Shown here: positions 1-64,000 of the stretch, in pieces | How positions within the stretch are numbered: the stretch's first letter is position 1 | How the letters are laid out: every line of letters begins with the position of its first letter | IMG/VR virus record: IMGVR_UViG_3300007351_000001 | DNA length: 64,000 nucleotides | DNA from: a virus | Lineage: Duplodnaviria; Heunggongvirae; Uroviricota; Caudoviricetes | Strand: one strand, 5' to 3' | The notes under the pieces: model-generated | The model's database searches: none | What the model was told of the DNA's origin: nothing | The model's input: the letters and a program-made list of their open reading frames with translations, nothing else | Program-made: the position numbers and the translations under genes

Positions 1-7456: not shown

Positions 7457-9057
7457 GCGACCTCCTCAGTACCCGGCACAGGCACGCCGTCCGGGACCGA
7501 GATCGTCTCCTCGATCACCGCGCGGTTGATGTGGGTTTCCTTGCCCCACTTCGCATCTTCCTTGTGCTCGACCGGCGTCGCCTTCACCTTGTAGACGCCA
7601 CCGATGACCAGCTCGCTGATGTAGCGCGTCGAGAACCACGTCAGGCGGTTCCCGCCTTCGTCGGCGAAGCCGTAGATGTGCTTGGTGCCGAAGCCGGTCT
7701 CGTAGCTGTGGTGGCGCAGGAGAGTGAGGACGAACACCGCGCGTTTCTTCAACGTGCCGACCCACTCGCGCGTCAGCGCGGCTTTCTTCTCGCGTTCGAT
7801 GCCCGCCGCGCGTTCCAGCTCGCGCTCGTAGGTCGCGATGATCGAACAGGCGAGCCCGGCGTTCTTGTGCGTGACGTAGCCGATGCGGCAGACCTGGGCG
7901 ATGTTGAAGAAGTAGTCGTTCAGGTTGTCCTGCTCGATCAGCGACTGCGCCCAGGCGAGCGCGCCCTCGGCCTTCGCGTCGTCGATCGCCGCCACGTAGG
8001 CGTCGTGCGCTCGCTGCCCGTCCTTGTCACGCGGGTGCGGCTCGATGGCGCAGAACACGTTGCTGACTGTCGAAGAGTAGTGGCGCTGGTGCTCGCCCGT
8101 GCGGCCTTCGATCTCGTCGGCCTTGGCGTTCAGCTCGCGCGCTTTCTTCACCGACGTCCAGCCGTCGATGGCGATCGCGCCGGTGGTGAAGCGCAGGAAG
8201 TAGTCGAGGCTCCAGCGGCGCTCGCGCCGGCTCCCGCCGCCCAGGCCCTCGAACTCGCGCGCGATGTCGGCGGCGCTCAAGATGGTTTCGAGGATGCGGG
8301 CGACGTTCTCCGGGTTCTGGTGGCCGAGGAAGTCGGCGACACACTGCCGGCCCACCTGCACGCGCTTGCCCTCGTCGTGCTGGCAGACGAAGGTCTCCAG
8401 GCGGAAACGCTTGGTCTTGCAGTGGTCGCAGTCGGGGTGCGCGTCGCGATACTCGGGCAGCTCGAAGCCCGGCACAGCGCGCAGGAAGGTGACCGTCGTG
8501 CCGTCGTCGGCGCGCTGGTGATCGAGCGTGCCGATGAACGACCAGCCGGCGAACTTCGGTGCCTCGCCGATGACCTGGATCGAGTGGACGATCTTGACCT
8601 CGCCGCTCCACTCCGCGTCGCGATGGGTGGCGGTGACCTGCCGCCCTTCCTTGTCGCGGTAGATCTTGAACTCTTTGGTGTCGACCTCGACGAGGACGAT
8701 CGGCTTGGCGCCGAGCTTCGCCGCGCGCTTGTTCAGCTTGGCGATCTTCTCGTGCAGCGCGGCCAGGTTCTCGTCGGGGATCTCGAACACCGTGCGGCCG
8801 GCGAAGTCCTCGGCCAGCGGCAGCCCGGACTCGACCGGGCAGATGACATGCAGGATCGCCGAGACGTTGCCGTCGGGGTCGACGACGTCAGCGGGCTCGC
8901 CGTCATGGACGTAGACGTGGCCCTTGCCGGACCAGGTCTCGAACGACACCGTCACGCCATCGTCGCCCTCGCGACAGCTGACGTTGCGGTACCCACCCTC
9001 CGAGCGCAGCAGCTCGGCATACGTCTCAGCCAACCCGATGTCAGTAGGAGTCGCCAT
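7453..9057 (-). CDS. large hypothetical protein (534 aa) with internal CxxC...CDHC zinc-finger-like motif
   Basis: Long uninterrupted ORF. Start ATG at 9055-9057 (MATPTDIG) sits directly downstream of motif copy 3. Confidence 0.8.
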   Translation of the reverse strand: MATPTDIGLAETYAELLRSEGGYRNVSCREGDDGVTVSFETWSGKGHVYVHDGEPADVVDPDGNVSAILHVICPVESGLPLAEDFAGRTVFEIPDENLAALHEKIAKLNKRAAKLGAKPIVLVEVDTKEFKIYRDKEGRQVTATHRDAEWSGEVKIVHSIQVIGEAPKFAGWSFIGTLDHQRADDGTTVTFLRAVPGFELPEYRDAHPDCDHCKTKRFRLETFVCQHDEGKRVQVGRQCVADFLGHQNPENVARILETILSAADIAREFEGLGGGSRRERRWSLDYFLRFTTGAIAIDGWTSVKKARELNAKADEIEGRTGEHQRHYSSTVSNVFCAIEPHPRDKDGQRAHDAYVAAIDDAKAEGALAWAQSLIEQDNLNDYFFNIAQVCRIGYVTHKNAGLACSIIATYERELERAAGIEREKKAALTREWVGTLKKRAVFVLTLLRHHSYETGFGTKHIYGFADEGGNRLTWFSTRYISELVIGGVYKVKATPVEHKEDAKWGKETHINRAVIEETISVPDGVPVPGTEEVA

Positions 9058-9090
9058 ATCGGCGCAAAGGTGCGAGGACCGTGCCAACCA
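9058..9090 (-). promoter_or_regulatory. sigma54-like conserved promoter motif, copy 3 (TTGGCAC-ggtcc-TCGCAC-CTTTGCGCCGAT then ATG)
   Basis: GTGCCA 9081-9086 and GTGCGA 9070-9075 on plus strand. Lies between divergent starts of 7453..9057 and 9081..9395. Confidence 0.6.
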
Positions 9091-9395
9091 GAGCGAACTA
9101 CACCCTGAAAATCGTCTTCCACCACGGGAAGGATCGCATCATCCCGGACGTCATCGAGTACGTCGGCGGCTGGCGGTACCTCTTTGTCGCCACGGCCGAC
9201 CAGGACCGGGACACGCTCCGTATCCCGCGCCGGAAGATCCGTCAGATCTACCGCCAGCACGGCGGGCCGGACGCCGACTGGTTCCCGGTCGTGCTGCGCA
9301 AGCCGCGGTTCCAAGCCCAGGCATCCGGCGACCTCGACGCACGCCGGCAGCAGATCACTGACCGCTTTCGGCCGCGTCCAAAGGCGCCAGCTTGA
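9081..9395 (+). CDS. hypothetical protein (104 aa), divergent from the flanking minus-strand genes
   Basis: Protein-like frame (YTLKIVFHHGKDRIIPDVIEYVGGWRYLF). The GTG start coincides with the GTGCCA of the motif. Convergent 40-nt overlap with 9355..9867. Confidence 0.4.
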   Translation: MPTRANYTLKIVFHHGKDRIIPDVIEYVGGWRYLFVATADQDRDTLRIPRRKIRQIYRQHGGPDADWFPVVLRKPRFQAQASGDLDARRQQITDRFRPRPKAPA

Positions 9396-9867
9396 AGCTG
9401 CCCCCGACGCGCTGTGCCCACTGCGTAGTGTAGACCTCGCCGCGGGCGCGGTGCACGGCGGTGACGAACTCTTCAAGCGTCGTGCCGGCGAAGATGGCGA
9501 CGATGGGCTCGCCTTCTTGGTTGTGGCCGGTGTGCAAGCAAGCCGGCGCCGCGTGGTCGTTCAAGCGCACGAGGATCCAGCCCTCGGTGTCGGCGAGCCA
9601 CGGCACCATCCGCCGCGTGTTGATGTCCTCGACCGACCACGGCGTGTTCGAGTGCTGATCAGCTGGCGTTTCCAGGTCGCCGTCAAAGGCGACCTTCACC
9701 AGCTCGTACGGCACGCCGCCGGAGAGATTGGGCAAGCCGGCGTTGTGCTCGTACGGTGCATCGTCCCAATCGTCGCCGCGGATCGAGTCGACGGGGGCCG
9801 TGGTGAAGAACGCCCACGGCCCCTTCACAAAGACGAGCTTCAGTTCACGTGGATCGCTTACGGGCAT
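9355..9867 (-). CDS. hypothetical protein (~170 aa)
   Basis: Trimmed to ATG at 9865-9867 (MPVSDPRELKLVF...), protein-like. Confidence 0.65.
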   Translation of the reverse strand: MPVSDPRELKLVFVKGPWAFFTTAPVDSIRGDDWDDAPYEHNAGLPNLSGGVPYELVKVAFDGDLETPADQHSNTPWSVEDINTRRMVPWLADTEGWILVRLNDHAAPACLHTGHNQEGEPIVAIFAGTTLEEFVTAVHRARGEVYTTQWAQRVGGSFKLAPLDAAESGQ

Positions 9868-10396
9868 CTGCAGACTTCTTGAATGCCCGTAAAGTATGCC
9901 GGGTCGGCCACCGTTGCGCAACCGCATTTGCAGCGACCAGCTCCCAGCTCGGTTTGGCCGCGTGTTCGGGGAGCAAGAAGCGCAGGGCGCCGGTTGGCAG
10001 TTGGATCACGTTGAGCGCAGCAGGGTCTGCGATGCAGACGCGATACGCCTTGGTGTACGCGAGCCGGCGCCGCGGCAGGTGCAGCCGCACCGGTACGCCC
10101 TCCGCGTAGAGCCCACCGTAGCCGTTCGAGCCGAAGGACAGCTCGTACTTCTGCGCCTCTGCGGCAGCGGCGAGCGTGCGCCAGGCCTTGGACTTGCGCT
10201 TCATCCAGCGAGCACGTGGGCGCGCCGTACGCGCGGTTTGGCGCACTGCGCTCCGCGCGGCTTCCCAGATCTCCTTCAACCCGTAGCGCTGCAGCATCTG
10301 GCTCGCGGCTTCACGTGTCCGCAGCCCCGCCTGATCCGCGATCGCTTGGAGTGTCAGCCCCCGTTTCGCGCAGCTCTGGGCCTGCGCGCGGGTCAT
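9845..10396 (-). CDS. HTH DNA-binding protein (183 aa), sigma region-4-like N-terminal HTH
   Basis: MTRAQAQSCAKRGLTLQAIADQAGLRTREAASQMLQRYGL; ATG at 10394-10396 with GAGGAGG RBS; paralogous to the next gene. Confidence 0.65.
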   Translation of the reverse strand: MTRAQAQSCAKRGLTLQAIADQAGLRTREAASQMLQRYGLKEIWEAARSAVRQTARTARPRARWMKRKSKAWRTLAAAAEAQKYELSFGSNGYGGLYAEGVPVRLHLPRRRLAYTKAYRVCIADPAALNVIQLPTGALRFLLPEHAAKPSWELVAANAVAQRWPTRHTLRAFKKSADARKRST

Positions 10397-11033
10397 GCTT
10401 TTCTTCCCCACCACAACCTCCTCCACCTCGTTCGGCGCCCGCCTCGGGCGCACTCTCATCCGCGACCGCTCGCCACGCTTCTCGAATGCGTGCGGCCGTC
10501 GGCCATCGTTCCGCCGGCAATCTCCCCTCACGAAAATACCGATACCGTGGTCCGATCTCGTCTGGCAGCACGAAATAGCGTCGTTTGTCTGGAAACACAA
10601 CGACATGGAGCGCGCGGCTCTTGATGTGGATGTGGAAGTACCGGGCCGCGGCCCGCGCCTCACCGTACGCGTACGACTTCGCCACGACGTGCACCCGCAC
10701 CGGACCGCCCTCGATGGTGACGCTGGCATTTGTCGAGCGCACGGTGAGGCCGTGCGCAACGGCGTCGTCAACGAGCCGGCGCAACTCGGCGCCGTTGCGC
10801 TGCCCGCGCTTACGCGAGAGCGTCTTGTTCAGTGTGCTCGTCGCGCGCTCGACCCGTCGCTGCGACTGCCAGCGCGGATAGACGCCGTGCTTCACGAGCA
10901 GTTGACGAGCGCGTTCCCCCGTGACACCCAACCGCGCACCGAGGGTGCGCAAGTCTGGTACGGGCCGTTCATCAACTGCAGCGAGGATCAGGGTACGGGC
11001 GTCGCGCTTACCACCGCCCCCGGACGTAGTCAT
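10311..11033 (-). CDS. HTH DNA-binding protein, paralogue of 9845..10396 (~240 aa)
   Basis: DLRTLGARLGVTGERARQLLVKHGV HTH, then a domain similar to the neighbour (GGPVRVHVVAKSYAYGEARAAARYFHIHI vs GVPVRLHLPRRRLAYTKAYRVCI). C-terminal ~28 codons overlap the next gene. Confidence 0.6.
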   Translation of the reverse strand: MTTSGGGGKRDARTLILAAVDERPVPDLRTLGARLGVTGERARQLLVKHGVYPRWQSQRRVERATSTLNKTLSRKRGQRNGAELRRLVDDAVAHGLTVRSTNASVTIEGGPVRVHVVAKSYAYGEARAAARYFHIHIKSRALHVVVFPDKRRYFVLPDEIGPRYRYFREGRLPAERWPTAARIREAWRAVADESAPEAGAERGGGGCGGEEKHDPRAGPELRETGADTPSDRGSGGAADT

Positions 11034-11599
11034 TGTAGGTCCACCGTTGTCCCGATCGGTGGTCGACCACGCCGTCCGATCGAATCGTCCGACGTTTGTC
11101 GCCGCGCATGCCGGAGCCGATCTGTTGCCGGCGCTCCGTCTGCCGGGCCGTGGCGTGCGACTGCTGTAGGCGCTCCCACAACCGCGCTCGCAGGACGGTG
11201 AGTGTTCTGATGCTGGGAACGCTCCGACTCGATGCGCACGCGCACCTGTGTCGGGCGGTGGGTCATCTGGATAGCGGAGGCGGTCTTGTTGCGGTGCTGC
11301 CCGCCGGGGCCGGACCCCGTGGTCGCGATGACGTCGAGGTCGTCGTCCCGAATGACGAGCTGCGGCGCACTCGGCTCGGCGAGTACGGCGACGGTGATGG
11401 TGCTCGTCTGAACACGCCCGCGCCGTTCGGTCGGCGGCACGCGTTGCCAACGATGCCCGCCCGCTTCGTGCATGAACACAGTCTCGGCGTTTGGTCCGGT
11501 CACGCGTAGGATCGTGCTACCTGACCGCCGGTCGATGACAGTGCAGTCAAAGACAGTGGTGTTGCGCGAGGCGGGCGTAAATGCCCGCTTGATCGTCAA
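11030..11599 (-). CDS. peptide chain release factor RF1-like protein lacking domain 1 (189 aa; GGQ motif, PxT-type tripeptide PPT)
   Basis: FMHEAGGHRWQRVPPTERRGRVQTSTITVAVLAE and DLDVIATTGSGPGGQHRNKTASAIQMTHRPTQVRVRIESERSQHQN align with RF1 domains 2-4. TTG start at 11599; GAAGGAGGAG lies 18 nt upstream. Confidence 0.7.
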   Translation of the reverse strand: MTIKRAFTPASRNTTVFDCTVIDRRSGSTILRVTGPNAETVFMHEAGGHRWQRVPPTERRGRVQTSTITVAVLAEPSAPQLVIRDDDLDVIATTGSGPGGQHRNKTASAIQMTHRPTQVRVRIESERSQHQNTHRPASAVVGAPTAVARHGPADGAPATDRLRHARRQTSDDSIGRRGRPPIGTTVDLQ

Positions 11600-11613
11600 C
11601 GAGGAGCTTGGCG

Positions 11614-11853
11614 TCAGCTCCTCCTTCTGCGGCTCGAATCTCCAAGATCATCCTCGGCCTCTCCTATCCCGTGTTGAATGCTGTCCTCAGCCATCTGCCA
11701 CGCCATGGCGCGCATTGACACCGTAGCATGCTGGACCGGCATGCGAGCGGCTTTACAGAGATCCGTCAAGTGCTCGCGATAGAACCGTTCCAGGACCTGG
11801 CGGCGTCCCACTCGTCGACGCCGCCAGGTCCAGAGTTGTTGGAGCCACTTCAC
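11614..11853 (-). CDS. hypothetical protein (79 aa)
   Basis: ORF track only; weak. Confidence 0.35.
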   Translation of the reverse strand: MKWLQQLWTWRRRRVGRRQVLERFYREHLTDLCKAARMPVQHATVSMRAMAWQMAEDSIQHGIGEAEDDLGDSSRRRRS

Positions 11854-12527
11854 GCGCCGGAAGAACTGTTCGCGGCGAGTGATGGGCTGTGTGCGTCCGT
11901 GGCCGGCAGCGGCTGCGTACTCTGCCCCGCGTCCACTGCTGGCGAGAACGTAGGGTCCAGTGCCGGCGGCGCGCTCTCCTGATCGCGCGTGTCAGGGGTG
12001 TCGGTGGCCGCGGGATCCGCTGGCTTCGGTGCCTCGACGATCTTTCCGTTCACCTTCGGCGCGTAGAGGTTGCTGACCACGTACACGCCCTTGCGCTCGA
12101 TCACGACCTCGCCCGCTTCGACCATGCGGTAGAAGGTCCCCTTGACGACGTTCATGTCACGCAGCCCCATGCCGAAGTGCTTCAGCTCGTCGGTAGTGAA
12201 GCGCTTCTTGCCGTCGGCCGCTTCCGTCATCCCGTCCATCCAGGTGCGAAGCTGCCCCAGGTACGGACGCTCGGCGTACGGCATGCCGCGGCTGAACTTG
12301 CGGCTCGTCTTGCGCGTGCCCGGTGGTGCGCTGGCACGCGGTGCCGGCGACGCTGCGGCCGTACTCGGTGTCCCGCCGATCAGCGCCTGCATCTCATCGA
12401 GGCACTCTTGCGCCTTCGCGCGGTGCCCGGCAGCGATGAGGTCGTGCTCTTCTGCCTTGAGCGTGTGCTGCTGTAGCTCGCGAGAGAGCTTCTCGATCCT
12501 CGCCGCGCGCTCGCTTCCCTCAGCCAT
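11850..12527 (-). CDS. hypothetical protein with N-terminal coiled coil and disordered Pro/Ala/Ser tail (~225 aa)
   Basis: ATG at 12525-12527 (MAEGSERAARIEKLSREL...). Confidence 0.6.
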   Translation of the reverse strand: MAEGSERAARIEKLSRELQQHTLKAEEHDLIAAGHRAKAQECLDEMQALIGGTPSTAAASPAPRASAPPGTRKTSRKFSRGMPYAERPYLGQLRTWMDGMTEAADGKKRFTTDELKHFGMGLRDMNVVKGTFYRMVEAGEVVIERKGVYVVSNLYAPKVNGKIVEAPKPADPAATDTPDTRDQESAPPALDPTFSPAVDAGQSTQPLPATDAHSPSLAANSSSGA

Positions 12528-12587
12528 GTCTCTACCCCCCACGTGAAAGTGTGGGGCACCATAGCGCACGCGGACGGAGATTGTAAA

Positions 12588-12992
12588 TCAGTGCGGATGG
12601 GCGATGAAGATGTAGACCTTGATCCGTCGCCAGCTCGCCTTCCCTGTGCCGGAAGTGGTGTGCACCGTCCTGGACGTGCGGATGACGTCGAAGGTTACGC
12701 CGATGAGACGGTGAACTTGGTGAAGGATCTCACGGAGGCGGTTCAGCGGCAACGAGATGGTGAAGTGCCGGGTGCTCCATTCAGCGTGGTGCCCATTGCG
12801 TGCGCGCACGGCGCAGGCGGCGATCCCACCCGCCGCGTGCGCGCAATACGGATCGTCCGTGAACATCTCCGCGAAGCGGCGAACGAACATGGTATCGCCC
12901 AAAGAGAAGTCGCCCACCTTCGCGACGAATGGCGGCTGCTCGTAGTACCGCCACCGTCGCGTGCGAGCAGTTGGGATTTGCCCGCGTCTCAC
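12588..12992 (-). CDS. hypothetical protein (134 aa)
   Basis: ORF track; GTG start overlaps stop of 12989..13507 (GTGA). Confidence 0.55.
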   Translation of the reverse strand: MRRGQIPTARTRRWRYYEQPPFVAKVGDFSLGDTMFVRRFAEMFTDDPYCAHAAGGIAACAVRARNGHHAEWSTRHFTISLPLNRLREILHQVHRLIGVTFDVIRTSRTVHTTSGTGKASWRRIKVYIFIAHPH

Positions 12993-13507
12993 TTCTCCAT
13001 CAGCTTCCTGATCGCATCGACGATCTGCTCACCGACCTGCAACGCTCGTGCGTGCTCAGGATTCGCCGTGTCTGCCGGGTTCTGCAGCTGCTCGATCACC
13101 ACCTTCCACCGCTCGGCTGGGCTGGCTGGCGCGTAGCCAGCCTTCGCCAGCGCTTGCAGCTCGTCGCGGTACCCGTCAGGAACGGAGAACGCGACCGTGG
13201 CGTACGTAGCGTCGAACGAGTCGTCGGCGTCGCGCAGGTAGTTCGGGTGCCGCGGTAGGTGGTGCGTGATGCAGCAAGCCGGGCAGCGGCACCCGAGGCC
13301 CGGCGGCGTACCGTCCTCACTGTAGTGCTCGCGGTTGCCTCCACCGTTGCGCGTGTAGAGATGGATCTCCGTGCCGTCGGGAGACAGGAAGCAGTCGCGG
13401 AACCGACCGACCGGCCACTCACCATTGTTGTGAGGATCGAGACCGAGCAGCGGGAGCAGGACCCCAGCCAGCTGATCGAACCCGAAGATCGCGTTGTACA
13501 TGCTCAT
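12989..13507 (-). CDS. hypothetical Cys-containing protein (~172 aa)
   Basis: Trimmed to MSMYNAIFGFDQL...; upstream ORF portion is Arg-rich junk; ATGA overlap with 13504..13740. Confidence 0.65.
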   Translation of the reverse strand: MSMYNAIFGFDQLAGVLLPLLGLDPHNNGEWPVGRFRDCFLSPDGTEIHLYTRNGGGNREHYSEDGTPPGLGCRCPACCITHHLPRHPNYLRDADDSFDATYATVAFSVPDGYRDELQALAKAGYAPASPAERWKVVIEQLQNPADTANPEHARALQVGEQIVDAIRKLMEK

Positions 13508-13740
13508 GAGGTCAACACCAGGCCGTCGGCGACCATGCCCTCGGCAAGGTCGCCAGCATAGCGGTGGTCGACCGCGAAGCCGTTGCCCAGCCACTGCCAG
13601 TCCTCCAACTGAACGTTGTCGCGCACCCAGTCGCGGGCCGCGTCGGTGTTCGGCGTGAACAGTACGACGCTGCCGTCGTTCAGCACGGAGACGTCGGGCT
13701 CGGTCTGGGGCGGGACACTCGTCTTCTTCGTCTTCGGCAT
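13504..13740 (-). CDS. hypothetical protein (78 aa)
   Basis: ATG at 13738-13740 (MPKTKKTSVPP...), downstream of motif copy 4 and an AGGAGG RBS. Confidence 0.6.
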   Translation of the reverse strand: MPKTKKTSVPPQTEPDVSVLNDGSVVLFTPNTDAARDWVRDNVQLEDWQWLGNGFAVDHRYAGDLAEGMVADGLVLTS

Positions 13741-13790
13741 AGGGCACCTCCTACCGGTGCAAACCTGCGAATCGCGTGCCAGCACGATCG
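13741..13790 (-). promoter_or_regulatory. sigma54-like conserved promoter motif, copy 4 (CTGGCAC-gcgat-TCGCAG-GTTTGCACCGGTAGGAGG)
   Basis: GTGCCA ~13776-13781 and CTGCGA ~13765-13770 on plus strand; followed by RBS and ATG of 13504..13740. Confidence 0.55.
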
Positions 13791-13858
13791 TGGTCATATC
13801 GCGATTGACCGTCAGAGATCTACAGGTTTAGTCTCACAGCCTCTCCTCCCTCCGGCCA

Positions 13859-13905
13859 GCCAATGCCCTCACGTGCTCTCGGGCGCGTGGGGGCATTGGC
13901 GTTTT
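13859..13905 (+). terminator. GC-rich hairpin (GCCAATGCCC...GGGCATTGGC) followed by GTTTTC; terminator-like
   Basis: 10-bp perfect inverted repeat with ~22-nt loop, T-run on plus strand only; lies at the end of the leftward gene block. Confidence 0.3.
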
Positions 13906-14023
13906 CAGGGCTTGACCTCGCACGAGACACGCTGCTACCAGAGGACACGACAGGGGCAACCCAAACACACGTCGACCAACTGCACGCCGCCGTCGAGCCT
14001 CCCACTCGGCGGCGGTGCTGCAT

Positions 14024-14191
14024 TTAGGGCCGGAAAATCGGCACTGGTCGGCGGATGTCGGTGATGACACGAGCGATCTGCACGCGGTACTCCAGTTTGC
14101 ACCGTGGGCACTCGATCTCGCCGCCGCCGTCGAGTAAGTGCGGCAGTTCTACGAAGGTTCCACACCAGGGGCACTCGATCTTCGTCGCCAT
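14024..14191 (-). CDS. zinc-ribbon small protein (55 aa; CPWC...CPRC), absent from ORF track (<60 aa)
   Basis: ATG rc at 14189-14191 with GAAGGAGAG RBS. Translation: MATKIECPWCGTFVELPHLLDGGGEIECPRCKLEYRVQIARVITDIRRPVPIFRP. Confidence 0.6.
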   Translation of the reverse strand: MATKIECPWCGTFVELPHLLDGGGEIECPRCKLEYRVQIARVITDIRRPVPIFRP

Positions 14192-14396
14192 GATCTCTCC
14201 TTCTGTCCCAAAAGACGTCGGACGGGCTGTGGATCTGACACCTCACTTCTCCATACGCGGACGCGTGACGGCTTCTATGTCGGCTCCCGCGTGCCACCCC
14301 TCACCTACCTATTCCGGCCAGGAACGGGTTTTCGTGGAAGCGGCCAAAAGATTCTGGTAGGGCAGGTGGCCGAGCGAGCGTGAAAGGGGTGTGCTG

Positions 14397-15209
14397 ATGG
14401 CGTCCGTGGCGGTGGGAATCGTCGGGTACAACGATCCTGGAATGCTTGGGCAGACGTTGGACGCCGTCATGGCGACCGTCGCGTCCGATGTGCCGGTTTT
14501 CGTCTACGACGACGCGTCGTGGGCGGCGAACGTGCGGATGATCTCGCAGCGTCCCGAGTCGAAGGTCTTCTTCGACAACCCGTGGGTGGATCCCAACAAC
14601 CCGCCAGGCTTTTACCATGCGCACATCCCGAAGCTGTCGGTGATCGCGAGCCCAGTGAACCGTGGCTCCGCGTACGGCCGCAACGAGCTGTGGCACGCCG
14701 CGGAGTTCTACGGCATCGAGCGCATGGCGACGATCGACATGGACATGCGCGTGCATCCGGGCTGGTTGGACGCGCTCATGGGCGTGATGGACCGCCACGA
14801 CGACTGCGGCATCTCCACCTTCACCTACTGCAACGATCACGGCGGGCGCTTCCCGGTCACCCCGGCCGGCCAGGACCTGAAAGTCGCCGAGACTCCGTCG
14901 ATGTGTTGGCTCGTGCGGATCGCGATGCTGAACGACTGTCTCGGGCCGGACACGGTCTGGGGCATGGACACGCGAATGGAGTTGTTCTCGCACGACTCTG
15001 AGTTCTCGCAGCGGATGAAGCGCTGCTCGCGCTGGCGTCAGTATCTGAGCCCGGAGCCGCTCATCAGCGAGTTCGTTCAGCACCACAGCGTGAAGACCGG
15101 CAACAGTGTCACCTCGGCCGAGGCCGCGGCGCGGCGGGAGCGCGACTGCAAGATCTGGGGCGAGATGAACGGCAAGCGCGGCTGGGAAGACGGCAAGACC
15201 GACGTGTGA
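14397..15209 (+). CDS. glycosyltransferase family 2 (GT-A fold)
   Basis: VGIVGYNDPGMLGQTLDAVMATVASDVPVFVYDDAS N-terminal GT2 signature with DxD-like motifs; AAAGGGG RBS before ATG 14397. Confidence 0.75.
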   Translation: MASVAVGIVGYNDPGMLGQTLDAVMATVASDVPVFVYDDASWAANVRMISQRPESKVFFDNPWVDPNNPPGFYHAHIPKLSVIASPVNRGSAYGRNELWHAAEFYGIERMATIDMDMRVHPGWLDALMGVMDRHDDCGISTFTYCNDHGGRFPVTPAGQDLKVAETPSMCWLVRIAMLNDCLGPDTVWGMDTRMELFSHDSEFSQRMKRCSRWRQYLSPEPLISEFVQHHSVKTGNSVTSAEAAARRERDCKIWGEMNGKRGWEDGKTDV

Positions 15210-15481
15210 GCCTTGTGGCCCGCCAACCCAACACCGCCGGCTGGCACCTCGTGTACAGCTCGTTCGACTCGCTGGAGAACCACCACAGCGACGCTGTGGT
15301 GCAGACCTGGGAGACTCTCTCGCTGTCGAGCCTCGCCGAGCATGCGCAGGCGCGCTCGACCGCCACTGCGCGGTGGCGCTCCCTTCTCTCCCACCGGTAC
15401 GCGGGCTGGGACGATACGCTCTACCCGCGTGACCCGAGACTCGTCTACGTCGACGATCTCGCGTTCATGAGCGGGGAATGA
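15206..15481 (+). CDS. hypothetical protein (91 aa)
   Basis: GTG start overlapping preceding stop; plausible composition. Confidence 0.5.
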   Translation: MSLVARQPNTAGWHLVYSSFDSLENHHSDAVVQTWETLSLSSLAEHAQARSTATARWRSLLSHRYAGWDDTLYPRDPRLVYVDDLAFMSGE

Positions 15482-15849
15482 GCCGGCGCGCGATCGAGGA
15501 CCGGCTCTTCAGGCCGGGGCAGGTCGGGTACGCGTCCCAGCGTTGCGGTGATTGCCGGCGACCGATCGCTGGCTTCGAGCCTCTGTACCATCGCGGCCAA
15601 CGCATCTGCGTACGCTGCTATCTCCGTGCGGAGGCCGACTATTACGGCAGCGGACGCTGCGGCGGGTGCGAGCACTGCGGGTCGTTCGACTACGTGTTCA
15701 CGCCGACAGCGCAGTACCCTAGCCGACCTGTCCCGATGACGTGCGAGGAGTACGAGGCTGGTGGTGGAGGTGGTTGTGGAGCGGCGGACAGCGATGTGGC
15801 GCATGTGCCCCGTGTGCCGGCTGAAGGTGCAGAACCACAAAGATGGTGA
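15478..15849 (+). CDS. Cys-rich hypothetical protein (123 aa; several CxxC pairs); C-terminal Gly run may mark a frame change
   Basis: ATGA overlap with previous gene; QRCGDCRR, CVRCY, CGGCEHCGS motifs; tail after EYEAGGGGG is low-complexity. Confidence 0.45.
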   Translation: MSRRAIEDRLFRPGQVGYASQRCGDCRRPIAGFEPLYHRGQRICVRCYLRAEADYYGSGRCGGCEHCGSFDYVFTPTAQYPSRPVPMTCEEYEAGGGGGCGAADSDVAHVPRVPAEGAEPQRW

Positions 15850-15955
15850 AGAGGTCTTCGACCGCGGCTTCAAGCAGCTCGTGCACCGGCGCGCCTGCAT
15901 GCACCGGTACCGACAGACACGACGCCGCGCTCGCAAAGGGAAGGAGCAACGATGA
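15794..15955 (+). CDS. small Cys/His-rich protein (53 aa; MWRMCPVCRLK...HRRACMHRY)
   Basis: Alternative frame overlapping the end of 15478..15849; ends with ATGA overlap onto the GT4 start. Confidence 0.4.
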   Translation: MWRMCPVCRLKVQNHKDGEEVFDRGFKQLVHRRACMHRYRQTRRRARKGKEQR

Positions 15956-16938
15956 GGATCGGAATGGGCGGGCACATCTACCCGCTACCACCGCGCGGCT
16001 ACGGTGGCGTCGAGCGCGTCGCCGCCTGGTGGTGCGACGAACTCACGCGCCGTGGGCACTACGTGCATATCTTCGGGCATCCCGACAGCTCGTGCGCGCA
16101 CGACCGACTGACCCCCGCGTACGCGCAGCAACACGTCGATGGCTTCGGGCCGGCCTACGCGCAGCTGGGCGACGACCTCGACCTGATTCACGACAACTCG
16201 GACTCGCACCCGTCACCGATGCGTTGGTGTCGGCCCGGCGGGGTCCAGCGACCCTTCGTGCACACCGTGCACGCGTGCGTCTGGCACCGCGGTAGTCCCT
16301 GCCCGGTCTTCCTTTCGCAGAACCAGGCGCGCTGGTTCGGTGCCGAGAACCCGGTGATCGCGCACAACGGCTTCCCGACTGACGCGTTCACCGTCGAGAC
16401 CAACAAGGAGGACTTCTTCCTCTGGTGCGGTTCGCTGCGGACCTGCAAGGCACCGGAGATGGCGATCCAGCTCTGTGAAGAGACCGGCGAGCGCTTGAAG
16501 ATCATCGGTCCGATCCAAGACGGCCGCTATCACCACTTCCCGCAGTCGTACCCGCGTGGGGGCCAGATCGAGTACTTGGGCGAGATGGGCGCGCAGCGCA
16601 TGGAGTACTTCCGCAAGGCGAAGGGGTTCCTCTACACCTGCTCGCAGGACTGGATGGAGGGGATGTGCCTCGTGCTCTGCGAGGCGATGCTCTCCGGCAC
16701 GCCGGTGATCGGCCTGGTGACACCGAACAACACCATCGTCGAAGAGGTCGTGCAGAATGGGCTCGGTGGGTACGCGTGCAAGGACTACGAGACGATGCGC
16801 GGCGCGATCACCAACGGCCTCTACCGACTCTGCTCGCCGCAGGAATGCCGCGAGAACGGGGAGCGATTCTCGATCGAGCGCACCGTCGATCGCTACCTGC
16901 AGATCTACCAGGACGCGCTCGGCGGGAAGGTGTGGTGA
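15952..16938 (+). CDS. glycosyltransferase family 4 / GT-B fold (328 aa)
   Basis: GGVERVAAWWCDELTRRGHYVH N-domain and CEAMLSGTPVIG (EX7E-type) C-domain; strong AAGGGAAGGAG RBS. Confidence 0.8.
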   Translation: MRIGMGGHIYPLPPRGYGGVERVAAWWCDELTRRGHYVHIFGHPDSSCAHDRLTPAYAQQHVDGFGPAYAQLGDDLDLIHDNSDSHPSPMRWCRPGGVQRPFVHTVHACVWHRGSPCPVFLSQNQARWFGAENPVIAHNGFPTDAFTVETNKEDFFLWCGSLRTCKAPEMAIQLCEETGERLKIIGPIQDGRYHHFPQSYPRGGQIEYLGEMGAQRMEYFRKAKGFLYTCSQDWMEGMCLVLCEAMLSGTPVIGLVTPNNTIVEEVVQNGLGGYACKDYETMRGAITNGLYRLCSPQECRENGERFSIERTVDRYLQIYQDALGGKVW

Positions 16939-17216
16939 TGCCGATCGGACTCGAAGTCGACATGCTGCCGCAGGAGCGGTGGCCAGAAGCGCCGCCGCAC
17001 ATGCAGTACCTCGTCGAAAGAGAAACGCGCGATGGGGTGCCAACCGGAATCGGGTGGAACACGTCGCTCGGTTACTTCGTGATCCAATCGTCCGGACAGG
17101 GTCCGTACCTCATCGCGCAGGAGCGACACACCGACGAACGCCTGACCAGCGCGTCGTGTTGCTGCCAGACGTGCATTGAGCAGGCGCGTCGCGCACTCGC
17201 CATGGAGGAACTGTGA
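16938..17216 (+). CDS. hypothetical protein (92 aa)
   Basis: ATG overlapping the GT4 stop (TGATG); protein-like. Confidence 0.55.
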   Translation: MPIGLEVDMLPQERWPEAPPHMQYLVERETRDGVPTGIGWNTSLGYFVIQSSGQGPYLIAQERHTDERLTSASCCCQTCIEQARRALAMEEL

Positions 17217-17332
17217 CGCTCCTGACTCGCCTGGCGCGGACGATCTGGTACAAGCTCGACGGCATCGGGTGGGACGTCCCACACGGGCCGTTCACGCCGA
17301 CGTGGCGTGAGGCCTGGGAGGAAGCGGAATGA
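17213..17332 (+). CDS. possible small protein (39 aa)
   Basis: GTG start overlapping upstream stop (GTGA); ends ATGA into next gene; short. Confidence 0.3.
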   Translation: MTLLTRLARTIWYKLDGIGWDVPHGPFTPTWREAWEEAE

Positions 17333-17553
17333 GCAGTTCCATGTACTACCGCCAGTGCGTGCTGCGGGCTGGCTGCGAACAGCAGGTGCGCTGGATCCCG
17401 GAGACCTTCGCCCGCGTCGGCAAGTGGATCGTCGTCAAGGAGGACGGCTCCAACTGGTGTGTGAAGGAAGTTGGTGCAATGCGCGTCAGCGAGGAGTACC
17501 TTGCCGAACACGAACGAGACCACCTGCACCAGCGGGAAGCCTCGGACGTGTAA
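17329..17553 (+). CDS. hypothetical protein (74 aa)
   Basis: ORF track; stop immediately precedes tRNA-Phe. Confidence 0.55.
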   Translation: MSSSMYYRQCVLRAGCEQQVRWIPETFARVGKWIVVKEDGSNWCVKEVGAMRVSEEYLAEHERDHLHQREASDV

Positions 17554-17626
17554 GGCGAGATGGCAGAGTTGGTCAACGCGCCGGTCTGAAAAGCCGGACA
17601 TCTCGGTTCGATTCCGAGTCTCGCCA
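17554..17626 (+). tRNA. tRNA-Phe (anticodon GAA)
   Basis: Perfect acceptor GGCGAGA/TCTCGCC, U8, anticodon stem CCGGT/GCCGG with loop CTGAAAA, T-arm CTCGG-TTCGATT-CCGAG. Confidence 0.8.
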
Positions 17627-17646
17627 CTTGTTCGTGGAAGGGTTGT

Positions 17647-17721
17647 GGTGGCTGTAGCTCAGTTGGCTAGAGCGCGTGACTGTGGCTCACGAGGTCGAGG
17701 GTTCGATTCCCTCCAGTCACC
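17647..17721 (+). tRNA. tRNA-His (anticodon GTG) with G-1
   Basis: Extra 5' G pairing with C73; anticodon stem CGTGA/TCACG with loop CTGTGGC; T-arm GAGGG-TTCGATT-CCCTC. Confidence 0.8.
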
Positions 17722-17739
17722 CTTCTTTCGGAGGTGGGG

Positions 17740-18480
17740 ATGGTGGACGTGGCGGTGATCATGCCCGTGTACAACGAGCGGGCATGTCTGCATCAGGTGA
17801 TCGAGGAGTGGGTCGCGCTCTTGAAGCCGCTCGACGGCGTGCTCGTGCTCTGTGATGACGGCTCGACCGACGGCAGCGACGACGTCTGCCGAGAGTGGCA
17901 ACGGCTCGAACCGCAGCACGTCGTCGCCCGACGGCACGAGAACGTCGGCCACGGGCCGACCGTGTACTGGGGCTACCGGTACGCGCTCGACGAGCTGCGC
18001 GCGTGCTACGTCGCCCAGGCGGACTCTGACGGGCAGTTCCCCCCAGCCGGCCTCGACGAGCTGCTGAAGCACCGCCGTGGCGGTGTTGTGCTTGGCATCC
18101 GTCGGGATCGCCAGGACCCGCTGATCCGCCGGCTGCTCTCGAAGGCGATGCGCCGGATGAACTATGCCCTCTTCGGGGTGTGGGTCGAGGACGCCAACTG
18201 CCCGGTGCGCGTCATCTGGTCGGGCTACCTCGAACGCGTACTGCCGATGATCCCCCCGATGACGTTCGCACCGAACGTCTTGCTCTCCCTGCGCGCCGCG
18301 AAGGACGGCCGGCTCTTCACCAAGCCGATCCCCCACCGGCCGCGTGCCACCGGTACTGTGACCATCAACCGCCGCCTCCTCACGGTCTGCCTCCGCAACC
18401 TGGTCGAACTGCTTGCCTTCCGCCGTAACGGATTCCGTCGTGCGTTGGACGATCGTACGCGCACTCAGCGTCGGCATTGA
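17740..18480 (+). CDS. glycosyltransferase family 2, polyprenol-phosphate sugar transferase (DPM-synthase/GtrB-like)
   Basis: VIMPVYNERACL...LCDDGSTDGSDD motif; GGAGGTGGGG RBS before ATG 17740. Confidence 0.75.
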   Translation: MVDVAVIMPVYNERACLHQVIEEWVALLKPLDGVLVLCDDGSTDGSDDVCREWQRLEPQHVVARRHENVGHGPTVYWGYRYALDELRACYVAQADSDGQFPPAGLDELLKHRRGGVVLGIRRDRQDPLIRRLLSKAMRRMNYALFGVWVEDANCPVRVIWSGYLERVLPMIPPMTFAPNVLLSLRAAKDGRLFTKPIPHRPRATGTVTINRRLLTVCLRNLVELLAFRRNGFRRALDDRTRTQRRH

Positions 18481-18712
18481 CAGCACCGAGTTCCGGCTGC
18501 CGTATGCGGTCGATCGCCTCGCCTCGATTCGTGATCAGTTCCGTCGCGCACAGGGCATTCGCGATGGGCAGCACGTGCCGGCGTGGCAAGCCTACCCGTG
18601 GCTCGTCAAGCAGCGGCTGATCCGGCAGACGACTACCCCGATCATGAAGGTGCAGCTCGCCGTGCTCTGCACACGCCCGGTGGTCAAGCTGACCCCGGTA
18701 AAGCCATCATGA
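18440..18712 (+). CDS. possible small protein overlapping the GT2 3' end (~90 aa)
   Basis: ORF track 18413..18712; start uncertain (GTG). Confidence 0.35.
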   Translation: MRWTIVRALSVGIDSTEFRLPYAVDRLASIRDQFRRAQGIRDGQHVPAWQAYPWLVKQRLIRQTTTPIMKVQLAVLCTRPVVKLTPVKPS

Positions 18713-18998
18713 AGCGGTGCACCGCCATCGTCCGGTGGTAGCCGCAGATCGAGCACTCGCGCAGGTCGGTGTTCGGCATCACGTGCGGCTCGACCACCAC
18801 CCACTGCTCGGGGTGCTTCACCACGTTCATGAGACGCCGGGTCACTTCCAACCTGAAATGCCCACCGAACCCCGAGGCTTTGAGCCAGCGCACGCCGTCG
18901 CGCTGCACGAGCATCAGCTCTTCGCGGAGCCCATCGACCACTGGGCGATAGAGCAGGGCGCCACGCTCTAGCGCAGCGACCAACTCCGCAGCGGTCAT
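18684..18998 (-). CDS. hypothetical protein (104 aa)
   Basis: Protein-like; CSICGYH motif. Confidence 0.55.
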   Translation of the reverse strand: MTAAELVAALERGALLYRPVVDGLREELMLVQRDGVRWLKASGFGGHFRLEVTRRLMNVVKHPEQWVVVEPHVMPNTDLRECSICGYHRTMAVHRFMMALPGSA

Positions 18999-19423
18999 CC
19001 GGTAGGTGGGACGACGTGAAAGCCGGCGTCGCGCACGGCTCGATCGAAACGCTGGTAATCGAGCGGGTGCGCATCGACGCCGCGCCGCGGGTCCGGATCC
19101 ATCGGTGGGTCGAACGTCAGAGCTGCTCCGAACGCATGCGTGAACACCGCAATCATCGGCAGCGAGATCTGCTGCAGCGGCGTCCAGCGGAGCACATCGT
19201 GCGCGAGCGTCACCACGTGCCGGCGCTGTTCAGGCCAGCGATCGAAGGCGACGTTGTCCCGCACGGCAGCAAGGTGCGCCTTGGTGCGCTCGTAGTGGCC
19301 CGTCACGGCGTCCGGGACGATCGTCCGGTAGCCGCTCCACTCGTAGAGTTCGCCGAGCGCACGAGACAGTTCGCCCTGCGCGTCTTCCTCGGAATCGCTG
19401 AAGCTGTCGGCCATCATCCACAC
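18995..19423 (-). CDS. hypothetical protein (142 aa)
   Basis: ORF track, protein-like; 4-nt overlap downstream. Confidence 0.6.
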   Translation of the reverse strand: MWMMADSFSDSEEDAQGELSRALGELYEWSGYRTIVPDAVTGHYERTKAHLAAVRDNVAFDRWPEQRRHVVTLAHDVLRWTPLQQISLPMIAVFTHAFGAALTFDPPMDPDPRRGVDAHPLDYQRFDRAVRDAGFHVVPPTG

Positions 19424-19450
19424 GCCCTTTCCCCACCAGCAGCATCGGTC

Positions 19451-20089
19451 TCAGTTCCCGTCCCAGTCCAAGATCCCGAGCCGCTTGTCAACCATCCACT
19501 GCGCTTCCGCGGAGAGCTGGGGGTAGTTCGAGGGGCGCTGCAACGCAGCCAGCGCGGACGGGGACGGCGTGTGGTGCGTGACGAACTCCGGCAGGTGCTC
19601 CCCGACGATGAAGAGCGACGCCTGCGGGCTCACTTCCTCTGGCCGGCGGATGAACGAGGCCTGGCAGAGGTCGCCGTTCCAGTACGACCGAGCCTGCGCG
19701 ATGTTCTCGTGGAGCCGCTGCTCGCCGGTGTTCAAGTCGCGCTGGTTCCAGATGATCACGCGATCGAGATGCGGCTTGTGGAGCACGACGAAGTCGACGA
19801 GCTGGGGAATCGACCGCGGCTCGACCCACACCCGGTCATCATCGTGCCAGCGCCCGACGACGGTGGCGTAGTCCGCGCCGGCATCGAACGCGGCCTGCAC
19901 CTCCTCGTCGGTCGTATGCAGGCCCTTGGCGAGGATGCGCTTCCACGTCGACGCCTTCGCCTTCCGGACGAGGTCGAGGCTGCCGCCCCACCGAGCATCG
20001 GTGTGTACCGAGATGAGGTCCCCGTGCTGGTGCGCAAGGGCGAAGCGCTCCTCCCAGCTCTCAGGCGCCCGGAAGCCGAACGGGCTCAT
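19451..20089 (-). CDS. TIM-barrel protein resembling indole-3-glycerol-phosphate synthase (TrpC-like), ~212 aa
   Basis: VAEVKTMSPFG...ISVHTDARWGGSLDLVRKAKA...LAKGLHTTDEEVQAAFDAGADYATVV resembles IGPS motifs (IAEIKxxSPS / ISVLTD..F.GS / RKDFI.D..Q..EA...GAD). Confidence 0.5.
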   Translation of the reverse strand: MSPFGFRAPESWEERFALAHQHGDLISVHTDARWGGSLDLVRKAKASTWKRILAKGLHTTDEEVQAAFDAGADYATVVGRWHDDDRVWVEPRSIPQLVDFVVLHKPHLDRVIIWNQRDLNTGEQRLHENIAQARSYWNGDLCQASFIRRPEEVSPQASLFIVGEHLPEFVTHHTPSPSALAALQRPSNYPQLSAEAQWMVDKRLGILDWDGN

Positions 20090-20130
20090 CGTCTTGACCT
20101 CAGCCACGAAGAGCGGCCGTCCCAGCCTGC

Positions 20131-20613
20131 TCACGCGGCCTCCAGTGGCGGCGGTCCGCCGTACGAGTAGGCGCCCACATGGCCGTCGGGGAGTGGCCAC
20201 TGGCGTCCGGACTGTTCATGGCTGATGCTGACGATGGTCGCGCGGATGTTGAAGAAGCGGGCGTCCAGATGCGCGCAGTTGAAAAACGTGCGCATTTCGT
20301 TGATCCACGGTTCGAGCTTCGCATGCGTGACCCGTCCCACGATCACACAGAAGGGCTGGAATGGCTTCAGCTCGTCGTACACACAGAACATCGACGGGAC
20401 GGTGATCCGTCGCTTCAGACGGCCCTGACGCGGCCCAGGCGGGCCGAACACGTCGTGTCGTGGACAGACCGCAGCGACGCGATTCCCCATCCGCAGCAAA
20501 ACCCGCCGCACCGCCCCGTGGTCTCGGCCGTGGCGGTCGACCCGCGGCAGTCGCTCCTGGTCCGTGCGGTACTTCACGTAGAGCGTGCACGAGCGGTTCT
20601 CGAACGACGACAT
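20131..20613 (-). CDS. hypothetical protein (~160 aa)
   Basis: Trimmed to ATG 20611-20613 (MSSFENRSCTLYVKY...); upstream ORF portion is junk. Confidence 0.55.
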   Translation of the reverse strand: MSSFENRSCTLYVKYRTDQERLPRVDRHGRDHGAVRRVLLRMGNRVAAVCPRHDVFGPPGPRQGRLKRRITVPSMFCVYDELKPFQPFCVIVGRVTHAKLEPWINEMRTFFNCAHLDARFFNIRATIVSISHEQSGRQWPLPDGHVGAYSYGGPPPLEAA

Positions 20614-20642
20614 GGGAGGCCAGCGGACCGTCCAGGACCGTC

Positions 20643-21044
20643 TCACCAGACCCAGCCACCAGGCCAGGCGTAGCCGTAGTCGTAGACCCCAGGCTGCGGG
20701 CGGACGATGACGATGCTCGACCCGGTCGCCTCGCACGTCGACTCGCCCGGTGCGCACTGCACCGTTTCCAGCTGGCGGGTACGCCGGCCGTCAGTCACTG
20801 CCGCGGCACCTGGCGGCACCTGCACCACGCTGATCGGCGGCTGTGTCTGCAGGACCGGGAAGTACCCACAGCCGGTCGCAAACACGCCGAGGTAGATGAT
20901 GCCAGCCACGACGGCGGCAATGCCGAACGGGTGATCTGTGAGCACGCTCCGCGCGACAGCGGCCCACGACGGCTCCTGGGGTAACGGTTCGTCTCGTCTG
21001 ACGATGACCATCCGACCATCGACCCTCTTCCACTCGTGGCACAT
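20643..21044 (-). CDS. membrane protein (133 aa, one TM helix)
   Basis: FGIAAVVAGIIYLGVFATG hydrophobic segment. Confidence 0.5.
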   Translation of the reverse strand: MCHEWKRVDGRMVIVRRDEPLPQEPSWAAVARSVLTDHPFGIAAVVAGIIYLGVFATGCGYFPVLQTQPPISVVQVPPGAAAVTDGRRTRQLETVQCAPGESTCEATGSSIVIVRPQPGVYDYGYAWPGGWVW

Positions 21045-21071
21045 GCTGAGCCCTCCCGGCCGAGGACTCTA

Positions 21072-21356
21072 TTACAGGTCGGAAGATCCCTGCAACAGCA
21101 AAAAGACGCCCTCTGCGGCCAACGCGTTGGCCGTGACGTCCATCGTTGCGTCTTCGTACCGATCATCCAGCCACTGCTGACCGCAGCCGTAGCAGATGCC
21201 GGCGGGGTAGGTGATCACCTGACTGACATCACCCCAGTAGATCTTGGACTGCGTCTCGTGGAACTCGGTGCTATCGCTCTCACCACAGTTCGGACAGCGG
21301 GCTCGCCGTGCCGCCGCTTGCTCCGCGGTTTCCAGATCCCCCGTGTCGAGCGACAT
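21072..21356 (-). CDS. zinc-ribbon protein (94 aa; CPNCG...CYGCG)
   Basis: ATG at 21354-21356. Preceded on the same strand by a 14-codon uORF (MFGIGMLCGLFLAW) whose stop overlaps this start (TGATG). Confidence 0.6.
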   Translation of the reverse strand: MSLDTGDLETAEQAAARRARCPNCGESDSTEFHETQSKIYWGDVSQVITYPAGICYGCGQQWLDDRYEDATMDVTANALAAEGVFLLLQGSSDL

Positions 21357-21429
21357 CACCAGGCGAGGAAGAGACCGCAGAGCATGCCGATCCCGAACAT
21401 CACCCAGGACCGGTGCCGGACGTGCCACG

Positions 21430-21785
21430 GCTGCTGCGCTGGAGGTGGTGCCACCCGTAGCCGACGCGGGAAGTGCACGACCTGGTGCATGCCTCGATCT
21501 AGCGCACTTCTCGGCCGTCCGTCCAATGGCCCATTGAAGGAGCCATTGAAGGGGGCACTGTATGCGCCCTTCAATGGCCCAATACAGACAAGGCAGCTCC
21601 CTCTGAGTATTTAGGCAAACGCCTCGCTGCGCTCCCGCCTTCGGCTCCGCTCCGCTCGCAGGGGTTCTCCTGATGGCGCCAGGGGCGCGCAGCGTAAGCG
21701 TAGCGCCCCCGCGCCCTACATATGCTTTTTTTGTTCTCTCTGAGTATTTTTAGGCAAACAGGAGGGGGTGTGGGGGAACCGCCGG
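21430..21785. repeat. complex intergenic region with iteron-like 11-mers, a duplicated AT-rich 20-mer and GC palindromes
   Basis: CCATTGAAGG(G) at 21531 and 21543, its reverse complement at 21567, and partial CCAATGG. CTCTGAGTATTT(TT)AGGCAAAC at 21601-21620 and 21736-21760. T7 run at 21726-21732. Confidence 0.6.
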
Positions 21786-22463
21786 TCAGCCCCGTTTCGC
21801 GTCGAGTTTCGCCGTCAGCTCGACCTCGGCGGCGAGGCCGGCCGGGTCCGCGAACAGATCGCGGAAGGCGGTCTTCGGCAGCGGGATCTCCTGCAGCATC
21901 TCGATGTACGGATCGACCGAAAGCCACCGGTCGCTGTCGATGATGGTGATCTGCAGCGCAGAGCGGAAGCTGAGCTTGGTCCGGGTGATCGCCTCCCACA
22001 CCAGCCGGCGCCGACGCCATTCCGCCGCGGTGACGTCCTTGGGCCGGTCTGTGTGGTTCCAGTAGTCGAAGCGGGTCAGCTCCGGCATCTCGTCCATGAA
22101 CGCGAACACGTCCTCGAACAGCCAGTCGCTGATCGGCCGGAGGTAGTGTGTGCGGCGATGCTCGTGCACGATGACGTGGCAGTCGAAGTGGAAGGGGTTA
22201 CGGCGCGGGGACTTCAGCTGGGCCAAGTACTGCTGCCGCACGAAGTCGTGGACGTGCTCTAGCCGCGCCATTTCTTCCCCGACCGTCTTCATACGCTCGA
22301 CGATCTCGGGGAGGTTTGGTTTCAGCTCCCGTGTGAGGTCTTGGTAGAGCTTGCGGAGGATCGCCTGAGCGTACCGCTCGCCCTCGCGCTGGATCGTGCG
22401 CACGACTGACCAGAGTTGCCGGCTGTTGGTGAGACGGTAGGCTGGTGTGATCACCACGCTCAT
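21786..22463 (-). CDS. hypothetical protein (225 aa)
   Basis: Long protein-like ORF; ATG at 22461-22463. Confidence 0.7.
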   Translation of the reverse strand: MSVVITPAYRLTNSRQLWSVVRTIQREGERYAQAILRKLYQDLTRELKPNLPEIVERMKTVGEEMARLEHVHDFVRQQYLAQLKSPRRNPFHFDCHVIVHEHRRTHYLRPISDWLFEDVFAFMDEMPELTRFDYWNHTDRPKDVTAAEWRRRRLVWEAITRTKLSFRSALQITIIDSDRWLSVDPYIEMLQEIPLPKTAFRDLFADPAGLAAEVELTAKLDAKRG

Positions 22464-22482
22464 CGTCGTCTCCAGGAAGAAG

Positions 22483-22557
22483 AGCCCGCGGAGGGAGTCG
22501 AACCCCCGGCCCGCTGCTTACGAAGCAGCCGCTCTGGCCAGACTGAGCTACACGGGC
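22483..22557 (-). tRNA. tRNA-Thr (anticodon CGT)
   Basis: Acceptor GCCCGTG/CGCGGGC, D-arm TAGCTCAGTCTGGCCAGAGC, anticodon stem GCTGC/GCAGC loop TTCGTAA, T-loop TTCGACT. Confidence 0.8.
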
Positions 22558-22570
22558 GTGTGAAAGGGAG

Positions 22571-22642
22571 TGGGCTCGGCGAGAGTCGAACTCGCACCAC
22601 TCGGCTTAAAAGGCCGATGCTCACCAACTGAGCTACGAGCCC
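22571..22642 (-). tRNA. tRNA-Lys (anticodon TTT)
   Basis: Perfect acceptor GGGCTCG/CGAGCCC, anticodon stem TCGGC/GCCGA loop CTTTTAA, T-arm GCGAG-TTCGACT-CTCGC. Confidence 0.8.
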
Positions 22643-22867
22643 AGGGAAGGGCTCGCGTCATTTCAGCCGAGTCATCATGAGGGAAGGAAGGGGTACGCCT
22701 CCAAACCGCTGCCACCAGCCCGAGAACGGGAGCCTGACGCCCCGTCGCGTCGCATTACTGCGCGCATCAGCTATCTGGTGGATTTGGCGCATCGTTCACC
22801 GTTCGGCGTTCAATCGTGCGATCAAGCAACCCTGCGCTTTGCGGCTATGAGCTTTTCGATCCGTTGG

Positions 22868-22940
22868 GATCAAGTACGGGAGTTGAACCCGTTACCTTCT
22901 GGTTTCAGGCCAGACGCTCTACCAAATGAGCTAACTTGGG
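22868..22940 (-). tRNA. atypical tRNA-like gene (loop CCUGAAA: C33, anticodon UGA or shifted GAA; two mismatches at top of acceptor stem)
   Basis: Canonical 73-nt layout with D-arm GCTCATTTGGTAGAGC and T-arm ACGGG-TTCAACT-CCCGT. Pairs 1-72 and 2-71 are C-T and C-A. Class I body despite a Ser-type anticodon. Confidence 0.45.
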
Positions 22941-22990
22941 TATGCCACGCTTCTCTCGCTTCGCTGCCGAAGGCGTACCGCGGTCTCCTC

Positions 22991-23539
22991 TCAGTCGTCG
23001 ATTGTGATCTTGGTCGTCGCGTTCAGGAGCGAGAGCTTGCCGTCGAGATCACCGAGCGTCTTCTCGATGGCCTCGATCTCGGCCGTCAGCTCCGACTCCT
23101 TGACGTTGATGATCACAGTCTCTTCCGGTTTACCAGCGCTCGTGTCGCCGGCCTGTACGACCTGCCGCCCGCGCGCCTGGTTGCGCGTGTGCTGGATTGT
23201 CTGGAAGAGCTGCGCCAGGTACTGCTTCTGGCCCTCGGAGATCTCCCGGCGCCAGGTGAGCCACCCCGCCAGCGTGCGCGTCCGCTCGCCGAGTGTCAGC
23301 GTGACCTCTTGGTTCTTCGCCTGGACCGCGGTGCGGATCCGGATCACGCGCTCTTCGAGGTCGTTGATCGCCTGCCGCTCGCGCCGGATGAACTCGGCCG
23401 ACCCGCCGTCGATGTCCTCCATCGGATCGCGCAACTGCCCGCCGCGTGCCAGGTACGGGATGATCGACTCGCGCTTCTTCCCGAGCCGGGCTTCGATCGT
23501 CTTGATCTCGGCCAGGGCCTCCGTGATCGTCGTCTCCAT
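22991..23539 (-). CDS. hypothetical coiled-coil protein (182 aa)
   Basis: ATG 23537-23539 with GAGGAGGAAGG RBS; METTITEALAEIKTIEARLGKK... Confidence 0.65.
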   Translation of the reverse strand: METTITEALAEIKTIEARLGKKRESIIPYLARGGQLRDPMEDIDGGSAEFIRRERQAINDLEERVIRIRTAVQAKNQEVTLTLGERTRTLAGWLTWRREISEGQKQYLAQLFQTIQHTRNQARGRQVVQAGDTSAGKPEETVIINVKESELTAEIEAIEKTLGDLDGKLSLLNATTKITIDD

Positions 23540-23553
23540 TTTTGCCTTCCTCC

Positions 23554-23739
23554 TCACAGGTCGAGCTTGCGGGGTGGCCGACTCTCGAACAGCTCCTGGA
23601 GCTTCACCGATTCCACCTCTCCGGAGGTGAAGGCGGCGCACACACGTTCGACCAATGCCCGCCCCGCAAGCCGCGCGGCGACGTCGTCCGTGCCGGGCAC
23701 GCGCAACCGGACGACCAGTTGGTAGTTGTTCCCGTCCAT
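23554..23739 (-). CDS. hypothetical small protein (61 aa)
   Basis: ATG 23737-23739 (MDGNNYQLVVRLRVPG...). Confidence 0.5.
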   Translation of the reverse strand: MDGNNYQLVVRLRVPGTDDVAARLAGRALVERVCAAFTSGEVESVKLQELFESRPPRKLDL

Positions 23740-23910
23740 GAAGCTCCGTGGCGTAGCAGACCTCTTAGAAGTTGTCACGGTCTTTTGCCGGTGCTACGAC
23801 AGGCGTCGAAAGTTTTCTCCCACTCGCGTGGGCGTTTTTGGCTCTGGGGAGCATCTTACTAGGTAGGGGACTTGTGGTGGCTTGCGGCGGGGGAGGGCGG
23901 AAGGTGCAGG

Positions 23911-23940
23911 TTGGCACGCTCTTCGCACCTTTGTACCGGT
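23911..23940 (+). promoter_or_regulatory. sigma54-like conserved promoter motif, copy 5 (TTGGCAC-gctct-TCGCAC-CTTTGTACCGGT)
   Basis: TGGCAC 23912-23917, TCGCA 23923-23927. 25 nt later come GGAGGAAG RBS and the ATG of the MoxR gene at 23966. Confidence 0.6.
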
Positions 23941-23965
23941 AAGCCCTTAGCTGCGGAGGAAGCGT

Positions 23966-25183
23966 ATGCCAGATCAGAGTCTCAGTCTCGTCGAACTGCT
24001 CACCCGTTTCGCGAGGCTGGAGTACAACGTCCTCATGACGGGGCACACCGGCGTCGGCAAGACGACGGTGGGGCTCCACGTGTGCGAGCGCATCTGCTCG
24101 TACCAGGTGAAGTTCTTCAATGCGGCCATCATGGACCCGCAGGTCGAGCTGCTCGGGATCCCGACCCCAGACCTCGACTTCGAGCGCCAGCGCGAGCGGA
24201 TCTTGCGGGTGTTGATCGACTTCGGGTTGAAGGGGACCTTCCGGCCCTTGGAGAGCGAGACGCCGACCGAGACCTACTCGCGCGTCACGCAGCTGGTCGA
24301 CACCGCGTTCGACCGGCCGAAGTCGCTGCAGTTCCTGCGCCCGAAGTTCATCGACGAGTGCGACGTGTTCTTCGTCGACGAAATCAACCGCGCCGAAGTG
24401 CAGACGCTGAACGGCATCATGGAGGCGATCCAGTTTGCCACGGTCATGGGCGATCGGCTGCCGCGCCTCAAGATGACCTGGGCGACGCGCAACCCCGACG
24501 GCGACGACATGGGCTACCACGTCCAGCGCATGGACCCGGCCTTGATCCAGCGGTTCCGGACCTTCGTCGAGGTCGACGCGCAGCCGGCGGTCGACATCCT
24601 CGTTGCGTGCGGGCCGATGCGCGAGGCAGTCGCTCGCAACCTGATCGAGTGGTACACCGCGCTGCAGGAGGGTGTGAAGCTGCACCTGCCGCCACGCCGC
24701 TTGGAGTACATCGGCAAGGCGTTCGAGGATGGGCTGCCGCTGGAGTTCGCCATCCCACCGTTGGTCGACGTCACCAAGCTGCCGCTCAAGAATCTGGAGA
24801 CCATGCTGCGCAGCGCGACCAAGTCGACGCTGGTCAGCAAGGATGACCTCTCGACGCCGGAGAAGCGCGCGGCCTTGATCGGGCGCATGAACGACGGCAC
24901 GGCCAAGGGGCTCAGTGTCACCGTGCAGGTGCAGAAGATCCTCTCGCACCCGACGGTGAAGCTGCACAAGTTGATCGAGTACGTCGAGGTCGTCGAGGCG
25001 ATGCGTTTGGAGACGCGTGTCGGTATGTGGGCCGCGATCGGCACGCGCCTGCTGAATCAGGTACCGGAGCCGGCCAAGTACGACTTCTCGCAGTTCGGTG
25101 CGCAGGAAGAGAGTGCGCGCCGTCTCTTCCGCGTCGCGATCCGCGACGGGTTCTACCAGGACGTGAAGCCGACGGACATCTGA
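23966..25183 (+). CDS. MoxR-like AAA+ ATPase (405 aa)
   Basis: Walker A GHTGVGKTTV, Walker B FFVDEINRA, MoxR-like C-terminal helical region. Confidence 0.85.
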   Translation: MPDQSLSLVELLTRFARLEYNVLMTGHTGVGKTTVGLHVCERICSYQVKFFNAAIMDPQVELLGIPTPDLDFERQRERILRVLIDFGLKGTFRPLESETPTETYSRVTQLVDTAFDRPKSLQFLRPKFIDECDVFFVDEINRAEVQTLNGIMEAIQFATVMGDRLPRLKMTWATRNPDGDDMGYHVQRMDPALIQRFRTFVEVDAQPAVDILVACGPMREAVARNLIEWYTALQEGVKLHLPPRRLEYIGKAFEDGLPLEFAIPPLVDVTKLPLKNLETMLRSATKSTLVSKDDLSTPEKRAALIGRMNDGTAKGLSVTVQVQKILSHPTVKLHKLIEYVEVVEAMRLETRVGMWAAIGTRLLNQVPEPAKYDFSQFGAQEESARRLFRVAIRDGFYQDVKPTDI

Positions 25184-26763
25184 TGACCATCGACTACTCC
25201 AAGATCCACCTGACCGGTGGCAGCCAGCACGAGCTGTGGAAGATCTCCCGGCCGTGTGACTGGCGCTGGCTGCCGCCGGGCTGGGATGACCCGCAGCGGG
25301 TCGCCTGGCGTCAGGAGCGCTTCGAGCAGGCGTTGGAGACGATTGACGCCGCTGCGGAGCACGACCTGTGGATGCAGCTGCGCTTCGCACAGCTCGGGAC
25401 GCCGAAGTTCCAGGCGCTCCCGATGCCGACGACGGCCGTCGGCCTGCGCCCGAACGGGCAGATCGAGTACGTGTTCCACCCGCGCTTCTTCGATCTCTGC
25501 GAGCCGGAGCGCTTGGTGTTCTCGATCGTCCACGAGCGCTTCCACGTCGACCTCGACCACCTGCGTCGCGGCATCGGCAAGCGGCGCAACTTGTGGAACA
25601 TCGTGATCGACATCGTCGACAATGAGTACTGTCACGCACTCGGCTTCCTGCCGCCGGAGATTGGCCGCGACTACTGGTCAATCGAGAAGCTGCTGCCCGG
25701 CTTCCGTGGCCTTGGGGAGGATGTCGGGGCCGTGGCGGACTTCCGCACGGAGTTCGACGCGACGCGCCTCTACGACTTCCTGTTGTCGATCATCGAGAAG
25801 ATCACCCTGCCGCCGTTCGCCGCGTTCGCTATGGACATAGGGATCGGCATGCCGATCCCGGATGAGGATGCCGACGACGACGAGTCGATACCGGGTCCTG
25901 GCGGGTCGGACGAGGGCGAGGGCGAGGAGGACGACGATGAGGGGAACGATCTTGGTCCCCCAATCTCGTGGTCGGACGTCGAGGAGGACCCACAGGATCA
26001 CAACGACTATCAGGACGACGTCGCGGCCAATGGCGGCGCCAACCCGTTTGGGGGTGGTGGTGGGGGTGCCGGCAAGGGCCGGGGAACCTTCGGCGACTCG
26101 ATCATGCCGGCAGTGGCCAAGTCGCGTTCGCACACCTGGCTCGACAACTTGGCTGATCGCGTGCACGGCGAGGTTGTGCGTCGCGTCGAGAAGCAGTGGG
26201 CGATCCCGCCGCGTCGGCTGGTCGGGAGCGGACTCTACCCGCATGTGCTCCTGCCGTCAGTTCGCCGCACCATCGTGCGCACCAAGTCGGTGGTGCTGAT
26301 CGGCGATTGCTCGGGCTCGATGGCCGGCGTGATCCCGAAGATGCTGCGCCTCTTCTCCGAGATGATCGACCACTTCACCAGCGGCCACATTCAGCGCAAC
26401 CCGGTGAAGGTCGATTCGTACGCGTTCGACGATGGGGTGTACCACTGGCCGAAGGAACTGATTCAGCGCGGCCGTGCTCCGCACTCCGGCGGGACCAACT
26501 TCCAGCGCGTGGCAAACTTCGTCGAGGGTCGTGACGTCACGCTGGAGTCCGGCCACGGCGGCGCTGGCATCCGCCTGCGGCAGCACCCCGACCTGGTCAT
26601 CGTGGTCACCGACGGTGAGGATCGCGCGCCGAAGATCAAGTACCCGGACAACTGGGTCTGGCTCTGCGTTGAGGAGCAGGAGTACCCTGCCTACGTCAGG
26701 CGCGACACCAAGGGCATCGGGCAGGTCGTGATGTATGGCGACGTCTACGACGGTTCCTTCTGA
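25180..26763 (+). CDS. DUF2201-type protein: N-terminal putative HExxH metallopeptidase-like domain plus C-terminal VWA domain with MIDAS (527 aa)
   Basis: ATGA overlap with MoxR gene; IVHERFHVDLDHL (HExxH); VVLIGDCSGSMAG (DxSxS MIDAS); long acidic linker DEDADDDES...GEGEEDDDEGND. Confidence 0.75.
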   Translation: MMTIDYSKIHLTGGSQHELWKISRPCDWRWLPPGWDDPQRVAWRQERFEQALETIDAAAEHDLWMQLRFAQLGTPKFQALPMPTTAVGLRPNGQIEYVFHPRFFDLCEPERLVFSIVHERFHVDLDHLRRGIGKRRNLWNIVIDIVDNEYCHALGFLPPEIGRDYWSIEKLLPGFRGLGEDVGAVADFRTEFDATRLYDFLLSIIEKITLPPFAAFAMDIGIGMPIPDEDADDDESIPGPGGSDEGEGEEDDDEGNDLGPPISWSDVEEDPQDHNDYQDDVAANGGANPFGGGGGGAGKGRGTFGDSIMPAVAKSRSHTWLDNLADRVHGEVVRRVEKQWAIPPRRLVGSGLYPHVLLPSVRRTIVRTKSVVLIGDCSGSMAGVIPKMLRLFSEMIDHFTSGHIQRNPVKVDSYAFDDGVYHWPKELIQRGRAPHSGGTNFQRVANFVEGRDVTLESGHGGAGIRLRQHPDLVIVVTDGEDRAPKIKYPDNWVWLCVEEQEYPAYVRRDTKGIGQVVMYGDVYDGSF

Positions 26764-27685
26764 TCGCATCACGCCGGTCAAAGCGACCGGCACTTTCAAG
26801 CCGGCGCTGTGGAACGACCGCGCGTACGTCGCCGAGGAGAAGCTCGACGGTGTTCGCGCGGTCGTGTACGCCACTGCGGCCGGCGCTCGTGTCATGGTTG
26901 GCGAGCGCGACATCACCGCCCAGGTCCCGCACCTGGGCGTGTTGCACGTGCCTGGTCTCGTGCTCGACGGTGAGCTAGTGCAGAACGCGCTGAGAAGCCC
27001 CGAGACCGACCACGTGCCGGGGATCGGCTCGGCCTCAGTCACCGGGATCGTGAACAGTTCGCCCGGTCGCGCCATCGAGACGCAGAAGCGCGACGGGTTC
27101 CTCAAGTTCTATGCCTTCGACTGCCTGCATGTGGGGCGCGTGGGGCGACTCAACATGCGCACGCAGTCGTGGGAGCGCCGTCGCGCTGCCTTGGTCGACG
27201 TTCTGGCTGGGCTACCACGCCCGATTGGCGACAACTACATCGCCGTCCCGGTCGCTGTACCGCCACTCACACGCGAGTTCTACCAACGCGTCGTGCTACT
27301 CGGGGGCGAGGGGGTGGTACTCAAGCACCGCGAACAGTCCTACACCGGCGTTGGGTGGGTGAAAGTGAAGTTCCGGACCACGTTGTCGGTAGTGATTGCC
27401 GGCATCAACCGTGACCGAGAATCGGTCGCCATCGCGGTCTACGAGGACGGCAAGCTCTCCTCGGTTGGTGATTGCGGGATCAAAAACACGCAGCTTCGTG
27501 CGCAGGCACAGTTGAAACCGCACACCTTGGTCGGTCGTGTGCTCGACGTGCAGGCGTATGCGGTCAGTACCCGCGGCAAGCTGCGCAACCCGATCTGGGA
27601 CCGTCTGCGGCCGGATCTCTTTCCGAAGGCGATCACGCGCGACAAGCTGATCGCGGACTTCGAGCAGGCGGTGGAGCACGCGTAG
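26735..27685 (+). CDS. ATP-dependent DNA ligase (316 aa)
   Basis: Motif I EEKLDGVRA (KxDG), LVLDGELV, VVLKHREQSY; overlaps previous gene by ~29 nt. Confidence 0.85.
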   Translation: MATSTTVPSDRITPVKATGTFKPALWNDRAYVAEEKLDGVRAVVYATAAGARVMVGERDITAQVPHLGVLHVPGLVLDGELVQNALRSPETDHVPGIGSASVTGIVNSSPGRAIETQKRDGFLKFYAFDCLHVGRVGRLNMRTQSWERRRAALVDVLAGLPRPIGDNYIAVPVAVPPLTREFYQRVVLLGGEGVVLKHREQSYTGVGWVKVKFRTTLSVVIAGINRDRESVAIAVYEDGKLSSVGDCGIKNTQLRAQAQLKPHTLVGRVLDVQAYAVSTRGKLRNPIWDRLRPDLFPKAITRDKLIADFEQAVEHA

Positions 27686-27907
27686 ATGACAGGGACTGTG
27701 GTAGTGGGGTTGGTGGTGGCGGTGCTGCAGCTCGTGGCGTCGATTATCGCGATGGCTGCGGCCGTACGGACGGTTCGTGCCACGCGAGCAGTGAAGATCG
27801 AAGTCGATCGCTTGATGGTGATGCGCTCGGAGATTGAGCTGGTCCGCCTCGAAATCGAGAGCGAGCTAGCGATGCACTACCAACCGCCGGCCGCGCACCT
27901 GCACTAG
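27686..27907 (+). CDS. small membrane protein (73 aa)
   Basis: ATG immediately after ligase stop; VVVGLVVAVLQLVASIIAMAAAV TM helix. Confidence 0.5.
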   Translation: MTGTVVVGLVVAVLQLVASIIAMAAAVRTVRATRAVKIEVDRLMVMRSEIELVRLEIESELAMHYQPPAAHLH

Positions 27908-27946
27908 GCGCTTCCTCCACTCTCCGCTTGAGTCCACCAAAGGCCT

Positions 27947-28624
27947 GTGCCAGACTTCCCGACCGCAGGCGTAGGGAGGGTGGCGGTGGTGGAGCACGAC
28001 GGTCGGCCACGTGATGGTCTCACGTATCGGTTGCCCATCGAGCAGATCCTGGCAGAGCAGGGTGCGGCGAAGCGCAGCCGCCTCTTCCGCCAGTACACCG
28101 ATGCCACCTACGCGTGGATCGACGAGGACTTGGAGTTCTTGCGAGCGTTCGAGGAACTCCCGCAAGGTCAGGACGTCGGCGTGCTGCGCAACATCGCCAG
28201 CATGCGCGGCGCGGAGAGCCGGCGCGATCTCGAACGCGAGTATGATCGGCTGAAGCTCCCACACCAGTGGACCGTCAACTGCCTGTGCGTCGACGGTCCC
28301 ATGCTGGCGCTCAACGAACGCGCGCTCGAAGCCTACATCGAGGCGAACTGCCCCATCGCCGTCGGACCGTTCCTCGACTACCTCTGGCGCAAGCAGTGGC
28401 GCATGGTCCCGACGCCGGAGTGGGAAGCCGTGGTCTACAACCAGTTGATGATCGGCTCGCGCCGCGTGTTCGTCCAGGACCAGGTCTACTACTTCCTCCT
28501 CCTCCCGGCGCCATACCTGATCGACGTGGGGTTCATCGAGTCTGCGGAGAAGCGTGAGGCGATCGTCTACGGGTGGTCGCCGATTGACTTGCCGCCAGTG
28601 ACCTGGCAGCAAAAGCGCCGGTGA
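27947..28624 (+). CDS. hypothetical protein (~215-225 aa; start uncertain, GTG candidates at ~27986-27989 after GGGAGGG)
   Basis: Protein-like ORF. Confidence 0.6.
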   Translation: MPDFPTAGVGRVAVVEHDGRPRDGLTYRLPIEQILAEQGAAKRSRLFRQYTDATYAWIDEDLEFLRAFEELPQGQDVGVLRNIASMRGAESRRDLEREYDRLKLPHQWTVNCLCVDGPMLALNERALEAYIEANCPIAVGPFLDYLWRKQWRMVPTPEWEAVVYNQLMIGSRRVFVQDQVYYFLLLPAPYLIDVGFIESAEKREAIVYGWSPIDLPPVTWQQKRR

Positions 28625-28628
28625 CGAG

Positions 28629-29006
28629 ATGCTTGACGAGGGGGGTCGTCAGTTCGCGCTGCATCGCGGCTTGCTGCAGTGGATTGAAGTCGTCGAGGAT
28701 CGTGGCGACACCGTCGTGATCAACCATCCCCAGCGTGGGGAGATGGTCACGCCGCGCGAGCTGTACGAGTGGGATGTCGGTTCGCTCGACGAGTACTTGG
28801 ATCGCCAAGTCGTGGTTGAGTCGCCGTTCGACAGCTCCGCGTTCGTCGTCGAGGCGTCCCCCATCGACTTGATCACGGACGGTGACGAGGACGAGCCGAC
28901 TGCGCTGCGCGAAGCGTTGCCAGACGCCGCGTCGTACGAGCACCTCCTCTCGCCAACTGAGCGCCGCTTCATGGCGAAGGGGTGGACGATCATTCCCTTC
29001 AAATGA
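28629..29006 (+). CDS. hypothetical acidic protein (125 aa)
   Basis: ORF track, protein-like. Confidence 0.6.
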   Translation: MLDEGGRQFALHRGLLQWIEVVEDRGDTVVINHPQRGEMVTPRELYEWDVGSLDEYLDRQVVVESPFDSSAFVVEASPIDLITDGDEDEPTALREALPDAASYEHLLSPTERRFMAKGWTIIPFK

Positions 29007-29151
29007 GCTATTGCGAATGATGCTCAATGAGTAGCAAGAACGCTTGCGCAAGATGAGATAATCAGTAGTATTTACAGGCGAGCATCAACCTGATAGTGCT
29101 CGTCGTCCTGTCATCAACTCAAGGGTGCTGACGTGTGTGGGAGAGGGTTGC
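29007..29151 (+). promoter_or_regulatory. AT-rich intergenic region with sigma70-like promoter elements upstream of the sigma-factor gene
   Basis: TTGCGC-N16-TAGTAT near 29040-29068; contains AGTAGTATTTAC related to the GAGTATTTTTA elements at 21.6 kb and 37.47 kb. Confidence 0.4.
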
Positions 29152-29703
29152 ATGGGAGAGTTGGATCGGGACGAGATTGCCGCGCGGTATGAGTACGTCC
29201 ACGAGCAGCCGAACATCGTTCGCTACCTGGTAGCGCAAGCGATCGTTGCGCACCGCCGGAGTACGGTGCGCCTCGACGTCGACGACTACCTGCAAGCGGA
29301 GTTCCTCGCGTTGTGGGCGACGTGCCGTCGCATTGACCCGCGCGTCGAACTCGCGCGCTTCATCGGGTACTTGAAGGCCGCGTCCGCGGTTGCGATTCGT
29401 CAGGCGCAGCGCAAAGGCTTGCGTGAGACGCGCTTGCAGGATCCGTGGATCGAGGCGTTGAGCGACGTGGTGGCGGACGGGCGCCTCACCCCGGAGCAGC
29501 TCACGATCTACCGCGACCTGGTGCGCAAGCTCGGCTCCTTGGTGCGCGTGGAGCGAGACCCGTACCTGGAACAGGTCTATGATGCGCAAGTGGCGCCGCT
29601 CTTTGGGGCCGCAGCCGGTCACCTACCAGGCACGAAGAAGCGGGTGCGACGACACGTGGGCCGGTTGCTGTCCATGGTCACGACGCTCACCGCGCAGCAG
29701 TAA
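29152..29703 (+). CDS. ECF-type sigma-70 family sigma factor (183 aa)
   Basis: Region 2 DVDDYLQAEFLALW...FIGYLKAASAVAIRQAQRKG; region 4-like GTKKRVRRHVGRLL; GGGAGAGGG RBS. Confidence 0.65.
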   Translation: MGELDRDEIAARYEYVHEQPNIVRYLVAQAIVAHRRSTVRLDVDDYLQAEFLALWATCRRIDPRVELARFIGYLKAASAVAIRQAQRKGLRETRLQDPWIEALSDVVADGRLTPEQLTIYRDLVRKLGSLVRVERDPYLEQVYDAQVAPLFGAAAGHLPGTKKRVRRHVGRLLSMVTTLTAQQ

Positions 29704-29712
29704 GGGCGGGGC

Positions 29713-31176
29713 ATGCTCGCGTTCAACTACGGACCGGTCTTCACTACCGCCGTAGGGACCGAACTCGAACTCGGGACGGTGAGCCAGCTGCTCACGCCAG
29801 ACCCCGAGCAGCCGAGCTTGCTCCTGGGCTCGTACCTGCCGACGGGGCTCTTGTCGCACGTGTGCACGCGGCTCGACATGATCGACGTGCCGTACGTGCT
29901 GCACAACACGCCGGCCGAGGGCTCGATCTACGACGTGCCGCCGGACTACCTCGCCGGCATCACCCTGCGCGAGGAGCAGCGGATGCTCATCCGCAAGGGG
30001 CTCTACCACCAGCGCGGGTTGATCGAGAGTCCGACCGGCAGCGGCAAGACCGAGCTGACGTGCGCGATCGCGCAGTGGCTTGACGGGCGCGTGCTCGTCT
30101 TGGTGCCTGGTACCAACTCGCTGCACCAGACCGCGGCCCGCTTCAAGAAGCGGGGCCTCGATGACGTCGGCATGTTCGGTGACGGCAAGCGTGACCTGAA
30201 CCATCGCGTCATCGTCGCGATCGTTGCCTCGGTCTACCAGGCGATCGGTCGGCGCAAGGCGGACGTGCTGCGGATTCTCTCTGAGTTGCAGGCGGTACTG
30301 CTCCTCGAATGCCACCACTTGCAGGCGATGACTTGGCAGACCGTCTGTCAGAACACCGAGGCGCCATACCGCCTCGGGCTTTCGGCGACGCTCTTTGAGA
30401 AGGGCTCACAGCCGACCACGCATGGCGACTACGCGCTGATCGGGCAGACCGGGCCGGTGGTGGCCAAGCTCCCCGACCATCTGCTCATGAACCGCGGCCA
30501 CCTGGCGACGCCGTGGGTGCACACATTGCGGGTCTTCCAGCCCGAGCGCACCGACGAGCAGAAGAAGTGCGACAACTGGATCCAGCAGCAGCGCGAGTGC
30601 ATCGTGCACAACAAGCCGCGCAACACCATGATCGTCCAAGTCGCGGCGCCGCTGGTGCGCGAGGGCTTCAAAATCCTCACGTTGGTGAACGTGCTCAAGC
30701 ACGGTGACACGCTCGGGAAGATGGCCTCTGAGGCCGTGCGGCCGTTGGAGGTCCAGTTCTACCACGGCGGGTCGACGCTCGACGTCTACCGGGATGGGAT
30801 CCGGGTGCGGCGCGAGAAGCTGCCGATCTACAAGCTGGTCGACAAGCTCGAAGCGGAGCCGGAGTTCTTCCTGATCGGCTCACCGGCCGTGAAGGAGGAC
30901 GCGGACTTCCCTGGTGCCAACGTGCTCGTGGCGGCAGGAGCCGGCCGCGGGTACCGCGGCGTGATTCAACGCACCGGCCGCGTGCTGCGTGCGAAGCAAG
31001 GCACCAACATCGGCCACCTGGTCGACTTCAAGGACTACACCGCCTGGATGTTGAAGGCGCAGTCCGACGCGCGCCGCAAGACCTACGAGGCGCGTTACGC
31101 TGGTGCTGAGCGGTTGCGGTTCCTCGATCATCGGACGCCGGCTGACGTCGTGGAGGCGATTCGGCACGCCGCGTGA
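29713..31176 (+). CDS. SF2 DNA helicase (DExH box; UvsW/Res-subunit-like), 487 aa
   Basis: Walker A SPTGSGKTE, motif II LLLECHH, motif III LGLSATLF, motif VI VIQRTGRVLR. Confidence 0.85.
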   Translation: MLAFNYGPVFTTAVGTELELGTVSQLLTPDPEQPSLLLGSYLPTGLLSHVCTRLDMIDVPYVLHNTPAEGSIYDVPPDYLAGITLREEQRMLIRKGLYHQRGLIESPTGSGKTELTCAIAQWLDGRVLVLVPGTNSLHQTAARFKKRGLDDVGMFGDGKRDLNHRVIVAIVASVYQAIGRRKADVLRILSELQAVLLLECHHLQAMTWQTVCQNTEAPYRLGLSATLFEKGSQPTTHGDYALIGQTGPVVAKLPDHLLMNRGHLATPWVHTLRVFQPERTDEQKKCDNWIQQQRECIVHNKPRNTMIVQVAAPLVREGFKILTLVNVLKHGDTLGKMASEAVRPLEVQFYHGGSTLDVYRDGIRVRREKLPIYKLVDKLEAEPEFFLIGSPAVKEDADFPGANVLVAAGAGRGYRGVIQRTGRVLRAKQGTNIGHLVDFKDYTAWMLKAQSDARRKTYEARYAGAERLRFLDHRTPADVVEAIRHAA

Positions 31177-31224
31177 TGACGAGAGGGTTCGGTCGATGAC
31201 TGGGTTGACGTGGTGGAGGATGGG

Positions 31225-32631
31225 ATGGCCGATGCACCGCAGTATCCGTACGGTCCGCAGTTCCAAGACAAAGTCCTAGCGCTGATGATCCGCGAGCCGG
31301 AGTTCTTGCCGGCGCACGCGGGGATCATCCAGCCGAACTACTTCGACAGCGACATTCACTCGTCGATGGCGCGCATTCTCCTCGACTACTACGAGGAGCG
31401 CGGGTACCCGCCGGTCGCCGACACGGTGAATATGCTGATCACCAACTACATCGAGGCGCACAAGGTCGAGAGCAGCCAGGGTCATCTCCTGCGTGATCTA
31501 GTGCCGGCGCTGCAGAAGGTCGACCTCGCCAACCGCGTCGACATCATCGAGGCCGTGAGCAACTTCGGCCGCAGCAAGCAGCTCGAACAGCTCTGCTTCC
31601 AGCTGACGCAGCGCTTGGCGAAGGGAGAGAAGCCGGACGACATCTGGGAACACATCGACCGCTCGCGGACCACCGGCTCGGCCATCGGGGACATCGGCAT
31701 GTACCTCGCCGACGCGTTGCCTGGCGCCCCGGAGTTGGTGCACGCCGACAACCTCTACAGCGACATCGGGAAGATCTCGACCTACATCGGCCGACTGGAC
31801 AAGCAGTTCAACAACGGCATGGGCCGCAAAGAGCTGGGCGTCATCATGGGCTACACTGGCTTCGGCAAGTCGCTGATGCTGGTGAACCTCGGCGCCGCGG
31901 CGCTCTTCCAGAAGCTCGGCGTGGTGCACTTGTCGATCGGCGAGCTGGAAGAGATCGACCTCCTGGCGCGCTACGCCGCCCGCATCGCTGAGACCTCGAT
32001 CAAGGACCTCGCGCGCCTCGAACAGGTGTCGGTGGCGCTCTATCAGCGCCGCATTGCCGAGATCATCCAGCTCTACGGCGGGCGCGGCTACGCCAAGTAC
32101 TTCTCGCCCGGCACGAAGGTGGCGACGCTGCGTTCGTACCTCTCACGGCTGCGGTCGGAGAAGCACTTCGAGCCGCACCTTCTGGTGATCGACAACGCCG
32201 ACGACCTGCGACCGTCCTCGGCCGCGTTTCAGGCCGAGTCGTCCTACGAGCACTTGGGCCAGGTCTTCATCGAGCTGAAGGCGCTCGCGCACGACTTCAA
32301 CGTCGCCATCTGGTGCGACAGTCAGACCAACCGTTCTGGCAACAAAACTGACGTCGCTGACCTCGACGTCATCGCCGACTCGCACAAGAAGGCACGCAAG
32401 GCCGACATCGTCATCTCGGTGAACCAGAGCAAGCGCGAGCGCGAGCTGAGCGTGCTGCGCCTGGCGCTGGTGAAAGCTCGCCGGTACTCGCGCGCCGACT
32501 CGATCATCTGGTGCCGCGTCGACTACGAGCGGATGCTGGTCAAGGAGTGCGAGCGCCCGCCCGATGAGATCCTGAAGGCGCCGGTCGGTGCCCCGATTCC
32601 GCCAGAGTTCCTGCCGAACTTCCACCACTGA
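31225..32631 (+). CDS. DnaB-like replicative helicase (469 aa)
   Basis: Walker A GYTGFGKS, Walker B LLVIDNADDL, H3/H4-like motifs; GGAGGA RBS. Confidence 0.85.
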   Translation: MADAPQYPYGPQFQDKVLALMIREPEFLPAHAGIIQPNYFDSDIHSSMARILLDYYEERGYPPVADTVNMLITNYIEAHKVESSQGHLLRDLVPALQKVDLANRVDIIEAVSNFGRSKQLEQLCFQLTQRLAKGEKPDDIWEHIDRSRTTGSAIGDIGMYLADALPGAPELVHADNLYSDIGKISTYIGRLDKQFNNGMGRKELGVIMGYTGFGKSLMLVNLGAAALFQKLGVVHLSIGELEEIDLLARYAARIAETSIKDLARLEQVSVALYQRRIAEIIQLYGGRGYAKYFSPGTKVATLRSYLSRLRSEKHFEPHLLVIDNADDLRPSSAAFQAESSYEHLGQVFIELKALAHDFNVAIWCDSQTNRSGNKTDVADLDVIADSHKKARKADIVISVNQSKRERELSVLRLALVKARRYSRADSIIWCRVDYERMLVKECERPPDEILKAPVGAPIPPEFLPNFHH

Positions 32632-32671
32632 GTTTCGCGTCATGTTTCATGTTTCACGTGACACGGTACGG
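32632..32671 (+). repeat. short tandem ATGTTTC repeat with perfect palindrome TCACGTGA
   Basis: ATGTTTCATGTTTCACGTGACACG directly upstream of the HNH-like gene. Confidence 0.3.
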
Positions 32672-33025
32672 ATGAACACCGACTGGGGAGTGGGGCGGCG
32701 CCGTCGACGGCGCGACGGGCTCTGTCCGAACTGTGCCGAGCGGCCTAACCAATCCAGCGGCTATTGCAAGCCGTGCAAGGCCGAGTACGCGCGACGGCGC
32801 CGCGCGCTCGGGAAGGGGCAGCGCTACGCCACCATGACCGCTGACCAGAAGCTGCGCTCGCGCGCTCGGGCGTACGCGCGGGTCTACCTGCGCCGCGGCA
32901 AGCTGCAGCGTGGCCCCTGCGAGCGCTGTGGTAGCGACCGGGCGCAGATGCACCACCACGACTACACGCGCCCTCTGGAAATCTACTGGATTTGCAAGGA
33001 CTGCAGGGAGGTGCAGGCCGCATGA
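32672..33025 (+). CDS. HNH-like zinc-finger protein (118 aa)
   Basis: CPNCAE...CKPCKA and PCERCGSDRAQMHHHDYTRPLEIYWICKDC (HNH-like core). Confidence 0.6.
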   Translation: MNTDWGVGRRRRRRDGLCPNCAERPNQSSGYCKPCKAEYARRRRALGKGQRYATMTADQKLRSRARAYARVYLRRGKLQRGPCERCGSDRAQMHHHDYTRPLEIYWICKDCREVQAA

Positions 33026-34017
33026 TGATGGCAGAGAACGTCCTACGGCCGATGCTGTTCCGACAGCTCGGGGTGGAACTCGACGATGCGATCCAGTCGA
33101 ACCGCGGAGTCGAGCTGCGCTTCAACTGCCCGTTTTGCGTCGAGCGAGGCGAGCCGCGACCCGACAGCAAGTACCGGCTCTACGTGCACGTTGAGGATGA
33201 TGATCGCTTCGGCGCGTACAACTGTTTCCGCTGCGGCAAGCGCGGCCGACTGGTCGGGAAGTTCGATCCCAACTGGAAGCCGCGCTGCGGTGGTGTGATC
33301 GACGAGGAGGTCGACACCAGCCGCTTCCACGTGAAGAAGCCATCACTGCCTGACCCGGTGCGGATGGTGGTCGAGCTGCCGAAGGACTACGCGCCGATCC
33401 TTCCGACGATGGAGGCCTGCCGCTACATGCTCGGCCGCGGGCTCGCGCTGGAGGACATCGACTACTACCAGCTCGGCATCGCCCGCCGCCGCATCGTTTT
33501 CCCCGACTACTTGGACGGCAAGCTCGTCTTCTGGGTGTCGCGCAGCTACGTCGACGAGCATGGACCGAAGTACTTCAACGCGCCCGGAGTGCTCCGCAGT
33601 GAGCAGCTCTACAACCTCGGTCGCTGGCGCGCGGAACCTCGCGACCAGGTCGTGATTGTCGAGGGACCGATCTCCGCGATCGTCGCTGGCCGCGACGCCG
33701 TGGCGACCTACGGCAAGCAGATCACGCACGAGCAGATCACCTTGCTGCGCCAGATGGGCTGTGCGCGGTACTACGTTGCGCTCGACCCTGACGCGAAGGA
33801 GAACGCGCTCGGCCTCGCCAAGGCGCTCTACGGCCACGGAGAGGTGTACCTGGTCTCGATGCCGAACCGAGAGGATCCGGCGTCACTCGGCCGCGAGCGC
33901 TTCCGCACGCACTACTTGCCGGCGGCGCTGCCGTACGACCTCTACAGCAAGGCGACGCAGATCCAGTACATGCTCGGTGCGACCGCGGTCGCGTCGGTCG
34001 TCTCGACCCACGCGTAG
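33022..34017 (+). CDS. DnaG-like DNA primase (zinc-binding domain plus TOPRIM), 332 aa
   Basis: CPFCVERGE...CFRCGKRG zinc ribbon; TOPRIM VVIVEGPISAIVA and ALDPDAKEN; ATGA overlap with previous gene. Confidence 0.8.
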   Translation: MMMAENVLRPMLFRQLGVELDDAIQSNRGVELRFNCPFCVERGEPRPDSKYRLYVHVEDDDRFGAYNCFRCGKRGRLVGKFDPNWKPRCGGVIDEEVDTSRFHVKKPSLPDPVRMVVELPKDYAPILPTMEACRYMLGRGLALEDIDYYQLGIARRRIVFPDYLDGKLVFWVSRSYVDEHGPKYFNAPGVLRSEQLYNLGRWRAEPRDQVVIVEGPISAIVAGRDAVATYGKQITHEQITLLRQMGCARYYVALDPDAKENALGLAKALYGHGEVYLVSMPNREDPASLGRERFRTHYLPAALPYDLYSKATQIQYMLGATAVASVVSTHA

Positions 34018-34029
34018 TCGCATGCACGA

Positions 34030-34075
34030 ACTTTTTTTCACCGCGCGAACTTTTTTCATCGGCGCGTGGGCCGAT
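34030..34075 (+). repeat. tandem CGAACTTTTTT(T)CA elements between primase and polymerase
   Basis: GCACGAACTTTTTTTCACCGCGCGAACTTTTTTCATCGGCGCG; two T6-7 runs. Confidence 0.4.
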
Positions 34076-34112
34076 TCCTCTTCGAGCGGCATCTATATCG
34101 GGTGAGGGTACG

Positions 34113-37100
34113 GTGGAGGTGGCGGTGTTGGTGGAGGGGCAAGGAGCACCCTTGGGGGTGGGGCCGTTGGCGCCAGGTGGTGGTGCGGTGGATGCGGATG
34201 CGTTTCGTGCTGCACGTCCAACGTGGCTTCCGCACGAGATTGAACGAGCATTGCTGTCGAAGCAGCGGTGTCAGTTCTGCCGTCTCGGGCGGGACAAGCG
34301 CACGGGGTTCGTGGCAGTGGCGTCCAACGGCTCCCCCTCTCCTCAGATCCTCATCGTCGGCGAGGCGCCCGGCGGCGATGAAGACCGACAGGGCATCGCG
34401 TTCATCGGACGAGCCGCAGAGCATGGGAAGATGCTCCTGCAAAATGCGGGCGTGCCGTTGAGTGCAGTCAGATTCACGAATACCACGCGCTGCTTCCCAC
34501 AGGACGAGCACGGTTCACCACGCGAGCCGAACCTCTTTGAAGAAACGGCCTACTGTCTTGGGTACTTGTGGGAAGAGATCGACACCGTCCGCCCGAAGGT
34601 GATCGTCGCCTTGGGGAGCTACCCGGCGAGCATCCTCACCGGCGAGAAGACCGGCAGCATCTCGAAGATGTCGGGGCAGCTACGCACCATCACGGTGCGC
34701 GGCCGAGAGTACCCGGTCATCATGTGCGTGCACTTCTCGGCCGACTTGCGCTCGCACTACAAGTACTCCAACGCGATCACCGACGCGCTCGACACGGCGT
34801 GGAACCTCTGCCGCGAGATCGAGGTGCCGTGCACGACCGAGACGGTGAACGACACCAAATCGGCGCTCGCGTTCTTGAACGAGTTGCTCGCCCGGTACGA
34901 CGCCAAGGAGTTCGAGGCGGTCGCGTACGACTTGGAGTGGGACACTATTCTGCGCATCGGCAATGAGGCCGAGCGCGAGACGTACACGGACCTCTTCGAT
35001 CCCGAGAAGAAGATCGTCATGGCGTCCTTCGCGTGGTCGAAGGATCGCGGCACGTCGATCGTGCTGCACCACGACGAGAGCAAGGTCGACTGTGCGGTGG
35101 TCGAAGCGAAACTCCGCGAGGTCCTCAGCCGCGTTCCGGTGATCGCGCACAACTACCTCAAAGCCGAGGGGCCGTGGTCGGCGATGAAGCTCGGAGTGAC
35201 GCCCGAGCTGCACTTCGACACCATGCTCGCGTCGTTCGTGTTGCGCACCAAGACGGCAAGCCACGGCCTGAAGGTGCAGGCGAGCCGGTGGCTCAAGTGG
35301 CCGAACTGGTCGAAGAAGCTCGACGCGGTGGTGGCGAGCCTGCCGGCGGATCGACGCAGCTACAAGCACGCGCCGCTCGACCTGCTCGGTCGCTACTCGG
35401 CCGTCGACCCCGCGGCGACTTGGGGACTCTACGAGGTCTACAACGAGCACCTCGCCGAAGCCGACCGTCTGCTGCAGCCGCTCGATCTGCTGCACCGAGC
35501 GTCGCGCACGTTCATGAGCGTCGAGCTGCGTGGCGCGTTCATCGACCTCGACGAGCACGAGCGGCTGAAGCGCGACTACCCCGAACTCTTGAAAACCCAG
35601 ATGAAACTGTTGGCCTCGTACCCGCAGGTCAAGCGCTTCGTAGACCGCCGGCAGGCGGACATCGACAAGGCGATCGAGGGAACCAAACGCCGTCGCACAC
35701 TCTTCGCGTTCAACCCCGGCTCGAACGAGCACGTCGGTGACGTGATCTACGGCGAGTTCCAGGCGCCGATCCCACAGCCGACGAAGAAGGAGCGCAAGAA
35801 GGTCGAGAAGGTGATCGGCTCTTCGCTCGACGCTGGCGATCAGATGATCACCACGCCGCTGCGTGTGCCGAAGCTCCCAGACTCAATCTGGATCGGCCCG
35901 CCCGACGGCTCGGTCGAGACCGCCGAGCGCGTGAAGATCGACAAGCAAAACTCTGGGGACGGCATCACGCGCTTCCGCGCGCCGGTGCGATTCGCTCACC
36001 CGAGCCCGTTCTGGGTGTACCTCGGCCAACCGTCGACTTCGGATCTCTCGTTGCAGTGGTTGATGCGTGAGACACGCTGCAAGCCGTGCAAGGGCAGCGG
36101 CGAAGAGCAGGACGGGACGTGCCCGTCGTGTGGTGGGAGTGGGCGCCGCGGCGATCGCCGAATGCTCGCGAAGTTCCTGCAAGCCCACCGCGACTACAAG
36201 AAGATCGGCAAGATCAACGATGCCTACGTGCAGGCACTGCCGAAGTTCATCGTGCCGAACACCAACCAGCTGGTGTTCAACTACCTCTTGCACGGCACAG
36301 ACACGGGCCGTCTCGCCGCGCGCAACTTCGCGGTGCAGACCGTGCCGGCAAAGTCCGACATCCGCCGGCTGTTCGTTTCGCAGTGGAAGGATCGCGGCGG
36401 GCTGATCGTCGGCATGGACCAGTCGCAGGTCGAAATGCGCGTCATGGCCTCGATTGCGCAGGACGACCGCTTCATCTCGTTCTTCTTCACCTGCTCGAAC
36501 TTGGCGTGTGGGTACGTCGGCTCGCCGGCTGATTGCGGGACCTGCCCGAAGTGCGGCGCGAAGCTCGGCGGCGACATGCACCGGCAGGTCGCGTCCCAGG
36601 TGTTCCGTAAGGACCCGAAGGACGTCACTGATGGGGAGCGCAGCTCGGCCAAGACGATCGGCTTCGGCATCCTCTACGGCCGCGGCCCGGCCTCGATCGC
36701 CGTCGCGACCGACAACACGATCGCGCAAGCCGAGGCGATGATCCGCGACTTCTTCGGGCAGTTCCCCGGCGTCGAGGCCTGGGTGAAGGCGCGCCATCAG
36801 GACTGTCTCGACTTCGGATACGTCATGTCGGCGTGCGGCCGGCGGTTGTGGCTCGAAGGGGCGGTCTGGAAGGACGGCGAACTGCAGCGCGACCGGCACG
36901 GCAAGATCGTTTATGTCAGCGACCAGTCGCTCGCGGGCGCGCAGCGCAAGTCGCAGAACTACCCGATCCAGAGCGCGGCGTCGGACTTGACGCTCGAAGG
37001 CTTCCTGAATGCGTACGACGCGTTGGTCGCCGGCAACTTCCAGTCGCGACCGTGGGAGACGACGCACGACTCGATCGAACTCGACGTCTACCCCGGCGAG

Positions 37101-37445
37101 TTGCTGTCCGTGATCAAGACGGTGCGCGAGGCGATGACGACCCAAGTGCACCAGACCGCGCCGTGGCTGCGCGTCCCGCTGGAGATGGACGTCGAGATCG
37201 GCGTGCGGTGGGACGGTGCGGTGAAGTGCAAGTGGATCAACGAGCAGACCAACACGATGCGGGTCGTCGGCAAGAAGCTCTTCTACGACGACCTCGTCGA
37301 GCAGCTGCGCAAGGTCCACCAGGTTGATGAAGAGATCCTAAAGACGTTCGACGACCCAGAAGAGTTGAAGGGCGGTATCCGCAAGACCTACCAAGGTCGC
37401 AATGGCGGACTGCCGATGATCGACGCGCAGCTCACGATCCACTGA
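34113..37445 (+). CDS. family A DNA polymerase with N-terminal family-4 UDG-like domain, 3'-5' exonuclease region and two zinc-ribbon insertions (1110 aa)
   Basis: UDG4 motif ILIVGEAPGGDEDRQGIAFIG. Pol A motifs DQSQVEMRVMA (A), RSSAKTIGFGILYG (B), THDSIELDV (C). Insertions CKPCKGSG...CPSCGGSG and CGYVGSPADCGTCPKCG. Exact start (GTG/TTG near 34113-34152) is uncertain. Confidence 0.9.
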   Translation: MEVAVLVEGQGAPLGVGPLAPGGGAVDADAFRAARPTWLPHEIERALLSKQRCQFCRLGRDKRTGFVAVASNGSPSPQILIVGEAPGGDEDRQGIAFIGRAAEHGKMLLQNAGVPLSAVRFTNTTRCFPQDEHGSPREPNLFEETAYCLGYLWEEIDTVRPKVIVALGSYPASILTGEKTGSISKMSGQLRTITVRGREYPVIMCVHFSADLRSHYKYSNAITDALDTAWNLCREIEVPCTTETVNDTKSALAFLNELLARYDAKEFEAVAYDLEWDTILRIGNEAERETYTDLFDPEKKIVMASFAWSKDRGTSIVLHHDESKVDCAVVEAKLREVLSRVPVIAHNYLKAEGPWSAMKLGVTPELHFDTMLASFVLRTKTASHGLKVQASRWLKWPNWSKKLDAVVASLPADRRSYKHAPLDLLGRYSAVDPAATWGLYEVYNEHLAEADRLLQPLDLLHRASRTFMSVELRGAFIDLDEHERLKRDYPELLKTQMKLLASYPQVKRFVDRRQADIDKAIEGTKRRRTLFAFNPGSNEHVGDVIYGEFQAPIPQPTKKERKKVEKVIGSSLDAGDQMITTPLRVPKLPDSIWIGPPDGSVETAERVKIDKQNSGDGITRFRAPVRFAHPSPFWVYLGQPSTSDLSLQWLMRETRCKPCKGSGEEQDGTCPSCGGSGRRGDRRMLAKFLQAHRDYKKIGKINDAYVQALPKFIVPNTNQLVFNYLLHGTDTGRLAARNFAVQTVPAKSDIRRLFVSQWKDRGGLIVGMDQSQVEMRVMASIAQDDRFISFFFTCSNLACGYVGSPADCGTCPKCGAKLGGDMHRQVASQVFRKDPKDVTDGERSSAKTIGFGILYGRGPASIAVATDNTIAQAEAMIRDFFGQFPGVEAWVKARHQDCLDFGYVMSACGRRLWLEGAVWKDGELQRDRHGKIVYVSDQSLAGAQRKSQNYPIQSAASDLTLEGFLNAYDALVAGNFQSRPWETTHDSIELDVYPGELLSVIKTVREAMTTQVHQTAPWLRVPLEMDVEIGVRWDGAVKCKWINEQTNTMRVVGKKLFYDDLVEQLRKVHQVDEEILKTFDDPEELKGGIRKTYQGRNGGLPMIDAQLTIH

Positions 37446-37470
37446 ACAAACCAAGCGCGAAGGGCGTGAA

Positions 37471-37487
37471 GTAAAAATACTCAGAGG
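37471..37487 (+). promoter_or_regulatory. GTAAAAATACTCAGAGG element: third copy (reverse orientation) of the CTCTGAGTATTTTTA motif from 21.6-21.76 kb
   Basis: Lies 11 nt upstream of ATG 37499; TAAAAAT resembles a -10 hexamer. Confidence 0.45.
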
Positions 37488-37498
37488 ATCCGTGGAGC

Positions 37499-38002
37499 AT
37501 GGCGCACTACCCAGTGAACGCGGAGCGGCTCAAGCGCTTCAAGACCTTCCATAAGGACCTGCTCGAAGAGGTGAACGAGTGGTTGTCCGAACCGCTGCTC
37601 CGTGAGCTGCTGTCGGACGACGACCGTGAACGCTTCCGCTGGCTCCTCGTGGCGATGCGCGCCACGGACGCCACCTTGGACGACGACTTGAATGTCCAAG
37701 GTGACCTGGAAGTCGTGATCGCTTGGCTGCGCCCCAAAGTCGAGGAGGCCTACGCCAGAGAACAACAGTCACTAAAGGAGTGTGAGGGGAACATCCGGAA
37801 GCGGGCTCGTGACACGAGCAAGCCGGAATGGGTGGCGGACGCGACGGTGGAGGCGGATCCGGAGGTCGTGCGGAAGCGAGACCGTGTGATCACGTACCGA
37901 CGGCTCTACTCCATGCTCGACACCTTGAGCTACTCGCTCAAGCATCGAGCCGAAGTCCTTGGCCACCTCGTCCGGCGCGGCAACGAGTCCCGCCACACGT
38001 AA
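37499..38002 (+). CDS. hypothetical protein (167 aa)
   Basis: ORF track, protein-like. Confidence 0.7.
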   Translation: MAHYPVNAERLKRFKTFHKDLLEEVNEWLSEPLLRELLSDDDRERFRWLLVAMRATDATLDDDLNVQGDLEVVIAWLRPKVEEAYAREQQSLKECEGNIRKRARDTSKPEWVADATVEADPEVVRKRDRVITYRRLYSMLDTLSYSLKHRAEVLGHLVRRGNESRHT

Positions 38003-38057
38003 CACCACACCACAGGCTCCGTGTGGAGCCAAGCAACACACAGACGAGGAGTCAGCC

Positions 38058-39329
38058 ATGGCATGGCAAGTCAACCGTGAGAAGGCAGCCGAACGCGCCC
38101 AGGAGATCGAGCAACGGCAAGATCGAGCGGGTGGCAAGATCCGGTGGTTCAAGTGGCAGACCGGGCAGCCGGGCAATCTGATCCGCTTCATGCCGCCGGG
38201 GCCGGACGAGAACAAGCCGCCGTACATCCCCGACGCCGAGTTCGCGATGATCGTGTACTCGCACAAGCGCGTGCCCGGTCTCGACAAGGACACGAACTTC
38301 CGCTGCGTCGGGAAGACCTACCCGTCGCAGGGGCCGTGCCCGAAGGAGATCTGCATGTGCGCGGCGATGCAGAATCTCAAGGATTTCATCGGGCAGAACA
38401 AGGAGCGCGAGGATCGCATCCTCGGCACCGGCCAGAACAAGTACTACCTCTCGAAGCAGTTCTGGACCAACTGCATCAACCGCAAGTCGATGCGCGTGCT
38501 CGACACGGCAAGCAACGAGGTCACTGAGCTGGTCGCGGGGCAGCAGCCGACGGACACACAGGTGTTCGCGCCCGAGCTGATCGCACTGCCCGAGACTGTC
38601 TACAAGTGGGCGCTCACTAACCTCGACGTCGTCGGTGACTTCACCGATCCCAACACCGGGATGGACGCCTTCATCCTGCGCACCGGGACTGGCCGCGATA
38701 CCAAGTACCAGACGATGACGCTGGTGCCGGATCGTCGGCCGATCGACGTCCCTGGCAAGATTCAGATGACGCTCGACGCGATGTACAACGTCGCTGACAT
38801 CTTCAAGTACCCGGACGCGGCGACGATCGACAAGATGCAGGCGCACGTGCGCACGGTCGAACAGTTCCTCGGTCGCTCGCGCACCGACATGCCGATGACC
38901 GAGGGCTCGCAGCAGGCGGCGACCAACGGCATGGCGATGGGCGCCGGCCATCAGGCGGCGCAGGCGGTCGCCCCAGCAACTGCACAGATGCAGCCTGTGA
39001 TGCAGCCTGCCCAGGCTACGGCCACGCCGGTGCAACAGCCGGTCCAGCAGCAGCCGGTGCAACAAGTTGCCCAACCGGCCCAGACGACGGCGCCAGCACA
39101 GACCACAGCACCGGGCACGATGAAGGTGAAAGACCAGATCGCTGGCATGCTGCAGGCGGCGCTCTCTGGTGAGGAGCCTGACTGCTACTTCCACCAAGTC
39201 ATCGGGTGGAAGAAGTGCCAACTGTGTCCGTGGGAGGCGCCGTGCATGGACGCGACGCAGCGCGCGGAGAGCACCACGCCGCCGCTCGTCACGTTGGAGA
39301 CGCGCAAGCGCATCCACGGCATCGCGTGA
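38058..39329 (+). CDS. T4 gp32-like ssDNA-binding protein with Gln/Pro-rich linker and C-terminal Cys cluster (423 aa)
   Basis: NLIRFMPPGPDENKPPYIPDAEFAMIVYSHKRV...FRCVGKTYPSQGPCPKEICMCAAM parallels the gp32 core VIRFLPSKNDEQAPFAIL...C..H...CPVC. GACGAGGAG RBS. Confidence 0.6.
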   Translation: MAWQVNREKAAERAQEIEQRQDRAGGKIRWFKWQTGQPGNLIRFMPPGPDENKPPYIPDAEFAMIVYSHKRVPGLDKDTNFRCVGKTYPSQGPCPKEICMCAAMQNLKDFIGQNKEREDRILGTGQNKYYLSKQFWTNCINRKSMRVLDTASNEVTELVAGQQPTDTQVFAPELIALPETVYKWALTNLDVVGDFTDPNTGMDAFILRTGTGRDTKYQTMTLVPDRRPIDVPGKIQMTLDAMYNVADIFKYPDAATIDKMQAHVRTVEQFLGRSRTDMPMTEGSQQAATNGMAMGAGHQAAQAVAPATAQMQPVMQPAQATATPVQQPVQQQPVQQVAQPAQTTAPAQTTAPGTMKVKDQIAGMLQAALSGEEPDCYFHQVIGWKKCQLCPWEAPCMDATQRAESTTPPLVTLETRKRIHGIA

Positions 39330-39332
39330 ACC

Positions 39333-39908
39333 ATGGAACAGTTCTGGGTACCGTTCCTCGGGGTACCTGAGAAGGTCCCCGAGGGATGGTGTCACTCCGG
39401 ATGCGGTGGGAAAGTGAAAGAGGGAAACCATTATTGCCACGGCGGTTGCGCGAAACGAATGCGAGTAATCTTCAAGTTCATCGAAGAGACCGGATGCCTT
39501 GAGGGGACGCGCGAACCTAGCACGTCTCAGGGTTACATGAAGGCGCCTGGCGGAAAGTATCTCCACCACGTGGTGGCTGTGCATCACTACGGTGAGTTAC
39601 CGCCAGGGTACGAGTGGGATCACTATTGTCAGAACCCGCGATGTGCGCGGCCTGATCCGGCTCATGTTCGGCCGCTTACGATGATCGAGAACAGAGGTCG
39701 CGTCCGCCCGCGGCGCATGCTCACTCAAGAGGAGATCGAAGAGATCAGGAATGACCCGCGCGGCGTCAGCGCAGCGGCCAAGCGGTTCGGCATTCAACTC
39801 TCGACCGCAAAACGAATCCGCGAACCTGGGTACTGTCCACCTTCGGACCGACCAGCTGGTGGGCGATTCAGTGGTCGACTCAAGTATCACCCCAACCTGC
39901 GCCCATGA
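39333..39908 (+). CDS. HNH homing-type endonuclease (191 aa)
   Basis: YLHHVVAVHHYGELPPGYEWDHYCQNPRCARPDHVRPLTMIENR (HNH_3-type). The first ~300 nt of the gene are visibly lower in GC than the flanks. Confidence 0.7.
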   Translation: MEQFWVPFLGVPEKVPEGWCHSGCGGKVKEGNHYCHGGCAKRMRVIFKFIEETGCLEGTREPSTSQGYMKAPGGKYLHHVVAVHHYGELPPGYEWDHYCQNPRCARPDPAHVRPLTMIENRGRVRPRRMLTQEEIEEIRNDPRGVSAAAKRFGIQLSTAKRIREPGYCPPSDRPAGGRFSGRLKYHPNLRP

Positions 39909-40852
39909 TGCCGTCGTTGCTCATCGTTGACGCGAACCACACCTTGCACCGGGTGATGAAGCAGCCGTCTGTCGCCGAGCTGAAGATGGGCGGCGTGTTC
40001 GGCTTCTTGCGCACGCTGCACCAAGTGCTTGGCCGGTATCCGTTCCGGCAGGTGGTCGCGTGTTGGGACGGTGGGCTCTCCACACGACGGCGTGCGCTGT
40101 GCCCAGAGTACAAGCAGCACCGAGATCCGCCCGAGCCAGGCTACCGAGAACGGTTCAACCTGAATCGGGCGTATCTCTCCCAGCTCTTCGCGTTGCTGGG
40201 TGTTGGCGAGCTGCGCTTCGAGCGCCGTGAAGCCGACGACGTCATTCATCGGCTCCGAGAGCGCGTGCGGCTCCTGGATCCGACCGTGGCGGCAGTAGTG
40301 ATCTCTGAGGACCGTGACTTCTTCCAGCTCGTGGACGAGGTCACGGCCCTCTACCTGCCGCGCAAGGACCGGTACGTCACTGTCAACTGCTTCGAGGAGC
40401 TGGCCGGCGTGCCGCGCGACCGGTTCCTGCTCTGCAAGTCAATCCTCGGGGATCGTGGAGACAACATCAGCGGCATCCCCGGCGTCGGGGAGGTGACCGC
40501 AAAGAAGATCGCGAACGCTGCCCCAGTCGCTGACGGTGCGCTGCTCGAAGAGCGGTGGGAACCGGTGCGCCAGTTCTGCGTCGAGTCGACCGACAAGCGG
40601 GTACGCAAGGCGAGCACGGCGTGGAACGTCGTTTATCGTAACTACCAGCTTGTGGCACTCGACCTCGAACCGTTCACGCCACAGGAGTTGCTCGACATCG
40701 ACGCGCTGATCACCGCGCCGCCAGAGGTCAATCTCGAAGGGGCTCGCTCATTGCTGAGCGCGATGGAGTTCCGCTCGATCATTGCCACGTTTGGTGACTG
40801 GGCCGAGCCGTTCAAGCGTCTGCGATCCGGGCCGTGCATCGTGACGTCGTGA
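39905..40852 (+). CDS. 5'-3' exonuclease / flap endonuclease (FEN, Pol I N-domain-like), 315 aa
   Basis: LLIVDANHTLHR metal-site start and H3TH ISGIPGVGEVTAKKI. Confidence 0.85.
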   Translation: MMPSLLIVDANHTLHRVMKQPSVAELKMGGVFGFLRTLHQVLGRYPFRQVVACWDGGLSTRRRALCPEYKQHRDPPEPGYRERFNLNRAYLSQLFALLGVGELRFERREADDVIHRLRERVRLLDPTVAAVVISEDRDFFQLVDEVTALYLPRKDRYVTVNCFEELAGVPRDRFLLCKSILGDRGDNISGIPGVGEVTAKKIANAAPVADGALLEERWEPVRQFCVESTDKRVRKASTAWNVVYRNYQLVALDLEPFTPQELLDIDALITAPPEVNLEGARSLLSAMEFRSIIATFGDWAEPFKRLRSGPCIVTS

Positions 40853-40862
40853 AGGTGTGGGG

Positions 40863-41423
40863 ATGTGGAAGTCGATGCGTGGGATCGTCATCGGTGCGGT
40901 CATCGGCGCCGTGACGCTCGTTCTGCAGGATCATCTCATGCGGCTCATCTACGCGACCGAGGAAGCCGTCCTCGATACGGTTGCAGCACTGTTCGCCGAT
41001 GATGAGCGATCGGATGGAGGCAGCCAGATCGCGATCGTGGACGATACGTACGAAGAGCCGACACCTCACGCGAACCCAATGACCGAGTTTGGCGGGACGA
41101 TGCACCTCTTCGCTGATGGTGCCGTGCTCTCGAAGGAATCGCCGGGCTGTGCCCTGACGACCTACAACGGCACGAACCTGCCGTATCGCGCGCTCAACTG
41201 CTCGCCGGGGGCTGGACAGGCGTTGTGGCAGCTTCCGTGGCCGGTTGGGGACGACTTCACCTACCGCGTGCACTACTCGACGGCGACGACGGACGTTAAG
41301 GCTTGCAAGTGGAACGTGGCGGCGCTGCCGGACCACGGCACGGCCGTCGTGTCGGTGAGCCTCAACCGTGACTCGACGACGACCACGGACTGCTCGCTCC
41401 GTAGCCTGGAGATTCGCTACTGA
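40863..41423 (+). CDS. membrane-anchored or secreted hypothetical protein (186 aa)
   Basis: N-terminal hydrophobic helix GIVIGAVIGAVTLVL. Confidence 0.55.
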   Translation: MWKSMRGIVIGAVIGAVTLVLQDHLMRLIYATEEAVLDTVAALFADDERSDGGSQIAIVDDTYEEPTPHANPMTEFGGTMHLFADGAVLSKESPGCALTTYNGTNLPYRALNCSPGAGQALWQLPWPVGDDFTYRVHYSTATTDVKACKWNVAALPDHGTAVVSVSLNRDSTTTTDCSLRSLEIRY

Positions 41424-41878
41424 TGTACCAACAAGTGCAAGCTGACCTCTGGTCGTACCCGGCCGACTGGCGAGTCGTCACGACTAATGGCTTCACGCGC
41501 AAAGACGGCACCGCCGTCATGGGTCGCGGCATCGCGGCGCAGGCGCGCACGAAGTACCCCGAGCTGGAGCGCAAGCTCGGCTTGCAACTGCGCGTCACCG
41601 GAAACGTCGTCTACGTCTTCCCCGAGTACAAGATCATCACGTTGCCGGTGAAGCCGACGCGTGGGCCGGACGGCACGCCCGGCTTCATGGTCGCGGCCGA
41701 TCCCATCCTGATCGGGGAGAGTCTTGTACAACTCGTGCGACGGAACCTGGACGGTGTGATCGCCATGCCGCGGCCAGGATGTGGCAACGGCAAACTGGAT
41801 TGGGCCACACAGGTCAAGCCGATCTGTGACCTCGTGCTCAAAGACGACCGCTACGTGGTGGTCGATTGGGAGGAGTGA
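41423..41878 (+). CDS. macro-domain-like protein (151 aa), putative ADP-ribose binding or hydrolase
   Basis: WRVVTTNGFTRKDGTAVMGRGIAAQARTKYPEL resembles the macro-domain N-terminal glycine-rich signature. Confidence 0.5.
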   Translation: MYQQVQADLWSYPADWRVVTTNGFTRKDGTAVMGRGIAAQARTKYPELERKLGLQLRVTGNVVYVFPEYKIITLPVKPTRGPDGTPGFMVAADPILIGESLVQLVRRNLDGVIAMPRPGCGNGKLDWATQVKPICDLVLKDDRYVVVDWEE

Positions 41879-41881
41879 GCG

Positions 41882-42967
41882 GTGGCAGTGAAAGCGGTCA
41901 AGAAACGAAAGGCCGGCAGCACCAAAACGGCCGACGGGTTCCAGGCGTTGCTGAAAGACCTGCGCGAGAACATGGAGGAGGGTGCAGTGCGCCTGGCCTC
42001 TGAGGGGTTCGACTCTGACGTGAAGATGTGGATCCCGACCGGGTTCACTCAGCTCGACGTCCTGCTGAAGGGCGGGATCCCGGTTGGACGCATCGTCGAG
42101 ATCTACGGCCGGGAAGGTAGTGGGAAGACGACGCTCGCTACGCAGATCATGGCGAGCTGTCAGCGCATGGGCGGCGTGGCGATCCTCCTCGACTCGGAGT
42201 CGAAGTTCTACCCCGAGCGCGCCAAGCTCATGGGCGTCGACTTGAACCAGTTGCTCACGGTGCGCGCCAACACGGTCGAGAAGGGGTTCGCCTACATCCT
42301 GCAGATTCTGCCGAAGGCACGCGAGCACATGGCGGCTGACTTGCCGGTGGTGGTGGTGTGGGACACGATCGCCTCTGCGCCGACAGAAGCGGAGTTCGAC
42401 GCGCAGACTGAAGGCGACGACCCGTTCAAGCGCGGCATGATGGAGAAGCCGCGCATCATCAAGCAGGCGATGCGGGTCGGCGCGACACTGCTCAGCCAAA
42501 CCCAAGTCTCGCTGGTGCTGATCAACCAGATCATGGAGACGCAGCACGGGGACCGGCCACCGGGCGGCACTGGTATCCGGCACCAGACGTCAGCGCGCAT
42601 TCAGATGTACCGCACCGGCGAGGAGGGGGCTGAGGTCTCGTTGCAGGCACGCATCCGCAAGCTGCAGCTCGACGGGCCGCAGTCCGGCACCGACCGCGTC
42701 GACCTCGTCATCCGCCCACACGGCGGCGCCGACCACGTCTCGATGTTGGAGTACCTCGCGACGCAGAAGGCGTGCGCCGAGATCACCAAGAGCGGCGGTT
42801 GGTACACGATCGGGTTCAACGGCACCGACCACAAGGCACAGCGCTCGACCATCGAGCAGAAGGTCATGGAAGTCGACGGCTTGTCTGACTTCTTGAAGGA
42901 CCGGACAACCTTCTACATGCTCGGGATGGCTGGGTACGAGCAGTGGAAGCAGATGCATTCGCGGTGA
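41882..42967 (+). CDS. RecA/UvsX-like recombinase (361 aa)
   Basis: GFTQLDVLLKGGIPVGRIVEIYGREGSGKTTLA (Walker A in RecA context), Walker B VVVVWDTIAS; GGGAGGAG RBS. Confidence 0.8.
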   Translation: MAVKAVKKRKAGSTKTADGFQALLKDLRENMEEGAVRLASEGFDSDVKMWIPTGFTQLDVLLKGGIPVGRIVEIYGREGSGKTTLATQIMASCQRMGGVAILLDSESKFYPERAKLMGVDLNQLLTVRANTVEKGFAYILQILPKAREHMAADLPVVVVWDTIASAPTEAEFDAQTEGDDPFKRGMMEKPRIIKQAMRVGATLLSQTQVSLVLINQIMETQHGDRPPGGTGIRHQTSARIQMYRTGEEGAEVSLQARIRKLQLDGPQSGTDRVDLVIRPHGGADHVSMLEYLATQKACAEITKSGGWYTIGFNGTDHKAQRSTIEQKVMEVDGLSDFLKDRTTFYMLGMAGYEQWKQMHSR

Positions 42968-42971
42968 CGGT

Positions 42972-43505
42972 ATGCGATACGGAGGATTGCGGTTGCTGGT
43001 GCCGCCGCCTACTGACGAAGTGCGCCGAGGGGAACGGCAGTTGCTCCTGGCAATGATGGACGACGCGCAAACGTGTCTGCGTACGGCGATGACGAACTCC
43101 CGCACGTTCTGGGACACCTACGTGTGGATGTACGACCGCAGGTGCTCGGCGCCGTTCTCCTTCGAGGATACCTGCATCTATCTCCGGCTCGATCCGGAAG
43201 CAGTCCGCGATTGCCTGCGCCGCGACTTGCAGCGGCGGTTCCCGAACGGCATCCCACCGCTCTACGACGAGGACCCGCATGAACAACGTGCCCGAGCCGC
43301 TCGCGCCGGGGGTGATGCTCAAGCTCTTTCGTCCCCCAAACCCCAAAACCCAGCAGATGGGGTTCGAGATCATCGTGTCCGATCAGAACGACAACGAAGC
43401 CGTGCAGCGGCTGAAGCAGCTGGCCAGCGAGATCCGGGGACTCGCCGACCCAGCCTAGCTGGCACGGCTCCTGCACGTTTGTACCGGTTGGAGGTCTACC
43501 AGTGA
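42972..43505 (+). CDS. hypothetical protein (177 aa as ORF; the last ~70 codons are low-complexity and contain motif copy 6, so the true end is probably earlier)
   Basis: N-terminal 100 aa protein-like (MRYGGLRLL...PLYDEDP). Confidence 0.4.
   Translation: MRYGGLRLLVPPPTDEVRRGERQLLLAMMDDAQTCLRTAMTNSRTFWDTYVWMYDRRCSAPFSFEDTCIYLRLDPEAVRDCLRRDLQRRFPNGIPPLYDEDPHEQRARAARAGGDAQALSSPKPQNPADGVRDHRVRSERQRSRAAAEAAGQRDPGTRRPSLAGTAPARLYRLEVYQ
43279..43458 (+). CDS. small protein (59 aa, MNNVPEPLAPGVMLKLFRPPNPKTQQMGFEIIVSDQNDNEAVQRLKQLASEIRGLADPA) in an alternative frame
   Basis: Clean ATG-to-TAG ORF ending one nt before motif copy 6; not in ORF track (<60 aa). Confidence 0.45.
   Translation: MNNVPEPLAPGVMLKLFRPPNPKTQQMGFEIIVSDQNDNEAVQRLKQLASEIRGLADPA
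43459..43492 (+). promoter_or_regulatory. sigma54-like conserved promoter motif, copy 6 (CTGGCAC-ggctc-CTGCAC-GTTTGTACCGGTTGGAGG)
   Basis: TGGCAC 43460-43465, CTGCA 43471-43475, then TGGAGG RBS and GTG 43502. Confidence 0.55.
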
Positions 43506-44329
43506 CGATCCGAGAGACGCTTACGGAGCTGGGGGAGGACATCATTCCCCAGCTGGAGGCGGTCGCCGGCCAGCATATCGAGCCGACCTACCTGACACAG
43601 TTCATGGACACGGTGCTGGGCGTCGACGAACCGTTCAGCCCGGACTACGTCCGGGCGATCGTTCTCTTCACCATGCAGGTGCCGGGCGTGAAGCCGGCCT
43701 GCTACTACGCCGTGTCGAAGTTCTTCACCGACAACGGGTTCAAGGTGCGCATGCAGCGCACCAAGGGAAAGGGCAAGGCGAATCAGCCCGTCGAGAACAC
43801 CAAGGCGGTGATGATCACGCCCGCCGCCGCGGCCGAGGAGCAGGCGCAGCGCGACGCGGCGATCGCCCAGCTCGATCAGGCTGGCCAGGACGCTGCCGCG
43901 GCGATCGCTGCTGCAGCTGCCGCCGCGGCGTCCGGTGCCCCGGCCGATCCGAACGCGCCACCGGTGGAAGGCGTCGAGGTCGAGGACCAGACGCCGAAGA
44001 AGCCGACGCCAACGTTCTGCGTCGAGGACGTGTTCTCCTACGCTGGCAGTGTGGCCGACGAGGGCTTTCTCACGCTCGCCGAGGGCAGCAAGCAGATCAA
44101 GATCAAGCACAGCGTTACCGTGAACCCTGGACGGATCCAGCGCTTGCTGACGACGCTCGGCACGCAGGGGAAGAAAGCCGGCACGGTGGTGTACGAGACA
44201 CACGAGTTCCCGCCGGCTGTCTCAGAGAGCGCTGGCACCGGCGCGCCGTCAGGGCACCGGTTGCGCCGGCTCGTGAAGTGGTACACTGATCAGAACCTCG
44301 ACGTCCCGGATGGCGTCGCAGCAGAGTGA
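43502..44329 (+). CDS. hypothetical protein with Ala/Gln-rich linker (275 aa)
   Basis: ORF track; stop abuts tRNA-Trp. Confidence 0.7.
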   Translation: MTIRETLTELGEDIIPQLEAVAGQHIEPTYLTQFMDTVLGVDEPFSPDYVRAIVLFTMQVPGVKPACYYAVSKFFTDNGFKVRMQRTKGKGKANQPVENTKAVMITPAAAAEEQAQRDAAIAQLDQAGQDAAAAIAAAAAAAASGAPADPNAPPVEGVEVEDQTPKKPTPTFCVEDVFSYAGSVADEGFLTLAEGSKQIKIKHSVTVNPGRIQRLLTTLGTQGKKAGTVVYETHEFPPAVSESAGTGAPSGHRLRRLVKWYTDQNLDVPDGVAAE

Positions 44330-44401
44330 GCGGCGGTCGGTTAGTCGGTAAACCACGAGACTCCAAATCTCGGACCGGGGGTTCGATTCCCTCCCGCCGT
44401 G
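44330..44401 (+). tRNA. tRNA-Trp (anticodon CCA)
   Basis: Acceptor GCGGCGG/CCGCCGT (G1-U72), D-stem GGTT/AACC, anticodon stem CGAGA/TCTCG loop CTCCAAA, T-loop TTCGATT. Confidence 0.8.
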
Positions 44402-44443
44402 CTCTGAGGTCGCAGCTGATGATGTGGTGTGGTGGAGGTGTGG

Positions 44444-45022
44444 ATGCGCGTTCAGAGCGGCAAGGCCAAGGGCCGTCGTCTCCAGGCGACGGTCGCTGAG
44501 GCTCTTTCACGGACACATGGCCTGACGATCGAGGCCGTCCCGCCGACGAAGCCGGGCGCGCGTGAGCACGGCGCGACCTACGTCGGCGAGTTCAAGCAGC
44601 CTGACCTCCGCGTCAAGCGGATGGGCGAGGCGGGCGCCGACGTCGTGCTCTTGTCACAGCGCGCCGTTGACCGCGTCGCGCTGCAAGACACCAACGGCGT
44701 CTGGCACCCGGTGTGGTTCGAGTGCAAGAACCGTGAAGGGTGGCAACTCGATGCCCACTTCTGGAACGCTGGACGGCTCGCGATCCTCGATCGCGCTTTC
44801 GAGCAGACTGCGGAGCGTCCAGAGGAGTACGTGCCGATCGTTGTGCTCTCGCGCAATCGGCACCCGCCGCTTGCAGTGCTGCCGGTGGAGGTACCGTTCC
44901 GCTTGCGCCTGCCGGCAAATCTGCTAGACGGCACGCCAAGCCTTATGCTACCACTCCCGACCGTTTCTGTGGTGGTGTTGTTGGACCAGCTCGTGCCGTA
45001 CTTCGGGTACGGCCGACCCTAA
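44444..45022 (+). CDS. putative PD-(D/E)xK-fold nuclease (~192 aa)
   Basis: GADVVLLS ... VWFECKNREG gives a D...ExK arrangement. Assignment is tentative. Confidence 0.45.
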   Translation: MRVQSGKAKGRRLQATVAEALSRTHGLTIEAVPPTKPGAREHGATYVGEFKQPDLRVKRMGEAGADVVLLSQRAVDRVALQDTNGVWHPVWFECKNREGWQLDAHFWNAGRLAILDRAFEQTAERPEEYVPIVVLSRNRHPPLAVLPVEVPFRLRLPANLLDGTPSLMLPLPTVSVVVLLDQLVPYFGYGRP

Positions 45023-45039
45023 CCTGTGCGGAGGAGAAC

Positions 45040-46134
45040 ATGGCGGAAGCGGACGTCAGGGTTGGTGGTGTACGCGTCACGTTCCATCGAACGGTGCGCG
45101 TCCCGAGCAAGCGTGGCGATGGGACGCCGAATCAACTGCCGGCGAGTCTCGGGAGCTTCGGGCTCTACCCGGTGACGAGTCTCAAGCAAGCGCCGAAGCA
45201 CTGGAAGCGGGAAGGCGCCTACGTGCTGCCGATGCATGGCCATGAAGCGATGTGGCTCGGTTTCGCACCGCCGGCCAAGCCGCGCGCGATGGTGATCGGC
45301 ACCGGCATGGTGAACGCGGTCACCGGTGACACGCTCAGCAACGAGCTGTCGGGCGACAAGCAGAACTATGTCGTGGTGCCGCCGCAGCCGTGGATCGACG
45401 GCTTCAAGCTGAAGGGCAAAGAAGAAGTGCGGCAGTTCGTCGCCGCGGTGATGGGCGACGGCGAGACCGCTGAAGAGCAACTCACCGGCAAGGCCGAGTT
45501 CGGCGGCATCCAGCTCGGCGTGTTCGAGCCGAAGATCGAGCTGATCCCGGTACACATGCCAGGCGCGGTTGGCGGCGCCGGCTGGATGGCGAACGAGGCG
45601 GCGTACAAAGCGTCGTCAGGTATTCTGCGCACGTGTAGCTTCAACGCCTCGACGACGCCGACCATGTCGTCGGCGCGTGGCATGTCGTCCGGGCCACCGC
45701 GGGAAACGAAGACCTCTGGCGGTATCATCGGTGCCTCAGCGGCCGACGCGCCGATCGGCATCTACAACGTCACTGACGTCAGCGAGATGGGCCTCGGCGG
45801 TGGCGGGACCATCGCGCAGAAGATCTACGACGATCCGTACCTCGACGGGAAGACGGTCGCCGAGGTGTGGTCGGCACAGCCGACCGACAAGGCGTGGATT
45901 TACATCGTGCACGCCAAGGACTGGGAGCTGCTGACTGGCAACAAGGCGCCCGCCTCGCCGATCACGTACCAGACCTACCAGGAACACGGCTATCCGTGGT
46001 TCGGACTGGCCGACGGCACGTGGGCCGACGAGGGCGGCAGCGACGCCTTCGAGCAGATGGCGGGCGTCGGCGGCAACCCGTCGGCGGTGCACGTCGAGCC
46101 GCAGCCGAATCCAGACACGAAGGGAGTCTGGTAG
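45040..46134 (+). CDS. hypothetical protein (364 aa)
   Basis: Trimmed to ATG 45040 with GGAGGAGAAC RBS; upstream part of ORF overlaps previous gene. Confidence 0.7.
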   Translation: MAEADVRVGGVRVTFHRTVRVPSKRGDGTPNQLPASLGSFGLYPVTSLKQAPKHWKREGAYVLPMHGHEAMWLGFAPPAKPRAMVIGTGMVNAVTGDTLSNELSGDKQNYVVVPPQPWIDGFKLKGKEEVRQFVAAVMGDGETAEEQLTGKAEFGGIQLGVFEPKIELIPVHMPGAVGGAGWMANEAAYKASSGILRTCSFNASTTPTMSSARGMSSGPPRETKTSGGIIGASAADAPIGIYNVTDVSEMGLGGGGTIAQKIYDDPYLDGKTVAEVWSAQPTDKAWIYIVHAKDWELLTGNKAPASPITYQTYQEHGYPWFGLADGTWADEGGSDAFEQMAGVGGNPSAVHVEPQPNPDTKGVW

Positions 46135-46135
46135 A

Positions 46136-46215
46136 CCAGCCAGACGGAGATCCCGGTCGTGGCGGGGTTCAGACCGCTTCGGAGTCTGGCTGGGGCGCAC
46201 GCCCAGAGCGGCTCT
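46136..46215 (+). terminator. nested GC-rich hairpins after gene 45040..46134
   Basis: CCAGCCAGAC...GTCTGGCTGG (10-bp arms) enclosing CAGAC-cgcttcgga-GTCTG; no strong U-tract. Confidence 0.3.
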
Positions 46216-46325
46216 GAAGAGCCTGGTGGTTCCAGTCCAGAGGGCTGGTGAGGCCAGGCGCCAAAATACCGGTCGCGTGTGCGGCGACCGGCTAACCTGT
46301 GGACTGAGTGGGGGAGGTGCATCAA

Positions 46326-47264
46326 ATGCGTCGACTGTGGTGGGTAGTCGCATTCGCATTGGTGCTGCTGTTCGGCAGCATCGTCTTCGCCGGGCCGTCG
46401 AGCAGTCGCAGCGGTGGTGGGTTCGGCAGTTCGTCGCGTAGCGGGAGCTACAGCTCGCCCTCGCGCAGTGGGAGCGGTGGATTCGGGCGTTCGGCGCCAA
46501 AGGCAGCACCACCCGCTCGCGCGCCGTCGAGTGGTGGCTTTGGATCGTCGAAGCCAGCCGCACCGTCCGCACCAAAGGCCGCACCGCCAAGCAGTGGCGG
46601 ATTCGGCTACAGCTCGAAGCCGAAGCCAGCTGCACCGCCACCGGCCGCAAGTAACAGCGGCAGTGGTGGGAGTCGTAACAGCAGCGGGTGGTCAGGTGGA
46701 TTCGGGTCGTCAGCCAAGTCGGCAGCCGTCGGCGCCGCGGCTGGAGCTGCTGCAGCCTCCGCAGCGGGTGGGGATTCTGGGAGCACAGCGAGTGATCCTG
46801 CCACAGCACCAGCTGCGAAGCCGTACGGTGGATTCGGCGAGTCGGCGCCCAAGGCGGTCTCGGCGCAGAAGGCCACCGACCGCGCGCTGACGCAGATGGT
46901 CGGCAAATCGGGCAAGACCTACACGACCTCGCAAGAGGCTGAGGCGGATCTGCGCGCGAAACTCGCCACGGCCAAGCTGCCGACGGAGCCCGCCGATCGT
47001 CCCGACTTCGTGCCGTCGAGTTATTCGACGTCGGGACGCAACTACACGATCATCTTCCACGACGGCGGGTACGGGTACTGGCGCGACGATGGGTTCTGGA
47101 ACCCGTTGCCGGCCGAGGCGTACATCATCCGGGCGGCGCACTTAGCGGCGTACGGCTATCAGCCGTCGGTGGTGATCAGCGGCGGCTCGGTGATCATCTT
47201 GGTCGCCGTCTTTCTGGTCGTGGGAATCGTCATCGCAATCATCATCTACCGCATCGTGCAGTGA
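46326..47264 (+). CDS. Gly/Ser-rich repeat protein with N-terminal signal/TM helix and C-terminal TM anchor (312 aa)
   Basis: MRRLWWVVAFALVLLFGSIVFA signal-like; repeats SGGFGSS / GGFGRSAPKAAPP; C-terminal ILVAVFLVVGIVIAIIIY. Confidence 0.65.
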   Translation: MRRLWWVVAFALVLLFGSIVFAGPSSSRSGGGFGSSSRSGSYSSPSRSGSGGFGRSAPKAAPPARAPSSGGFGSSKPAAPSAPKAAPPSSGGFGYSSKPKPAAPPPAASNSGSGGSRNSSGWSGGFGSSAKSAAVGAAAGAAAASAAGGDSGSTASDPATAPAAKPYGGFGESAPKAVSAQKATDRALTQMVGKSGKTYTTSQEAEADLRAKLATAKLPTEPADRPDFVPSSYSTSGRNYTIIFHDGGYGYWRDDGFWNPLPAEAYIIRAAHLAAYGYQPSVVISGGSVIILVAVFLVVGIVIAIIIYRIVQ

Positions 47265-47276
47265 GAGGAGGGCAAC

Positions 47277-47858
47277 GTGGCACTACGAGCAGACCAGTTC
47301 CAACAGTTCTCAGCAGGCGATCTTCTCGTCCTGCGTGACATCCATGCCATGGAGGCGACCGGCCAGGCCGAGTGGTCGACGCCGATCAAGACCGTGCGGC
47401 GTTGGCGCTGCCAGGGCGGACAGCTTCGGTACACTCTGGCTGAGATCGCGTACGAGGACGCGCGCCTCGCGCTGATCATCAAAGAGGTTGGGGATGCCGC
47501 CGATCTCGTGGTCGGCCGCGTCTGGTCCGAGTACGTCGCGTCGACGCCGGACACAAGCGTACTGAACCTCTGGACGCCGAACGGCCGGCACATCGACTTC
47601 AGCCCAACGATGCGCGTGCAGATCGAGAACGAGGCCGTCGACTACGACCGGCTGCCCAACTTCCCATTCTGGGATGCGCAACTGGAAGGTACGACGGACG
47701 AACCGTCTGCGATCTGCGAATACCGCGCGACGAAGGCCGAGCCGAGTGCGTGGAATCGCAACGCGCTGGTAGAGTACTCGCCGCTGGGCGGGCTCACGAC
47801 GTTGTGGCTCGGCTGGGACATCAACCCGCGCGACGTCGACATGCTCGACCAGCGCTGA
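47277..47858 (+). CDS. hypothetical protein (193 aa)
   Basis: GTG start after GAGGAGGG RBS. Confidence 0.6.
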   Translation: MALRADQFQQFSAGDLLVLRDIHAMEATGQAEWSTPIKTVRRWRCQGGQLRYTLAEIAYEDARLALIIKEVGDAADLVVGRVWSEYVASTPDTSVLNLWTPNGRHIDFSPTMRVQIENEAVDYDRLPNFPFWDAQLEGTTDEPSAICEYRATKAEPSAWNRNALVEYSPLGGLTTLWLGWDINPRDVDMLDQR

Positions 47859-47885
47859 TCGCAACATCACATCAACGAGGAGGGC

Positions 47886-48596
47886 ATGGGAATGCGGCTA
47901 CTCAATCGACTCAAGGACATCGTCACCGCGGTGCTCGATCAGCGCGTGCAGGAGGCCGAGTCGCAGAACGCTGGCGCGCTCGCGCAGCAAGACATCGGCC
48001 GGCTCGAAGAAGCCCTGCGCGAGTCGTCCGGCGCTGTTGCCTCACTGGGCGCCGAAGTGCAAGCACAGGCCGACCTGGAAGCGGAACTGCGCGGGGAAGT
48101 ACAGCGCTGGCACGACGTCGCCAAGATCGAGGCCGAAGCCGGGCACGACGACACAGCGCGCCAGGCGCTGCAGCGCAAGCTCGACGCCGCGGCCGAACTC
48201 CAGGCGGTCTCGACCGGCTACGCGGCGTTGAAGGAACGCTTCGAGACGGCCAAGGGGCGCGTGCTGGAGAATGCCGAGCGTCTCCAGCAAGCGAAGTCGC
48301 GCGTCCGCACCGCCGTCGCGCGTGACCAGGCCGAGCAAGCAACCGCCGCGGCTGATCGCGCGTTCGGTGACCTCGGGGATCACGAAGACCTCTTCCAGCG
48401 CATCGACGTGATGGAGGATCACATCGAGCGTCGCGAGCGCACCAACGAAGAGGCGCGCAAGCTGGCCGATCAGATCGCCGGCAAGGATCTCCTCCGTGCG
48501 GCCGATCAGACGGCGCGCACGCGGGCGGTCGAGGACGAGCTGGCGGCGCTCAAGACCCCGCCGCCGGCCGCACCGGCGAGTTCACCGACTGCCTGA
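47886..48596 (+). CDS. PspA/IM30 (phage-shock protein A / LiaH / Vipp1) family protein, copy 1 (236 aa)
   Basis: N-terminal RLKDIVTAVLDQ amphipathic start, all-coiled-coil composition, AEAGHDDTARQALQRK (cf. KGREDLAREAL), DLFQRIDVMEDHIERRE (cf. ARFESFERRIDQMEAE); GAGGAGGG RBS. Confidence 0.75.
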   Translation: MGMRLLNRLKDIVTAVLDQRVQEAESQNAGALAQQDIGRLEEALRESSGAVASLGAEVQAQADLEAELRGEVQRWHDVAKIEAEAGHDDTARQALQRKLDAAAELQAVSTGYAALKERFETAKGRVLENAERLQQAKSRVRTAVARDQAEQATAAADRAFGDLGDHEDLFQRIDVMEDHIERRERTNEEARKLADQIAGKDLLRAADQTARTRAVEDELAALKTPPPAAPASSPTA

Positions 48597-48602
48597 GCAG
48601 CA

Positions 48603-49829
48603 ATGCTCGAAGACACTACAACCGGCGGCGCGGACCCTTCGCGCTCAGCCCTAGCTGAGTACCGTCGCCACAAGGTGACACGAGGCGATCTTCACCCGCC
48701 GCATGCGTACCAGCCGGTTGTAGAGGGGGAGGGTGGCGCATCCACCCTCCCCCGTCCTTCGGAAGGGAGTGAAACAGGACCAGCTCTTGGCCAAGTCAAT
48801 CGCACCCAAGCCGTGCCGCTCGTGTACGTCACTGGGGAGGAGCGCAGGCAGCTGCTGCGCTACGCGTATATCGCTGCGCGGTTCGGCAACCAGCTCCTCA
48901 CGTCCCAGTACGCGCAGTTCACCGCCCGACAGCAGATCGCGGCGCTCGCCGAGCAACACCAGGTGCCTGAGAAAGAGCTGCTGAAGGCGTGGACGGTCTA
49001 TCGGGACTTCGCCGACGAGCTGTCAGGCTACGTCCGCGATGCCGTGCAGCGGGAAGTGCAAGGGATCTGGAAGCGCCTTTTCAAAGACATCATGGCTGGC
49101 CGGCAGACGCTGGCCTGTTTCAGGATGCACCGGGCGCTCTCGATCCGCGGGCGCGGTGTCACGCTGTTCAAGGACCAGGACAGTGCGTACCACTTCACGT
49201 TCCGCTTCGGGCCACGGTCGGGTGCGCCGACCCAGCTCTCAGTGTACATGGACACGTTGTGCCGCAATCCGTTTCTCGAAGCGTTGCTCGACAAGCTGAT
49301 CGACGGCACCACGTACGAGATCACTCACGCGACGATTCGGATCCCACGCACCGGCAACAAGCTGAAGGTGCTGCTGGGTTACCGGAAACCGGCTGTCGCG
49401 CAGCTGGTGCATGAGACGCGAGCCTTGGTCGCGCTCGAAGCGGGCGTGCTCGTTGTGCGCTGCGGCTCGACCATGATGACGCTTGGGGACCGTGTCTACC
49501 GCCTCCGTGAGATGAAGCTCCACCTCGACGGGATCCAGCGGCGCTTGCGCGCCACGCTCAATCGTCGCAGCCGGCGTGGGGAGTATCGCCGCCAGCTCGC
49601 ACACGCGCAGAGCTTCGAGGAGTGGGCGCGGACTCCACTGCATCAGCTAAGCAGTGAGATCGTCACGTGGGCACAGCGAGCCGGGGCCGGCCAACTCGTC
49701 TATATGATGCCGAGCACGGCCGACCTGCCCTGGGCGACGCTGCATCAGCAACTGGAGTACAAGAGCGCTGAGCACGGCATGCGGTACGAACGAAGAGAGA
49801 CGAAAGTTGAAAAGTCTGACGAGCCGTAG
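48603..49829 (+). CDS. hypothetical protein (408 aa as ORF; true start probably downstream of the strong hairpin at 48729-48760)
   Basis: Protein-like from about residue 60 onward; no recognisable catalytic motifs. Confidence 0.5.
   Translation: MLEDTTTGGADPSRSALAEYRRHKVTRGDLHPPHAYQPVVEGEGGASTLPRPSEGSETGPALGQVNRTQAVPLVYVTGEERRQLLRYAYIAARFGNQLLTSQYAQFTARQQIAALAEQHQVPEKELLKAWTVYRDFADELSGYVRDAVQREVQGIWKRLFKDIMAGRQTLACFRMHRALSIRGRGVTLFKDQDSAYHFTFRFGPRSGAPTQLSVYMDTLCRNPFLEALLDKLIDGTTYEITHATIRIPRTGNKLKVLLGYRKPAVAQLVHETRALVALEAGVLVVRCGSTMMTLGDRVYRLREMKLHLDGIQRRLRATLNRRSRRGEYRRQLAHAQSFEEWARTPLHQLSSEIVTWAQRAGAGQLVYMMPSTADLPWATLHQQLEYKSAEHGMRYERRETKVEKSDEP
48729..48760 (+). other. strong stem-loop GGGGGAGGGTGG-cgcat-CCACCCTCCCCC
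   Basis: 12-bp perfect GC-rich stem ~130 nt downstream of the PspA-1 stop, inside the annotated 5' end of the next ORF. Confidence 0.45.
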
Positions 49830-49883
49830 CAACAATCGTTGAGCCGGCTCGCACGGGGCGGGCCATTGTGGAAGGAGTGAGCA

Positions 49884-50495
49884 ATGATGCGGATCAAGAT
49901 CGGTGAGGGTGACGAGGCCGACGACTACGGCGTCGGGTTCGGATACCAGGAGAAGCGGCGCGGCCGGACGCGGAAGCAGGGCGGAACCCCGCACTTGTCG
50001 GTCACAACGACGGCGATCGTCCAGCTGCCCAAGCGGTTCCAGTTTGCCGATGTGTTCGGCGTCGGGCCGCACCAGACGGACGAGGACGGCACTCTGCGCG
50101 GGGTCGTGACGATCCACGATGACGAGGGTGACCCGACGTTGACGGCCGAGGAACGCGCCAAGCACGCGTTCGTGGTCGAAGTCGTGCAACCGAAGGGCAA
50201 GGACGAGGCGCTCGATCGCGTCATGCTGATCGCCAGAACACGGTGCCACTCAGTGGCGGACGTCTACGATCGCGGCCGTGGCCGGCGCGGGGCGTTGCGC
50301 CGAGTGCTGACCGGGTTCAAGCAACTGCTTCCTGACGTCTATCTCGCCAAGGGCGATCGCCGCAGCGTACTCGCCAAGCAGATCTGGGCGATGTACTTCG
50401 ACCGCACGCGGGACGGCGTCGAGTTTGGCATGCGCGGCCCGTTTCTGAAGACGGACAAGAAAGAGGCTGTGCTGGATCCCGCTCCTTTGGAGTGA
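49884..50495 (+). CDS. hypothetical protein (203 aa)
   Basis: GGAAGGAG RBS; protein-like. Confidence 0.65.
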   Translation: MMRIKIGEGDEADDYGVGFGYQEKRRGRTRKQGGTPHLSVTTTAIVQLPKRFQFADVFGVGPHQTDEDGTLRGVVTIHDDEGDPTLTAEERAKHAFVVEVVQPKGKDEALDRVMLIARTRCHSVADVYDRGRGRRGALRRVLTGFKQLLPDVYLAKGDRRSVLAKQIWAMYFDRTRDGVEFGMRGPFLKTDKKEAVLDPAPLE

Positions 50496-50497
50496 CC

Positions 50498-51925
50498 ATG
50501 TCCTTGAAGTACCGCGCAGAGTTGCACGGGACGAACCACTACGTGTTGCCGCGCATCGGCACGATGCGGTGCGACGTGCACGCGTTCATGTCCCCAGAGC
50601 TGTACACGATCAGCGACGAAGGCACCTGGCAACAAGCCTTCGACGCTGCGTCGTACCCGAACGTGCGCGGAGTCTACCTGATGCCCGACTGCCATCTCGG
50701 GTACGGCATCCCGGTTGGCGGTGTAGTTGTCACCGACGGCGTGATCATCCAGTCGGGGTCGGGGTACGACATCTCATGCGGTGTCATCTACATGCGCTTG
50801 CCGGGAGTCACCGCAGCCGACGTCGTTGACTGGGAGCGCCGGCTGCGATGGGTGCGGGAAGTCGAGCTGCGGGTGGCCACTGGTGTCGGCCGGCACCGCC
50901 CGAAGCTCGCCCCCAAGATCACTGGTCGGATGATCGCCGAGGTCTTGCTCCACGGTGCCAAGCCCTTGGGCGTGTCGGCCGACGTGTGCGAGCGGCAGTT
51001 CATCCAGGTCGACGAGAAGCACTTCGACTCACAGCGGGTCGAGCGCGCCATCGAGCGTGCTGGCGACCAGCTTGGCTCGGTCGGCGGCGGCAACCACTTC
51101 ATCGAGCTGCAGGTGGATCGAGACACCGGTGAGGTGTGGGCGATGGTGCACTGTGGCAGCCGCGGCTTTGGTTGGCAGACGGCCAACCACTTTTTCTTCG
51201 CGGGCGCGGAAGCGCGCGGCCTGCCGAAGAACCGGCGCGAGTCGTCGTGGCTGTACGCCGACGAAGAAGTCGGGAAGCAGTATTGGGCGCATCACAACGC
51301 GGCGGCGAACTACGCGATCGCCAACCGGCACATGATCGTCGAAGGCGTGCGCGAGGCGACGCAGGAAGTGTTCGCGGCGAGCCCAGAGGTCTACTTCGAG
51401 ATCTCGCACAACCTCGTGCAAGACGAGCGCGTGCTCGTGCCTGGTGCGGACGGCTCCTACGAGTTTGTGCGTGGGTTCGTGCACCGTAAAGGCGCGACGC
51501 GCGCCTTCCCGGCACACCACCCCGATCTCGTCGGGACGAAGTGGGAAGAGACTGGGCACCCGTGTCTGATTCCAGGCTCGATGCTCGACGGAGCTGCGAT
51601 CTTGTTCCCGACCTTCCGCACGGTGGAGAGCGGGTTCTCAGTCAACCACGGCTCGGGTCGTGCCGTGGCGCGTGGACAGGCCAAGCGAGATCTCGAACCG
51701 CTGCAAGAGGACATCGACACCGAAATGCGGACGATCCGCCGCACAGTCGGCCCCGACCGGGTCGAGATCGTGGGCATTGTTGGCAACACAGCGAAGACGC
51801 CACTCGATGAGTGCGGACACGTCTACAAGAAGCTCGACCAGGTTGTAGGATCGCTGGTTGATGCCGGCGTGGCCACCGTTAGTGCGCGACTGTATCCCGT
51901 GGCGAACTTGAAAGGGACGGACTGA
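50498..51925 (+). CDS. rtcB: RtcB RNA 3'-phosphate ligase (475 aa)
   Basis: MPDCHLGYGIPVGGV, GSVGGGNHFIE, HNLV, GSM, NHGSGR: the conserved RtcB metal/GMP-binding motifs, in order. Confidence 0.9.
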   Translation: MSLKYRAELHGTNHYVLPRIGTMRCDVHAFMSPELYTISDEGTWQQAFDAASYPNVRGVYLMPDCHLGYGIPVGGVVVTDGVIIQSGSGYDISCGVIYMRLPGVTAADVVDWERRLRWVREVELRVATGVGRHRPKLAPKITGRMIAEVLLHGAKPLGVSADVCERQFIQVDEKHFDSQRVERAIERAGDQLGSVGGGNHFIELQVDRDTGEVWAMVHCGSRGFGWQTANHFFFAGAEARGLPKNRRESSWLYADEEVGKQYWAHHNAAANYAIANRHMIVEGVREATQEVFAASPEVYFEISHNLVQDERVLVPGADGSYEFVRGFVHRKGATRAFPAHHPDLVGTKWEETGHPCLIPGSMLDGAAILFPTFRTVESGFSVNHGSGRAVARGQAKRDLEPLQEDIDTEMRTIRRTVGPDRVEIVGIVGNTAKTPLDECGHVYKKLDQVVGSLVDAGVATVSARLYPVANLKGTD

Positions 51926-52032
51926 CGCTGGGCCTTGCTCGTGGTGGGGTGAGGTCCGGTTCTGCCCGAGGCGGTTGGTGTTGGGAAGAGCGCCAGCCGT
52001 CTCGGGTTCCACCGAGTGAAAGGAGGAGGGCG

Positions 52033-52695
52033 ATGGCTGTTCGTGATCGGGTACACCGATTGGTCACCGGTGCGTTTCATCAGATGATCTCTGCGATCGA
52101 GAACCAGGCTCCAGATGCCGTGATGGAGCAGGCGATTCGCGAGGCTGACGAGGCAACCGAGGAAGCTCGCAGTGAGTTGGCGCAAGTGCTGACGCGACAG
52201 CATTTGGCGTCGTCGCGTATCGCACGCGATACGGACGCGCTGCGCGCACTGGACGCGCAGGTGCAGTTGGCTCTGAAGGAGAAACGAGAGGACCTCGCGC
52301 GCGAAGCAGTCGCGCGGCAACTGGACCTCGAAGCGCAACTGTCGGTCGTGCAGGAGGCGGCGGATCACGAAGCGCATGCACGCGCTGACCTCGAACGCAT
52401 GATCCTCGCGCTCGATGCCCAGCGGCGAGAGATGCGCGAGGAGTTGGCAGCGTTCCGCGCTCAGCAGGACCGGGCCGTTCCAGGCGTTGACGCACCACCG
52501 ATGGGTGGCGTCACGGGGACCGTCGCGGAGCAGCGGGCTCGCCGGGCGAAAGAAGTGTTCGGCGATGTCATGAGCCGGCAGACGAATCTCCCGCGGCCAC
52601 TCGGGTCCACCAGCAAGCTCCAAGAGTTGGCGGACCTGGAGCGGACACATCGGATTGACGAACGACTCGCTGCTGCGAAGGCACAGCAAGGTTAG
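52033..52695 (+). CDS. PspA/IM30 family protein, copy 2 (220 aa)
   Basis: MAVRDRVHRLVTGAFHQMISAIEN..., ALKEKREDLAREAVARQLDLEAQL (cf. PspA [20 protein letters not shown]); GGAGGAGGG RBS. Confidence 0.75.
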   Translation: MAVRDRVHRLVTGAFHQMISAIENQAPDAVMEQAIREADEATEEARSELAQVLTRQHLASSRIARDTDALRALDAQVQLALKEKREDLAREAVARQLDLEAQLSVVQEAADHEAHARADLERMILALDAQRREMREELAAFRAQQDRAVPGVDAPPMGGVTGTVAEQRARRAKEVFGDVMSRQTNLPRPLGSTSKLQELADLERTHRIDERLAAAKAQQG

Positions 52696-52697
52696 CC

Positions 52698-53384
52698 GTG
52701 ACTTCCTTCACCTTCCTGCTGCAGGCGGGCGTGTGGCCGTTCACGGCAAGCCTGTCCTTGGTCGTGGTGCTCGCGATCTTGGAGTTCATGACGTACGTGG
52801 CAGGCCTTGGTGGAATCACGCATGCATTCGAGCACGCCTTTGGTGTCGATCTCGATGGCGACTTCGACATGGCGCACCCAGATTTCTCTCACGGGGGCGT
52901 CTTCGTAAAGGCCGTGAACTGGGCGCGGGTGGGAGAACTTCCACTGTCGATCTTACTGATCACGTGGTGGTTCCTCTTCGGCATCGTGGGGGTGGGGGCA
53001 CAATACGCGTCGTCGATCGTGCTTGGTGGTGCCACGATGCCGTTTTGGATCGTGGTCTGGCCAGTGATGGCCGTGTCGATTGGCGCGTACCGAGGGTGCG
53101 CGCGGATCTTTGTGCGGGTCTTGCCGACTGATGTCGAGACGTACGCGGTCGAGCCGTCGTCGTTCGTCGGAAGGACGGCAACTGTGGTCATGGGTACGGC
53201 GACCGTGACCGCCCCTGCTCAAGCTCGCTTGGTGGATCAGTACGGGAACGCGCACTACGTCATGGTCGAGCCGAGCGATCCAGAGCAGGCGTTCGCGCCT
53301 GGTGCCACCGTGCTGCTTGTTGAACAAAACGACGCGGTATTCCGCGTTATCAACCCGCCGAGCGCACTGTTACTCGGCACGTGA
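52698..53384 (+). CDS. YqiJ/YuaF (NfeD-like) membrane protein with C-terminal OB-fold (228 aa)
   Basis: Several TM helices, then GRTATVVMGTATV...ARLVDQYGNAHYVMVEP...GATVLLVEQNDAVFRV (NfeD beta-barrel pattern); located directly upstream of a flotillin gene as in yqiJK/yuaFG. Confidence 0.65.
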   Translation: MTSFTFLLQAGVWPFTASLSLVVVLAILEFMTYVAGLGGITHAFEHAFGVDLDGDFDMAHPDFSHGGVFVKAVNWARVGELPLSILLITWWFLFGIVGVGAQYASSIVLGGATMPFWIVVWPVMAVSIGAYRGCARIFVRVLPTDVETYAVEPSSFVGRTATVVMGTATVTAPAQARLVDQYGNAHYVMVEPSDPEQAFAPGATVLLVEQNDAVFRVINPPSALLLGT

Positions 53385-53397
53385 TGGGGGAGAGCTG

Positions 53398-55194
53398 ATG
53401 GAAGGTTTGATCGGAATCGGGATGGTGGTCGCAGTCTGCATGGCCGGGCTGGGTGCGATTGCCTTCATGATGTCGCGGCTCTACGTGCGCGCCACGCCCG
53501 AGTGGGCACTGGTCCGCAGCGGCTACCGCGGCAAGAAGGTTGTGATCGACGGCGGGTGCTTCGTCCTGCCGGTCTACCACGAGATCCAGCGGGTCAACAT
53601 GAAGACGGTGAAGCTCGCCGTCACGCGCCAGCAGCGGGACTCGTTGATCACCAAGGATCGGCTGCGCGTCGATGTCATCGTGGAGTTCTACGTCCGCGCC
53701 AAGCCGGACGCGACGGCGATCCCGGAAGCGGCTCGGACGCTCGGGGAGCGCACCGCCGACCAAGCGGCGCTCAAGGATCTCATCGAGGGCAAAGCGGTCG
53801 GCGTGCTGCGTGCGGTTGCGGCGCGCATGACGATGGCAGAGCTGCACGAGGACCGGGCGAAGTTCGAGCAGGAAGTGCTGAACGGCGTGCAGAAGGACCT
53901 GACGAAGAACGGCCTCGAACTGGAGTCGTCGGCGATGACGCACTTCAACCAGACGGCCAAAGAGTTCTTTGTCGCCGAGAACGCCTTTGACGCCGAAGGG
54001 CTCGCAATGCTCACCGCTGCGGTCGAGCAGCGTCGGCAAGAGGTGAACAACATCGAGGTGACCACGCGCGTGGCGATCGAGACGCGCAATCTCGAAGGGC
54101 AGCGGCGATCGTTGCAACTCGCGCAGGATACGCAGGAGGCGATGCTGACTCAGCAGCTCGCCATCGAGACCGCCACTGCGCAGCGCAAACGTGAGATCGC
54201 ACAACAGCAGGCAGAGCAGGATCGGCTGGCGCAAGAGGCGCAGATCGCCGCGCAACAGCAAGTGCAGCTGGCGTCGGTCGAAGCCGAACGGACTGTGCAA
54301 GAGGCGAAGGCGCAACAGCACGCCGCCGTGCAACAGGCGCAGATCGCTTCAGAGCGGGCGGTGAAGGTGGCCGACGAACAGCGCCAGCGTGATGTGGCGG
54401 TGGCGGCTGAGGAACGTCAGCGTGACGTGGAAGTGGCCAAACAGGAGCGCAACATCAAGGTGCAGACCAAGAGCGAGGAGCTGTCGGGTGCCACGGCCAG
54501 TGCTGAACGCGCTCGTGCCGAGGCGGTCGTAGCCGAGCAGCAGGTCATCACGGCCCAAGCGGTGGCCTCCGCGGATCGTGAGAAGCAAGTGGCGGTGATC
54601 GCGGCTGAGCGCGAGGCACAGCAGGGGGCGGTCGGCCTGGTGGTCAACGCCAAGGCGCATGAGGATGCCGCCGCACACGAGGCCGCAGCTGTCATGGTGA
54701 GAGCGACGGCGGATACCGACGCCAAGCGCCTCGCCCTGGAGATCGCGGAGCGTGACTTCGCGGTCCGCGCCACGGGCACGCGGCTCTTGCACGAGTCCGA
54801 GAACGTGCTCGGGCAGTCGGCGATGGACTTGCGGCTGCGCCTGGCCCTGGTCGAGCACGCCGCGGCGATGATCACTGCGGCCGGCAAGCCGGTCGAGCAC
54901 ATCAAGGATCTGCGGGTCATTGCCGTGCAGGGCATTCCGGGGCTGGCGGGGCCGTTGCCGGTGAACGGCGACGGCTCTACCGTTGCCAACGGCACTGGGC
55001 ACGACGCCGGATTGCCCGACCAGATCGTCAATGCGGCCCTGCGTCACCAGGCGCTCGCGCCGCTGGTTGGGCTGTTGATGGGGGAGATCGGCATCGACCC
55101 CACGACCATGAATGGCATTGCTCGCCCTCTGACTGACATGGCGGTGGCGCGGCCCGCCCACCCAGCGAACGGAGATGCCCGAGCGTCGAGCTAA
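53398..55194 (+). CDS. flotillin / SPFH (band-7) family protein, YqiK/FloT-like (598 aa)
   Basis: N-terminal TM helix, SPFH core (YHEIQRVNMKTVKLAVTRQQRDSLITKDRLRVDVIVEFYVR), long Ala/Gln/Glu-rich coiled coil (flotillin repeats). Confidence 0.85.
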   Translation: MEGLIGIGMVVAVCMAGLGAIAFMMSRLYVRATPEWALVRSGYRGKKVVIDGGCFVLPVYHEIQRVNMKTVKLAVTRQQRDSLITKDRLRVDVIVEFYVRAKPDATAIPEAARTLGERTADQAALKDLIEGKAVGVLRAVAARMTMAELHEDRAKFEQEVLNGVQKDLTKNGLELESSAMTHFNQTAKEFFVAENAFDAEGLAMLTAAVEQRRQEVNNIEVTTRVAIETRNLEGQRRSLQLAQDTQEAMLTQQLAIETATAQRKREIAQQQAEQDRLAQEAQIAAQQQVQLASVEAERTVQEAKAQQHAAVQQAQIASERAVKVADEQRQRDVAVAAEERQRDVEVAKQERNIKVQTKSEELSGATASAERARAEAVVAEQQVITAQAVASADREKQVAVIAAEREAQQGAVGLVVNAKAHEDAAAHEAAAVMVRATADTDAKRLALEIAERDFAVRATGTRLLHESENVLGQSAMDLRLRLALVEHAAAMITAAGKPVEHIKDLRVIAVQGIPGLAGPLPVNGDGSTVANGTGHDAGLPDQIVNAALRHQALAPLVGLLMGEIGIDPTTMNGIARPLTDMAVARPAHPANGDARASS

Positions 55195-55246
55195 GGTCGT
55201 TCGTGTCGGTGACCACAGTAGTGCGTCGGCGATCTCGATTGCGGTG

Positions 55247-55507
55247 ATGGGGCTGGCTCTCAAAGAGCAGCCCCTCACCAACGTCGAGCTGCAATACCTG
55301 CGCGAGCAGTCTGGGATCACGATCGACACGATGGCGAACGTGGTGTGTTTGACACCACGGACTGTGCGTCGAATCGAGGACGGCAGATCAAAGCTGGCGT
55401 ACGCCGCTGAGGCGCTCTGGCGCCTCGCTGCCGTTCACTGGTTCGCGGTCCGTGCAGAACGATTCATCCTCTACAACCGACCCGCATCGAGACGGAGGGC
55501 TTCGTGA
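55247..55507 (+). CDS. small HTH protein (~86 aa)
   Basis: LREQSGITIDTMANVVCLTPRTVRRIEDG helix-turn-helix; start uncertain. Confidence 0.45.
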   Translation: MGLALKEQPLTNVELQYLREQSGITIDTMANVVCLTPRTVRRIEDGRSKLAYAAEALWRLAAVHWFAVRAERFILYNRPASRRRAS

Positions 55508-56895
55508 TGTGGCGCATCAACCCGATCCTGTGCACGGACAGCTACAAGCACACGCACCATCCGCAGCTGCCACCGGACGCCGAGGTCTTCTTCTCGTACT
55601 TCGAGGCGCGTGGTGGCGACTACCCAGCCACCAACTGGTTTGGGTTGCAGGCGATCATCCAGGAGCACCTCATCGGTGAGGTCATCACCGACGAAGACAT
55701 CTACGAGGCGCGCGACGTCGCCCGCTTCCTGCACGGCGGTGAGGATTACTTCAACATCGACGGGTGGCGGCGCATTGTGGGCGACCACGGCGGCAAGTAC
55801 CCGGTGCGCATCCGCGCGGTACCCGAAGGCACCTGGGTGCCGACCTCGAACGTGCTCTACACCATGGAGAACCGCGACAAGAAGCTGCCGTGGCTGAACA
55901 GCCACTTGGAGACCATGTGCGTGCAGTCGTGGTACCCGATGGGCGTCTCGACGCTGAGCGGTTTCCTGAAACCGATCTTTCAGCGGTATCTCGAACAGAC
56001 CGGATCGCCGGAACTGCTCCGGACGAGACTCCATGACTTCGGGATCCGTGGCACAACCTGCATGCACCAAGCGGCACGCGGCGGTGCTGGGCACCTCGTG
56101 CACTTTGATGGCACCGACAACTACCCAGCGATGTTGCTGCTGCGCGACTTCTACGGCGGCAAGCTCTACGGCTCGTCGGTGCCGGCCGCGGAGCACTCGA
56201 CGATCACGTCGTGGGGTCCTGAGCGTGAGCAGGATGCGTACGAGAACCTCCTGCGCCAATACCCGCGCGGACTGGTCGCCCTGCCGACTGATTCGTACAA
56301 CACGCTGAAAGCGATCCACATGTTGACTGTGACTCTGCGCGACTTGGTGGAAGCGCGCGACGGCGTCTTGGTCATGCGGCAGGACTCCGGTGACCCGAGT
56401 GAGACGATGCGCCAGGTCTTGGCGGTCGCCGGCCAGAACGCCGGGTACCACCTGAACGACAAGAGCTACCGAGTGTTGAACCCGAAGTACCGGGTCCTGC
56501 AATCTGAAGGCGTGAATCGCGCCGAGATCAACCAGATGCTCTGGCTCCTCACCAACAACACCTGGTCGATCGACAACATCGTCTTCGGCATGGGCGGTGC
56601 GCTTCTGCAGAAGCTCGATCGCGACACGTCTTTCTGCGCGTGCAAGTGCTCGTGGGTCGGGCTCTCTGACGGAACGGGCCGCGACGTCTACAAAATGGCG
56701 CCCGGCAAACGTTCCAAGCGCGGCCGACTGAAGCTCGTCGAACAGAAGGGCGAGCTGACCACGGTCCGGCAGGAAGAAGCTGGCAAGGATCTCCTGGAGG
56801 ACATCTACGACTGCGGCCAGCTGCTCAACCCGTACACCTTCGACCAGGTGCGAGCGAACGCCGAAGCGTCTTGGCGTCCGCGGTGGGCGCACTGA
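55504..56895 (+). CDS. nadV: nicotinamide phosphoribosyltransferase (NadV/NAMPT), 463 aa
   Basis: NPILCTDSYKHTHHPQLP, DFGIRGTT, GSSVPAAEHSTITSWG. Confidence 0.9.
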   Translation: MMWRINPILCTDSYKHTHHPQLPPDAEVFFSYFEARGGDYPATNWFGLQAIIQEHLIGEVITDEDIYEARDVARFLHGGEDYFNIDGWRRIVGDHGGKYPVRIRAVPEGTWVPTSNVLYTMENRDKKLPWLNSHLETMCVQSWYPMGVSTLSGFLKPIFQRYLEQTGSPELLRTRLHDFGIRGTTCMHQAARGGAGHLVHFDGTDNYPAMLLLRDFYGGKLYGSSVPAAEHSTITSWGPEREQDAYENLLRQYPRGLVALPTDSYNTLKAIHMLTVTLRDLVEARDGVLVMRQDSGDPSETMRQVLAVAGQNAGYHLNDKSYRVLNPKYRVLQSEGVNRAEINQMLWLLTNNTWSIDNIVFGMGGALLQKLDRDTSFCACKCSWVGLSDGTGRDVYKMAPGKRSKRGRLKLVEQKGELTTVRQEEAGKDLLEDIYDCGQLLNPYTFDQVRANAEASWRPRWAH

Positions 56896-57173
56896 TGGAG
56901 CTGAACGACACCACCTGGGTGCTGATCGGTGTGCCAGAGGCGCTCACCAAACTCGCTCCGGACGTCCACTGGTCACAGACCCACGTCTGCTGCACGTGCG
57001 GCGAGCGGCTCTACACCAACGAAGAGATGCGCGGGATTCTCGCCAGCGCCGACCATCACATCCACACCGTGTGCTTTCGCTGTGGGCTGAGTCTTGCAGA
57101 GAAGCACAAGGATGACGTCGCGATCGAGTGGGTTGAGGAGATCGCGGAAGGCATGAAAGGGCCACTGCAATGA
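56895..57173 (+). CDS. hypothetical Cys/His-containing small protein (92 aa)
   Basis: ATGA overlap with nadV stop; CCTCGERLY...HHIHTVCFRCG. Confidence 0.5.
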   Translation: MELNDTTWVLIGVPEALTKLAPDVHWSQTHVCCTCGERLYTNEEMRGILASADHHIHTVCFRCGLSLAEKHKDDVAIEWVEEIAEGMKGPLQ

Positions 57174-58102
57174 CGGACATGCAGCCAGTCGAAGAGAGCG
57201 GTAGTCGTAGCGTCGGGATCGTGATCGGCCGCTTTCAGGCCCACGCGTTGCACCATGTGCACCGCTCGCTGATCGAGTATGTCATGGGGCAACACAGCCG
57301 CGTCGCGATCTTCCTGGGGGTCGCGCCGATCCCCGGCACGCCGCGCAACCCGCTCGACTTCGAGACGCGCAAGCGCATGCTGCAGGACGTCTGGCCGGAC
57401 CTGCCGGTGCTCGATCTGCACGACCGCCCGACCGACGACGAGTGGAGCCAACTGCTCGACGAGCGCGTGCGCTCGCTCTATCCGACGCAGAAAGCCGTGC
57501 TCTACGGTGGGCGCGATTCGTTCATCAGTCACTACACCGGCCGGTTGCCGGCGCGTGAGCTGGAGCCGGCAACGTACGTAGCCCAAGTCTCAGCCACGCA
57601 GCTGCGCCAGCTTGCGGCCTCGGGCGTGGCGGCGTCAGAGGACTTCCGCCGCGGCGTGATCTTCGGGGTCCACAACCGTTACACGCGCACCGCGATCCCC
57701 GCCGTCGACATCGCTGTGGTTCGTGGGGAGGAGCAGGTACTGCTCGGCCGCAAGCCGCACGAGACCGGCTGGCGTTTCCCTGGCGGCATCGTCGAAGACG
57801 ACGAAACCTACGAGCAGGCCGTGCTGCGGGAGTTGCGCGAGGAAGCCGGTGCGCTCGACGTCGAGGACCTCCACTACTTGGCGAGCTTCAAGGTCGATGA
57901 CTGGCGCTACCGCGGTGAAGCGATGGGCATCATGACCGCCTTCTATCGCGCGACGTGGGTCGCCGGTACGCCGCTGCCGGGCGATGATCTCGCCGAGGTC
58001 CGTTGGGCGGGGCTCGTGTCGCTCACGCAGGAGGAGATCGTCCCGTCGCACTGGCCCTTGGTGCAGAAGCTCTGGTACCCGCCGACTCGGACGGAACGCT
58101 GA
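57170..58102 (+). CDS. nadM: bifunctional NMN adenylyltransferase / Nudix hydrolase (NadM-Nudix), 310 aa
   Basis: GIVIGRFQAHALHHVH (HxGH nucleotidyltransferase) and Nudix box GGIVEDDETYEQAVLRELREEAG. Confidence 0.85.
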   Translation: MTDMQPVEESGSRSVGIVIGRFQAHALHHVHRSLIEYVMGQHSRVAIFLGVAPIPGTPRNPLDFETRKRMLQDVWPDLPVLDLHDRPTDDEWSQLLDERVRSLYPTQKAVLYGGRDSFISHYTGRLPARELEPATYVAQVSATQLRQLAASGVAASEDFRRGVIFGVHNRYTRTAIPAVDIAVVRGEEQVLLGRKPHETGWRFPGGIVEDDETYEQAVLRELREEAGALDVEDLHYLASFKVDDWRYRGEAMGIMTAFYRATWVAGTPLPGDDLAEVRWAGLVSLTQEEIVPSHWPLVQKLWYPPTRTER

Positions 58103-58551
58103 TGGCACGCCCCAGCTGGGACGAGTACTTCATGACGATCACGCGGCAGGTCTCGGAGCGCTCGACCTGTACGCGGGCGAAGGTGGGGGCGATCATCGTC
58201 CGTGACCGCAACATCCTAGCGACCGGCTACAACGGCTCTCCGTCCGGAGCCCCACACTGCCTCGATGTCGGCTGCTTGATGTTCAAGACGATCGACCCTG
58301 ACGGCACCGAGGACGAGTACTGCTTCCGCACGATCCACGCGGAGATGAACGCGCTCACGCAGGCGGCGAAGCATGGCTCGACAGTGCGCGACGCCGACCT
58401 CTACTGCACGCACTCGCCCTGTTACCACTGCTTCAAGGTCCTGATGAACACGGGGCTGCGGCGGATCTTCTACGTGAAGCCGTATCGGCTGGAGTCGATC
58501 GCCGAGCTGCGGCAGGTGGCGCCGGTTGAACTCGTTCCCATCCTGCTATGA
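58102..58551 (+). CDS. dCMP deaminase (150 aa)
   Basis: CTRAKVGAIIV...HAEMNAL...CTHSPCYHC zinc-binding deaminase motifs; ATGA overlap. Confidence 0.85.
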   Translation: MARPSWDEYFMTITRQVSERSTCTRAKVGAIIVRDRNILATGYNGSPSGAPHCLDVGCLMFKTIDPDGTEDEYCFRTIHAEMNALTQAAKHGSTVRDADLYCTHSPCYHCFKVLMNTGLRRIFYVKPYRLESIAELRQVAPVELVPILL

Positions 58552-58820
58552 GTAGATGGGATCGGCGGTACATTGCCGCCCTCTGCGTCGTCCTAGCCGC
58601 GCTGGCGGGCTTTGCCGGCGCACAGCTCTCCTCGACCCCCAATGTCGTCTGCATCTGCCAGAAACGCCCCATTGCGTCCTGGGCGGCAATGCACGGCACA
58701 CACACGAAGTTCACGTGCACTGTGATGGTGCCAGAGGGCGGGCTGCTCGTCCACGCGGACTGTCTCTACGTCAACACGCACGAGGTCGTGAGGGAGTTCC
58801 GAGTCGATCGCCGACCGTAA
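58548..58820 (+). CDS. small signal-peptide/membrane protein (90 aa)
   Basis: ATGA overlap; IAALCVVLAALAGFAGA hydrophobic N-terminus. Confidence 0.5.
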   Translation: MSRWDRRYIAALCVVLAALAGFAGAQLSSTPNVVCICQKRPIASWAAMHGTHTKFTCTVMVPEGGLLVHADCLYVNTHEVVREFRVDRRP

Positions 58821-58902
58821 CGGCCGGCCTCGTGTGGAATAAGCACTTGACCACGCGATAAAACTTCGTCACCATCACGGCCGGATAGAGGAGGTGGTGG
58901 TG

Positions 58903-59055
58903 ATGGCGGAAGATCGACTCGTCGAGATCCGCGACGAGAAGGACCAGCTCGTGGGCTATCGGTGCCCTGTCTGCAGTCGGTACTTCGGACTGCAGGAGCA
59001 GGTCCAGGCGCAAGGGTGCCTGGCCTCGCATCGCGAGCTGCTTGTCGAAGGCTGA
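58903..59055 (+). CDS. zinc-ribbon small protein (50 aa: MAEDRLVEIRDEKDQLVGYRCPVCSRYFGLQEQVQAQGCLASHRELLVEG), absent from ORF track
   Basis: ATG after GAGGAGGTGGTGGTG RBS; CPVC...C..H. Confidence 0.5.
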   Translation: MAEDRLVEIRDEKDQLVGYRCPVCSRYFGLQEQVQAQGCLASHRELLVEG

Positions 59056-59071
59056 ATCTAGCCGCTCGCCG

Positions 59072-59797
59072 TTGGTCGAGGCCGTGTTCGCCCCGTTCGA
59101 GCGGGCGGCGGCGTTCGAGGCCTTCAACCACTGGCAGCAGACGCTCGCTGCGTCGGCGCTTGACCAGGCTGTGCAGCTGGCGCTCCCGTGCGTCGGCTTC
59201 GCGTACCGGATCCTGTTCCTGCAGCAGGCGCGGATCCGCAAGCTCGACCCGATGACGCGCGACGAGTTACTGGCCGGCGGCGCGGCTGAGGTGTTCGAGC
59301 GCTTGCGAAACAAGCGGGATTTTGTGGGCGACGCCGACGCGTACGAGCGGTACCTCGTCGCCACCGCTCGCCGGCTGATGTCTGGCATGTGCCCGCGGCC
59401 GGAGGTCCTCGACTACGACGTGTCGAGCCTCTGGCACCCGATGGGACGCGTCCGTGACATCCGCGACGTCGAGTATCAGCTGCTGTTGGAGAAGCTACCC
59501 ACGCTTCTGTGGCGCTACTTCCGTGACCAGTGCCGCCTGGTGGGCTCCGAACGCCACGCCGCGGCGGATGTGCTGCGCCGAATGCTGAGCGGCCGTGGGC
59601 TCGGGCTCATGCGGTTGAAACAACAGTTCCGAGTCCTCGATCCGGACTTCATTGTGAACTACGTCCTCGTGCTCGTGCGCCGGTTCCTCTACGAACTACG
59701 TGCCGAGTACGGGCGCATTGTTGAGGTGCCGACGGAGTGGGCGCCGGTGTGGGGTGGTGGTGGCGGCGGTGATGGCAGCCGAACAACTGGTCGGTGA
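59072..59797 (+). CDS. hypothetical protein, possibly sigma-factor-like (~240 aa; start uncertain)
   Basis: FERLRNKRDFVGDADAYERYLVATARRLM weakly resembles sigma region 2; C-terminal Gly run. Confidence 0.45.
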   Translation: MVEAVFAPFERAAAFEAFNHWQQTLAASALDQAVQLALPCVGFAYRILFLQQARIRKLDPMTRDELLAGGAAEVFERLRNKRDFVGDADAYERYLVATARRLMSGMCPRPEVLDYDVSSLWHPMGRVRDIRDVEYQLLLEKLPTLLWRYFRDQCRLVGSERHAAADVLRRMLSGRGLGLMRLKQQFRVLDPDFIVNYVLVLVRRFLYELRAEYGRIVEVPTEWAPVWGGGGGGDGSRTTGR

Positions 59798-60137
59798 CGA
59801 CGCGCTGAGCATCATCGACCCGGAAGTCCGGCGCCACTTCCCCATCTTCATGGCGCTGCTCTTCCAGCGGGTGCAGCGCACACTCTTGCCGGAGATCCTC
59901 GACATCTTCGGTGAAGAGGCGTTCCTCAAGTTCATCGACGTCTTCGCCGGTACCACGATCACGGTGCCGGACCGGACCGTGCTCACCAACCTAGTCCGCG
60001 ACGCCGACATCTACGCACGGCTGCAGGAAGGGGAAAGCACCGAGGCGCTCGCCAACAAGTACGGCATCACCCAGGAAGCCGTGCGCTGGATCCATCACCA
60101 GGTGAAGCGCGTGGCCGTAGAGGCGATCACGCCATGA
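59772..60137 (+). CDS. Mor/C-family-like transcriptional activator (121 aa)
   Basis: LLPEILDIFGEEAFLKFIDVFAGTTITVPDR...TEALANKYGITQEAVRWIHHQ matches the Mor pattern (FGG..LYIPK ... C-terminal HTH). Confidence 0.6.
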   Translation: MAAEQLVGDDALSIIDPEVRRHFPIFMALLFQRVQRTLLPEILDIFGEEAFLKFIDVFAGTTITVPDRTVLTNLVRDADIYARLQEGESTEALANKYGITQEAVRWIHHQVKRVAVEAITP

Positions 60138-60784
60138 CCAAGGCTTCTCCTCCCCCGACTCCGAGCAACGTCGTGCCTATCGCGGGCAAGGGACGCCGTC
60201 GGAAGAAGGGCGCTGCTGCCGCGGCCCCACCACCACCGCCGGCTCCACCGCCACCAGAGCCGTCACAGGGCAACCTGAACAACATCGCTGGCTGGGTCGG
60301 ACGTGACAGTGCCGATGTCGGTATGGCCGGTCCGTCGTTCCAATCAGTGGTGAAGAACGGCCGCGACGAGATGGTCGTGATTCAGCTCGCGTACGCGCGC
60401 CACGTCGTCGCCAACCGCCTGCCTGGGCTGGTGAGTCTCGCCGGTCGCGTCGAGCAGGCGCTGATGAAGAAGCTCGACGGGAAGCTCGAAGACTTCGACG
60501 TCAAGCAGCTCTGGGGCATGCTCGGACTCACGCAGAAGCACATCGAGGCGTCGATGGCGGCGGTTCAGGTCGTTGTTGACGGGCCGAAGCCGATCATGCC
60601 GCCGCTCGATGATCCCAACCCGAGCGCCTCGCGGCAGCTCGCTGCCAACCTCCCCGAGCGCAGCCGTGAGCGCATGCGCCGCTTGATGCAGTACCTTGCG
60701 ACCGCCGCCGAGCAGTTCTCGGACGACGAGCGTGCGGCGACTGCCCGCCCGATCACTGATGATCCTCCAACCAACCCAGGATGA
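60134..60784 (+). CDS. hypothetical protein, candidate terminase small subunit (216 aa)
   Basis: Position immediately upstream of and overlapping terminase large subunit; Pro/Ala-rich N-terminus. Confidence 0.45.
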   Translation: MTKASPPPTPSNVVPIAGKGRRRKKGAAAAAPPPPPAPPPPEPSQGNLNNIAGWVGRDSADVGMAGPSFQSVVKNGRDEMVVIQLAYARHVVANRLPGLVSLAGRVEQALMKKLDGKLEDFDVKQLWGMLGLTQKHIEASMAAVQVVVDGPKPIMPPLDDPNPSASRQLAANLPERSRERMRRLMQYLATAAEQFSDDERAATARPITDDPPTNPG

Positions 60785-62810
60785 GCAGCGGCTGCTCGCG
60801 CGTGTGCTTGATGAAGCGAAGCATCACGACCGGATCTTCTTCAACGCGCTCTCTGACCACGAGCAGCAGGCCGCGCTAGCGATGCTTCGCGAGTTGCGCC
60901 TGCAGGGCAACTCGCCAACGCTCGATCAGTTCTGGGAGATCGACTACGAACGCCGGCCGTTGACGGTCGCGCAGTTCTTCGACGACCCGTACCACTGCGG
61001 GAAGTTCTTGCACGAGAACCTCTACGACGTCTGGCGACAGGATATGCAGGACGTCGTCGAGGGGCACTGCATCGAGTGGATCTTGGCCGGCGCCATCGGC
61101 GTGGGGAAGACCACGGTCGCCATGGCGTTCATGCTCTACATGATCCAGCGTCTGCTCTGCATGCGCGACCCGTGCGGGTACTACAAGACGCCGGCCGGCA
61201 TCGTCTTCGCGTTCTTCTCGATCATCGTGCACCTCGCCAAGTCAGTCGAGTACAACATCCTCACCACCGAGTTGCTCGACTCTGAGTTCTTCCGCTCGCT
61301 GACCGCTGTCGACGAGGACAAGCGGCGCACCGAGCAGAACGCCGTGCTCCTCTTCCCGAAGAACATCAAGTTCGCCTTCGGGTCGAAGGCCGTCCACACC
61401 CTCGGCCAGAACGTCTACGCCGGGGTGATGGACGAGGTGGCGTTCGCCGGAGGCACCGAGAACTCGCAGATGGTCACGCTCTACAACAACGTCCGGCGCC
61501 GCATGGAGTCGCGTTTCATGGACGAGCAGAGCGAGGACCAGCCGGGCGTGCTCTGCATCGTGTCGTCGGCCAACCGTGAGGGTGACTTCCTCGACACCCA
61601 CATCAAGGCGCACCGTGACGACCCCATGGTGCACATCAGCACCTACGCCCGCTGGCACGTGAAGCCGTTCCCTGGCCCGTGGTTCCGCGTCCAGGTTGGT
61701 GACAAGCTGCACGCCTCGCGCGTCCTCGACGTCGTCGAGGAGAGCGTTGACCGTAAGGGTGAGCGCAAGGTGGTGCCACAGTCCGAGCCTGCCCTGGGCG
61801 CCAACGTCGTCGAAGTGCCAGCGCAGTTCTACCAGCAGTTCGTCGAGGACATTGAAGGCGCCTTGCGTGACATTGCCGGTGTCTCGATCTTCACCTCGAA
61901 CCCGGTGTTCCCACACCGCGAGAAGATCTACGCCTGCGCCACCGACGAGCTGCCCTTCCCATTCACCGTCGACGAGCCGCGGGTGCACATTCACTCTGAC
62001 ATCGAGCTGGAGCACGTGTTCAAGAAGGAGGCGCTCTTCAAGTGCGTCGATCCCTTCCGCGATGTTTGGCAGATCATTCGCCACCCGGCGTCGCCGCGGT
62101 TTGTTCACGTCGACCTTGGGCTGAAGCACGACTCGTGCGGCATCGCGATCTGTCACATCGCGGGTGTGAAGACCGTCACGCGTCTCGACAACCAGGACAA
62201 GGCGCACCAGGAGGTCGCTCCAATGGTCGAGTTCGACCTGGTGGTGCGCATCCCGCCGACACCGAACTCCGAGATCGACATCGCCAAGGTGCGCTCGTTC
62301 ATCTTCTTCTTGATCAAGCTCGGGATGCCGGTGCAGTTCGTCAGCTACGACGGCTTCGCCTCCGAGGAGTCGCTGCAGGTGTTCGTGAAGGCGTCGATCG
62401 AGGCCAAGCGCATCTCGGTCGACAAAGACCCGGCCGCATACCTCTCGCTCAAGTCGGCGATCATGGAGGAGCGGGCGCGGTACTACGGGTACGAGCCGAT
62501 GATGCGCGAGCTGGCGCAGCTGCAGCGCGTCGACCCCAAGCCAGGCACAATCATGTGGCACCGCAAGTTCAAGATCGACCACCCGCCGAAGGGCTCGAAG
62601 GACGCCTCCGACGCCGCGGCCGGCGCGTGCTACATGTGCGTGACCAGCAAGTTCGCCGAGACGCAGCTGCTCTCGCCGGAGGTCCTGGCCGGCGCCAAGG
62701 AGGCCTTCGGCAAGCCGCCGCTGCAGATACCGGCTGAGCCGATTAGCTGGGCCATCCGCGACCACGACGAGGCCGACGTCATCGCCAAGTACCTCGATGG
62801 TGGATTCTGA
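60759..62810 (+). CDS. terminase large subunit (ATPase + nuclease), ~683 aa
   Basis: Walker A GAIGVGKTTVAMAF, Walker B-like AGVMDEVAFAG, C-terminal nuclease region with conserved acidic residues; start taken at in-frame ATG 60759. Confidence 0.85.
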   Translation: MILQPTQDEQRLLARVLDEAKHHDRIFFNALSDHEQQAALAMLRELRLQGNSPTLDQFWEIDYERRPLTVAQFFDDPYHCGKFLHENLYDVWRQDMQDVVEGHCIEWILAGAIGVGKTTVAMAFMLYMIQRLLCMRDPCGYYKTPAGIVFAFFSIIVHLAKSVEYNILTTELLDSEFFRSLTAVDEDKRRTEQNAVLLFPKNIKFAFGSKAVHTLGQNVYAGVMDEVAFAGGTENSQMVTLYNNVRRRMESRFMDEQSEDQPGVLCIVSSANREGDFLDTHIKAHRDDPMVHISTYARWHVKPFPGPWFRVQVGDKLHASRVLDVVEESVDRKGERKVVPQSEPALGANVVEVPAQFYQQFVEDIEGALRDIAGVSIFTSNPVFPHREKIYACATDELPFPFTVDEPRVHIHSDIELEHVFKKEALFKCVDPFRDVWQIIRHPASPRFVHVDLGLKHDSCGIAICHIAGVKTVTRLDNQDKAHQEVAPMVEFDLVVRIPPTPNSEIDIAKVRSFIFFLIKLGMPVQFVSYDGFASEESLQVFVKASIEAKRISVDKDPAAYLSLKSAIMEERARYYGYEPMMRELAQLQRVDPKPGTIMWHRKFKIDHPPKGSKDASDAAAGACYMCVTSKFAETQLLSPEVLAGAKEAFGKPPLQIPAEPISWAIRDHDEADVIAKYLDGGF

Positions 62811-62848
62811 GGAGTTGCGCATGGGGTGTGGAGCTGACACTCTGACGC

Positions 62849-62937
62849 GGGACAGTGGCCGAGTCCGGCTGAAGGCACCAGTCTCGAAAACTGGCGACGG
62901 CGCAAGTCGTCCGAGCGTTCAAATCGCTCCTGTCCCG
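62849..62937 (+). tRNA. tRNA-Ser (anticodon CGA), class II with long variable arm
   Basis: Acceptor GGGACAG/CTGTCCC, D-arm GCCGAGTCCGGCTGAAGGC, anticodon stem CCAGT/ACTGG loop CTCGAAA, variable arm CGACGGCGCAAGTCGTCCG, T-arm GAGCG-TTCAAAT-CGCTC. Confidence 0.8.
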
Positions 62938-63002
62938 CCTTCCCAGGACCGGGAGGAGTCCCACGGGCTCCTCCCGTGTCCAACCTGGCGACGAGGGTGG
63001 TG

Positions 63003-63344
63003 ATGTCACACCGTAACCTCGTCGTCCGCCGTCTCGCTCGGGAGACGAACATCTCGCTGGAGGTCGCGCAGCAGCGCTACGCCGAGCTGTGCACCGTCAT
63101 GCAGCAGCTGCTCGTTGAAGGATGCGACGTGCGTCTCACCGGGATCGGGAAGATCGTCCCCGATCATCACCCGGCGCCGCATCGCGCGATTGTGCGCTTT
63201 GTCGCCGGCAAGGGCCTGCGGGCTGCCCTGCGACAGATCTTGAAGCCTACCGAGTGGGAGAAGGATCCATTCAGCTCGACCGAAGGCATTCGTGGTATAG
63301 ACCAGACTTGGGCTGCGGTGGTGGGCCGCGAGCACGGAGGGTAG
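63003..63344 (+). CDS. HU/IHF-like DNA-binding protein (113 aa)
   Basis: DVRLTGIGKIVPDHHPAPHRAIVRFVAGKGLRAAL matches the HU arm region (GFG.F....R.AR.GRNP.TG..I.I.A.......GK.LK). Confidence 0.7.
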   Translation: MSHRNLVVRRLARETNISLEVAQQRYAELCTVMQQLLVEGCDVRLTGIGKIVPDHHPAPHRAIVRFVAGKGLRAALRQILKPTEWEKDPFSSTEGIRGIDQTWAAVVGREHGG

Positions 63345-63348
63345 GCGG

Positions 63349-64000
63349 ATGGCGTGGTGGCAGGAAGTGCTCCAACAGCTGTACCAACGGCCGCAGATCG
63401 ACGGGCCGGCGATCGGCGATGAACTCAGTCCGATCGGTGCGTTCTACGCGCACCAGATGCAGCTCGGCAGCCAGCGCATCAAGAAGTACAAGGACTACAC
63501 CGACATGGCTGCCGACACGCTCATCTCGGGCGCGCTCGACATCTACGCCGACGAGGTGACGCAGTACGATCGTGTCCAGGGCTCCTCGATCTGGCCGGTG
63601 GCAAAGAACCGCCAGGTCGGCCAGGCGCTGCGCAAGCTCCTCGACAACATCGAGGCTGAGCAGTACTTGCACGGGCTCGCGCGCTACCTGTCGTGCATGG
63701 GCGACAACTTCGTCCACCCGCTCTTCTCATCGCAGACTGGCGGCATCGTCGGCATGGAGTTCGTCGACGCCGAAGACGTCGAGCGCATCGTCGACAAGTT
63801 CAACCGCCTGGTTGGCTTCCGCTACGGCGGGCAGCGCAAGCTCCTCGACCCGTGGTCGTTCATCCACTTCCGGATTGTCTCGCGTACGCAATCGGTGAAG
63901 CTCGGTGGTGGGATCTACGGCACCTCGATGCTGGAGAACGCGCGCAAGACGTGGCGGCAGCTGACGCTGCTCGAAGATGCGCTGGTCGTCTACCGCCTCG
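63349..64000 (+). CDS. probable portal (or other head-morphogenesis) protein, N-terminal part; continues beyond window
   Basis: ATG 63349 after GGAGGGTAGGCGG; open to window end (>217 codons); first large gene downstream of terminase. Confidence 0.5.
   Translation, partial: MAWWQEVLQQLYQRPQIDGPAIGDELSPIGAFYAHQMQLGSQRIKKYKDYTDMAADTLISGALDIYADEVTQYDRVQGSSIWPVAKNRQVGQALRKLLDNIEAEQYLHGLARYLSCMGDNFVHPLFSSQTGGIVGMEFVDAEDVERIVDKFNRLVGFRYGGQRKLLDPWSFIHFRIVSRTQSVKLGGGIYGTSMLENARKTWRQLTLLEDALVVYRL

What the first reader, a model, noticed from the sequence alone, without database searches (positions are those of the whole stretch)
11030..11599. N-terminally truncated RF1-like release factor encoded alongside a 10-member tRNA set
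Seen: the 189-aa product has the GGQ peptidyl-hydrolase motif (SGPGGQHRNKT), a PxT-type tripeptide (PPT) in the codon-recognition domain, and RF domains 3/4. It lacks the ~110-aa domain 1 that binds L7/L12 and RF3.

Established: PxT specifies UAA/UAG recognition in RF1, and ArfB-type rescue factors retain only the GGQ domain.

Inference: the protein could be a streamlined release factor serving phage translation alongside the phage tRNAs, or a ribosome-rescue / anti-toxin-like factor. The long phage ORFs here are uninterrupted, which argues against stop-codon recoding in this genome.

The start is TTG, with a strong RBS 18 nt upstream.
Basis: partly seen in the sequence, partly recalled or inferred. 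Interest (0 to 1): 0.7.

Follow-up and report, generated by a model that had tools for sequence, protein, structure and literature searches.

The report
Phage RF1-like gene needing frameshift
The flagged ORF is the middle piece of a phage gene for a short RF1-type release factor that can only be made through a +1 ribosomal frameshift like the one in bacterial prfB, a design shared by most of its viral relatives and not found described for any RF1-type gene, although this particular copy also carries an 11-base frame-breaking deletion.

Summary
The 189-codon ORF (11030..11599, minus strand) exists and does contain PPT and GGQ, but it is not the gene.

- **Gene structure.** Release-factor homology runs through three minus-strand frames, from ATG 11651 to TAA 11008.
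- **First frame break.** It lies at CTT TGA C (11552..11546), the canonical prfB +1 frameshift heptamer, at codon 35. Of 80 IMG/VR relatives, 62 break at the same codon. Every one has CTT followed by a stop (TGA, less often TAG, rarely TAA), and most have GGAGG three bases upstream. The nearest relative (L001) has it too.
- **Second frame break.** This is an 11-nt deletion found only in the window. It puts the conserved C-terminal 64 codons out of frame, so it is a recent lesion or an assembly error.
The "strong RBS" encodes the conserved AEGG motif of the same gene, and the TTG start is spurious.
- **The family.** It is about 220 aa long, lacks domain 1, is RF1-like in sequence and fold, and is essentially viral. 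It often sits inside phage tRNA arrays or next to tmRNA genes.

The papers I could search say frameshifting is known for prfB but not for RF1 genes.

Verdict: a new variant of a known mechanism, high interest, in a probably defective copy here.

The parts
11008..11651 (-). Whole RF1-like gene as reconstructed: ATG 11651 to TAA 11010..11008, read in three successive frames (214 codons)
   Evidence: Three-frame translation. The reconstruction matches Pfam PCRF 102-194/194 and RF-1 5-106/116, prfA model positions 106-318/347, and T. maritima RF1 residues 89-298 at E=7.5e-35.
11550..11651 (-). Segment 1 (frame of the ATG): 34 codons, MILEIRAAEGGADAKLLVDDQAGIYARLAQHHCL. This is strand 1 and helix alpha5 of RF domain 2.
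   Evidence: It is homologous to residues 1-34 of all relatives. Differences from L001 concentrate at third codon positions of this frame, 19/34. AlphaFold pLDDT is 86-95.
11546..11552 (-). Shift cassette CTT TGA C: P-site Leu codon CTT (11552..11550), in-frame stop TGA (11549..11547), and the first +1-frame codon GAC (11548..11546)
   Evidence: The same heptamer occurs at the homologous codon in L001. CTT followed by a stop occurs in 66/66 frameshifted loci of the first set and 17/18 of the second. CTT is a rare Leu codon in this window, 68 of 1440 Leu codons.
11204..11548 (-). Segment 2 (+1 frame): D35..N149. It contains the decoding loop RVPPTE (PPT 11429..11437) and GGQ (11297..11305).
   Evidence: Third-position differences from L001 are 60/110.
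11197..11203 (-). Site of the second frame break. The window has ACTCACC where L001 has 18 nt (CGCGAGCTGGCGCTCTCG), a net 11-nt deletion at the start of helix alpha7.
   Evidence: DNA alignment A2. All aligned relatives have 3-4 more residues here, QN[KR]xTAL.
11008..11202 (-). Segment 3 (third frame): LTVLRARLWERLQQ...QIGSGMRGDKRRTIRSDGVVDH...YVRGRW plus the TAA stop. This is the rest of helix alpha7 and domain 4.
Evidence: All family-invariant residues are retained.
11030..11599 (-). Residues 1-17 and 133-189 are out-of-frame readings.
11618..11627 (-). It encodes (A)EGG(A) of the conserved EIRAxEGG motif in segment 1.
   Evidence: The motif is conserved at protein level in all relatives.

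Best explanation
**What it is.** The locus encodes a phage member of a virus-specific family of short (about 220 aa) RF1-type class-I release factors. They have domains 2-4 and lack domain 1.

**How it is expressed.**
- Translation starts at ATG 11651.
- After 34 codons the ribosome meets CUU UGA C.
- If host RF2 recognises the UGA, a 34-aa peptide is released.
- If recognition is slow, the P-site tRNA-Leu slips from CUU to UUU (+1), GAC is read next, and synthesis of the factor continues. This is the same mechanism as in bacterial prfB.

**What follows from that.** Production of the phage factor is coupled inversely to termination efficiency at the cassette stop codon. In UGA-type genes such as this one, the stop is read by host RF2. 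In the UAG-type relatives, it is presumably read by RF1 and by the phage factor itself.

**What the product does.** The full-length product is predicted to release peptides at UAA/UAG without the domain that couples to RF3 and the L7/L12 stalk. It would be part of the phage's translation-support gene set, alongside tRNAs and, in relatives, tmRNA.

**This copy.** An 11-nt deletion after codon 149 throws the last 64 codons into a third frame. As the sequence stands, this copy cannot make a complete factor without a second +1 event. It is most likely a recently inactivated copy, or the deletion is an assembly error.

**Shown.** The homology across three frames, the cassette and its conservation, the deletion, the viral distribution, and the RF1-like fold.

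**Inferred.** That frameshifting actually occurs, its regulatory logic, the codon specificity, and the biological role.
For: **Gene structure**
- RF homology is contiguous only if three frames are joined. Joining raises the Pfam scores from 57/42 to 70/67 bits and extends coverage to nearly both whole domains.
- The first junction is exactly CTT TGA C.

**Conservation of the cassette**
- L001, the nearest relative (78% aa identity), has the same cassette and then a single frame through to the end.
- 62 of 80 IMG/VR relatives, plus 2 MAG contigs, switch frame at the same place: stop at codon 35 in every one (codon 36 only in L001). The P-site codon is CTT in 66/66. The stop is TGA in 51, TAG in 13 and TAA in 2. 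The base after the stop is C in 49, G in 15, A in 2 and never T. GGAGG or GGGGG lies 3 nt upstream in at least 40.
- The consensus of 59 unique sites is CGG AGG KGT CTT TGA C. The nine uninterrupted homologues lack both the SD-like run and CTT.
- A partly overlapping metagenome set adds 18 more cases.

**Selection on the frames**
- Differences between the window and L001 fall on third positions of the RF frame in all three segments.

**Identity and distribution**
- RF1 scores well above RF2 and PrfH by NCBIfam and by PDB sequence search.
- AlphaFold gives pLDDT 79, and Foldseek's top hits are RF1, with TM 0.78 to 1rq0_A.
- The family is viral. There are 347 IMG/VR hits, but in 185,579 species genomes only three MAG contigs are family-like; the remaining hits, at roughly 34-49% identity, look like ordinary full-length prfA.
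- About half of 60 loci place the gene inside or beside tRNA arrays, and three place it beside a tmRNA gene.

**Mechanism reference**
- The prfB mechanism and its elements are taken from PMC12421855.
Against: - The window's cassette lacks the SD-like stimulator (CAA CAC CAC TGT upstream), as does L001's, so frameshifting may be inefficient.
- The host is unknown. If it is an actinobacterium, PMC12421855 reports that M. smegmatis frameshifts poorly at the prfB motif.
- An RF1-type factor gated by an RF2-specific UGA has no obvious feedback logic.
- The second frame break has no recognisable slippery motif, so this copy may make no functional protein at all.
- No experiment of any kind supports frameshifting or release activity.
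- The PxT loop is missing in L001 and in a few other lineages, so the family's function may not be uniform.
Confidence: 0.75

Rival explanations
1. The 11-nt gap is a sequencing or assembly artefact (or a minority variant). The real phage gene has only the programmed frameshift and is fully functional.
For: Segment 3 keeps every family-invariant residue and has no stop codon. Its differences from L001 are mostly synonymous in the RF frame, 31/62 at third positions, so any inactivation must be very recent.
Against: An 11-nt deletion in non-repetitive sequence is not a typical read or assembly error. No second copy of this genome was found to compare it with.
Confidence: 0.2
2. One reading: the 189-aa ORF, started at TTG 11599 from the upstream GAAGGAGGAG, is itself the product. 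It would be a streamlined factor with the GGQ domain plus part of the decoding domain.
For: The ORF is open, and a purine-rich run lies 18 nt upstream.
Against: Seventeen N-terminal and 57 C-terminal residues have no homology to anything. The same DNA read in the other two frames is highly conserved RF sequence under purifying selection. The purine run encodes AEGG. Eighteen nucleotides is too long a spacing. This product would lack strand 1 and helix alpha5 and all of domain 4.
Confidence: 0.03
3. The locus is simply a decayed pseudogene, and both frame breaks are random lesions.
For: There are two frame breaks in a 640-nt gene. The nearest relative has also lost the PxT loop. The gene looks horizontally acquired: homology to L001 stops at the start and stop codons, and none of 14 L001 neighbour genes has a homologue in the window.
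Against: The first break is at the identical codon, with an identical CTT-stop heptamer, in 66 + 18 relatives, and with a co-conserved SD-like run. Random lesions do not do this.
Confidence: 0.05
4. The family consists of codon-independent ribosome-rescue factors (PrfH-like or ArfB-like) that clear ribosomes stalled by host anti-phage RNases, rather than true termination factors.
For: The architecture lacks domain 1, as PrfH does; the prfH model aligns end to end, 1-197/200. The genes neighbour tRNA arrays, tmRNA genes and, in 7 loci, an RNA-ligase-like gene. Several lineages, including L001, have a shortened loop without PxT.
Against: The window copy and most relatives keep RVPPTE and the RF1-type Q/T third-base residues. 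The prfH score is 74.8 against a cutoff of 166.65, and the ArfB score is 25.7 against 100. No RtcB was found within about 4 kb. RF1 is far closer by both sequence and fold.
Confidence: 0.12
5. The downstream frame is translated by internal initiation, not frameshifting. Many relatives have an ATG in the +1 frame just after the G-rich AEGG codons, and gene callers start there (MPSSW...).
For: Gene callers predicted such starts in P0024, P0027, P0081 and P0087.
Against: The window has no such ATG. That model does not explain the invariant CTT followed by a stop, the SD-like run at 3-nt spacing, or the avoidance of T after the stop. Residues 1-34 are conserved in the upstream frame and are structurally part of domain 2.
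Confidence: 0.04

Closest known systems
Programmed +1 ribosomal frameshift of bacterial prfB (RF2)
   Same: - An early in-frame stop splits a class-I release-factor gene.
- The slippery P-site codon is CUU, followed by UGA and then C.
- In most relatives an internal Shine-Dalgarno-like GGAGG/GGGGG lies 3 nt upstream of CUU.
- The rest of the protein is in the +1 frame.
- Intact versions without the cassette also exist (motif description in PMC12421855 and PMC3711429).
   Different: - The gene is RF1-type, not RF2.
- The site is at codon 35, inside domain 2 (about prfA model position 140). In prfB it is at about codon 26, in domain 1, which this family lacks. The cassette therefore appears to have been acquired independently (inference).
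- The stop is UAG in about a quarter of cases (22 of 84). No UAG was found among 8,164 prfB motifs.
- With UGA the gene cannot sense its own product if its specificity is RF1-like.
- The carriers are viruses.
- The window copy has no SD-like stimulator.
Bacterial RF1 (prfA)
   Same: - It is the best sequence and fold match over domains 2-4.
- It has a PxT-type tripeptide (PPT), GGQ, and the Q and T residues of the third-base pocket.
   Different: - It lacks domain 1, which is about 105 residues, and the last ~30 residues of the model.
- It scores 172 bits against an equivalog cutoff of 400.
- PMC12421855 and PMC5009743 state that no frameshift or early in-frame stop is known for RF1 genes.
PrfH / RF-H (partner of RtcB2; rescues damaged ribosomes)
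   Same: It lacks domain 1, is about 200-220 aa long, and retains a version of the decoding domain (PMC6514570). The prfH model aligns over its full length.
   Different: The score is below the cutoff (74.8 against 166.65). PxT is retained. No RtcB is nearby. PDB PrfH is a much weaker match than RF1 (E=8e-12 against 7.5e-35).
Phage-encoded RF1/RF2 in stop-codon-recoded phages (Lak, crAss-like, Jade; Borges et al. preprint 10.1101/2021.08.26.457843) and in huge phages (PMC7162821)
   Same: A release-factor gene carried by a phage, next to tRNA genes.
   Different: The window shows no recoding and no suppressor tRNA. Those papers, in the passages I read, mention neither loss of domain 1 nor a frameshift. 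A separate subgroup of relatives with in-frame GGY TGA A at the G-W position may belong to the recoded kind.
Giant-virus (Mimivirus/Megavirus) release-factor gene requiring a frameshift and a readthrough (PMC3521657, cited in PMC5009743)
   Same: A virus-encoded release-factor gene whose expression needs recoding events.
   Different: It is a eukaryote-type factor in viruses of amoebae. It is unrelated in sequence and in the type of site.
ArfB (YaeJ) / ICT1
   Same: A GGQ peptidyl-tRNA hydrolase domain without domain 1.
   Different: ArfB has no decoding domain and uses a basic C-terminal tail. Here the decoding domain is present, and the ArfB model scores 25.7 against a cutoff of 100.

Membership tests
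Class-I bacterial-type release factor superfamily (Pfam PCRF + RF-1) | Both Pfam domains score above their gathering thresholds | tested here: met
Reconstructed protein: RF-1 70.5 bits (cutoff 35) and PCRF 66.9 bits (cutoff 24).
Class-I bacterial-type release factor superfamily (Pfam PCRF + RF-1) | GGQ catalytic motif | tested here: met
   SGPGGQHRNKT, with GGQ at 11297..11305. GGQ is invariant in alignment A1.
RF1 (prfA equivalog) | Full-length match above the NCBIfam equivalog cutoff, including domain 1 | tested here: not met
   NF001859 scores 172.4 bits against a cutoff of 400, and TIGR00019 scores 169 against 423. The match covers model positions 106-318/347 only, so domain 1 is absent.
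RF1 (prfA equivalog) | PxT tripeptide and RF1-type third-base residues (Q before PxT, T after GR[IV][HQ]) | tested here: met
   The window has WQRVPPTERRGRVQTST. PPT or PPN is present in most relatives. Actual codon specificity was not tested.
RF1 (prfA equivalog) | UAA/UAG-dependent peptide release | not testable with these tools
   Needs an in-vitro release assay.
prfB-type programmed +1 frameshift cassette | An early in-frame stop, with the remainder of the protein in the +1 frame | tested here: met
   TGA at codon 35. The +1 frame continues the RF homology.
prfB-type programmed +1 frameshift cassette | CUU slippery codon immediately before UGA, followed by C | tested here: met
   CTT TGA C at 11552..11546.
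prfB-type programmed +1 frameshift cassette | Shine-Dalgarno-like stimulator about 3 nt upstream of CUU | tested here: not met
   The window has CAA CAC CAC TGT upstream, and L001 has CAT CAC GGT. The feature is met in at least 40 of 66 relatives, as GGAGG or GGGGG at 3 nt.
prfB-type programmed +1 frameshift cassette | Conservation of the site across homologues | tested here: met
   66 of 84 loci in the first set and 18 more in the second have it at the same codon (codon 35; codon 36 only in L001).
prfB-type programmed +1 frameshift cassette | The gene product recognises the cassette stop codon (autoregulation) | tested here: inconclusive
   The product is RF1-like while the stop is RF2-specific UGA in the window. 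22 of 84 relatives use UAG, which an RF1-type factor could sense. Specificity is untested.
prfB-type programmed +1 frameshift cassette | Measured +1 frameshifting | not testable with these tools
   Needs a reporter assay or mass spectrometry.
PrfH (RF-H) | NCBIfam TIGR03072 above its cutoff | tested here: not met
   74.8 bits against a cutoff of 166.65.
PrfH (RF-H) | Operon with an RtcB RNA ligase | tested here: not met
   None of the 10 flanking ORFs (7.4-17 kb) matches RtcB in Pfam or PHROGs. No conserved protein neighbour was found across 84 loci.
PrfH (RF-H) | Absence of domain 1 | tested here: met
   The gene starts at the EIRAxEGG motif. In relatives, tRNA genes abut the start codon.
ArfB | GGQ domain only, plus a basic C-terminal tail; NCBIfam NF006718 above its cutoff | tested here: not met
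   25.7 bits against a cutoff of 100, and a decoding domain is present.

The most novel reading that the evidence does not exclude
Phages carry their own domain-1-less RF1-type release factor whose synthesis is gated by an independently evolved prfB-like +1 frameshift cassette.

- UAG-type genes would be the first RF1-class autoregulatory frameshift.
- UGA-type genes, such as the window's, would sense host RF2 activity, coupling production of the phage factor to the termination capacity of the infected cell.
- The repeated switching between UGA and UAG, with UAA avoided, would be adaptation of this sensor to different hosts.
- In one clade a phage tRNA with an 8-nt anticodon loop cognate to CUU(N) may promote the shift.
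Probability: 0.4. Interest if true: 0.9.

Novelty: new variant of a known kind. Interest (0 to 1): 0.8.

Why it matters
**What the literature says**
- RF2's frameshift is the textbook case of autoregulatory recoding.
- Two papers I read state that no counterpart is known for RF1 genes: PMC5009743 (2016) and PMC12421855 (2025, a survey of more than 12,000 genomes).
- The 2025 survey also found no UAG in any prfB motif.

**What this family adds**
- It is a large viral family of RF1-type genes with the same cassette at a different position.
- It uses UGA, UAG and rarely UAA at the cassette stop.
- That makes it a natural experiment on why release-factor genes acquire this device, and on whether the stop codon must match the product's specificity.
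- It shows that gene callers systematically truncate these genes: database entries start at residue ~35 or with out-of-frame N-termini.
- It points to termination, and not only tRNA supply, as a step of translation that large phages tune.
- A release factor that works without domain 1 would also be of practical interest for engineered translation systems.

**For this window**
- The practical message is a corrected annotation: one recoded gene, 11651..11008, carrying a frame-breaking 11-nt deletion.

Tried and rejected
- **Identifying the phage.** Megablast of 10500..12500 against 50,697 phage records found nothing. tblastn of the 578-aa ORF at 25027 found nothing. The DNA polymerase gave only ~25% identity hits. 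Phage and host remain unidentified.
- **Looking for close relatives.** Pattern scans with the single window protein in IMG/VR and in the metagenome collection found none. Only L001, from a Logan assembly, is close, so I could not check the 11-nt deletion in a second copy.
- **Neighbouring genes.** Pfam and PHROGs on 20 ORFs around the gene and around the tRNA clusters gave only glycosyltransferases and one family of unknown function. There is no RtcB, Pth or RNA ligase near the gene.
- **Conserved neighbours.** Clustering neighbour ORFs across 84 loci found no conserved protein partner. The best were an HNH-like protein in 11 loci and an RNA-ligase-like protein in 7.
- **Recoding in relatives.** A crude ORF-coverage test for TGA/TAG recoding was confounded by tRNA-dense, GC-rich loci. 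I discarded it as inconclusive.
- **The 8-nt-loop tRNA (anticodon CUGG) as rescuer of the second break.** I rejected this. There is no in-frame CCAG between the deletion and the stop, and in-frame CCA-G is not depleted in window genes, 55/129.
- **Known RNA elements.** The Rfam gathering scan of the window returned only the 10 tRNAs and no known recoding element.
- **Synteny with L001.** None of its 14 neighbour genes has a homologue in the window.
- **Literature.** Six searches found no description of a phage RF1-like gene with a frameshift. One further search failed on a syntax error. The library is incomplete, so prior description elsewhere cannot be excluded.
Full report
**1. Observation**

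The ORF 11030..11599 (minus strand, 189 codons, TTG start) is real as a mechanical ORF. It contains RVPPTE (PPT at 11429..11437) and SGPGGQHRNKT (GGQ at 11297..11305). Pfam RF-1 and PCRF both pass their gathering scores on it, so the resemblance is not chance. Ten tRNA genes are found by both ARAGORN and Rfam. They are spread over the whole 64 kb rather than clustered at the gene.

**2. The gene is larger and spans three frames**

Translating the minus strand in all frames shows release-factor sequence in three successive frames:
- **Segment 1.** From ATG 11651: MILEIRAAEGGADAKLLVDDQAGIYARLAQHHCL, then a stop. This is the conserved start of RF domain 2.
- **Segment 2.**
- **Segment 3.** LTVLRARLWERLQQ...QIGSGMRGDKRRTIRSDGVVDH...YVRGRW, then a stop (TAA 11010..11008). 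This is the rest of helix alpha7 and domain 4.

Both frame changes are +1. Joining the three pieces has these effects:
- Pfam coverage rises to PCRF 102-194/194 and RF-1 5-106/116.
- The protein aligns to prfA model positions 106-318/347.
- It aligns to T. maritima RF1 residues 89-298 at E=7.5e-35.

The 'strong RBS' GAAGGAGGAG (11627..11618) encodes the AEGG of the EIRAxEGG motif. The real start, ATG 11651, is preceded by AGGAGAGG.

**3. The first frame break is a prfB-type programmed frameshift site**

Segment 1 ends at CTT TGA C (11552..11546). This is the heptamer on which ribosomes shift +1 in bacterial prfB (mechanism as summarised in PMC12421855 and PMC3711429).

The nearest relative is P0051, at 78% identity, on a 65.8-kb Logan contig (locus L001). 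It has the same heptamer at the homologous place and then one uninterrupted frame to the end.

A degenerate-pattern scan of IMG/VR gave 347 relatives. I analysed the best 80, plus two MAG contigs, L001 and the window:

| Feature | Count |
|---|---|
| Loci analysed | 84 |
| Switch to the +1 frame at this site | 66 |
| Stop at codon 35 (codon 36 in L001 only) | 65 of 66 |
| Codon before the stop is CTT | 66 of 66 |
| Stop is TGA / TAG / TAA | 51 / 13 / 2 |
| Next base is C / G / A / T | 49 / 15 / 2 / 0 |
| GGAGG or GGGGG 3 nt upstream of CTT | at least 40 |

- The consensus of 59 non-identical sites is CGG AGG KGT CTT TGA C. The nine uninterrupted homologues have neither the G-rich run nor CTT, so the signal is selected at the nucleotide level.
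- A metagenome scan, which partly overlaps IMG/VR, added 18 more cases: CTT in 17, and TGA 8, TAG 9, TAA 1.
- Many database proteins of the family cover only residues 35-214 or begin with out-of-frame N-termini such as MPSSWSRSRRRSTS. Gene callers have been truncating these genes.
- The window's site, like L001's and about ten others, lacks the SD-like run (…CAC CAC TGT CTT TGA C).
- CTT is a rare Leu codon in the window, 68 of 1440.

**4. The second frame break is an 11-nt deletion private to the window**

- The DNA alignment with L001 (83% identity) shows CAGAAC-ACTCACC-GTCCTG in the window, against CAGAAC-CGCGAGCTGGCGCTCTCG-GTCCTG in L001.
- All relatives have QN[KR]xTALxxLRARLW here. The window is 3-4 residues short and out of frame.
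- Downstream, every family-invariant residue is kept.
- The C-terminal segment was therefore under purifying selection for most of the divergence. The deletion is recent, or it is an artefact.
- I found no slippery motif there. The odd tRNA with an 8-nt anticodon loop (202..275) cannot act there, because there is no in-frame CCAG.
- L001 has its own in-frame 12-nt deletion that removes the PxT loop.

**5. What the family is**

- **Identity.** It is RF1-type. Scores are prfA 172 bits, prfB 103, prfH 75 and ArfB 26. PDB sequence search gives RF1 E~1e-35, RF2 ~1e-16 and PrfH 8e-12.
- **Fold.** The AlphaFold model (pLDDT 79, pTM 0.69) matches RF1 chains best, with TM 0.78 to free RF1 1rq0_A.
- **Conserved residues.** The decoding loop WQRVPPTE[KR]RGRV[QH]TST keeps PxT and the RF1-type Q and T.
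- **Missing domain.** Domain 1 is absent in every member. The gene starts at the EIRAxEGG motif, and in some loci a tRNA gene ends a few bases before the start codon.
- **Distribution.** The family is essentially viral. In one-genome-per-species collections only three MAG contigs carry it; the other hits, at roughly 34-49% identity, look like ordinary full-length prfA. Many carriers are contigs of 100-600 kb.
- **Context.** In about half of 60 loci the gene lies inside or beside tRNA arrays of up to 35 tRNAs. In three loci it lies beside a tmRNA gene. No suppressor tRNAs were seen, and no protein-coding neighbour is conserved.
- **The window.** It is a phage replication region with DNA polymerase, DnaB, primase, ligase and SSB. 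Its GC content is 64.8%. By a crude gene call its stops are about 80% TGA, 14% TAG and 6% TAA.
- **Mobility.** The RF gene looks like a mobile gene-sized unit. Homology to L001 begins at the ATG and ends at the stop, and none of L001's 14 neighbouring genes has a homologue in the window.

**6. Most likely mechanism**

*Shown:* the split gene, the cassette and its conservation.

*Inferred by analogy with prfB:*
- Ribosomes pause with CUU in the P site and the stop codon in the A site.
- Termination releases a 34-aa peptide.
- Alternatively, slippage of tRNA-Leu onto UUU leads to reading of GAC and synthesis of the full factor.
- Output therefore rises when recognition of that stop is slow.

With UAG, the factor could autoregulate as RF2 does. 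With UGA, as in the window and in 59 of 84 cases, it would respond to host RF2 instead, unless these factors also read UGA, which is untested.

A rough NJ tree suggests the following:
- The cassette arose once.
- It was lost about five times.
- The stop switched between TGA and TAG roughly ten times.
- TAA, the necessary mutational intermediate and the one stop read by both RFs, stays rare.

The product is predicted to catalyse UAA/UAG-dependent release without coupling to RF3 or the stalk, since domain 1 mediates that coupling (my own knowledge of RF structure). Its biological role alongside phage tRNAs and tmRNA is inferred.

For the window copy, no complete factor can be made from the sequence as given.

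**7. Comparison with what is known**

- The cassette is the prfB cassette in every element except, in this copy, the SD-like run.
- It sits in an RF1-type gene, at a position about 110 residues downstream of where the prfB site lies. That region of prfB is domain 1, which this family does not have, so independent origin is the simplest reading.
- PMC12421855 reports that frameshifting is established for prfB and not for prfA. It found no conserved frameshift elements in 34 prfA 'pseudogenes' and no TAG among 8,164 prfB motifs.
- PMC5009743 says the RF1 counterpart is unknown, and notes only a giant-virus release-factor gene with recoding.
- Papers on phage-encoded RF1/RF2 and on RF evolution and PrfH do not mention this family or a frameshift in the passages I searched.
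- It is not PrfH (score below cutoff, PxT retained, no RtcB). It is not ArfB.

**8. Verdict**

- The interpretation (domain-1-less RF1-like phage factor) is partly supported, but the gene model was wrong and the most interesting feature was missed.
- The locus is a probably defective copy of a recoded phage RF1-like gene.
- The family-level feature, a prfB-like +1 frameshift in viral RF1-type genes with UGA/UAG variation, appears undescribed in the literature available to me.
- It is a new variant of a known mechanism.
- Interest: 0.8.

Noticed in passing
window 202..275 (-): This tRNA gene has an 8-nt anticodon loop, CUCUGGGU. ARAGORN reports a four-base anticodon CUGG, and Rfam scores it as tRNA at 52 bits. 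It sits next to tRNA-Arg(CCT). A G precedes the 5' end and C follows the acceptor stem. In-frame CCA-G is not depleted in window genes (55/129), so it is probably not an efficient quadruplet decoder.
   Followed up: partly
L023:1504-1581 and L043:2442-2516; 7-nt-loop versions at L014:1977-2054, L017 and L067:936-1014: These relatives carry a phage tRNA 1.5-2.5 kb upstream of their RF gene. Its anticodon loop is CUUAAGCA (8 nt, 'UAAG') or CUAAGCA ('AAG'), which is cognate to the CUU(N) shift codon. An expanded-loop tRNA reading the slippery codon could promote the +1 shift. It is confined to one clade.
   Followed up: partly
L080 and 15 metagenome loci (L177, L181, L185, L187, L189, L190, L193, L197-L200, L207, L208, L225, L232): This subgroup of short RF1-like genes has an in-frame 'GGY TGA A/C' at codon 34 with no frame change. 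It falls exactly where canonical RF1 has G-W. That suggests genomes reading TGA as Trp that carry a short RF1.
   Followed up: partly
L002, L005 (TGA) and L011 (TAG), codon 35: These have an in-frame stop at the cassette position, but with CTC, CTA or TAT before it and no frame change. They may be read through, or they may belong to recoded genomes. My ORF-coverage test for recoding was inconclusive.
   Followed up: partly
L001:9980-10000; also L043, L050, L002, L028, L064: In several lineages the decoding loop is 4 residues shorter and lacks PxT (for example RWQEPSGGRVQTS in L001 and RWQEKSGGRMQTS in L043/L050). This may mean loss of, or a change in, stop-codon specificity.
   Followed up: no
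L016:4669-5020, L033:3209-3567, L057:1062-1423: Phage-encoded tmRNA genes lie directly beside the short RF gene. L016 also has 34 tRNA genes within 8.6 kb.
   Followed up: no
window 11008..11651 compared with L001:9775-10417: The RF gene is 83% identical in DNA between two contigs. The similarity stops exactly at the start and stop codons, and the two share no other detectable gene within L001's 11.5 kb. This looks like horizontal transfer of a gene-sized unit between unrelated phages.
   Followed up: yes
window 11614..11853 (-) and 10311..11033 (-): The upstream 79-codon ORF would overlap the RF start by 38 nt. The downstream 240-aa ORF (ATG 11033, with a helix-turn-helix-like LGVTGERARQLL) overlaps the RF stop by 26 nt. 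Neither matches any Pfam or PHROG family.
   Followed up: partly
window 14391..18480 (+): Three glycosyltransferase-like genes (GT2 at 14391 and 17734, GT1/GT4 at 15952) flank the tRNA-Phe/tRNA-His pair at 17554..17722.
   Followed up: no
window 23966..39329 (+): This is a phage replication module: an ATPase, an HNH-containing 578-aa protein, an ATP-dependent DNA ligase, a helicase, DnaB, a primase, an 1110-aa DNA polymerase and an SSB. The polymerase is only ~25% identical to any of 50,697 phage records, so the phage is distant from cultured ones.
   Followed up: partly

Follow-up and report, generated by a model that had tools for sequence, protein, structure and literature searches.

The window, a 64-kb stretch of DNA from an uncultured phage (65% GC, ten tRNA genes), was the scope of all motif and gene counts given here. 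A JGI contig of 241,426 bp encodes a protein identical to one of the window's products, so the window belongs to a jumbo-phage-sized genome; the remaining ~177 kb of the contig lie outside it. The gene content includes replication, NAD salvage and RtcB functions. According to a gene map built from GC3, the element under study, the non-coding stretch 21491-21785, sits within a leftward gene block (18684..23778, minus strand) and is flanked by a 225-aa gene (21786..22463) and by small genes at 21072..21490. Three tRNA genes (22482-22940) are located immediately upstream, and the change to rightward transcription is found at 23779-23965, away from the element.

Every conservation conclusion rests on a single relative, represented by two Logan contigs (L001 and L026) of one sample (SRR24775931), which was the only one found in 5.8 billion proteins. 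L001 carries homologs of the genes flanking the element (72-75% amino acid identity), and L026 carries the PolA end together with a homolog of the gene at 37499 (94% amino acid identity). Protein searches with the two flanking genes retrieved only the window's own contig and this relative. Megablast, tblastn and sensitive blastn against deposited phages and plasmids gave nothing, or only PolA matches of at most 27% identity; protein-based and DNA-pattern scans of IMG/VR found nothing, and pattern scans of the GTDB genomes found no match. In the JGI metagenomes, the two-anchor pattern GTTTGCCTAAA-N112-141-GTTTGCCTAAA matched 24 loci, all of them unrelated low-GC tandem repeats. An exact-sequence look-up of four window proteins returned none on record, and in the literature the motif strings matched unrelated primers only. 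The motif and the leader thus match no Rfam family, deposited sequence or literature record.

Read 5' to 3' on the minus strand, the element consists of a C-rich block (21785-21760), a first motif copy (W1), an A7 run, a GC-rich hairpin (21716-21675), a T-free purine-rich tract, a second motif copy (W2), a 10-mer array and an invariant stretch of 62 nt that leads to an ATG at 21490. A third motif copy (W3) lies within the replication module. The features are as follows.

21760 to 21785, minus strand: C-rich block CCGGCGGTTCCCCCACACCCCCTCCT, after the stop of the 225-aa gene and before W1; 25 of 26 positions identical to the relative
21738 to 21759, minus strand: W1, GTTTGCCTAAAAATACTCAGAG, with the core AAATACTCAGAG at 21738-21749
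21621 to 21735, minus strand: inter-motif block, 111 of 114 positions identical to the relative
21600 to 21620, minus strand: W2, GTTTGCCTAAATACTCAGAGG, with the core at 21601-21612
21525 to 21581, no strand assigned: 10-mer array, CCATTGAAGG at 21531 and 21543 (plus strand), inverted at 21568-21577
21525 to 21537: palindrome CAATGG-C-CCATTG within the 10-mer array
21491 to 21552, minus strand: invariant 62 nt upstream of the ATG, including GGACGGACGGCC, with GAGG one nt before the ATG
21467 to 21513, minus strand: start-codon hairpin CGAGAAGUGC / GCACUUCCCG, whose 27-nt loop holds the SD-like GAGG and the AUG at 21490
21356 to 21490, minus strand: small gene of 44 codons, MHQVVHFPRRLRVAPPPAQQPWHVRHRSWVMFGIGMLCGLFLAW, with a C-terminal hydrophobic segment
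21072 to 21356, minus strand: zinc-ribbon gene (94 aa) with a weak YgiT/MqsA-type finger match; its ATG overlaps the small gene's TGA
29.7 to 43 kb, plus strand: replication module with ResIII helicase, DnaB, Toprim primase, PolA-UDG fusion, gp32-like protein, 5'-3' exonuclease and RecA
37471 to 37487, plus strand: W3, GTAAAAATACTCAGAGG, in the 53-nt gap after the PolA-UDG gene

The inter-motif block holds the A7/T7 run (21726-21732), a CATATG and the GC-rich hairpin at 21675-21716, and the T-free purine-rich tract, with three GAGCG units, occupies about 21621-21660. The earlier note had described the T7 run, GC-rich palindromes and the TGA/ATG overlap at 21356, all of which are present. It had also called this the lowest-GC stretch of the left half, a description that does not hold: 21491-21785 has 61% GC, and lower values occur in the windows 22801-23200 and 28801-29200 and in the gaps 29007-29124 (46%), 37446-37498 (51%) and 34018-34112 (55%).

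The repeats that had been noticed at 21531 and 21543, with an inverted copy, are real as the 10-mer CCATTGAAGG and unique to this site, with three copies within 47 nt and no further exact copy in 64 kb. On the minus strand, one CCATTGAAGG is followed by a degenerate copy and two CCTTCAATGG(CT) with a 12-nt period, whereas the relative has three full tandem copies and one degenerate copy, giving two tandem units in the window and three in the relative. The inverted arms of the proposed 12-bp-stem hairpin exist as well, although they are longer than proposed, at 16 nt (15 of 16 complementary) around a 5-nt loop. The outer part of this long hairpin is lost in the relative, where 11 of 16 pairs remain and the changes are non-compensatory (hand count). 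Judged from this comparison, conservation in the array attaches to the 10-mer unit, and the long stem is not preserved. In each of the two genomes, 40 nt separate the array from the ATG. The frame from W2 to the ATG is open in both, with in-frame indels.

Sequence constraint on the leader

Over the non-coding stretch 21491-21785, the window and the relative share 94% identity, compared with 73-78% at the DNA level for the flanking genes. Because divergence between the two genomes is mosaic, third codon positions were taken as the neutral baseline and the lowest rate (18%) was used for P values; third-codon differences amount to 18.5-23.6% in the replication module and 34-47% beside the element. 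Against this rate, the inter-motif block with 3 differences in 114 positions (P ≤ 4e-7) and the 62 nt before the ATG with none in 62 (P = 5e-6) are both strongly conserved. Spacers nearby, between the tRNA genes and after the 133-aa gene, have diverged in the relative. Such strict conservation amid third-codon divergence of 18-47% and diverged spacers indicates that the constraint is specific to the element and acts at the nucleotide level. Mosaic exchange as the source of the conservation was rejected, as both adjacent genes are diverged and the internal sub-blocks vary. Coding of the W2-to-ATG stretch was rejected likewise: changes fall mostly at second codon positions, the last 62 nt are unchanged, and GC3 of these 62 nt in the ORF frame is 64%, a non-coding-like value (hand count). 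The locus therefore offers ~300 nt of non-coding DNA under unusually strict constraint, for which no known RNA family or origin type accounts. Just upstream of the C-rich block, the relative carries an inserted 34-nt perfect terminator-like hairpin, which would fit a conserved block with its own start signal.

The inter-motif block does not fold better than shuffled sequences on either strand (z -0.4 and -0.75), and hand reading found no conserved ORF across it; it is constrained in sequence, not via a notably stable fold. Between W2 and the ORF start, the sequence is more stably folded than its shuffles in the two genomes (z -2.8 and -3.3), and the start-codon hairpin is present in the minimum-energy folds of both, whereas folds of the whole region are undistinctive (z -1.5 and -2.5). 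A two-sequence alifold showed no covariation. A search of 21300-21900 against Rfam 15 gave a best E of 2.3, with eukaryotic models only, and the window's only matches at gathering score were its tRNAs.

These results bear directly on the idea that the invariant block between and around the motifs is a new small non-coding RNA gene on either strand, which we regard as very unlikely. An antisense RNA could have its terminator on the plus strand at about 21700-21733, where U7 follows a bulged hairpin, and the fold of that strand does place a hairpin directly before the U-run, but the terminator scan did not call it. Conservation at the level of tRNAs (97%) in the absence of an ORF, the position of the few substitutions in predicted unpaired stretches, and the tRNA cluster close by would all suit such a gene; its folding energy, however, is no better than that of shuffles on both strands, Rfam holds no match even at E ≤ 5, the alignment lacks covariation, and no collection searched contained a homolog.

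Motif copies and their differences in the relative

Within the 64 kb there are exactly three copies of the 12-mer AAATACTCAGAG, at 21601 (-), 21738 (-) and 37475 (+), and all three are intergenic and oriented with local transcription. This 12-mer forms the core of a ~20-mer duplicated at 21597-21620 and 21736-21759; in shuffled sequences with two mismatches allowed, the 20-mer core had a mean of 1.06 matches. The duplicated 20-mer and its copy 11 nt before the ATG at 37499, both pointed out in the earlier note, are thus borne out by an exact core at three sites. A further partial copy suggested at 29064 is oriented opposite to its gene and has no CTCAGAG core, reading by eye as TTGCGC-N17-TAGTAT, and does not belong to the motif family. 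The signal is compact and asymmetric, with 13-16 nt of the form (T)AAA(AA)-TA-CTCAGAG(G), and its 3' end is an SD-like GAGG. CTCAGAG cores occur 12 times in the window, and the A-rich 5' part accompanies three of them, namely W1, W2 and W3. It is absent from the other nine, of which eight lie within genes and one is intergenic. Only five 12-nt islands with at least 10 A/T exist in 64 kb, all of them intergenic; W1 and W3 belong to these five, and two of the five fall in the 21491-21785 stretch. Two 1-nt indels compensate each other, leaving the cores of W1 and W2 137 bp apart in both genomes. Starts follow within 8-15 nt of both copies on hand reading, as an ATG-TAG after W1 and a TTG mini-ORF after W2.

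In the relative, the motif differs in the same way at every site. It reads AAACCCTCAGAGG where the window reads AAATACTCAGAGG in 3 of 3 cases: the W1 and W2 homologs are both GTTTGCCTAAACCCTCAGAGG, and the place homologous to W3 on L026 is GCAAACCCTCAGAGG. TA is replaced by CC at three sites up to 16 kb apart, with the flanking AAA and CTCAGAGG unchanged. Across the six sites of the two genomes, the shared part is limited to (T)AAA(AA)NNCTCAGAG(G), with no common sequence downstream of it. By our own estimate, three independent identical double changes have a chance of the order of 1e-7, given third-codon divergence of up to 24% in the replication module. An identical change at sites 16 kb apart ties the signal to a co-evolving trans-acting reader, and its presence at the distant site makes local duplication or gene conversion inadequate as an explanation. 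The repeats are accordingly not an unconserved local duplication, which the earlier note had considered: the stretch is 94% conserved and the distant site shows the same change. The pattern points to a functional, trans-recognised, orientation-specific signal, and we infer that a phage-specified trans factor reads it, the specificity of the factor having co-evolved with the sites. This would be a rare case in which the sequence alone reveals a specific factor reading a phage motif. AAATACTCAGAGG and AAACCCTCAGAGG would constitute a ready-made orthogonal pair of cis signals, and the co-change provides a concrete route to the reader, be it an RNA polymerase, sigma factor or regulator, in an unsampled ~241-kb high-GC phage lineage.

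Known promoter classes were compared with the motif. A sigma-70 scan for -35 and -10 hexamers at a spacing of 16-18 bp gave no site in 20900-24100 and none in 24000-43900, and hand reading showed that TANNNT is not kept in the relative's version of the motif. Sigma-54 spacing was rejected on reading the sequence, and a T4-late TATAAATA-type element was rejected because it is lost in the relative. A shared hairpin presenting the motif at the three sites was likewise rejected after hand inspection and folding. The motif is absent from the two divergent operon-start gaps and is therefore not the general promoter.

Candidate functions of the signal

The 13-base signal probably serves as a promoter or operator specific to the phage. 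Cis-regulatory signals of phages that co-evolve with their readers are a well-known kind of element, and the account we favour, tentatively and with a little less than even confidence, is a conserved non-coding regulatory leader of the leftward operon that contains tandem promoter-like signals, the 10-mer array and a translational hairpin. The leader would serve an operon encoding the 44-aa membrane peptide, the zinc-ribbon protein, a putative lipoprotein and downstream genes. The signal would be the core recognition element of a phage-specific promoter, and its reader a phage RNA polymerase, or a sigma-like factor of the phage, whose gene lies outside the window. W1 and W2 could then act as tandem promoters driving the leftward operon; W3, in the replication module, could be an internal promoter placed before the SSB gene cluster. 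Downstream of W2, the CCATTGAAGG units (one inverted and two or three in tandem) may form an operator-like protein-binding array or alternative hairpins, and the hairpin around the ribosome-binding site and AUG of the small gene may add a second, translational level of control. Several observations count against the promoter reading. Among the ~50 window proteins, none could be recognised as an RNA polymerase, a sigma factor or an HTH protein, the large ones giving no match to PF00940 (single-subunit RNAP). The motif has only three sites in 64 kb, is missing from the divergent operon-start gaps, agrees with no sigma-70 architecture and lacks the initiation half of T7-type promoters.

Among known promoters, those of the T7/T3/SP6 type are the closest comparison. 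They have a consensus of about 21-23 bp with a conserved -7..-1 (CACTATA-type) element and an initiating G run. Like them, the motif is compact and asymmetric, has a fixed orientation and is rich in A/T in its 5' part. Its variable dinucleotide lies directly 5' of CTCA, which we take to be like positions -11/-10 in T7 (GACTCA) and T3 (CCCTCA), and the relative's AAACCCTCA presumably resembles T3's TAACCCTCA. Unlike these promoters, the motif lacks the CACTATAGGGAGA-type initiation half, GAGG following CTCA instead, and occurs at three sites in 64 kb and not once per operon. The genome also differs from those of T7-like phages in its size (~241 kb, not ~40 kb), and the window, 64 of ~241 kb, has no recognised single-subunit RNAP. 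The sigma-70 and full T7 promoter architectures are both unmatched by the motif. A further likeness is that in T7-like promoters a few adjacent positions differ between related phages at all sites together (PMC11880802), as they do here at 3 of 3 sites. In T7-like phages, five promoter positions carry the specificity and co-vary with three RNAP residues (PMC11880802).

The co-change also recalls the stoperators of Cluster A mycobacteriophages (L5, Bxb1), which are asymmetric 13-bp sites in short intergenic gaps, mostly in one orientation (PMC6550527; PMC9283540). Their consensus differs between related Cluster A phages and tracks the repressor, with up to ~30 sites per genome (PMC6550527). It is unlikely, in our judgement, that the motif is such an operator or 'stoperator', bound as an asymmetric site by a phage-encoded monomeric repressor that blocks initiation or elongation; the 10-mer array would then be a second operator set, and the region would control transcription and not start it. 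The resemblance lies in an asymmetric site of ~13 nt, oriented with transcription in 3 of 3 cases and placed in short intergenic gaps, in a phage-specific consensus that differs in concert between related phages (as in Cluster A, PMC6550527), and in a W1-W2 spacing of ~13.0 helical turns, kept exactly, which fits cooperative binding. Set against it are the count of 3 sites in 64 kb versus up to ~30 per stoperator-bearing genome (PMC6550527), and the sequence itself, which bears no similarity to stoperators. No repressor, HTH, integrase or other lysogeny gene was recognised in the window, and the gene content (replication, NAD salvage, RtcB; ~241 kb) shows no sign of a temperate lifestyle. Furthermore, one would sooner expect AT-rich islands in GC-rich DNA at melting sites than at operators.

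Another reading has the motif act in RNA. A phage endoribonuclease would process the transcript there, or the motif would serve translation initiation or be a translational operator, comparable to start-associated sequences (SAS), with a phage protein or RNA reading it in the mRNA. The SAS and ESAS of Cluster K mycobacteriophages are 13-mers in one orientation with an SD-like core, located in non-structural gene regions (PMC3203893). Their distance from start codons is 3-7 bp, inverted repeats precede some of them, and their reader is not known (PMC3203893). The present motif is likewise repeated in one orientation, always that of the transcript, and terminates in GAGG; like the SAS 13-mers it is asymmetric (PMC3203893), start codons follow W1 and W2 within 8-15 nt, and W3 is 11 nt from the ATG at 37499. 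That distance nevertheless exceeds the 3-7 bp of SAS (PMC3203893), a separate GGAG is closer to this ATG, and W3 is the only copy near the start of a gene, since W1 and W2, two of the three copies, precede no conserved gene and the relative has non-synonymous changes in the 6-codon frame that follows W2. The sequences of the motif and SAS are dissimilar, and hand inspection of the three sites found no common hairpin presenting the motif. An RNA-level role is consequently quite unlikely.

Origin readings and the downstream genes

The earlier note had interpreted the locus first as a replication origin, in which the CCATTGAAGG units are iterons and the A/T runs an unwinding element. Iteron origins, such as lambda ori, P1 and plasmid iterons with an inverted-repeat operator, have at least 3-4 direct repeats of about 17-22 bp in helical phase, and transcription-primed origins include the T7 primary origin and the T4 oriF/oriG R-loop origins. 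In a refined form of the interpretation modelled on the latter, the tandem promoter-like motifs would make a priming transcript through the G-rich block. The locus resembles both types in its direct repeats with an inverted copy, its short A/T runs, and its tandem promoter-like signals before a G-rich tract. The copy number of two versus three between relatives is reminiscent of iteron or operator sets, strong sequence conservation without a stable RNA fold fits a function at the DNA level, the T-free purine-rich tract downstream of W1 would yield G-rich RNA, and the phage encodes its own DnaB, primase and PolA.

The probability that we assign to an origin is nonetheless slight, the lowest given to any alternative here, and the proposal gained no support. 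The repeats are 10-nt units with a 12-bp period, half the usual length of iterons and only two or three in number, and AT-rich stretches reach at most about 17 nt in a region of 61% GC, so that no extended unwinding element is seen. The neighbouring genes match no initiator-like family, the locus is 8 kb from the replication module and in the opposite transcription unit, and a further copy of the motif, at 37475, stands without any of the other features. GC skew, which had been suggested as a check, tracks gene orientation, with no switch at the site: plus-strand gene-block skew is equal on both sides (+0.031 versus +0.027 to +0.036), and the cumulative curve has its minima at changes of gene orientation, 14.3 and 23.7 kb, not at 21.5 kb. 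Phage replication often leaves no GC skew.

A broader form of these ideas is doubtful too, at about the level of the RNA-level role: the tandem in-phase motifs and the T-free G-rich block may constitute a transcription-primed origin or another DNA-level machine, or the block may be a new unstructured regulatory RNA. An origin or machine of this kind would be driven by a new pair of phage RNA polymerase and promoter, the specificity dinucleotide having switched (TA<->CC) from one sister phage to the other, and would belong to a previously unsampled high-GC jumbo-phage lineage. The other interpretation in the earlier note, a structured leader with a promoter or operator motif shared with 37471, is much closer to the evidence than its origin reading. 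The constraint on the leader and the trans-recognised motif agree with it, whereas the uORF and the 29064 site do not.

The supposed uORF of 14 codons is the 3' end of the 44-codon gene 21356..21490 and not a leader peptide. A leader-peptide attenuator, in which a short ORF is translated to control a terminator or antiterminator downstream, would differ in this respect, and the terminator scan found no terminator after the 14-codon frame. Compared with the relative, the small gene has 4, 1 and 16 differences at codon positions 1, 2 and 3, plus an in-frame 3-nt indel, and its GC3 is 86% (hand count). On this codon pattern it is a real gene under protein-level selection, with a membrane peptide as the predicted product, and the annotation was corrected to this effect. 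Its first 10 codons show zero synonymous change, and the start could instead be the GTG at 21478.

The proteins around the element (225 aa, 44 aa, zinc-ribbon and 133 aa) match no initiator family in Pfam, PHROGs or NCBIfam, and most have no family at all; a sequence search of the PDB returned noise only. For the 225-aa neighbour, which is a candidate for the motif's reader, the predicted structure had a pLDDT of 39, too low for use. In the relative, the zinc-ribbon gene has an internal deletion that leaves an 18-codon remnant with the start and the C-terminal end retained, and this gene is therefore dispensable for the element.

Comparison of the leader region with the relative

The only relative found is represented by two Logan contigs of one sample, L001 covering the leader region and L026 the PolA end. 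Nucleotide identity between the window and these contigs was approximately 94% in the replication module (PolA and the 167-aa gene) versus 73-78% in the leftward block around the leader. The divergence is thus strongly mosaic. The relative also carried an insertion, and the genes downstream of the leader in the window are as follows.
L001 922-955, 34-nt insertion in the relative, perfect 11-bp hairpin CAGCTTGGTGG...CCCACCAAGCTG
21072-21356 (-), zinc-ribbon gene, weak YgiT/MqsA-type finger
20643-21044 (-), 133-aa product, N-terminal hydrophobic stretch that ends in ...GVFATGC

The inserted hairpin, which is missing from the window, immediately follows the stop codon of the homolog of the 225-aa gene and closely precedes the conserved C-rich block. 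Of the zinc-ribbon gene, the relative retains only 18 codons (L001 1385-1441), in which the original start and the FL(V/L)LQGS..L end of the C-terminus are preserved; the gene is dispensable and has undergone an internal deletion. The ...GVFATGC stretch of the 133-aa product looks like a lipoprotein signal. A 44-aa membrane peptide was encoded upstream of it in the same operon, which may specify envelope-acting proteins involved in lysis or exclusion.

Candidate transcription signals and terminator-like hairpins

Three further intergenic features were recorded.
34029-34040 and 34048-34059 (+), tandem pair GAACTTTTTTTCA / GAACTTTTTTCA, 12-mers with at least 10 A/T
29040-29075 (+), TTGCGC-N17-TAGTAT ahead of gene 29125, found by eye
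23789-23840 (+), two terminator-like hairpins, each followed by a T run (CCCACTCGCGTGGG + T5), in divergent gap 23779-23965

The members of the tandem pair were spaced 19 nt apart within the 95 nt of intergenic DNA that precede the PolA-UDG gene. Across the whole 64 kb, 12-mers with at least 10 A/T occurred only in this pair, in copies 1 and 3 of the conserved intergenic motif (W1 and W3) and at the T7 run of the leader; the pair may represent another class of transcription signal. The TTGCGC-N17-TAGTAT site, which the earlier note had described as a partial copy at 29064 of its AGTATTT-containing 16-mer, is situated in gap 29007-29124, whose GC content (46%) is the lowest of any gap in the window. 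By eye it looks sigma-70-like, and a stricter promoter scan made no call there. The terminator-like hairpins are on the + strand, and no + strand gene ends in their gap. The word TCCCACTCG/CGAGTGGGA recurred at 11806, 14000, 23818 and 39611, in four gaps lacking a gene in the GC3-based map.

Uncalled gaps and individual genes

Two gaps of ~1.1 kb, 9928-11029 and 46135-47276, had a coding-like GC content of 66-67%. No gene was called in either by the GC3-based filter, and they may hold genes of atypical composition or interrupted frames. Four individual features were also identified.
202-275 (-), tRNA with a four-base anticodon 'ctgg' (ARAGORN)
48603-49829 (+), TnpB-like protein, 408 aa, phrog_506 'transposase' 1.8e-5
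11030-11599 (-), release-factor-like fragment, 189 aa, Pfam RF-1 and the end of PCRF
50492-51925 (+), RtcB RNA ligase gene

ARAGORN left the four-base anticodon unassigned. The tRNA was scored as an ordinary tRNA by Rfam (52 bits), and its anticodon loop may be unusual. The TnpB-like protein matched NCBIfam guided_TnpB at 1.7e-8, below cutoff. For the release-factor-like fragment, the NCBIfam matches to prfA (8e-33) and prfH (1.7e-15) each fell far short of the cutoff. Its occurrence together with RtcB is reminiscent of RtcB-PrfH ribosome-repair pairs, although the two genes of the phage lie 40 kb apart.

Follow-up and report, generated by a model that had tools for sequence, protein, structure and literature searches.

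The window, a 64,000 nt stretch of tailed phage DNA, contains a pair of adjacent plus-strand genes encoding a MoxR-like ATPase and a larger partner protein, in which an N-terminal domain carrying an HExxH motif is joined by a long linker to a C-terminal VWA domain (Table 1). This confirms a preliminary description of the locus as an operon-like pairing of a MoxR-like ATPase with a DUF2201-type HExxH/VWA protein, and the Walker A and B motifs, the poly-acidic linker and the DxSGS MIDAS motif noted there are all present. The two genes share a single base at the junction ...ATC TGATG ACC, the stop codon TGA (25181-25183) running into the start codon ATG (25183-25185); the four-nucleotide ATGA overlap originally described was therefore a misreading, and translational coupling across the TGATG sequence is plausible. 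The ligase ORF that follows, which had been correctly placed directly downstream of the pair, overlaps the 3' end of the partner gene by 29 nt. The pair heads a 20 kb run of plus-strand replication genes in the window, with an RtcB protein encoded within the same arm, and scans of positions 22400-42399 identified neither a sigma-70-like promoter nor, within the arm after the gene start, a terminator on the plus strand. The divergently transcribed neighbour at 22991-23641 matches a tail-fibre PHROG.

Table 1. Features of the ATPase and partner genes and their surroundings, in positions of the window.
Feature	Position	Strand	Evidence or remark
36-nt promoter-like element AGGT TGGCAC GCTCT TCGCA CCTTTGTACCGGTA AG	23908..23943	+	PWM, core count
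Sigma-54-type -24 (GG) / -12 (GC) core TGGCACGCTCTTCGCA	23912-23927	+	consensus match
Shine-Dalgarno-like GGAGGAAG	23955..23962	+	direct sequence reading; 3 nt 5' of ATPase ATG
MoxR-like (AAA_5) AAA+ ATPase gene, 405 aa	23966..25183	+	ORF call, Pfam AAA_5
ATPase Walker A GHTGVGKT	24041-24064	+	
ATPase Walker B VFFVDE	24365-24382	+	with following INRA, to 24394
ATPase sensor-1 N176, inside WATRNP	24479-24496	+	
ATPase Arg finger R196, inside DPALIQRF	24533-24556	+	
ATPase sensor-2 R244, inside PPRRLEY	24689-24709	+	
Zincin-linker-VWA partner gene (DUF2201_N + DUF2201-type VWA), 526 aa	25183..26763	+	Pfam DUF2201_N, phrog_1314, homologues
Partner N-terminal zincin-like domain, ~residues 37-220	25291..25842	+	invariant residues, model
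Partner IVHERFHVDLDH	25525-25560	+	
Partner H117-E118-x-x-H121-x4-H126	25531-25560	+	
Partner D143 and N147, on helix after HExxH (NIVIDIVDN)	25597-25623	+	
Partner disordered linker, residues 222-317	25846..26133	+	pLDDT, composition
Partner poly-acidic stretch DEDADDDES...EEDDDEGND, first half of linker	25861-25950	+	
Partner C-terminal VWA domain, ~residues 340-520	26200..26742	+	
Partner GDCSGSM	26302-26322	+	
Partner MIDAS D375-x-S377-x-S379	26305-26319	+	
Partner MIDAS T438, inside SGGTNF	26485-26502	+	
Partner MIDAS D477, inside VVTDGED	26602-26622	+	
ATP-dependent DNA ligase, next gene, same transcription unit	26735..27685	+	Pfam DNA_ligase_A_M, phrog_114, NCBIfam LigD-like

The first gene product matches the Pfam family AAA_5 (PF07728) with 26.9 bits (E 5.4e-6), above the gathering threshold of 22 bits and with the whole profile (1-139) covered; AAA_3, the MoxR MRP type, scores only 16.9 bits against a threshold of 27. 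The residues expected of such an enzyme are present (G26/G29/G31/K32/T33, D138/E139, R142, N176, R196 and P243/R244), and most are invariant among 53 homologues. The closest folds to the predicted structure are dynein AAA modules, NorQ, CbbQ and midasin, placing it nearest to AAA+ modules of the MoxR/dynein/midasin clade; the C-terminal ~130 aa are helical, and modelled with low confidence. Comparison with PDB sequences using phmmer gave a P-loop match only, and tblastn against 50,697 phage records just four weak matches. On its sequence, the 405 aa protein is a MoxR-like AAA_5 ATPase with intact catalytic residues.

The N-terminal domain of the partner matches DUF2201_N (PF13203) with 31.0 bits against a cut-off of 23.2; 58 of the 60 partner homologues also hit this family. 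Hence two of the profiles named in the preliminary description, PF07728 and PF13203, are matched directly; PF09967, however, gives no match to the partner even at E<=10, although it is matched by 26 of the 60 homologues, and the link to this family is therefore transitive. The alignment of 60 homologues shows no variation at H117, E118, H121, H126, D143 or N147. The third zinc ligand is ambiguous, either H126 or D143 being a candidate. The domain is modelled as three strands followed by the HExxH helix (pLDDT 80-94), and profile comparison gives weak similarity to the HExxH regions of the M48 protein BepA and of MJ1213; in two fold searches with the model of the partner every match was to a VWA domain, and the zincin fold could not be placed. 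At the other end of the protein is a VWA fold with a complete MIDAS (DxSxS ... T ... D), matching the Pfam profiles VWA_CoxE (E 0.012-0.13) and VWA (E 0.067) only weakly. Non-conservation of the HExxH, which the preliminary description had counted against its own reading, was not seen: this motif and the MIDAS are kept in 60/60 homologues.

The linker connecting these domains is predicted to be disordered, with pLDDT values below 50 at residues 222-277 and 279-317. It carries a net charge of -22, with 18 D/E per 40 residues in the acidic stretch, and becomes Gly-rich after the poly-acidic half. Strong acidity is found in just four of the 60 homologues, and the closest relative is without it; therefore this feature cannot be central to the mechanism. 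The partner can thus be described, as far as its sequence and predicted structure allow, as a VWA domain with a full MIDAS, preceded by an acidic linker predicted to be disordered and, at the N-terminus, a zincin-like domain of the DUF2201_N type.

Relatives were recovered by exhaustive HMMER searching (232 homologues of the partner with phmmer) and by profile searches, after a word-indexed search of 5.8 billion proteins had returned only the query itself for both proteins. A protein scan of IMG/VR gave no relatives; the partner had no match among the 50,697 phage records as DNA (blastn) or protein (tblastn), and blastn against the same records identified no kin of the phage at the DNA level. 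PADLOC found no match to a defence system, and NCBIfam nothing informative for either the ATPase or the partner.

The sigma-54-like motif previously reported ahead of the pair is both real and recurrent. The core TGGCACGCTCTTCGCA matches ten of the eleven specified bases of TGGCAC-N5-TTGCW and lies within one of six near-identical 36 nt elements in the window (PWM scores of 42-52 bits, with nothing between 12 and 42 bits). In all six, the GG and GC dinucleotides are exactly 10 bp apart and 10/11 consensus positions agree, and every element points in the same direction as a gene whose start lies directly downstream. Five copies of the exact core TGGCAC-N5-TCGCA are present in the window, compared with an expectation of 0.16, and the match is therefore not due to chance; a motif scan of IMG/VR found 33 single matches, a number compatible with chance. 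A conserved block (CCTTTGynCCGGTA) also runs for 14-16 nt past the -12 element. In L003, the closest relative, the partner protein of which is ~36% identical to that described here, the sequence TGGC-N8-TGCA is kept directly upstream of both the orthologous ATPase gene and the partner gene, with the downstream block having diverged.

These elements probably represent a class of sigma-54-type phage promoter. Such promoters are rare in phages, but have a precedent in Pseudomonas phage YuA, which has a programme of -24/-12 promoters dependent on host sigma-54 (PMC5053324, PMC10914365). The two phages are alike in their -24/-12 elements, those seen here being putative promoters with a putative dependence on sigma-54; however, YuA is a 59 kb siphovirus and the present lineage an uncultured 241 kb phage, in which the element has TCGCA in place of TTGCA, is extended by the additional conserved downstream block and often abuts the start codon. 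The sigma-54 promoters of YuA reportedly serve its late region (Ceyssens et al. 2008). An appreciable chance, if somewhat short of even, attaches to the elements resembling the -24/-12 arrangement only by accident, and being promoters for a sigma factor or RNA polymerase that the phage itself encodes, or cis elements of another type. Conservation past the -12 element is seldom a feature of sigma-54 promoters, but characteristic of phage-specific ones; and searches of the 64 kb window found no enhancer-binding protein, no Sigma54_activat or Sigma54 Pfam domain, no GAFTGA motif and, ahead of the six elements, no activator site common to them. Against this stand the agreement with consensus and exact spacing at six sites out of six, the retention of TGGC-N8-TGCA in L003 despite the divergence of the downstream block, the YuA precedent (PMC5053324) and the finding that none of the other ORFs in the window has an RNA polymerase or sigma factor Pfam domain. 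An ORF at 29125-29703 was considered as a sigma factor, which neither Pfam nor PDB comparisons supported. The recurrence of the sigma-54-type element suggests that this may be a second phage, after YuA, to borrow the enhancer-dependent sigma factor of its host; if true, this raises the question of which activator fires the promoters during infection.

The pair belongs, on profile comparisons, to the same families as gp24 and gp25 of coliphage N4 (Schitoviridae). The ATPase matches phrog_1297 (E 8.4e-8) and the partner phrog_1314 (E 5.4e-15), the families that N4 gp24 and gp25 respectively match at E ~1e-136, and hhalign scored the partner against gp25 at 99.8% (E 1.7e-30) and the ATPase against gp24 at 95.6% (E 1.3e-8). 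In N4-like phages these genes, encoding an AAA ATPase and a vWFA protein, are among only 14 core genes and appear on middle transcripts (PMC4193335). The gene order is the same in N4, as are the HExxHx4H, DxSGS, GGT and TD motifs of gp25, and there too the pair is found among nucleotide-metabolism and replication genes. However, identity is only ~15-20%; gp25 is just 380 aa long, with a short, non-acidic linker; a gap of 167 nt separates the two N4 genes in place of the overlap; the next gene encodes a dCTP deaminase rather than a ligase; and transcription of the N4 middle genes is the work of the phage RNAP II and does not start at sigma-54-like sites. We found no functional data on N4 gp24/gp25 in the literature, and nothing on the pair in publications on PA5oct or in the CRISPRi-ART study.

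The ATPase and partner genes are adjacent in all the relatives examined, namely L003, L004-6 (where their order is reversed), L007, L008, L009, phiRSL1 (ORF091/092), BCSR5 and N4. A ligase follows only in this window and in L003; the subsequent gene encodes a DCD/dUTPase in L008, and the neighbours in phiRSL1, BCSR5, L007 and L009 are hypothetical proteins. Hence across phages only the two genes travel together, a neighbouring ligase being peculiar to this lineage. The surroundings of the pair are replication and nucleotide-metabolism genes, and not the structural module, in this window, L003, N4, L008 and RG-2014. Pairs of the gp24/gp25 type recur in many large phages, and the kind was already known from N4 and jumbo phages; that described here is a very divergent example, in which absolute constraint falls on the AAA+ catalytic residues, the MIDAS and the HExxHx4H site, whereas the pair can do without linker acidity, an overlap of the genes or an adjacent ligase. 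This pattern narrows the hypotheses and indicates the point mutants worth making, most easily in N4.

Similar arrangements are known from other systems. In group 2.2 jumbo phages, a MoxR ATPase is encoded beside a vWA cochaperone to which a metallopeptidase domain is fused at the N-terminus (Iyer, Anantharaman, Krishnan, Burroughs & Aravind 2021, Viruses 13:63; PMC7824862), an architecture that, likened by description only, matches the pair seen here. The MoxR/VWA couples NorQD, CbbQO and CoxDE serve as maturases for particular metalloenzymes (PMC9976466, PMC13036017). To the bacterial NorQ/NorD and CbbQ/CbbO the phage pair is related in sequence only at the level of the AAA_5 and VWA superfamilies. 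A finger of the NorD VWA domain inserts into the pore of NorQ, which itself remodels the linker of NorD (PMC13036017; PMC9976466); yet the N-terminal domain of NorD is not a zincin, that of the phage partner being DUF2201_N, and NorQD shares an operon with its client, cNOR, while the phage pair has no conserved client gene. Experimental support exists for a virus-encoded MoxR protein with an interacting VWA protein in Acidianus two-tailed virus (ATV), where p618, with an apparent part in the development of the tail, binds both p892 and virion proteins (PMC4124505). This likeness, too, is by description only: ATV is an archaeal virus, its p618 is part of the virion and has been linked to tail growth outside the cell, and p892 has no reported peptidase domain.

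We consider it fairly likely that the pair is a two-component, ATP-driven module for protein remodelling and proteolysis, of the N4 gp24/gp25 type. The ATPase, if catalytically competent as its residues suggest, should form a hexameric ring, onto which the partner would dock through its C-terminal VWA/MIDAS domain, by analogy with NorQ and NorD and as proposed for MoxR/VWA couples generally. Hydrolysis of ATP would pull on the long, flexible linker, and so might position, activate or feed substrate to the N-terminal HExxH domain, taken here to be an active zinc peptidase. As the first cistron pair of a rightward arm of replication and nucleotide-metabolism genes, the two are probably transcribed from the core at 23912-23927; since they head this arm, probably from a sigma-54-type promoter, they would be made in the replication (middle) phase, like N4 gp24 and gp25. 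A replication-phase target, whether a host protein or a non-structural phage protein, appears somewhat more likely than a virion protein, and the preliminary description had raised a protease acting on a host factor, which may be correct; position in the replication arm is in itself weak evidence as to the target. A more extended proposal, which taken whole is doubtful and can be made only tentatively, is that the replication arm and other genes of the lineage run from host sigma-54-type promoters as a jumbo-phage sigma-54 regulon, with many leaderless mRNAs and a need for host RpoN and an enhancer-binding activator, and that the pair acts as an ATP-fuelled, tethered protease on a host or replication-phase protein, not as a virion chaperone.

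Other functions have to be weighed against such an ATP-driven protease. It seems improbable that the HExxH domain is not a peptidase but a nuclease, or purely a structural metal site, with the pair acting only as a remodeller: phrog_1314 is labelled as an HNH endonuclease, but the HNH beta-beta-alpha motif is absent, the Pfam entry is for a putative metallopeptidase, the only proteins matched beyond the family are M48 and M78 peptidases, at their HExxH helices, and a minigluzincin-like protein, and the predicted topology, with three strands, an HExxH helix and a ligand-bearing helix, is that of a zincin. The preliminary description suggested that the pair might mature a metal-dependent enzyme, whether ligase, RtcB or polymerase; it would then be a chaperone inserting metal into, or maturing, an enzyme encoded nearby, much as NorQ/NorD serve cNOR. 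The role of NorQD, CbbQO and CoxDE as maturases of particular metalloenzymes (PMC9976466, PMC13036017), the position of the overlapping ligase gene directly 3' of the pair, in the same order in L003, and the presence of RtcB in the same arm are all in agreement with this, yet the idea was not borne out and is very improbable. The neighbours vary by lineage, N4, L007, L008, L009, phiRSL1 and BCSR5 keeping the pair beside unrelated genes, and the 13 kb of N4 around gp24/gp25 (9000-22000 of the record) has no annotated ligase or RtcB; the confinement of the ligase adjacency to this lineage therefore argues against a ligase- or RtcB-specific maturase. In addition, the N-terminal domain is of the zincin-like DUF2201_N type and not a NorD-like target-binding domain, and its invariant HExxH glutamate points to hydrolysis rather than metal delivery.

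A virion-assembly chaperone, in which a MoxR ring and its zincin-VWA cochaperone would fold, assemble and trim head or tail proteins in the manner of ATV p618/p892, is unlikely, though with a real chance of being correct. This role was proposed for the same architecture in group 2.2 jumbo phages (Iyer et al. 2021, PMC7824862), and would accord with the interactions of ATV p618 with p892 and virion proteins, and its part in tail development (PMC4124505), with the 'second structural module' near gp24/gp25 homologues in N4-like roseophages (PMC4193335) and with the tail-fibre PHROG match of the divergent neighbour (22991-23641). The gene context here does not favour it, however: the pair is placed among replication and nucleotide-metabolism genes in all five of the phages in which this was noted above, gp24 and gp25 are middle transcripts in N4 (PMC4193335), and the other genes behind the same type of promoter are not recognisably structural, one being RecT-like according to an annotated relative.

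The ATPase and its partner are both encoded on a 241,426-bp JGI contig; the window is part of an uncultured jumbo phage, with a G+C content of 65% and no DNA-level similarity found to any sequenced phage. Genes lie on the minus strand to the left of around 23,640, and on the plus strand to the right of 23,966. The plus-strand arm forms a module for replication and nucleotide metabolism, which begins with the ATPase, the partner and an ATP-dependent DNA ligase, continues with an SF2 helicase, a DnaB-like helicase, a Toprim primase, PolA fused to a UDG-like domain, a gp32-like SSB, a 5'-3' exonuclease and RecA, and includes RtcB, flotillin, NAMPT and NUDIX genes further along.

The preliminary description of these genes, as a MoxR-like ATPase with a DUF2201_N/VWA partner directly upstream of the ligase, is correct in all but one detail. 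The motifs it described (Walker A and B, here GHTGVGKT and VFFVDE, IVHERFHVD, a poly-acidic stretch and the MIDAS, here GDCSGSM) are each present where it placed them, and the ligase ORF overlaps that of the partner by 29 nt; however, the junction between the ATPase and partner genes is a TGATG with a 1 nt overlap, rather than an ATGA. Among the Pfam models suggested for searching, AAA_5 (26.9 bits against 22) and DUF2201_N (31 bits against 23.2) were matched, but PF09967 gave no direct match.

An exhaustive HMMER search retrieved 232 homologues of the partner, most of which align in two stretches, one in each of the N- and C-terminal domains. The protease suggestion had been made to depend on conservation of the HExxH motif, and in an alignment of 60 homologues H117, E118 and H121 are indeed invariant, as are H126, D143 and N147 in the same domain and D375, S377, S379, G436 and D477 in the C-terminal domain, where T438 is found in 59 sequences. 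DUF2201_N matches 58 of these 60 proteins and PF09967 matches 26. The N-terminal domain is modelled as three strands leading into the HExxH helix, followed by a helix bearing D143 and N147, a predicted zincin-like layout; two fold searches did not confirm the zincin fold, because VWA matches dominated both. The strongly acidic linker is a local feature, present in only four of the 60 homologues and absent from the closest relative. No defence-system model matches either protein.

This closest relative of the partner (36% identity) is found on a 58-kb contig, L003, which has the same gene order as the window: ATPase, partner, ligase, helicase, DnaB, primase, exonuclease and PolA-UDG. More distant relatives conserve only the pair, with the ATPase first in L007, L008 and L009 and the order reversed in L004-6; it is also carried by Ralstonia phage phiRSL1 (ORF091/092) and Burkholderia phage BCSR5. 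The two families also include coliphage N4 gp24 and gp25: the window proteins match phrog_1297 and phrog_1314, as do the N4 proteins (E about 1e-136), and profile alignment to N4 gave 95.6% for gp24 and 99.8% for gp25 (E 1.7e-30, full length). The pair is followed in N4 by a dCTP deaminase gene, unlike in the window. gp24, a putative AAA ATPase, and gp25, a vWFA protein, both count among the 14 core genes of N4-like phages, and are middle-phase transcripts of unknown function (PMC4193335, PMC2784036). The pair adds a very divergent member to a phage module that is known and widespread but experimentally uncharacterised, and its novelty is modest. phrog_1314, which contains N4 gp25 and matches the partner, carries the label 'HNH endonuclease', which looks like a mis-annotation, as proteins of the family combine a zincin (HExxH) with a VWA domain; this label will propagate into phage annotations.

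For MoxR/VWA couples more broadly, structures of NorQ-NorD show that the VWA domain inserts a finger into the pore of the hexamer, and that the ATPase remodels the linker leading to the N-terminal domain (PMC13036017, PMC9976466). We propose that the phage pair is an ATP-driven remodelling and proteolysis module, produced in the replication phase, in which the partner's VWA/MIDAS domain would engage a MoxR-like hexamer and ATP hydrolysis would act, through a flexible linker, on a zincin domain with probable peptidase activity. The domain identities, the intact active sites, the pairing and the homology to N4 are demonstrated; complex formation, peptidase activity, timing and substrate are inferred. 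The main competing explanation is that of Iyer et al. (2021), who described, in group 2.2 jumbo phages, a MoxR ATPase paired with a vWA cochaperone that carries a fused metallopeptidase at its N-terminus (PMC7824862); by comparison with ATV p618/p892, they suggested that it acts in assembling virions and in proteolytic processing (PMC7824862; PMC4124505). The gene context in the window, N4, L003, L008 and Delftia phage RG-2014, where a vWFA and DUF2201_N protein adjoins a dUTPase (PMC5735904), tips the balance weakly towards a target in the replication phase, rather than a virion protein. The preliminary description had suggested that the pair may mature an enzyme such as the ligase or RtcB, or may act as a protease on a host factor. 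The adjacent ligase would fit maturation, but a ligase follows the pair only in the window and L003; a maturase specific to ligase or RtcB is unlikely, since conservation is limited to the pair whilst its neighbours change with lineage (DCD/dUTPase in L008, hypothetical proteins elsewhere among the distant relatives), and the 13 kb of N4 surrounding the pair (record 9000-22000) contain no annotated ligase or RtcB.

More unusual than the pair, and deserving of follow-up, is the promoter class upstream of it. The sigma54-like motif said to drive the pair, TGGCACGCTCTTCGCA at 23912-23927, is one base off TGGCAC-N5-TTGCW, and is both real and recurrent: the window has five exact copies of the core TGGCAC-N5-TCGCA where 0.16 would be expected, none of 100 shuffles gave as many as five, and there is a sixth, variant site at 43460. 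Aligning the six revealed a common 36-nt element, TGGCAC-N5-TCGCA-cCTTTGynCCGGTA, directly upstream of a co-oriented gene in every case, and a PWM scan recovered exactly these sites at 42-52 bits, with nothing between 12 and 42 bits.

Coordinates of promoter elements, genes and other features in the window
Feature	Position	Strand	Remark
Element 1	3637-3672	-	directly upstream of co-oriented gene
Element 2	4221-4256	-	site at 4237; ATG overlaps element end
Element 3	9055-9090	-	site at 9071; ATG overlaps element end
Element 4	13750-13785	-	directly upstream of co-oriented gene
Element 5	23908-23943	+	directly upstream of ATPase gene
Element 6	43456-43491	+	directly upstream of co-oriented gene
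Terminator-like hairpins	23789-23832	+	two, with T-runs
ATPase	23966-25183	+	405 aa
Partner	25183-26763	+	526 aa; ATG at 25183
DNA ligase	26735-27685	+	
Family A DNA polymerase	34113-37445	+	1110 aa
RtcB RNA ligase	50492-51925	+	tRNA repair
Membrane-remodelling/stress proteins	53302-55194 and further plus-arm ORFs	+	SPFH/flotillin, YqiJ (NfeD-like), PspA/IM30 family
NAMPT-type nicotinamide phosphoribosyltransferase	55504-56895	+	NAD salvage
NUDIX protein	57170-58102	+	
phrog_2319 protein	7456-9057	-	534 aa
tRNA genes	116-275, 5782-5856, 17554-17722, 22482-22940, 44330-44402, 62849-62939		10 in 64 kb

The element very probably represents a promoter class, and this class is probably, by a narrower judgement, of the sigma-54 type. 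Phages rarely use sigma-54, but there is a precedent in YuA, which depends on it (PMC5053324, PMC10914365). As the ATG overlaps the end of elements 2 and 3, and a sigma-54-type start would fall around 12 nt after the GC, the corresponding mRNAs would be almost leaderless; at the ATPase gene, a 38-nt spacer containing GGAGGAAG separates the element from the ATG. Rather than being specific to the pair, this element is probably the promoter of the whole arm: beyond the gene start the plus strand has no terminator-like site as far as 42.4 kb, and the following element is that at 43460. A scan of 22400-42399 detected no sigma-70-like promoter. The two hairpins are upstream of the element, in the intergenic region between the divergent genes, and the genes upstream are on the opposite strand. 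Searches of the window for an enhancer-binding protein, a GAFTGA motif or a shared upstream site found none.

The downstream block of the element has diverged in L003, yet TGGC-N8-TGCA immediately precedes the orthologous ATPase gene (4264-4279). A second copy (5562-5577) lies within the 31 nt that separate the ATPase gene from that of the partner, which may therefore have its own promoter in L003 in place of translational coupling. A metagenome scan detected the extended pattern on 22 contigs, 10-11 of which are from samples Ga0187893/4 and have the TCGCA variant (L045-L049, L055, L058, L060, L062, L064). Several of these elements abut the start codon, GTG or ATG, of members of a repeated gene family with the N-terminus M/V-P-R-H/R-R-D/H-F. 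One end of L048 (14140-14900) is around 80% identical in protein to window 21075-22517, hence these contigs are relatives of this phage.

The DNA polymerase has an N-terminal uracil-DNA-glycosylase-superfamily domain, a fusion shared with L003. Pfam matches among the unassigned ORFs include an RF-1/PCRF release-factor-like protein, a Mor-family activator, an HU-like protein and a dCMP deaminase. PspA of E. coli is the classic example of a protein partnered with a sigma-54 activator; a phage-encoded PspA/IM30-family protein is curious beside a sigma-54-type promoter motif. For the tRNA at 202-275 a four-base anticodon (ctgg) is predicted; this tRNA could be either frameshift-suppressor-like or an ARAGORN artefact. 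Downstream of one promoter element, the phrog_2319 protein (unknown function) has its best match, at 30% identity, in an annotated RecT-like annealing protein of the 309-kb acidobacterial phage Tunturi_5, which is a weak hint as to lineage or host.

Follow-up and report, generated by a model that had tools for sequence, protein, structure and literature searches.

Operons that join a CesT/Tir-like gene and PspA to YqiJ/YuaF and a TM-Band_7-flotillin have been described in bacteria (Ravi et al. 2024, mSystems, PMC11237479; also Popp et al. 2022, PMC9239133), and helix-turn-helix (HTH) regulators have been reported for bacterial PspA-flotillin operons (PMC9239133). In B. subtilis the SPFH protein YdjI, together with the membrane proteins YdjG/H, recruits PspA to the membrane (PMC8581546), and the partners of E. 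coli yjfIJ-type CesT/Tir-PspA dyads are a lipoprotein, DUF350, DUF2491 and a K+ channel (PMC11237479). Among phages, the Jug jumbo gut phages transcribe a pspA-like gene beside terD (PMC12880540). The locus described here lies within a stretch of 64,000 nucleotides, hereafter the window, and what is new in it is a phage version of a bacterial system already described. Judging from its sequence, we favour with modest confidence the view that the region encodes a phage system maintaining the host inner membrane, built from two units.

The window is phage-like, as the earlier note had held, and its carrier appears to be a large uncultured phage with a source contig of 241 kb. It encodes a T4-type replication set (a PolA-UDG fusion, DnaB, primase, a gp32-like SSB and UvsX), and 10 tRNAs are scattered over it. 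The 64 kb contain no virion or terminase gene, and the phage assignment thus rests on the replication genes, the tRNAs and the contig size. From approximately 23.9 kb to the window end all genes that have GC3 support and encode 150 aa or more are on the + strand, so that the co-directionality of the block is little informative. The start codons of the module genes are supported by strong Shine-Dalgarno sites, homologue alignments and the source's own 598-aa flotillin call, and the reading frames are intact. Recent insertion of host DNA, an alternative raised at the outset, is opposed by best homologues that are at most 45% identical and by a module codon usage close to that of the remainder of the window. 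GC3 is somewhat lower in PspA2, YqiJ and the HTH gene (0.70–0.76 versus a window mean of 0.85), which is compatible with later acquisition.

The region consists of two units rather than one module, unit A (46308–48596) and unit B (52033–55194), which are 3.4 kb apart with unrelated genes between them (Table 1). The earlier note had proposed a single module that started at 47886 and included RtcB; unit A begins upstream of that position with p318 and p193, which had been missed, and among the other module loci RtcB lies within 10 kb of module genes only in L003. The profile assignments of both PspA proteins, the flotillin and RtcB were borne out at the scores given here and in the table.

Table 1 Features of the locus, with window coordinates.
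Feature	Coordinates	Strand	Description
p318	46308..47264	+	Two-TM membrane protein; opens the PspA1 cassette
p193	47277..47858	+	Second cassette gene; soluble and beta-rich, from a very rare family
PspA1	47886..48596	+	Divergent full-length PspA/IM30 (ESCRT-III-like), cassette type
TnpB/Cas12f-like protein	48603..49829	+	408 aa; truncated, lacks the C-terminal Zn-finger/RuvC-III part
203-aa protein	49884..50495	+	Stop codon overlaps the RtcB start codon; GC3 0.83, coding-type
RtcB RNA ligase	50492..51925	+	PF01139 273 bits, full length; phrog_1075 227 bits
PspA2	52033..52695	+	PF04012 65.8 bits; bacterial triad subfamily of PspA/IM30
YqiJ/YuaF-type protein	52698..53384	+	Flotillin partner; YqiJ_N (56.9 bits) and YqiJ_OB (88 bits); PF21001 and PF07290
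YqiK/FloT-type flotillin	53398..55194	+	Band_7 PF01145 65.6 bits; Flot PF15975 59.2 bits
Small HTH protein	55175..55507	+	Overlaps the flotillin gene end; GC3 0.70, low as in PspA2
NARP2-like NAD+ reconstitution pair	55504..58102	+	Nampt 55504–56895; Nmnat-Nudix 57170–58102

Unit B is, by homology, a bacterial-type PspA-YqiJ-flotillin operon. The nearest homologues of PspA2 (36–45% identity) reside in operons of this kind, and YqiJ and flotillin genes follow this PspA type in 69 of 77 bacterial genomes; the same order is found in three bacterial metagenome contexts and in the viral contig L003 (30% GC). The AlphaFold model of PspA2, whose N-terminus is amphipathic, retrieved exclusively Vipp1/PspA chains as its top 17 Foldseek matches in the PDB and superposes on E. 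coli PspA (4WHE) at 1.5 Å. The adjoining protein displays three TM segments by hydropathy and an OB fold, and its closest relatives are the YqiJ proteins of bacterial triads. Its earlier description as an NfeD-like partner is retained for the TM segments and the OB fold, assigned to YqiJ_N and YqiJ_OB, while the NfeD profile itself (PF01957) is not among its Pfam matches. The flotillin comprises one N-terminal TM segment (hydropathy), an SPFH domain that matches flotillin-1 structures, a coiled coil and a Flot domain, and is approximately 43% identical to bacterial YqiK. Domains, TM segments and bacterial operon homologues agree with the YqiJ-flotillin pair originally read at 52698..55194.

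Unit A is a rare cassette, so far known only from phage-like contigs. The p318 protein has a signal/TM segment at its N-terminus (residues 7–33) and a TM anchor at its C-terminus (residues 284–318); between them lie a long linker rich in Gly and Ser and then a conserved domain of approximately 100 aa. The TM segments were assigned by hydropathy, and searches of p318 against Pfam, PHROGs, NCBIfam and PADLOC gave no match. Of 5.8 billion proteins, 11 belong to the p193 family, and a pattern-limited scan of 185,579 species genomes gave no p193 relatives. PspA1 matches the PspA_IM30 profile (PF04012) at 46.4 bits over residues 5–224 (cut-off 33.9), has a single close relative (46%) among 1.84 billion representatives, and contains an amphipathic N-terminal 18-mer with the highest hydrophobic moment of the protein (0.60). 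Both PspA1 and PspA2 align over their full length with solved Vipp1/PspA PDB chains. The two had been regarded as paralogues and both are indeed PspA proteins; sharing 25% identity over 113 residues, they are assigned by sequence to different subfamilies with no close paralogy. Outside the window, the cassette mostly includes a CesT/Tir-like chaperone; the window copy has none.

Between the two PspA genes, RtcB, the 203-aa gene coupled to it and the truncated TnpB-like gene are neighbours that are not conserved with either unit. The TnpB-like protein scores 34 bits against NCBIfam guided_TnpB (cut-off 100; model positions 5–338 of 389), with further matches to PADLOC Cas12f (3.5e-9) and the phrog_506 transposase (1.8e-5), and L023 has no such gene at the matching place. 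The 203-aa protein matches nothing in the same four libraries that were searched with p318 (Pfam, PHROGs, NCBIfam and PADLOC). A link to RpoN, suggested by the earlier note from the regulation of rtcB and psp in bacteria, is unsupported because the canonical sigma-54 −24/−12 consensus is absent from the whole window. Downstream of unit B, the HTH gene has HTH_31/HTH_3 matches that all fall under the Pfam cut-offs; its product is a possible regulator and the gene is perhaps part of unit B. It is followed by Nampt, with NAMPT_N and NAPRTase domains, and by Nmnat-Nudix, which joins a cytidyltransferase to a Nudix domain (phrog_448 at 410 bits) and gives weak, sub-cut-off matches to the NCBIfam bifunctional NMNAT/Nudix models.

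Related gene sets recur on other giant-phage contigs. Unit A was found on about eight contigs, with synteny kept in L023, L002, L025, L026/27, L028/29, L032 and L033 (GC 31–65%) and p318 homologues at the equivalent position in L023, L002, L025, L026, L028/29 and L033. In two of these contigs, L002 (469.6 kb) and L025, the cassette stands immediately after YqiJ-flotillin, which ties units A and B functionally. YqiK-type flotillins occur at 17 IMG/VR loci, eight of them on contigs of 380–543 kb, and in the isolated jumbo phage Phosso. Most IMG/VR flotillin loci show no PspA within 10 kb; this counts against a role in membrane maintenance.

From these data we infer the functional steps, their expression timing and their benefit to the phage as follows. 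Unit B would have been acquired long ago as one block from a bacterial PspA-YqiJ-flotillin operon. If they act as in bacteria, flotillin, anchored in the membrane, and the three-TM/OB-fold YqiJ would form an inner-membrane scaffold that recruits the soluble, ESCRT-III-like PspA2, and PspA2 would polymerise through its amphipathic N-terminal helix on a stressed or leaky bilayer and seal it. The conserved domain of p318 would be displayed outside the cytoplasm, where p318 may act as sensor or anchor, and p318 and the cytoplasmic, beta-rich p193 would jointly bring the divergent PspA1 into place. With both units, the infected cell would stay sealed and energised throughout a long jumbo-phage cycle. 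The threats that they would counter include damage done to the envelope by proteins of the phage itself, lysis that comes too early and abortive-infection effectors that permeabilise membranes. The K+ channels that adjoin the cassette in L002 and L033 provide an ion and energy context and were counted in favour of membrane maintenance. Counted against it were the missing chaperone, the gap between the units, the lower GC3 and the lack of virion or terminase genes, as well as the failure of p318 and p193 to match any known fold or function.

A dedicated counter-defence island is unlikely. In such an island RtcB would repair tRNA, the NARP2-like pair would rebuild NAD+, and PspA and flotillin would specifically reseal membranes that immune effectors depolarise or pierce with pores, together restoring what abortive-infection systems destroy. 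The block encloses RtcB, the NAD+ genes follow directly downstream, and NARP2 has been defined and shown experimentally as an anti-defence pathway (10.1101/2024.02.11.579819). The co-location is nevertheless loose, with RtcB near the triad in L003 and NAD+ genes near the cassette in two further loci, L025 (NAD_synthase, CTP_transf_like) and L026 (NAPRTase), and large phages cluster many auxiliary genes anyway. No module protein matches any PADLOC model, a result that is no test of an anti-defence role because PADLOC models defence proteins. The absence of a match also speaks against passenger cargo, or superinfection exclusion or defence aimed at other phages, neither of which would support the phage's own replication. 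Unit B is bacterial in type and slightly atypical in GC3, and the TnpB-like gene hints at former mobility, but intact reading frames, strong Shine-Dalgarno sites, deep divergence from all bacterial homologues and recurrence of the cassette on phage contigs of widely differing GC make such a role improbable.

Under a membrane-remodelling reading, polymers of PspA and scaffolds of flotillin would make vesicles bud from the inner membrane or mould it into platforms, which the phage would use to protect its genome early on, to replicate or to assemble. This reading draws on the membership of PspA/Vipp1 in the ESCRT-III membrane-remodelling superfamily (the matched PDB entries are so titled), on the occurrence of the genes chiefly on very large phage contigs and on the presence of two distinct PspA types in one genome, which suggests more than simple repair. 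It is quite improbable: no remodelling partner, such as an AAA+ Vps4-like ATPase, is encoded in the block, the counterparts of unit B in bacteria are envelope-stress operons, and no chimallin-type nucleus or lipid-metabolism gene was found among the approximately 40 proteins scanned. That the phage PspA proteins are decoys, disturbing the host Psp stress response or other PspA-based signalling such as that of CBASS cyclases kept inactive by conjugation to host PspA, is highly improbable. In CBASS, a CD-NTase and host PspA are joined by reversible conjugation (10.1101/2023.09.29.560134), and the phage proteins diverge strongly from host-type PspA; the conserved membrane partners (YqiJ, flotillin, p318 and p193) would, however, be superfluous for a decoy, and the whole operon structure has been kept. 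The earlier interpretation is partly supported, and the recurrence of similar sets on other giant-phage contigs suggests that such phages use bacterial-style membrane-repair genes to preserve the host membrane during infection.

The known phage examples share parts of the locus. Phosso, which infects Sinorhizobium, carries a YqiJ-flotillin pair whose SPFH protein is 38% identical to the window flotillin, but there the pair is linked to XpaC-TelA, and the ±8 kb surveyed around it contain no PspA. The gp238 protein of the Acinetobacter jumbo phage ME3 is named PspA/IM30 in BFVD, but does not pass the Pfam profile PF04012 and lacks all of the partners. The combination had been thought undescribed as a phage module, and none of the sources on Phosso, the Jug phages or ME3 describes it; its parts are nevertheless known, PspA with YqiJ/YuaF and flotillin from bacteria and a pspA-like gene from jumbo gut phages. 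The B. subtilis pspA-ydjGHI operon follows the same logic, an SPFH protein and integral membrane partners being encoded beside PspA, and offers a mechanistic model for recruitment. YdjI, in contrast, is a soluble SPFH protein of the Band_7_1 type, YdjG/H are unrelated to YqiJ, p318 and p193, and no homology was detected between these partners and the window proteins. The yjfIJ-type dyads resemble the phage cassette, which elsewhere has a CesT_Tir_1-PspA dyad after an envelope-exposed membrane protein and a soluble protein, and which is followed in two cases by a K+ channel; neither p318 nor p193, however, matches a Pfam family from those operons, and the window copy has lost CesT. Unit B resembles the bacterial triad operons, the source of the nearest PspA2 and YqiJ homologues. 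Unit B differs from them in lacking an AAA+ ATPase or phospholipase D partner, in having RtcB instead of a CesT/Tir-like gene upstream of PspA2, in its identity of at most 45% to any bacterial copy and in its location on a phage-like genome. Gene order and domain architectures (three TM segments with an OB fold; TM, SPFH, coiled coil and Flot) are the same, and unit B comes with an HTH gene, a feature also reported from Acidobacteriota.

Two proteins encoded in the window, here called PspA1 and PspA2, belong to the PspA/IM30 family, as the earlier note had proposed. In the hosts, PspA and the flotillins are textbook proteins of envelope stress and membrane organisation, and the name of PspA derives from its induction by a phage protein. 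Both window proteins exceed the curated Pfam cut-off, and solved Vipp1/PspA chains align end to end with PspA1 and with the PspA2-family profile. The AlphaFold model of PspA2 (pLDDT 78.8) displays an N-terminal helix, a long hairpin and C-terminal helices (residues 2-23, 27-82, 86-147, 164-182 and 192-219). The best 17 matches of this model in a Foldseek search of the PDB are Vipp1/PspA without exception, and E. coli PspA (4WHE) superposes on it at 1.5 A over 117 columns. When the whole sequences are scanned, the hydrophobic moment peaks at the N-terminal 18-mer in both PspA1 (0.60) and PspA2 (0.57), where an amphipathic, putatively membrane-binding helix is predicted in each protein. The two had been described as paralogues; they do share the family, but their mutual identity is just 25% over 113 residues and they are therefore not recent paralogues. 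The E. coli PspA equivalog model TIGR02977 gives the two proteins 43 and 20 bits, far under its cut-off of 243, no PHROGs family matches either of them, and the classical Psp regulon partners PspB, PspC and PspF are absent from the block in Pfam and NCBIfam searches.

Genes of the PspA-flotillin block and its downstream neighbours, with the matches on which each assignment rests
Gene	Position	Strand	Support
p318	46308-47264		
p193	47277-47858		
PspA1, PspA_IM30 (PF04012)	47886-48596	+	Pfam 46.4 bits, residues 5-224; curated cut-off 33.9
p408, TnpB/Cas12f-like, 408 aa	48603-49829	+	Weak: guided_TnpB 34 bits (cut-off 100); PADLOC Cas12f 3.5e-9
RtcB	50492-51925	+	PF01139 273 bits, model positions 1-426 of 426 (full length)
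PspA2, PspA_IM30 (PF04012)	52033-52695	+	Pfam 65.8 bits; curated cut-off 33.9
YqiJ	52698-53384	+	YqiJ_N + YqiJ_OB (PF21001 + PF07290), above Pfam cut-offs; adjoins flotillin gene
Flotillin	53398-55194	+	PF01145 (Band_7) at 45-183, PF15975 (Flot) at 436-566
Small HTH gene	55175-55507		
Nampt	55504-56895	+	NAMPT_N + NAPRTase; phrog_448 410 bits
Nmnat-Nudix	57170-58102	+	Cytidyltransferase/NMNAT N-terminal half + Nudix

PspA2, YqiJ and flotillin form a contiguous triad on the + strand, separated by gaps of only 2 and 13 nt. The proposed YqiJ(NfeD)-flotillin pair is confirmed by the YqiJ_N/YqiJ_OB and Band_7/Flot domains, but the NfeD model PF01957 is absent among the Pfam matches of YqiJ. Hydropathy places three transmembrane segments in YqiJ and a single N-terminal one, at residues 1-30, in flotillin. 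The latter shares about 43% identity with proteins that bear the name YqiK or flotillin and is not FloT itself, because the NCBIfam FloT equivalog, whose cut-off is 700 bits, reaches just 26.8 bits. For PspA2 the closest homologues (36-45% identity) all reside within PspA-YqiJ-flotillin operons, those inspected lying in a Rubrivivax MAG and on two further metagenome contigs. PspA2-type proteins occur in at least 301 genomes in a scan of one genome per species, with a taxonomic spread that includes Pseudomonadota, Desulfobacterota, Myxococcota and Planctomycetota, and they are directly followed by YqiJ and flotillin in 69 of the 77 bacterial loci that had sufficient flanking DNA. The window YqiJ is nearer to the YqiJ of bacterial triads than to that on viral contigs, while the window flotillin is approximately equidistant from the two groups. 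A recent host-derived insertion, a possibility raised in the earlier note, is not borne out, and the reading of the triad as recent cargo is rejected: nothing among 5.8 billion proteins exceeds 45% identity to it, and codon usage resembles that of the rest of the window, with correlations of 0.71-0.95 for every block gene but the short HTH gene (0.59). GC3 is slightly reduced in PspA2, YqiJ and the HTH gene.

PspA1 belongs to a second unit, a cassette in which it is preceded by the p318 and p193 genes. Among 1.84 billion representatives PspA1 has one relative at 46% identity, all others being at most 36% identical. This relative resides on L023, a 53.6-kb phage-like contig of 55% GC, where it is likewise preceded by homologues of p318 and p193. 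The p193 family comprises 11 members in 5.8 billion proteins, and no relative turned up when 185,579 species genomes were scanned with a sequence pattern. The p318 protein starts with a signal/transmembrane segment and ends in a transmembrane anchor; a low-complexity linker and a conserved domain of about 100 residues lie between the two. The order p318-like, p193-like, CesT_Tir_1, PspA recurs in every context recovered: L002 (a 469.6-kb IMG/VR contig) and the loci L025, L026/27, L028/29, L032 and L033. The locus L030 gave no informative neighbourhood. An HMM built from four CesT_Tir_1 proteins did not find a CesT-like gene in the window. The cassette appears to be restricted to phage-like contigs. 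All five genes originally listed for the block are present, but that list omitted two further genes between the PspA genes and missed p318-p193 altogether. The 173-nt intergenic stretch 5' of p318 (46135-46307) has a predicted fold of three GC-rich hairpins (MFE -90 kcal/mol, z = -2.69), which may mark a transcript boundary or a small RNA.

An uncultured jumbo phage is the best reading of the element that carries both units. The window encodes two helicases (one of them DnaB-like), a primase, a PolA with a fused UDG-superfamily domain, a UvsX-like recombinase and a gp32-like SSB, together with a PDDEXK/RusA-like resolvase, an exonuclease and a dCMP deaminase. GC content is about 65%, ten tRNAs are scattered over the window, and virion genes are absent within its 64 kb. 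The identity of PolA to isolated phages does not exceed 30%, and flotillin, PspA2 and p193 are on record from a 241,426-bp JGI contig. In the family A polymerase (34113-37445, + strand) the uracil-DNA-glycosylase-superfamily domain is N-terminal. At 202-275 on the - strand ARAGORN calls a tRNA with the four-base anticodon ctgg, on whose tRNA nature Rfam agrees (52 bits); either a tRNA resembling frameshift suppressors or an artefact of the calling could explain it.

A synteny search for phage PspA with flotillin, as had been suggested, recovers their co-occurrence on other contigs. In L002 and L025 the cassette lies directly 3' of YqiJ-flotillin (YqiJ, flotillin, p318-like, p193-like, CesT, PspA), and L003, a viral contig of 30% GC, carries a triad-type PspA-YqiJ-flotillin. 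The window phage is unusual in holding cassette-type and triad-type PspA in one genome. YqiK-type flotillin is found at 17 IMG/VR loci, 8 of them on contigs of 380-543 kb, and in the isolated Sinorhizobium jumbo phage Phosso, whose annotation notes the SPFH gene. The IMG/VR scans that yielded matches were those with the flotillin and PspA2 family alignments; scans with the single flotillin or PspA2 protein, or with the p193 or PspA1 alignments, gave none. Megablast against isolated phages has its sole match in 45 nt of RtcB, and tblastn of PspA1, PspA2, the L025 PspA and p408 (the TnpB-like protein) against 50,697 phage records gave no match. A pspA-like, transcribed gene of Jug phages has been noted in passing (PMC12880540). 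The 'PspA/IM30' named in BFVD for Acinetobacter phage ME3 is rejected as a cultured precedent, as it fails Pfam and has none of the partners. In this region of ME3 (L117 33400-35731, equal to KU935715 183400-185731), the protein, gp238, which fails PF04012, is separated from the AAA ATPase gp236 solely by the 62-aa membrane-protein gene gp237, a pairing reminiscent of ESCRT-III with Vps4. Potassium channels adjoin the cassette PspA in two giant-phage-like contigs (L002 14484-15410 and L033 3109-4161), one an Ion_trans_2 + RCK type encoded immediately after PspA, the other ligand-gated (SBP_bac_3 + Ion_trans_2) and located one gene farther downstream. The window ORF at 11033-11647 (- strand) is 56% identical to DNA of L023 (region 13607-16025) that lies immediately 5' of an RF-1-domain gene and overlaps it; this gene directly precedes a 707-aa Band_7 protein, a further SPFH gene in this relative of the window phage.

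RtcB and a coupled 203-aa gene sit between the two units. The assignment of RtcB, a full-length domain, holds, but its inclusion in the module is not sustained, RtcB being within 10 kb of the module in L003 only among the other module loci. Similarly, the block is indeed co-directional, but this is uninformative because all GC3-supported genes of at least 150 aa from approximately position 24 kb to the window end are on the + strand. The suggested RpoN/sigma-54 link finds no support, with no TGGCAC-N5-TTGCW-like site bearing the invariant GG/GC anywhere in the window. Scans for sigma-70 promoters and terminators either did not outperform shuffled sequence or gave no information, and the only k-mers that the intergenic regions have in common are tRNA sequence. 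The alignment of p408 ends at model position 338 of 389, short of the Zn-finger/RuvC-III region, and the protein appears to lack the RuvC-II glutamate. No stable RNA structure was found downstream of p408 (z = -0.74), and the gene is missing at the equivalent place in L023. Judged by sequence, p408 might be a TldR-type derivative of TnpB that is nuclease-dead; an active IS element is rejected, as there is a single copy in the window and the protein is truncated. Directly after the module, the predicted Nampt and bifunctional-looking Nmnat-Nudix genes form a NARP2-like pair, the NCBIfam NMNAT/Nudix models on the second lying far under cut-off (61.9 against 397 bits). PADLOC defence models match no module protein.

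Protection of the infected cell's membrane is a plausible role for the module by analogy with B. subtilis, in which PspA needs YdjI, an SPFH protein, and the membrane proteins YdjG/H to reach the membrane (PMC8581546). Following this analogy, YqiJ and flotillin would provide an inner-membrane scaffold recruiting PspA2, p318 and p193 would play the same recruiting role for PspA1, and PspA polymers would seal the stressed bilayer, preserving the proton-motive force. A role in membrane energetics would agree with the K+ channels beside the cassette of L002 and L033, as it would with the association of bacterial CesT-PspA operons with K+ channels (Ravi et al., PMC11237479). Less likely readings are that the module remodels membrane to make phage compartments, that its PspA is a decoy against CBASS, that it excludes other phages, or that it is inert cargo.

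The membrane module may also be the third arm of a repair island, beside RtcB and the NARP2-like pair, both of which restore molecules destroyed by abortive-infection systems. The NAD+ genes that neighbour the cassette, NAD_synthase and CTP_transf_like in L025 and NAPRTase in L026, favour such an island, although the co-location of module, RtcB and NAD+ genes is loose. It is a speculative and rather improbable extension of membrane protection that jumbo phages carry a self-contained, phage-restricted-looking ESCRT-III-like repair machine, made of p318 as sensor/anchor, p193, a CesT-like chaperone and PspA plus YqiJ-flotillin, that would act in broad counter-defence by resealing membranes punctured by the effectors of abortive infection and would be the membrane equivalent of NAD+ rebuilding (NARP) and tRNA religation (RtcB), both encoded alongside. 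If phages do encode complete systems, membrane integrity and proton-motive force would be resources that large phages actively manage, comparably to their handling of nucleotides, tRNAs and NAD+. Many immune effectors kill by permeabilising the membrane, and a class of counter-measure open to testing would thereby be defined against them; it would also give a first biological context to the orphan families p318 and p193, constant companions of a divergent PspA.

Text searches of the literature on PspA, flotillin or SPFH in phages yielded no description of a phage PspA-flotillin module, but the bacterial triad operon was already known. The PspA-YqiJ-flotillin operon type was described in bacteria by Ravi et al. 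(PMC11237479), and PspA with Band_7/FloT, NfeD and HTH regulators by Popp et al. 2022 (PMC9239133). Bacterial triads display the same same-strand order of PspA, YqiJ and flotillin as the window. In contrast, no CesT/Tir-like gene stands directly upstream of PspA2 in the window, where RtcB is found instead; the 167-171-aa proteins upstream of bacterial triad loci are themselves without a Pfam match. In the 469-kb Phosso genome (L001 9814-11548) an XpaC-like (Halogen_Hydrol) gene and then TelA come after YqiJ-flotillin, a different envelope-stress combination from that of the window. Since YqiJ-flotillin stands with PspA or with XpaC/TelA across loci, large phages repeatedly pair flotillin with an envelope-stress protein. 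The components were known before, as was the bacterial operon, and we rate as new the phage-borne form with its two orphan partner families.
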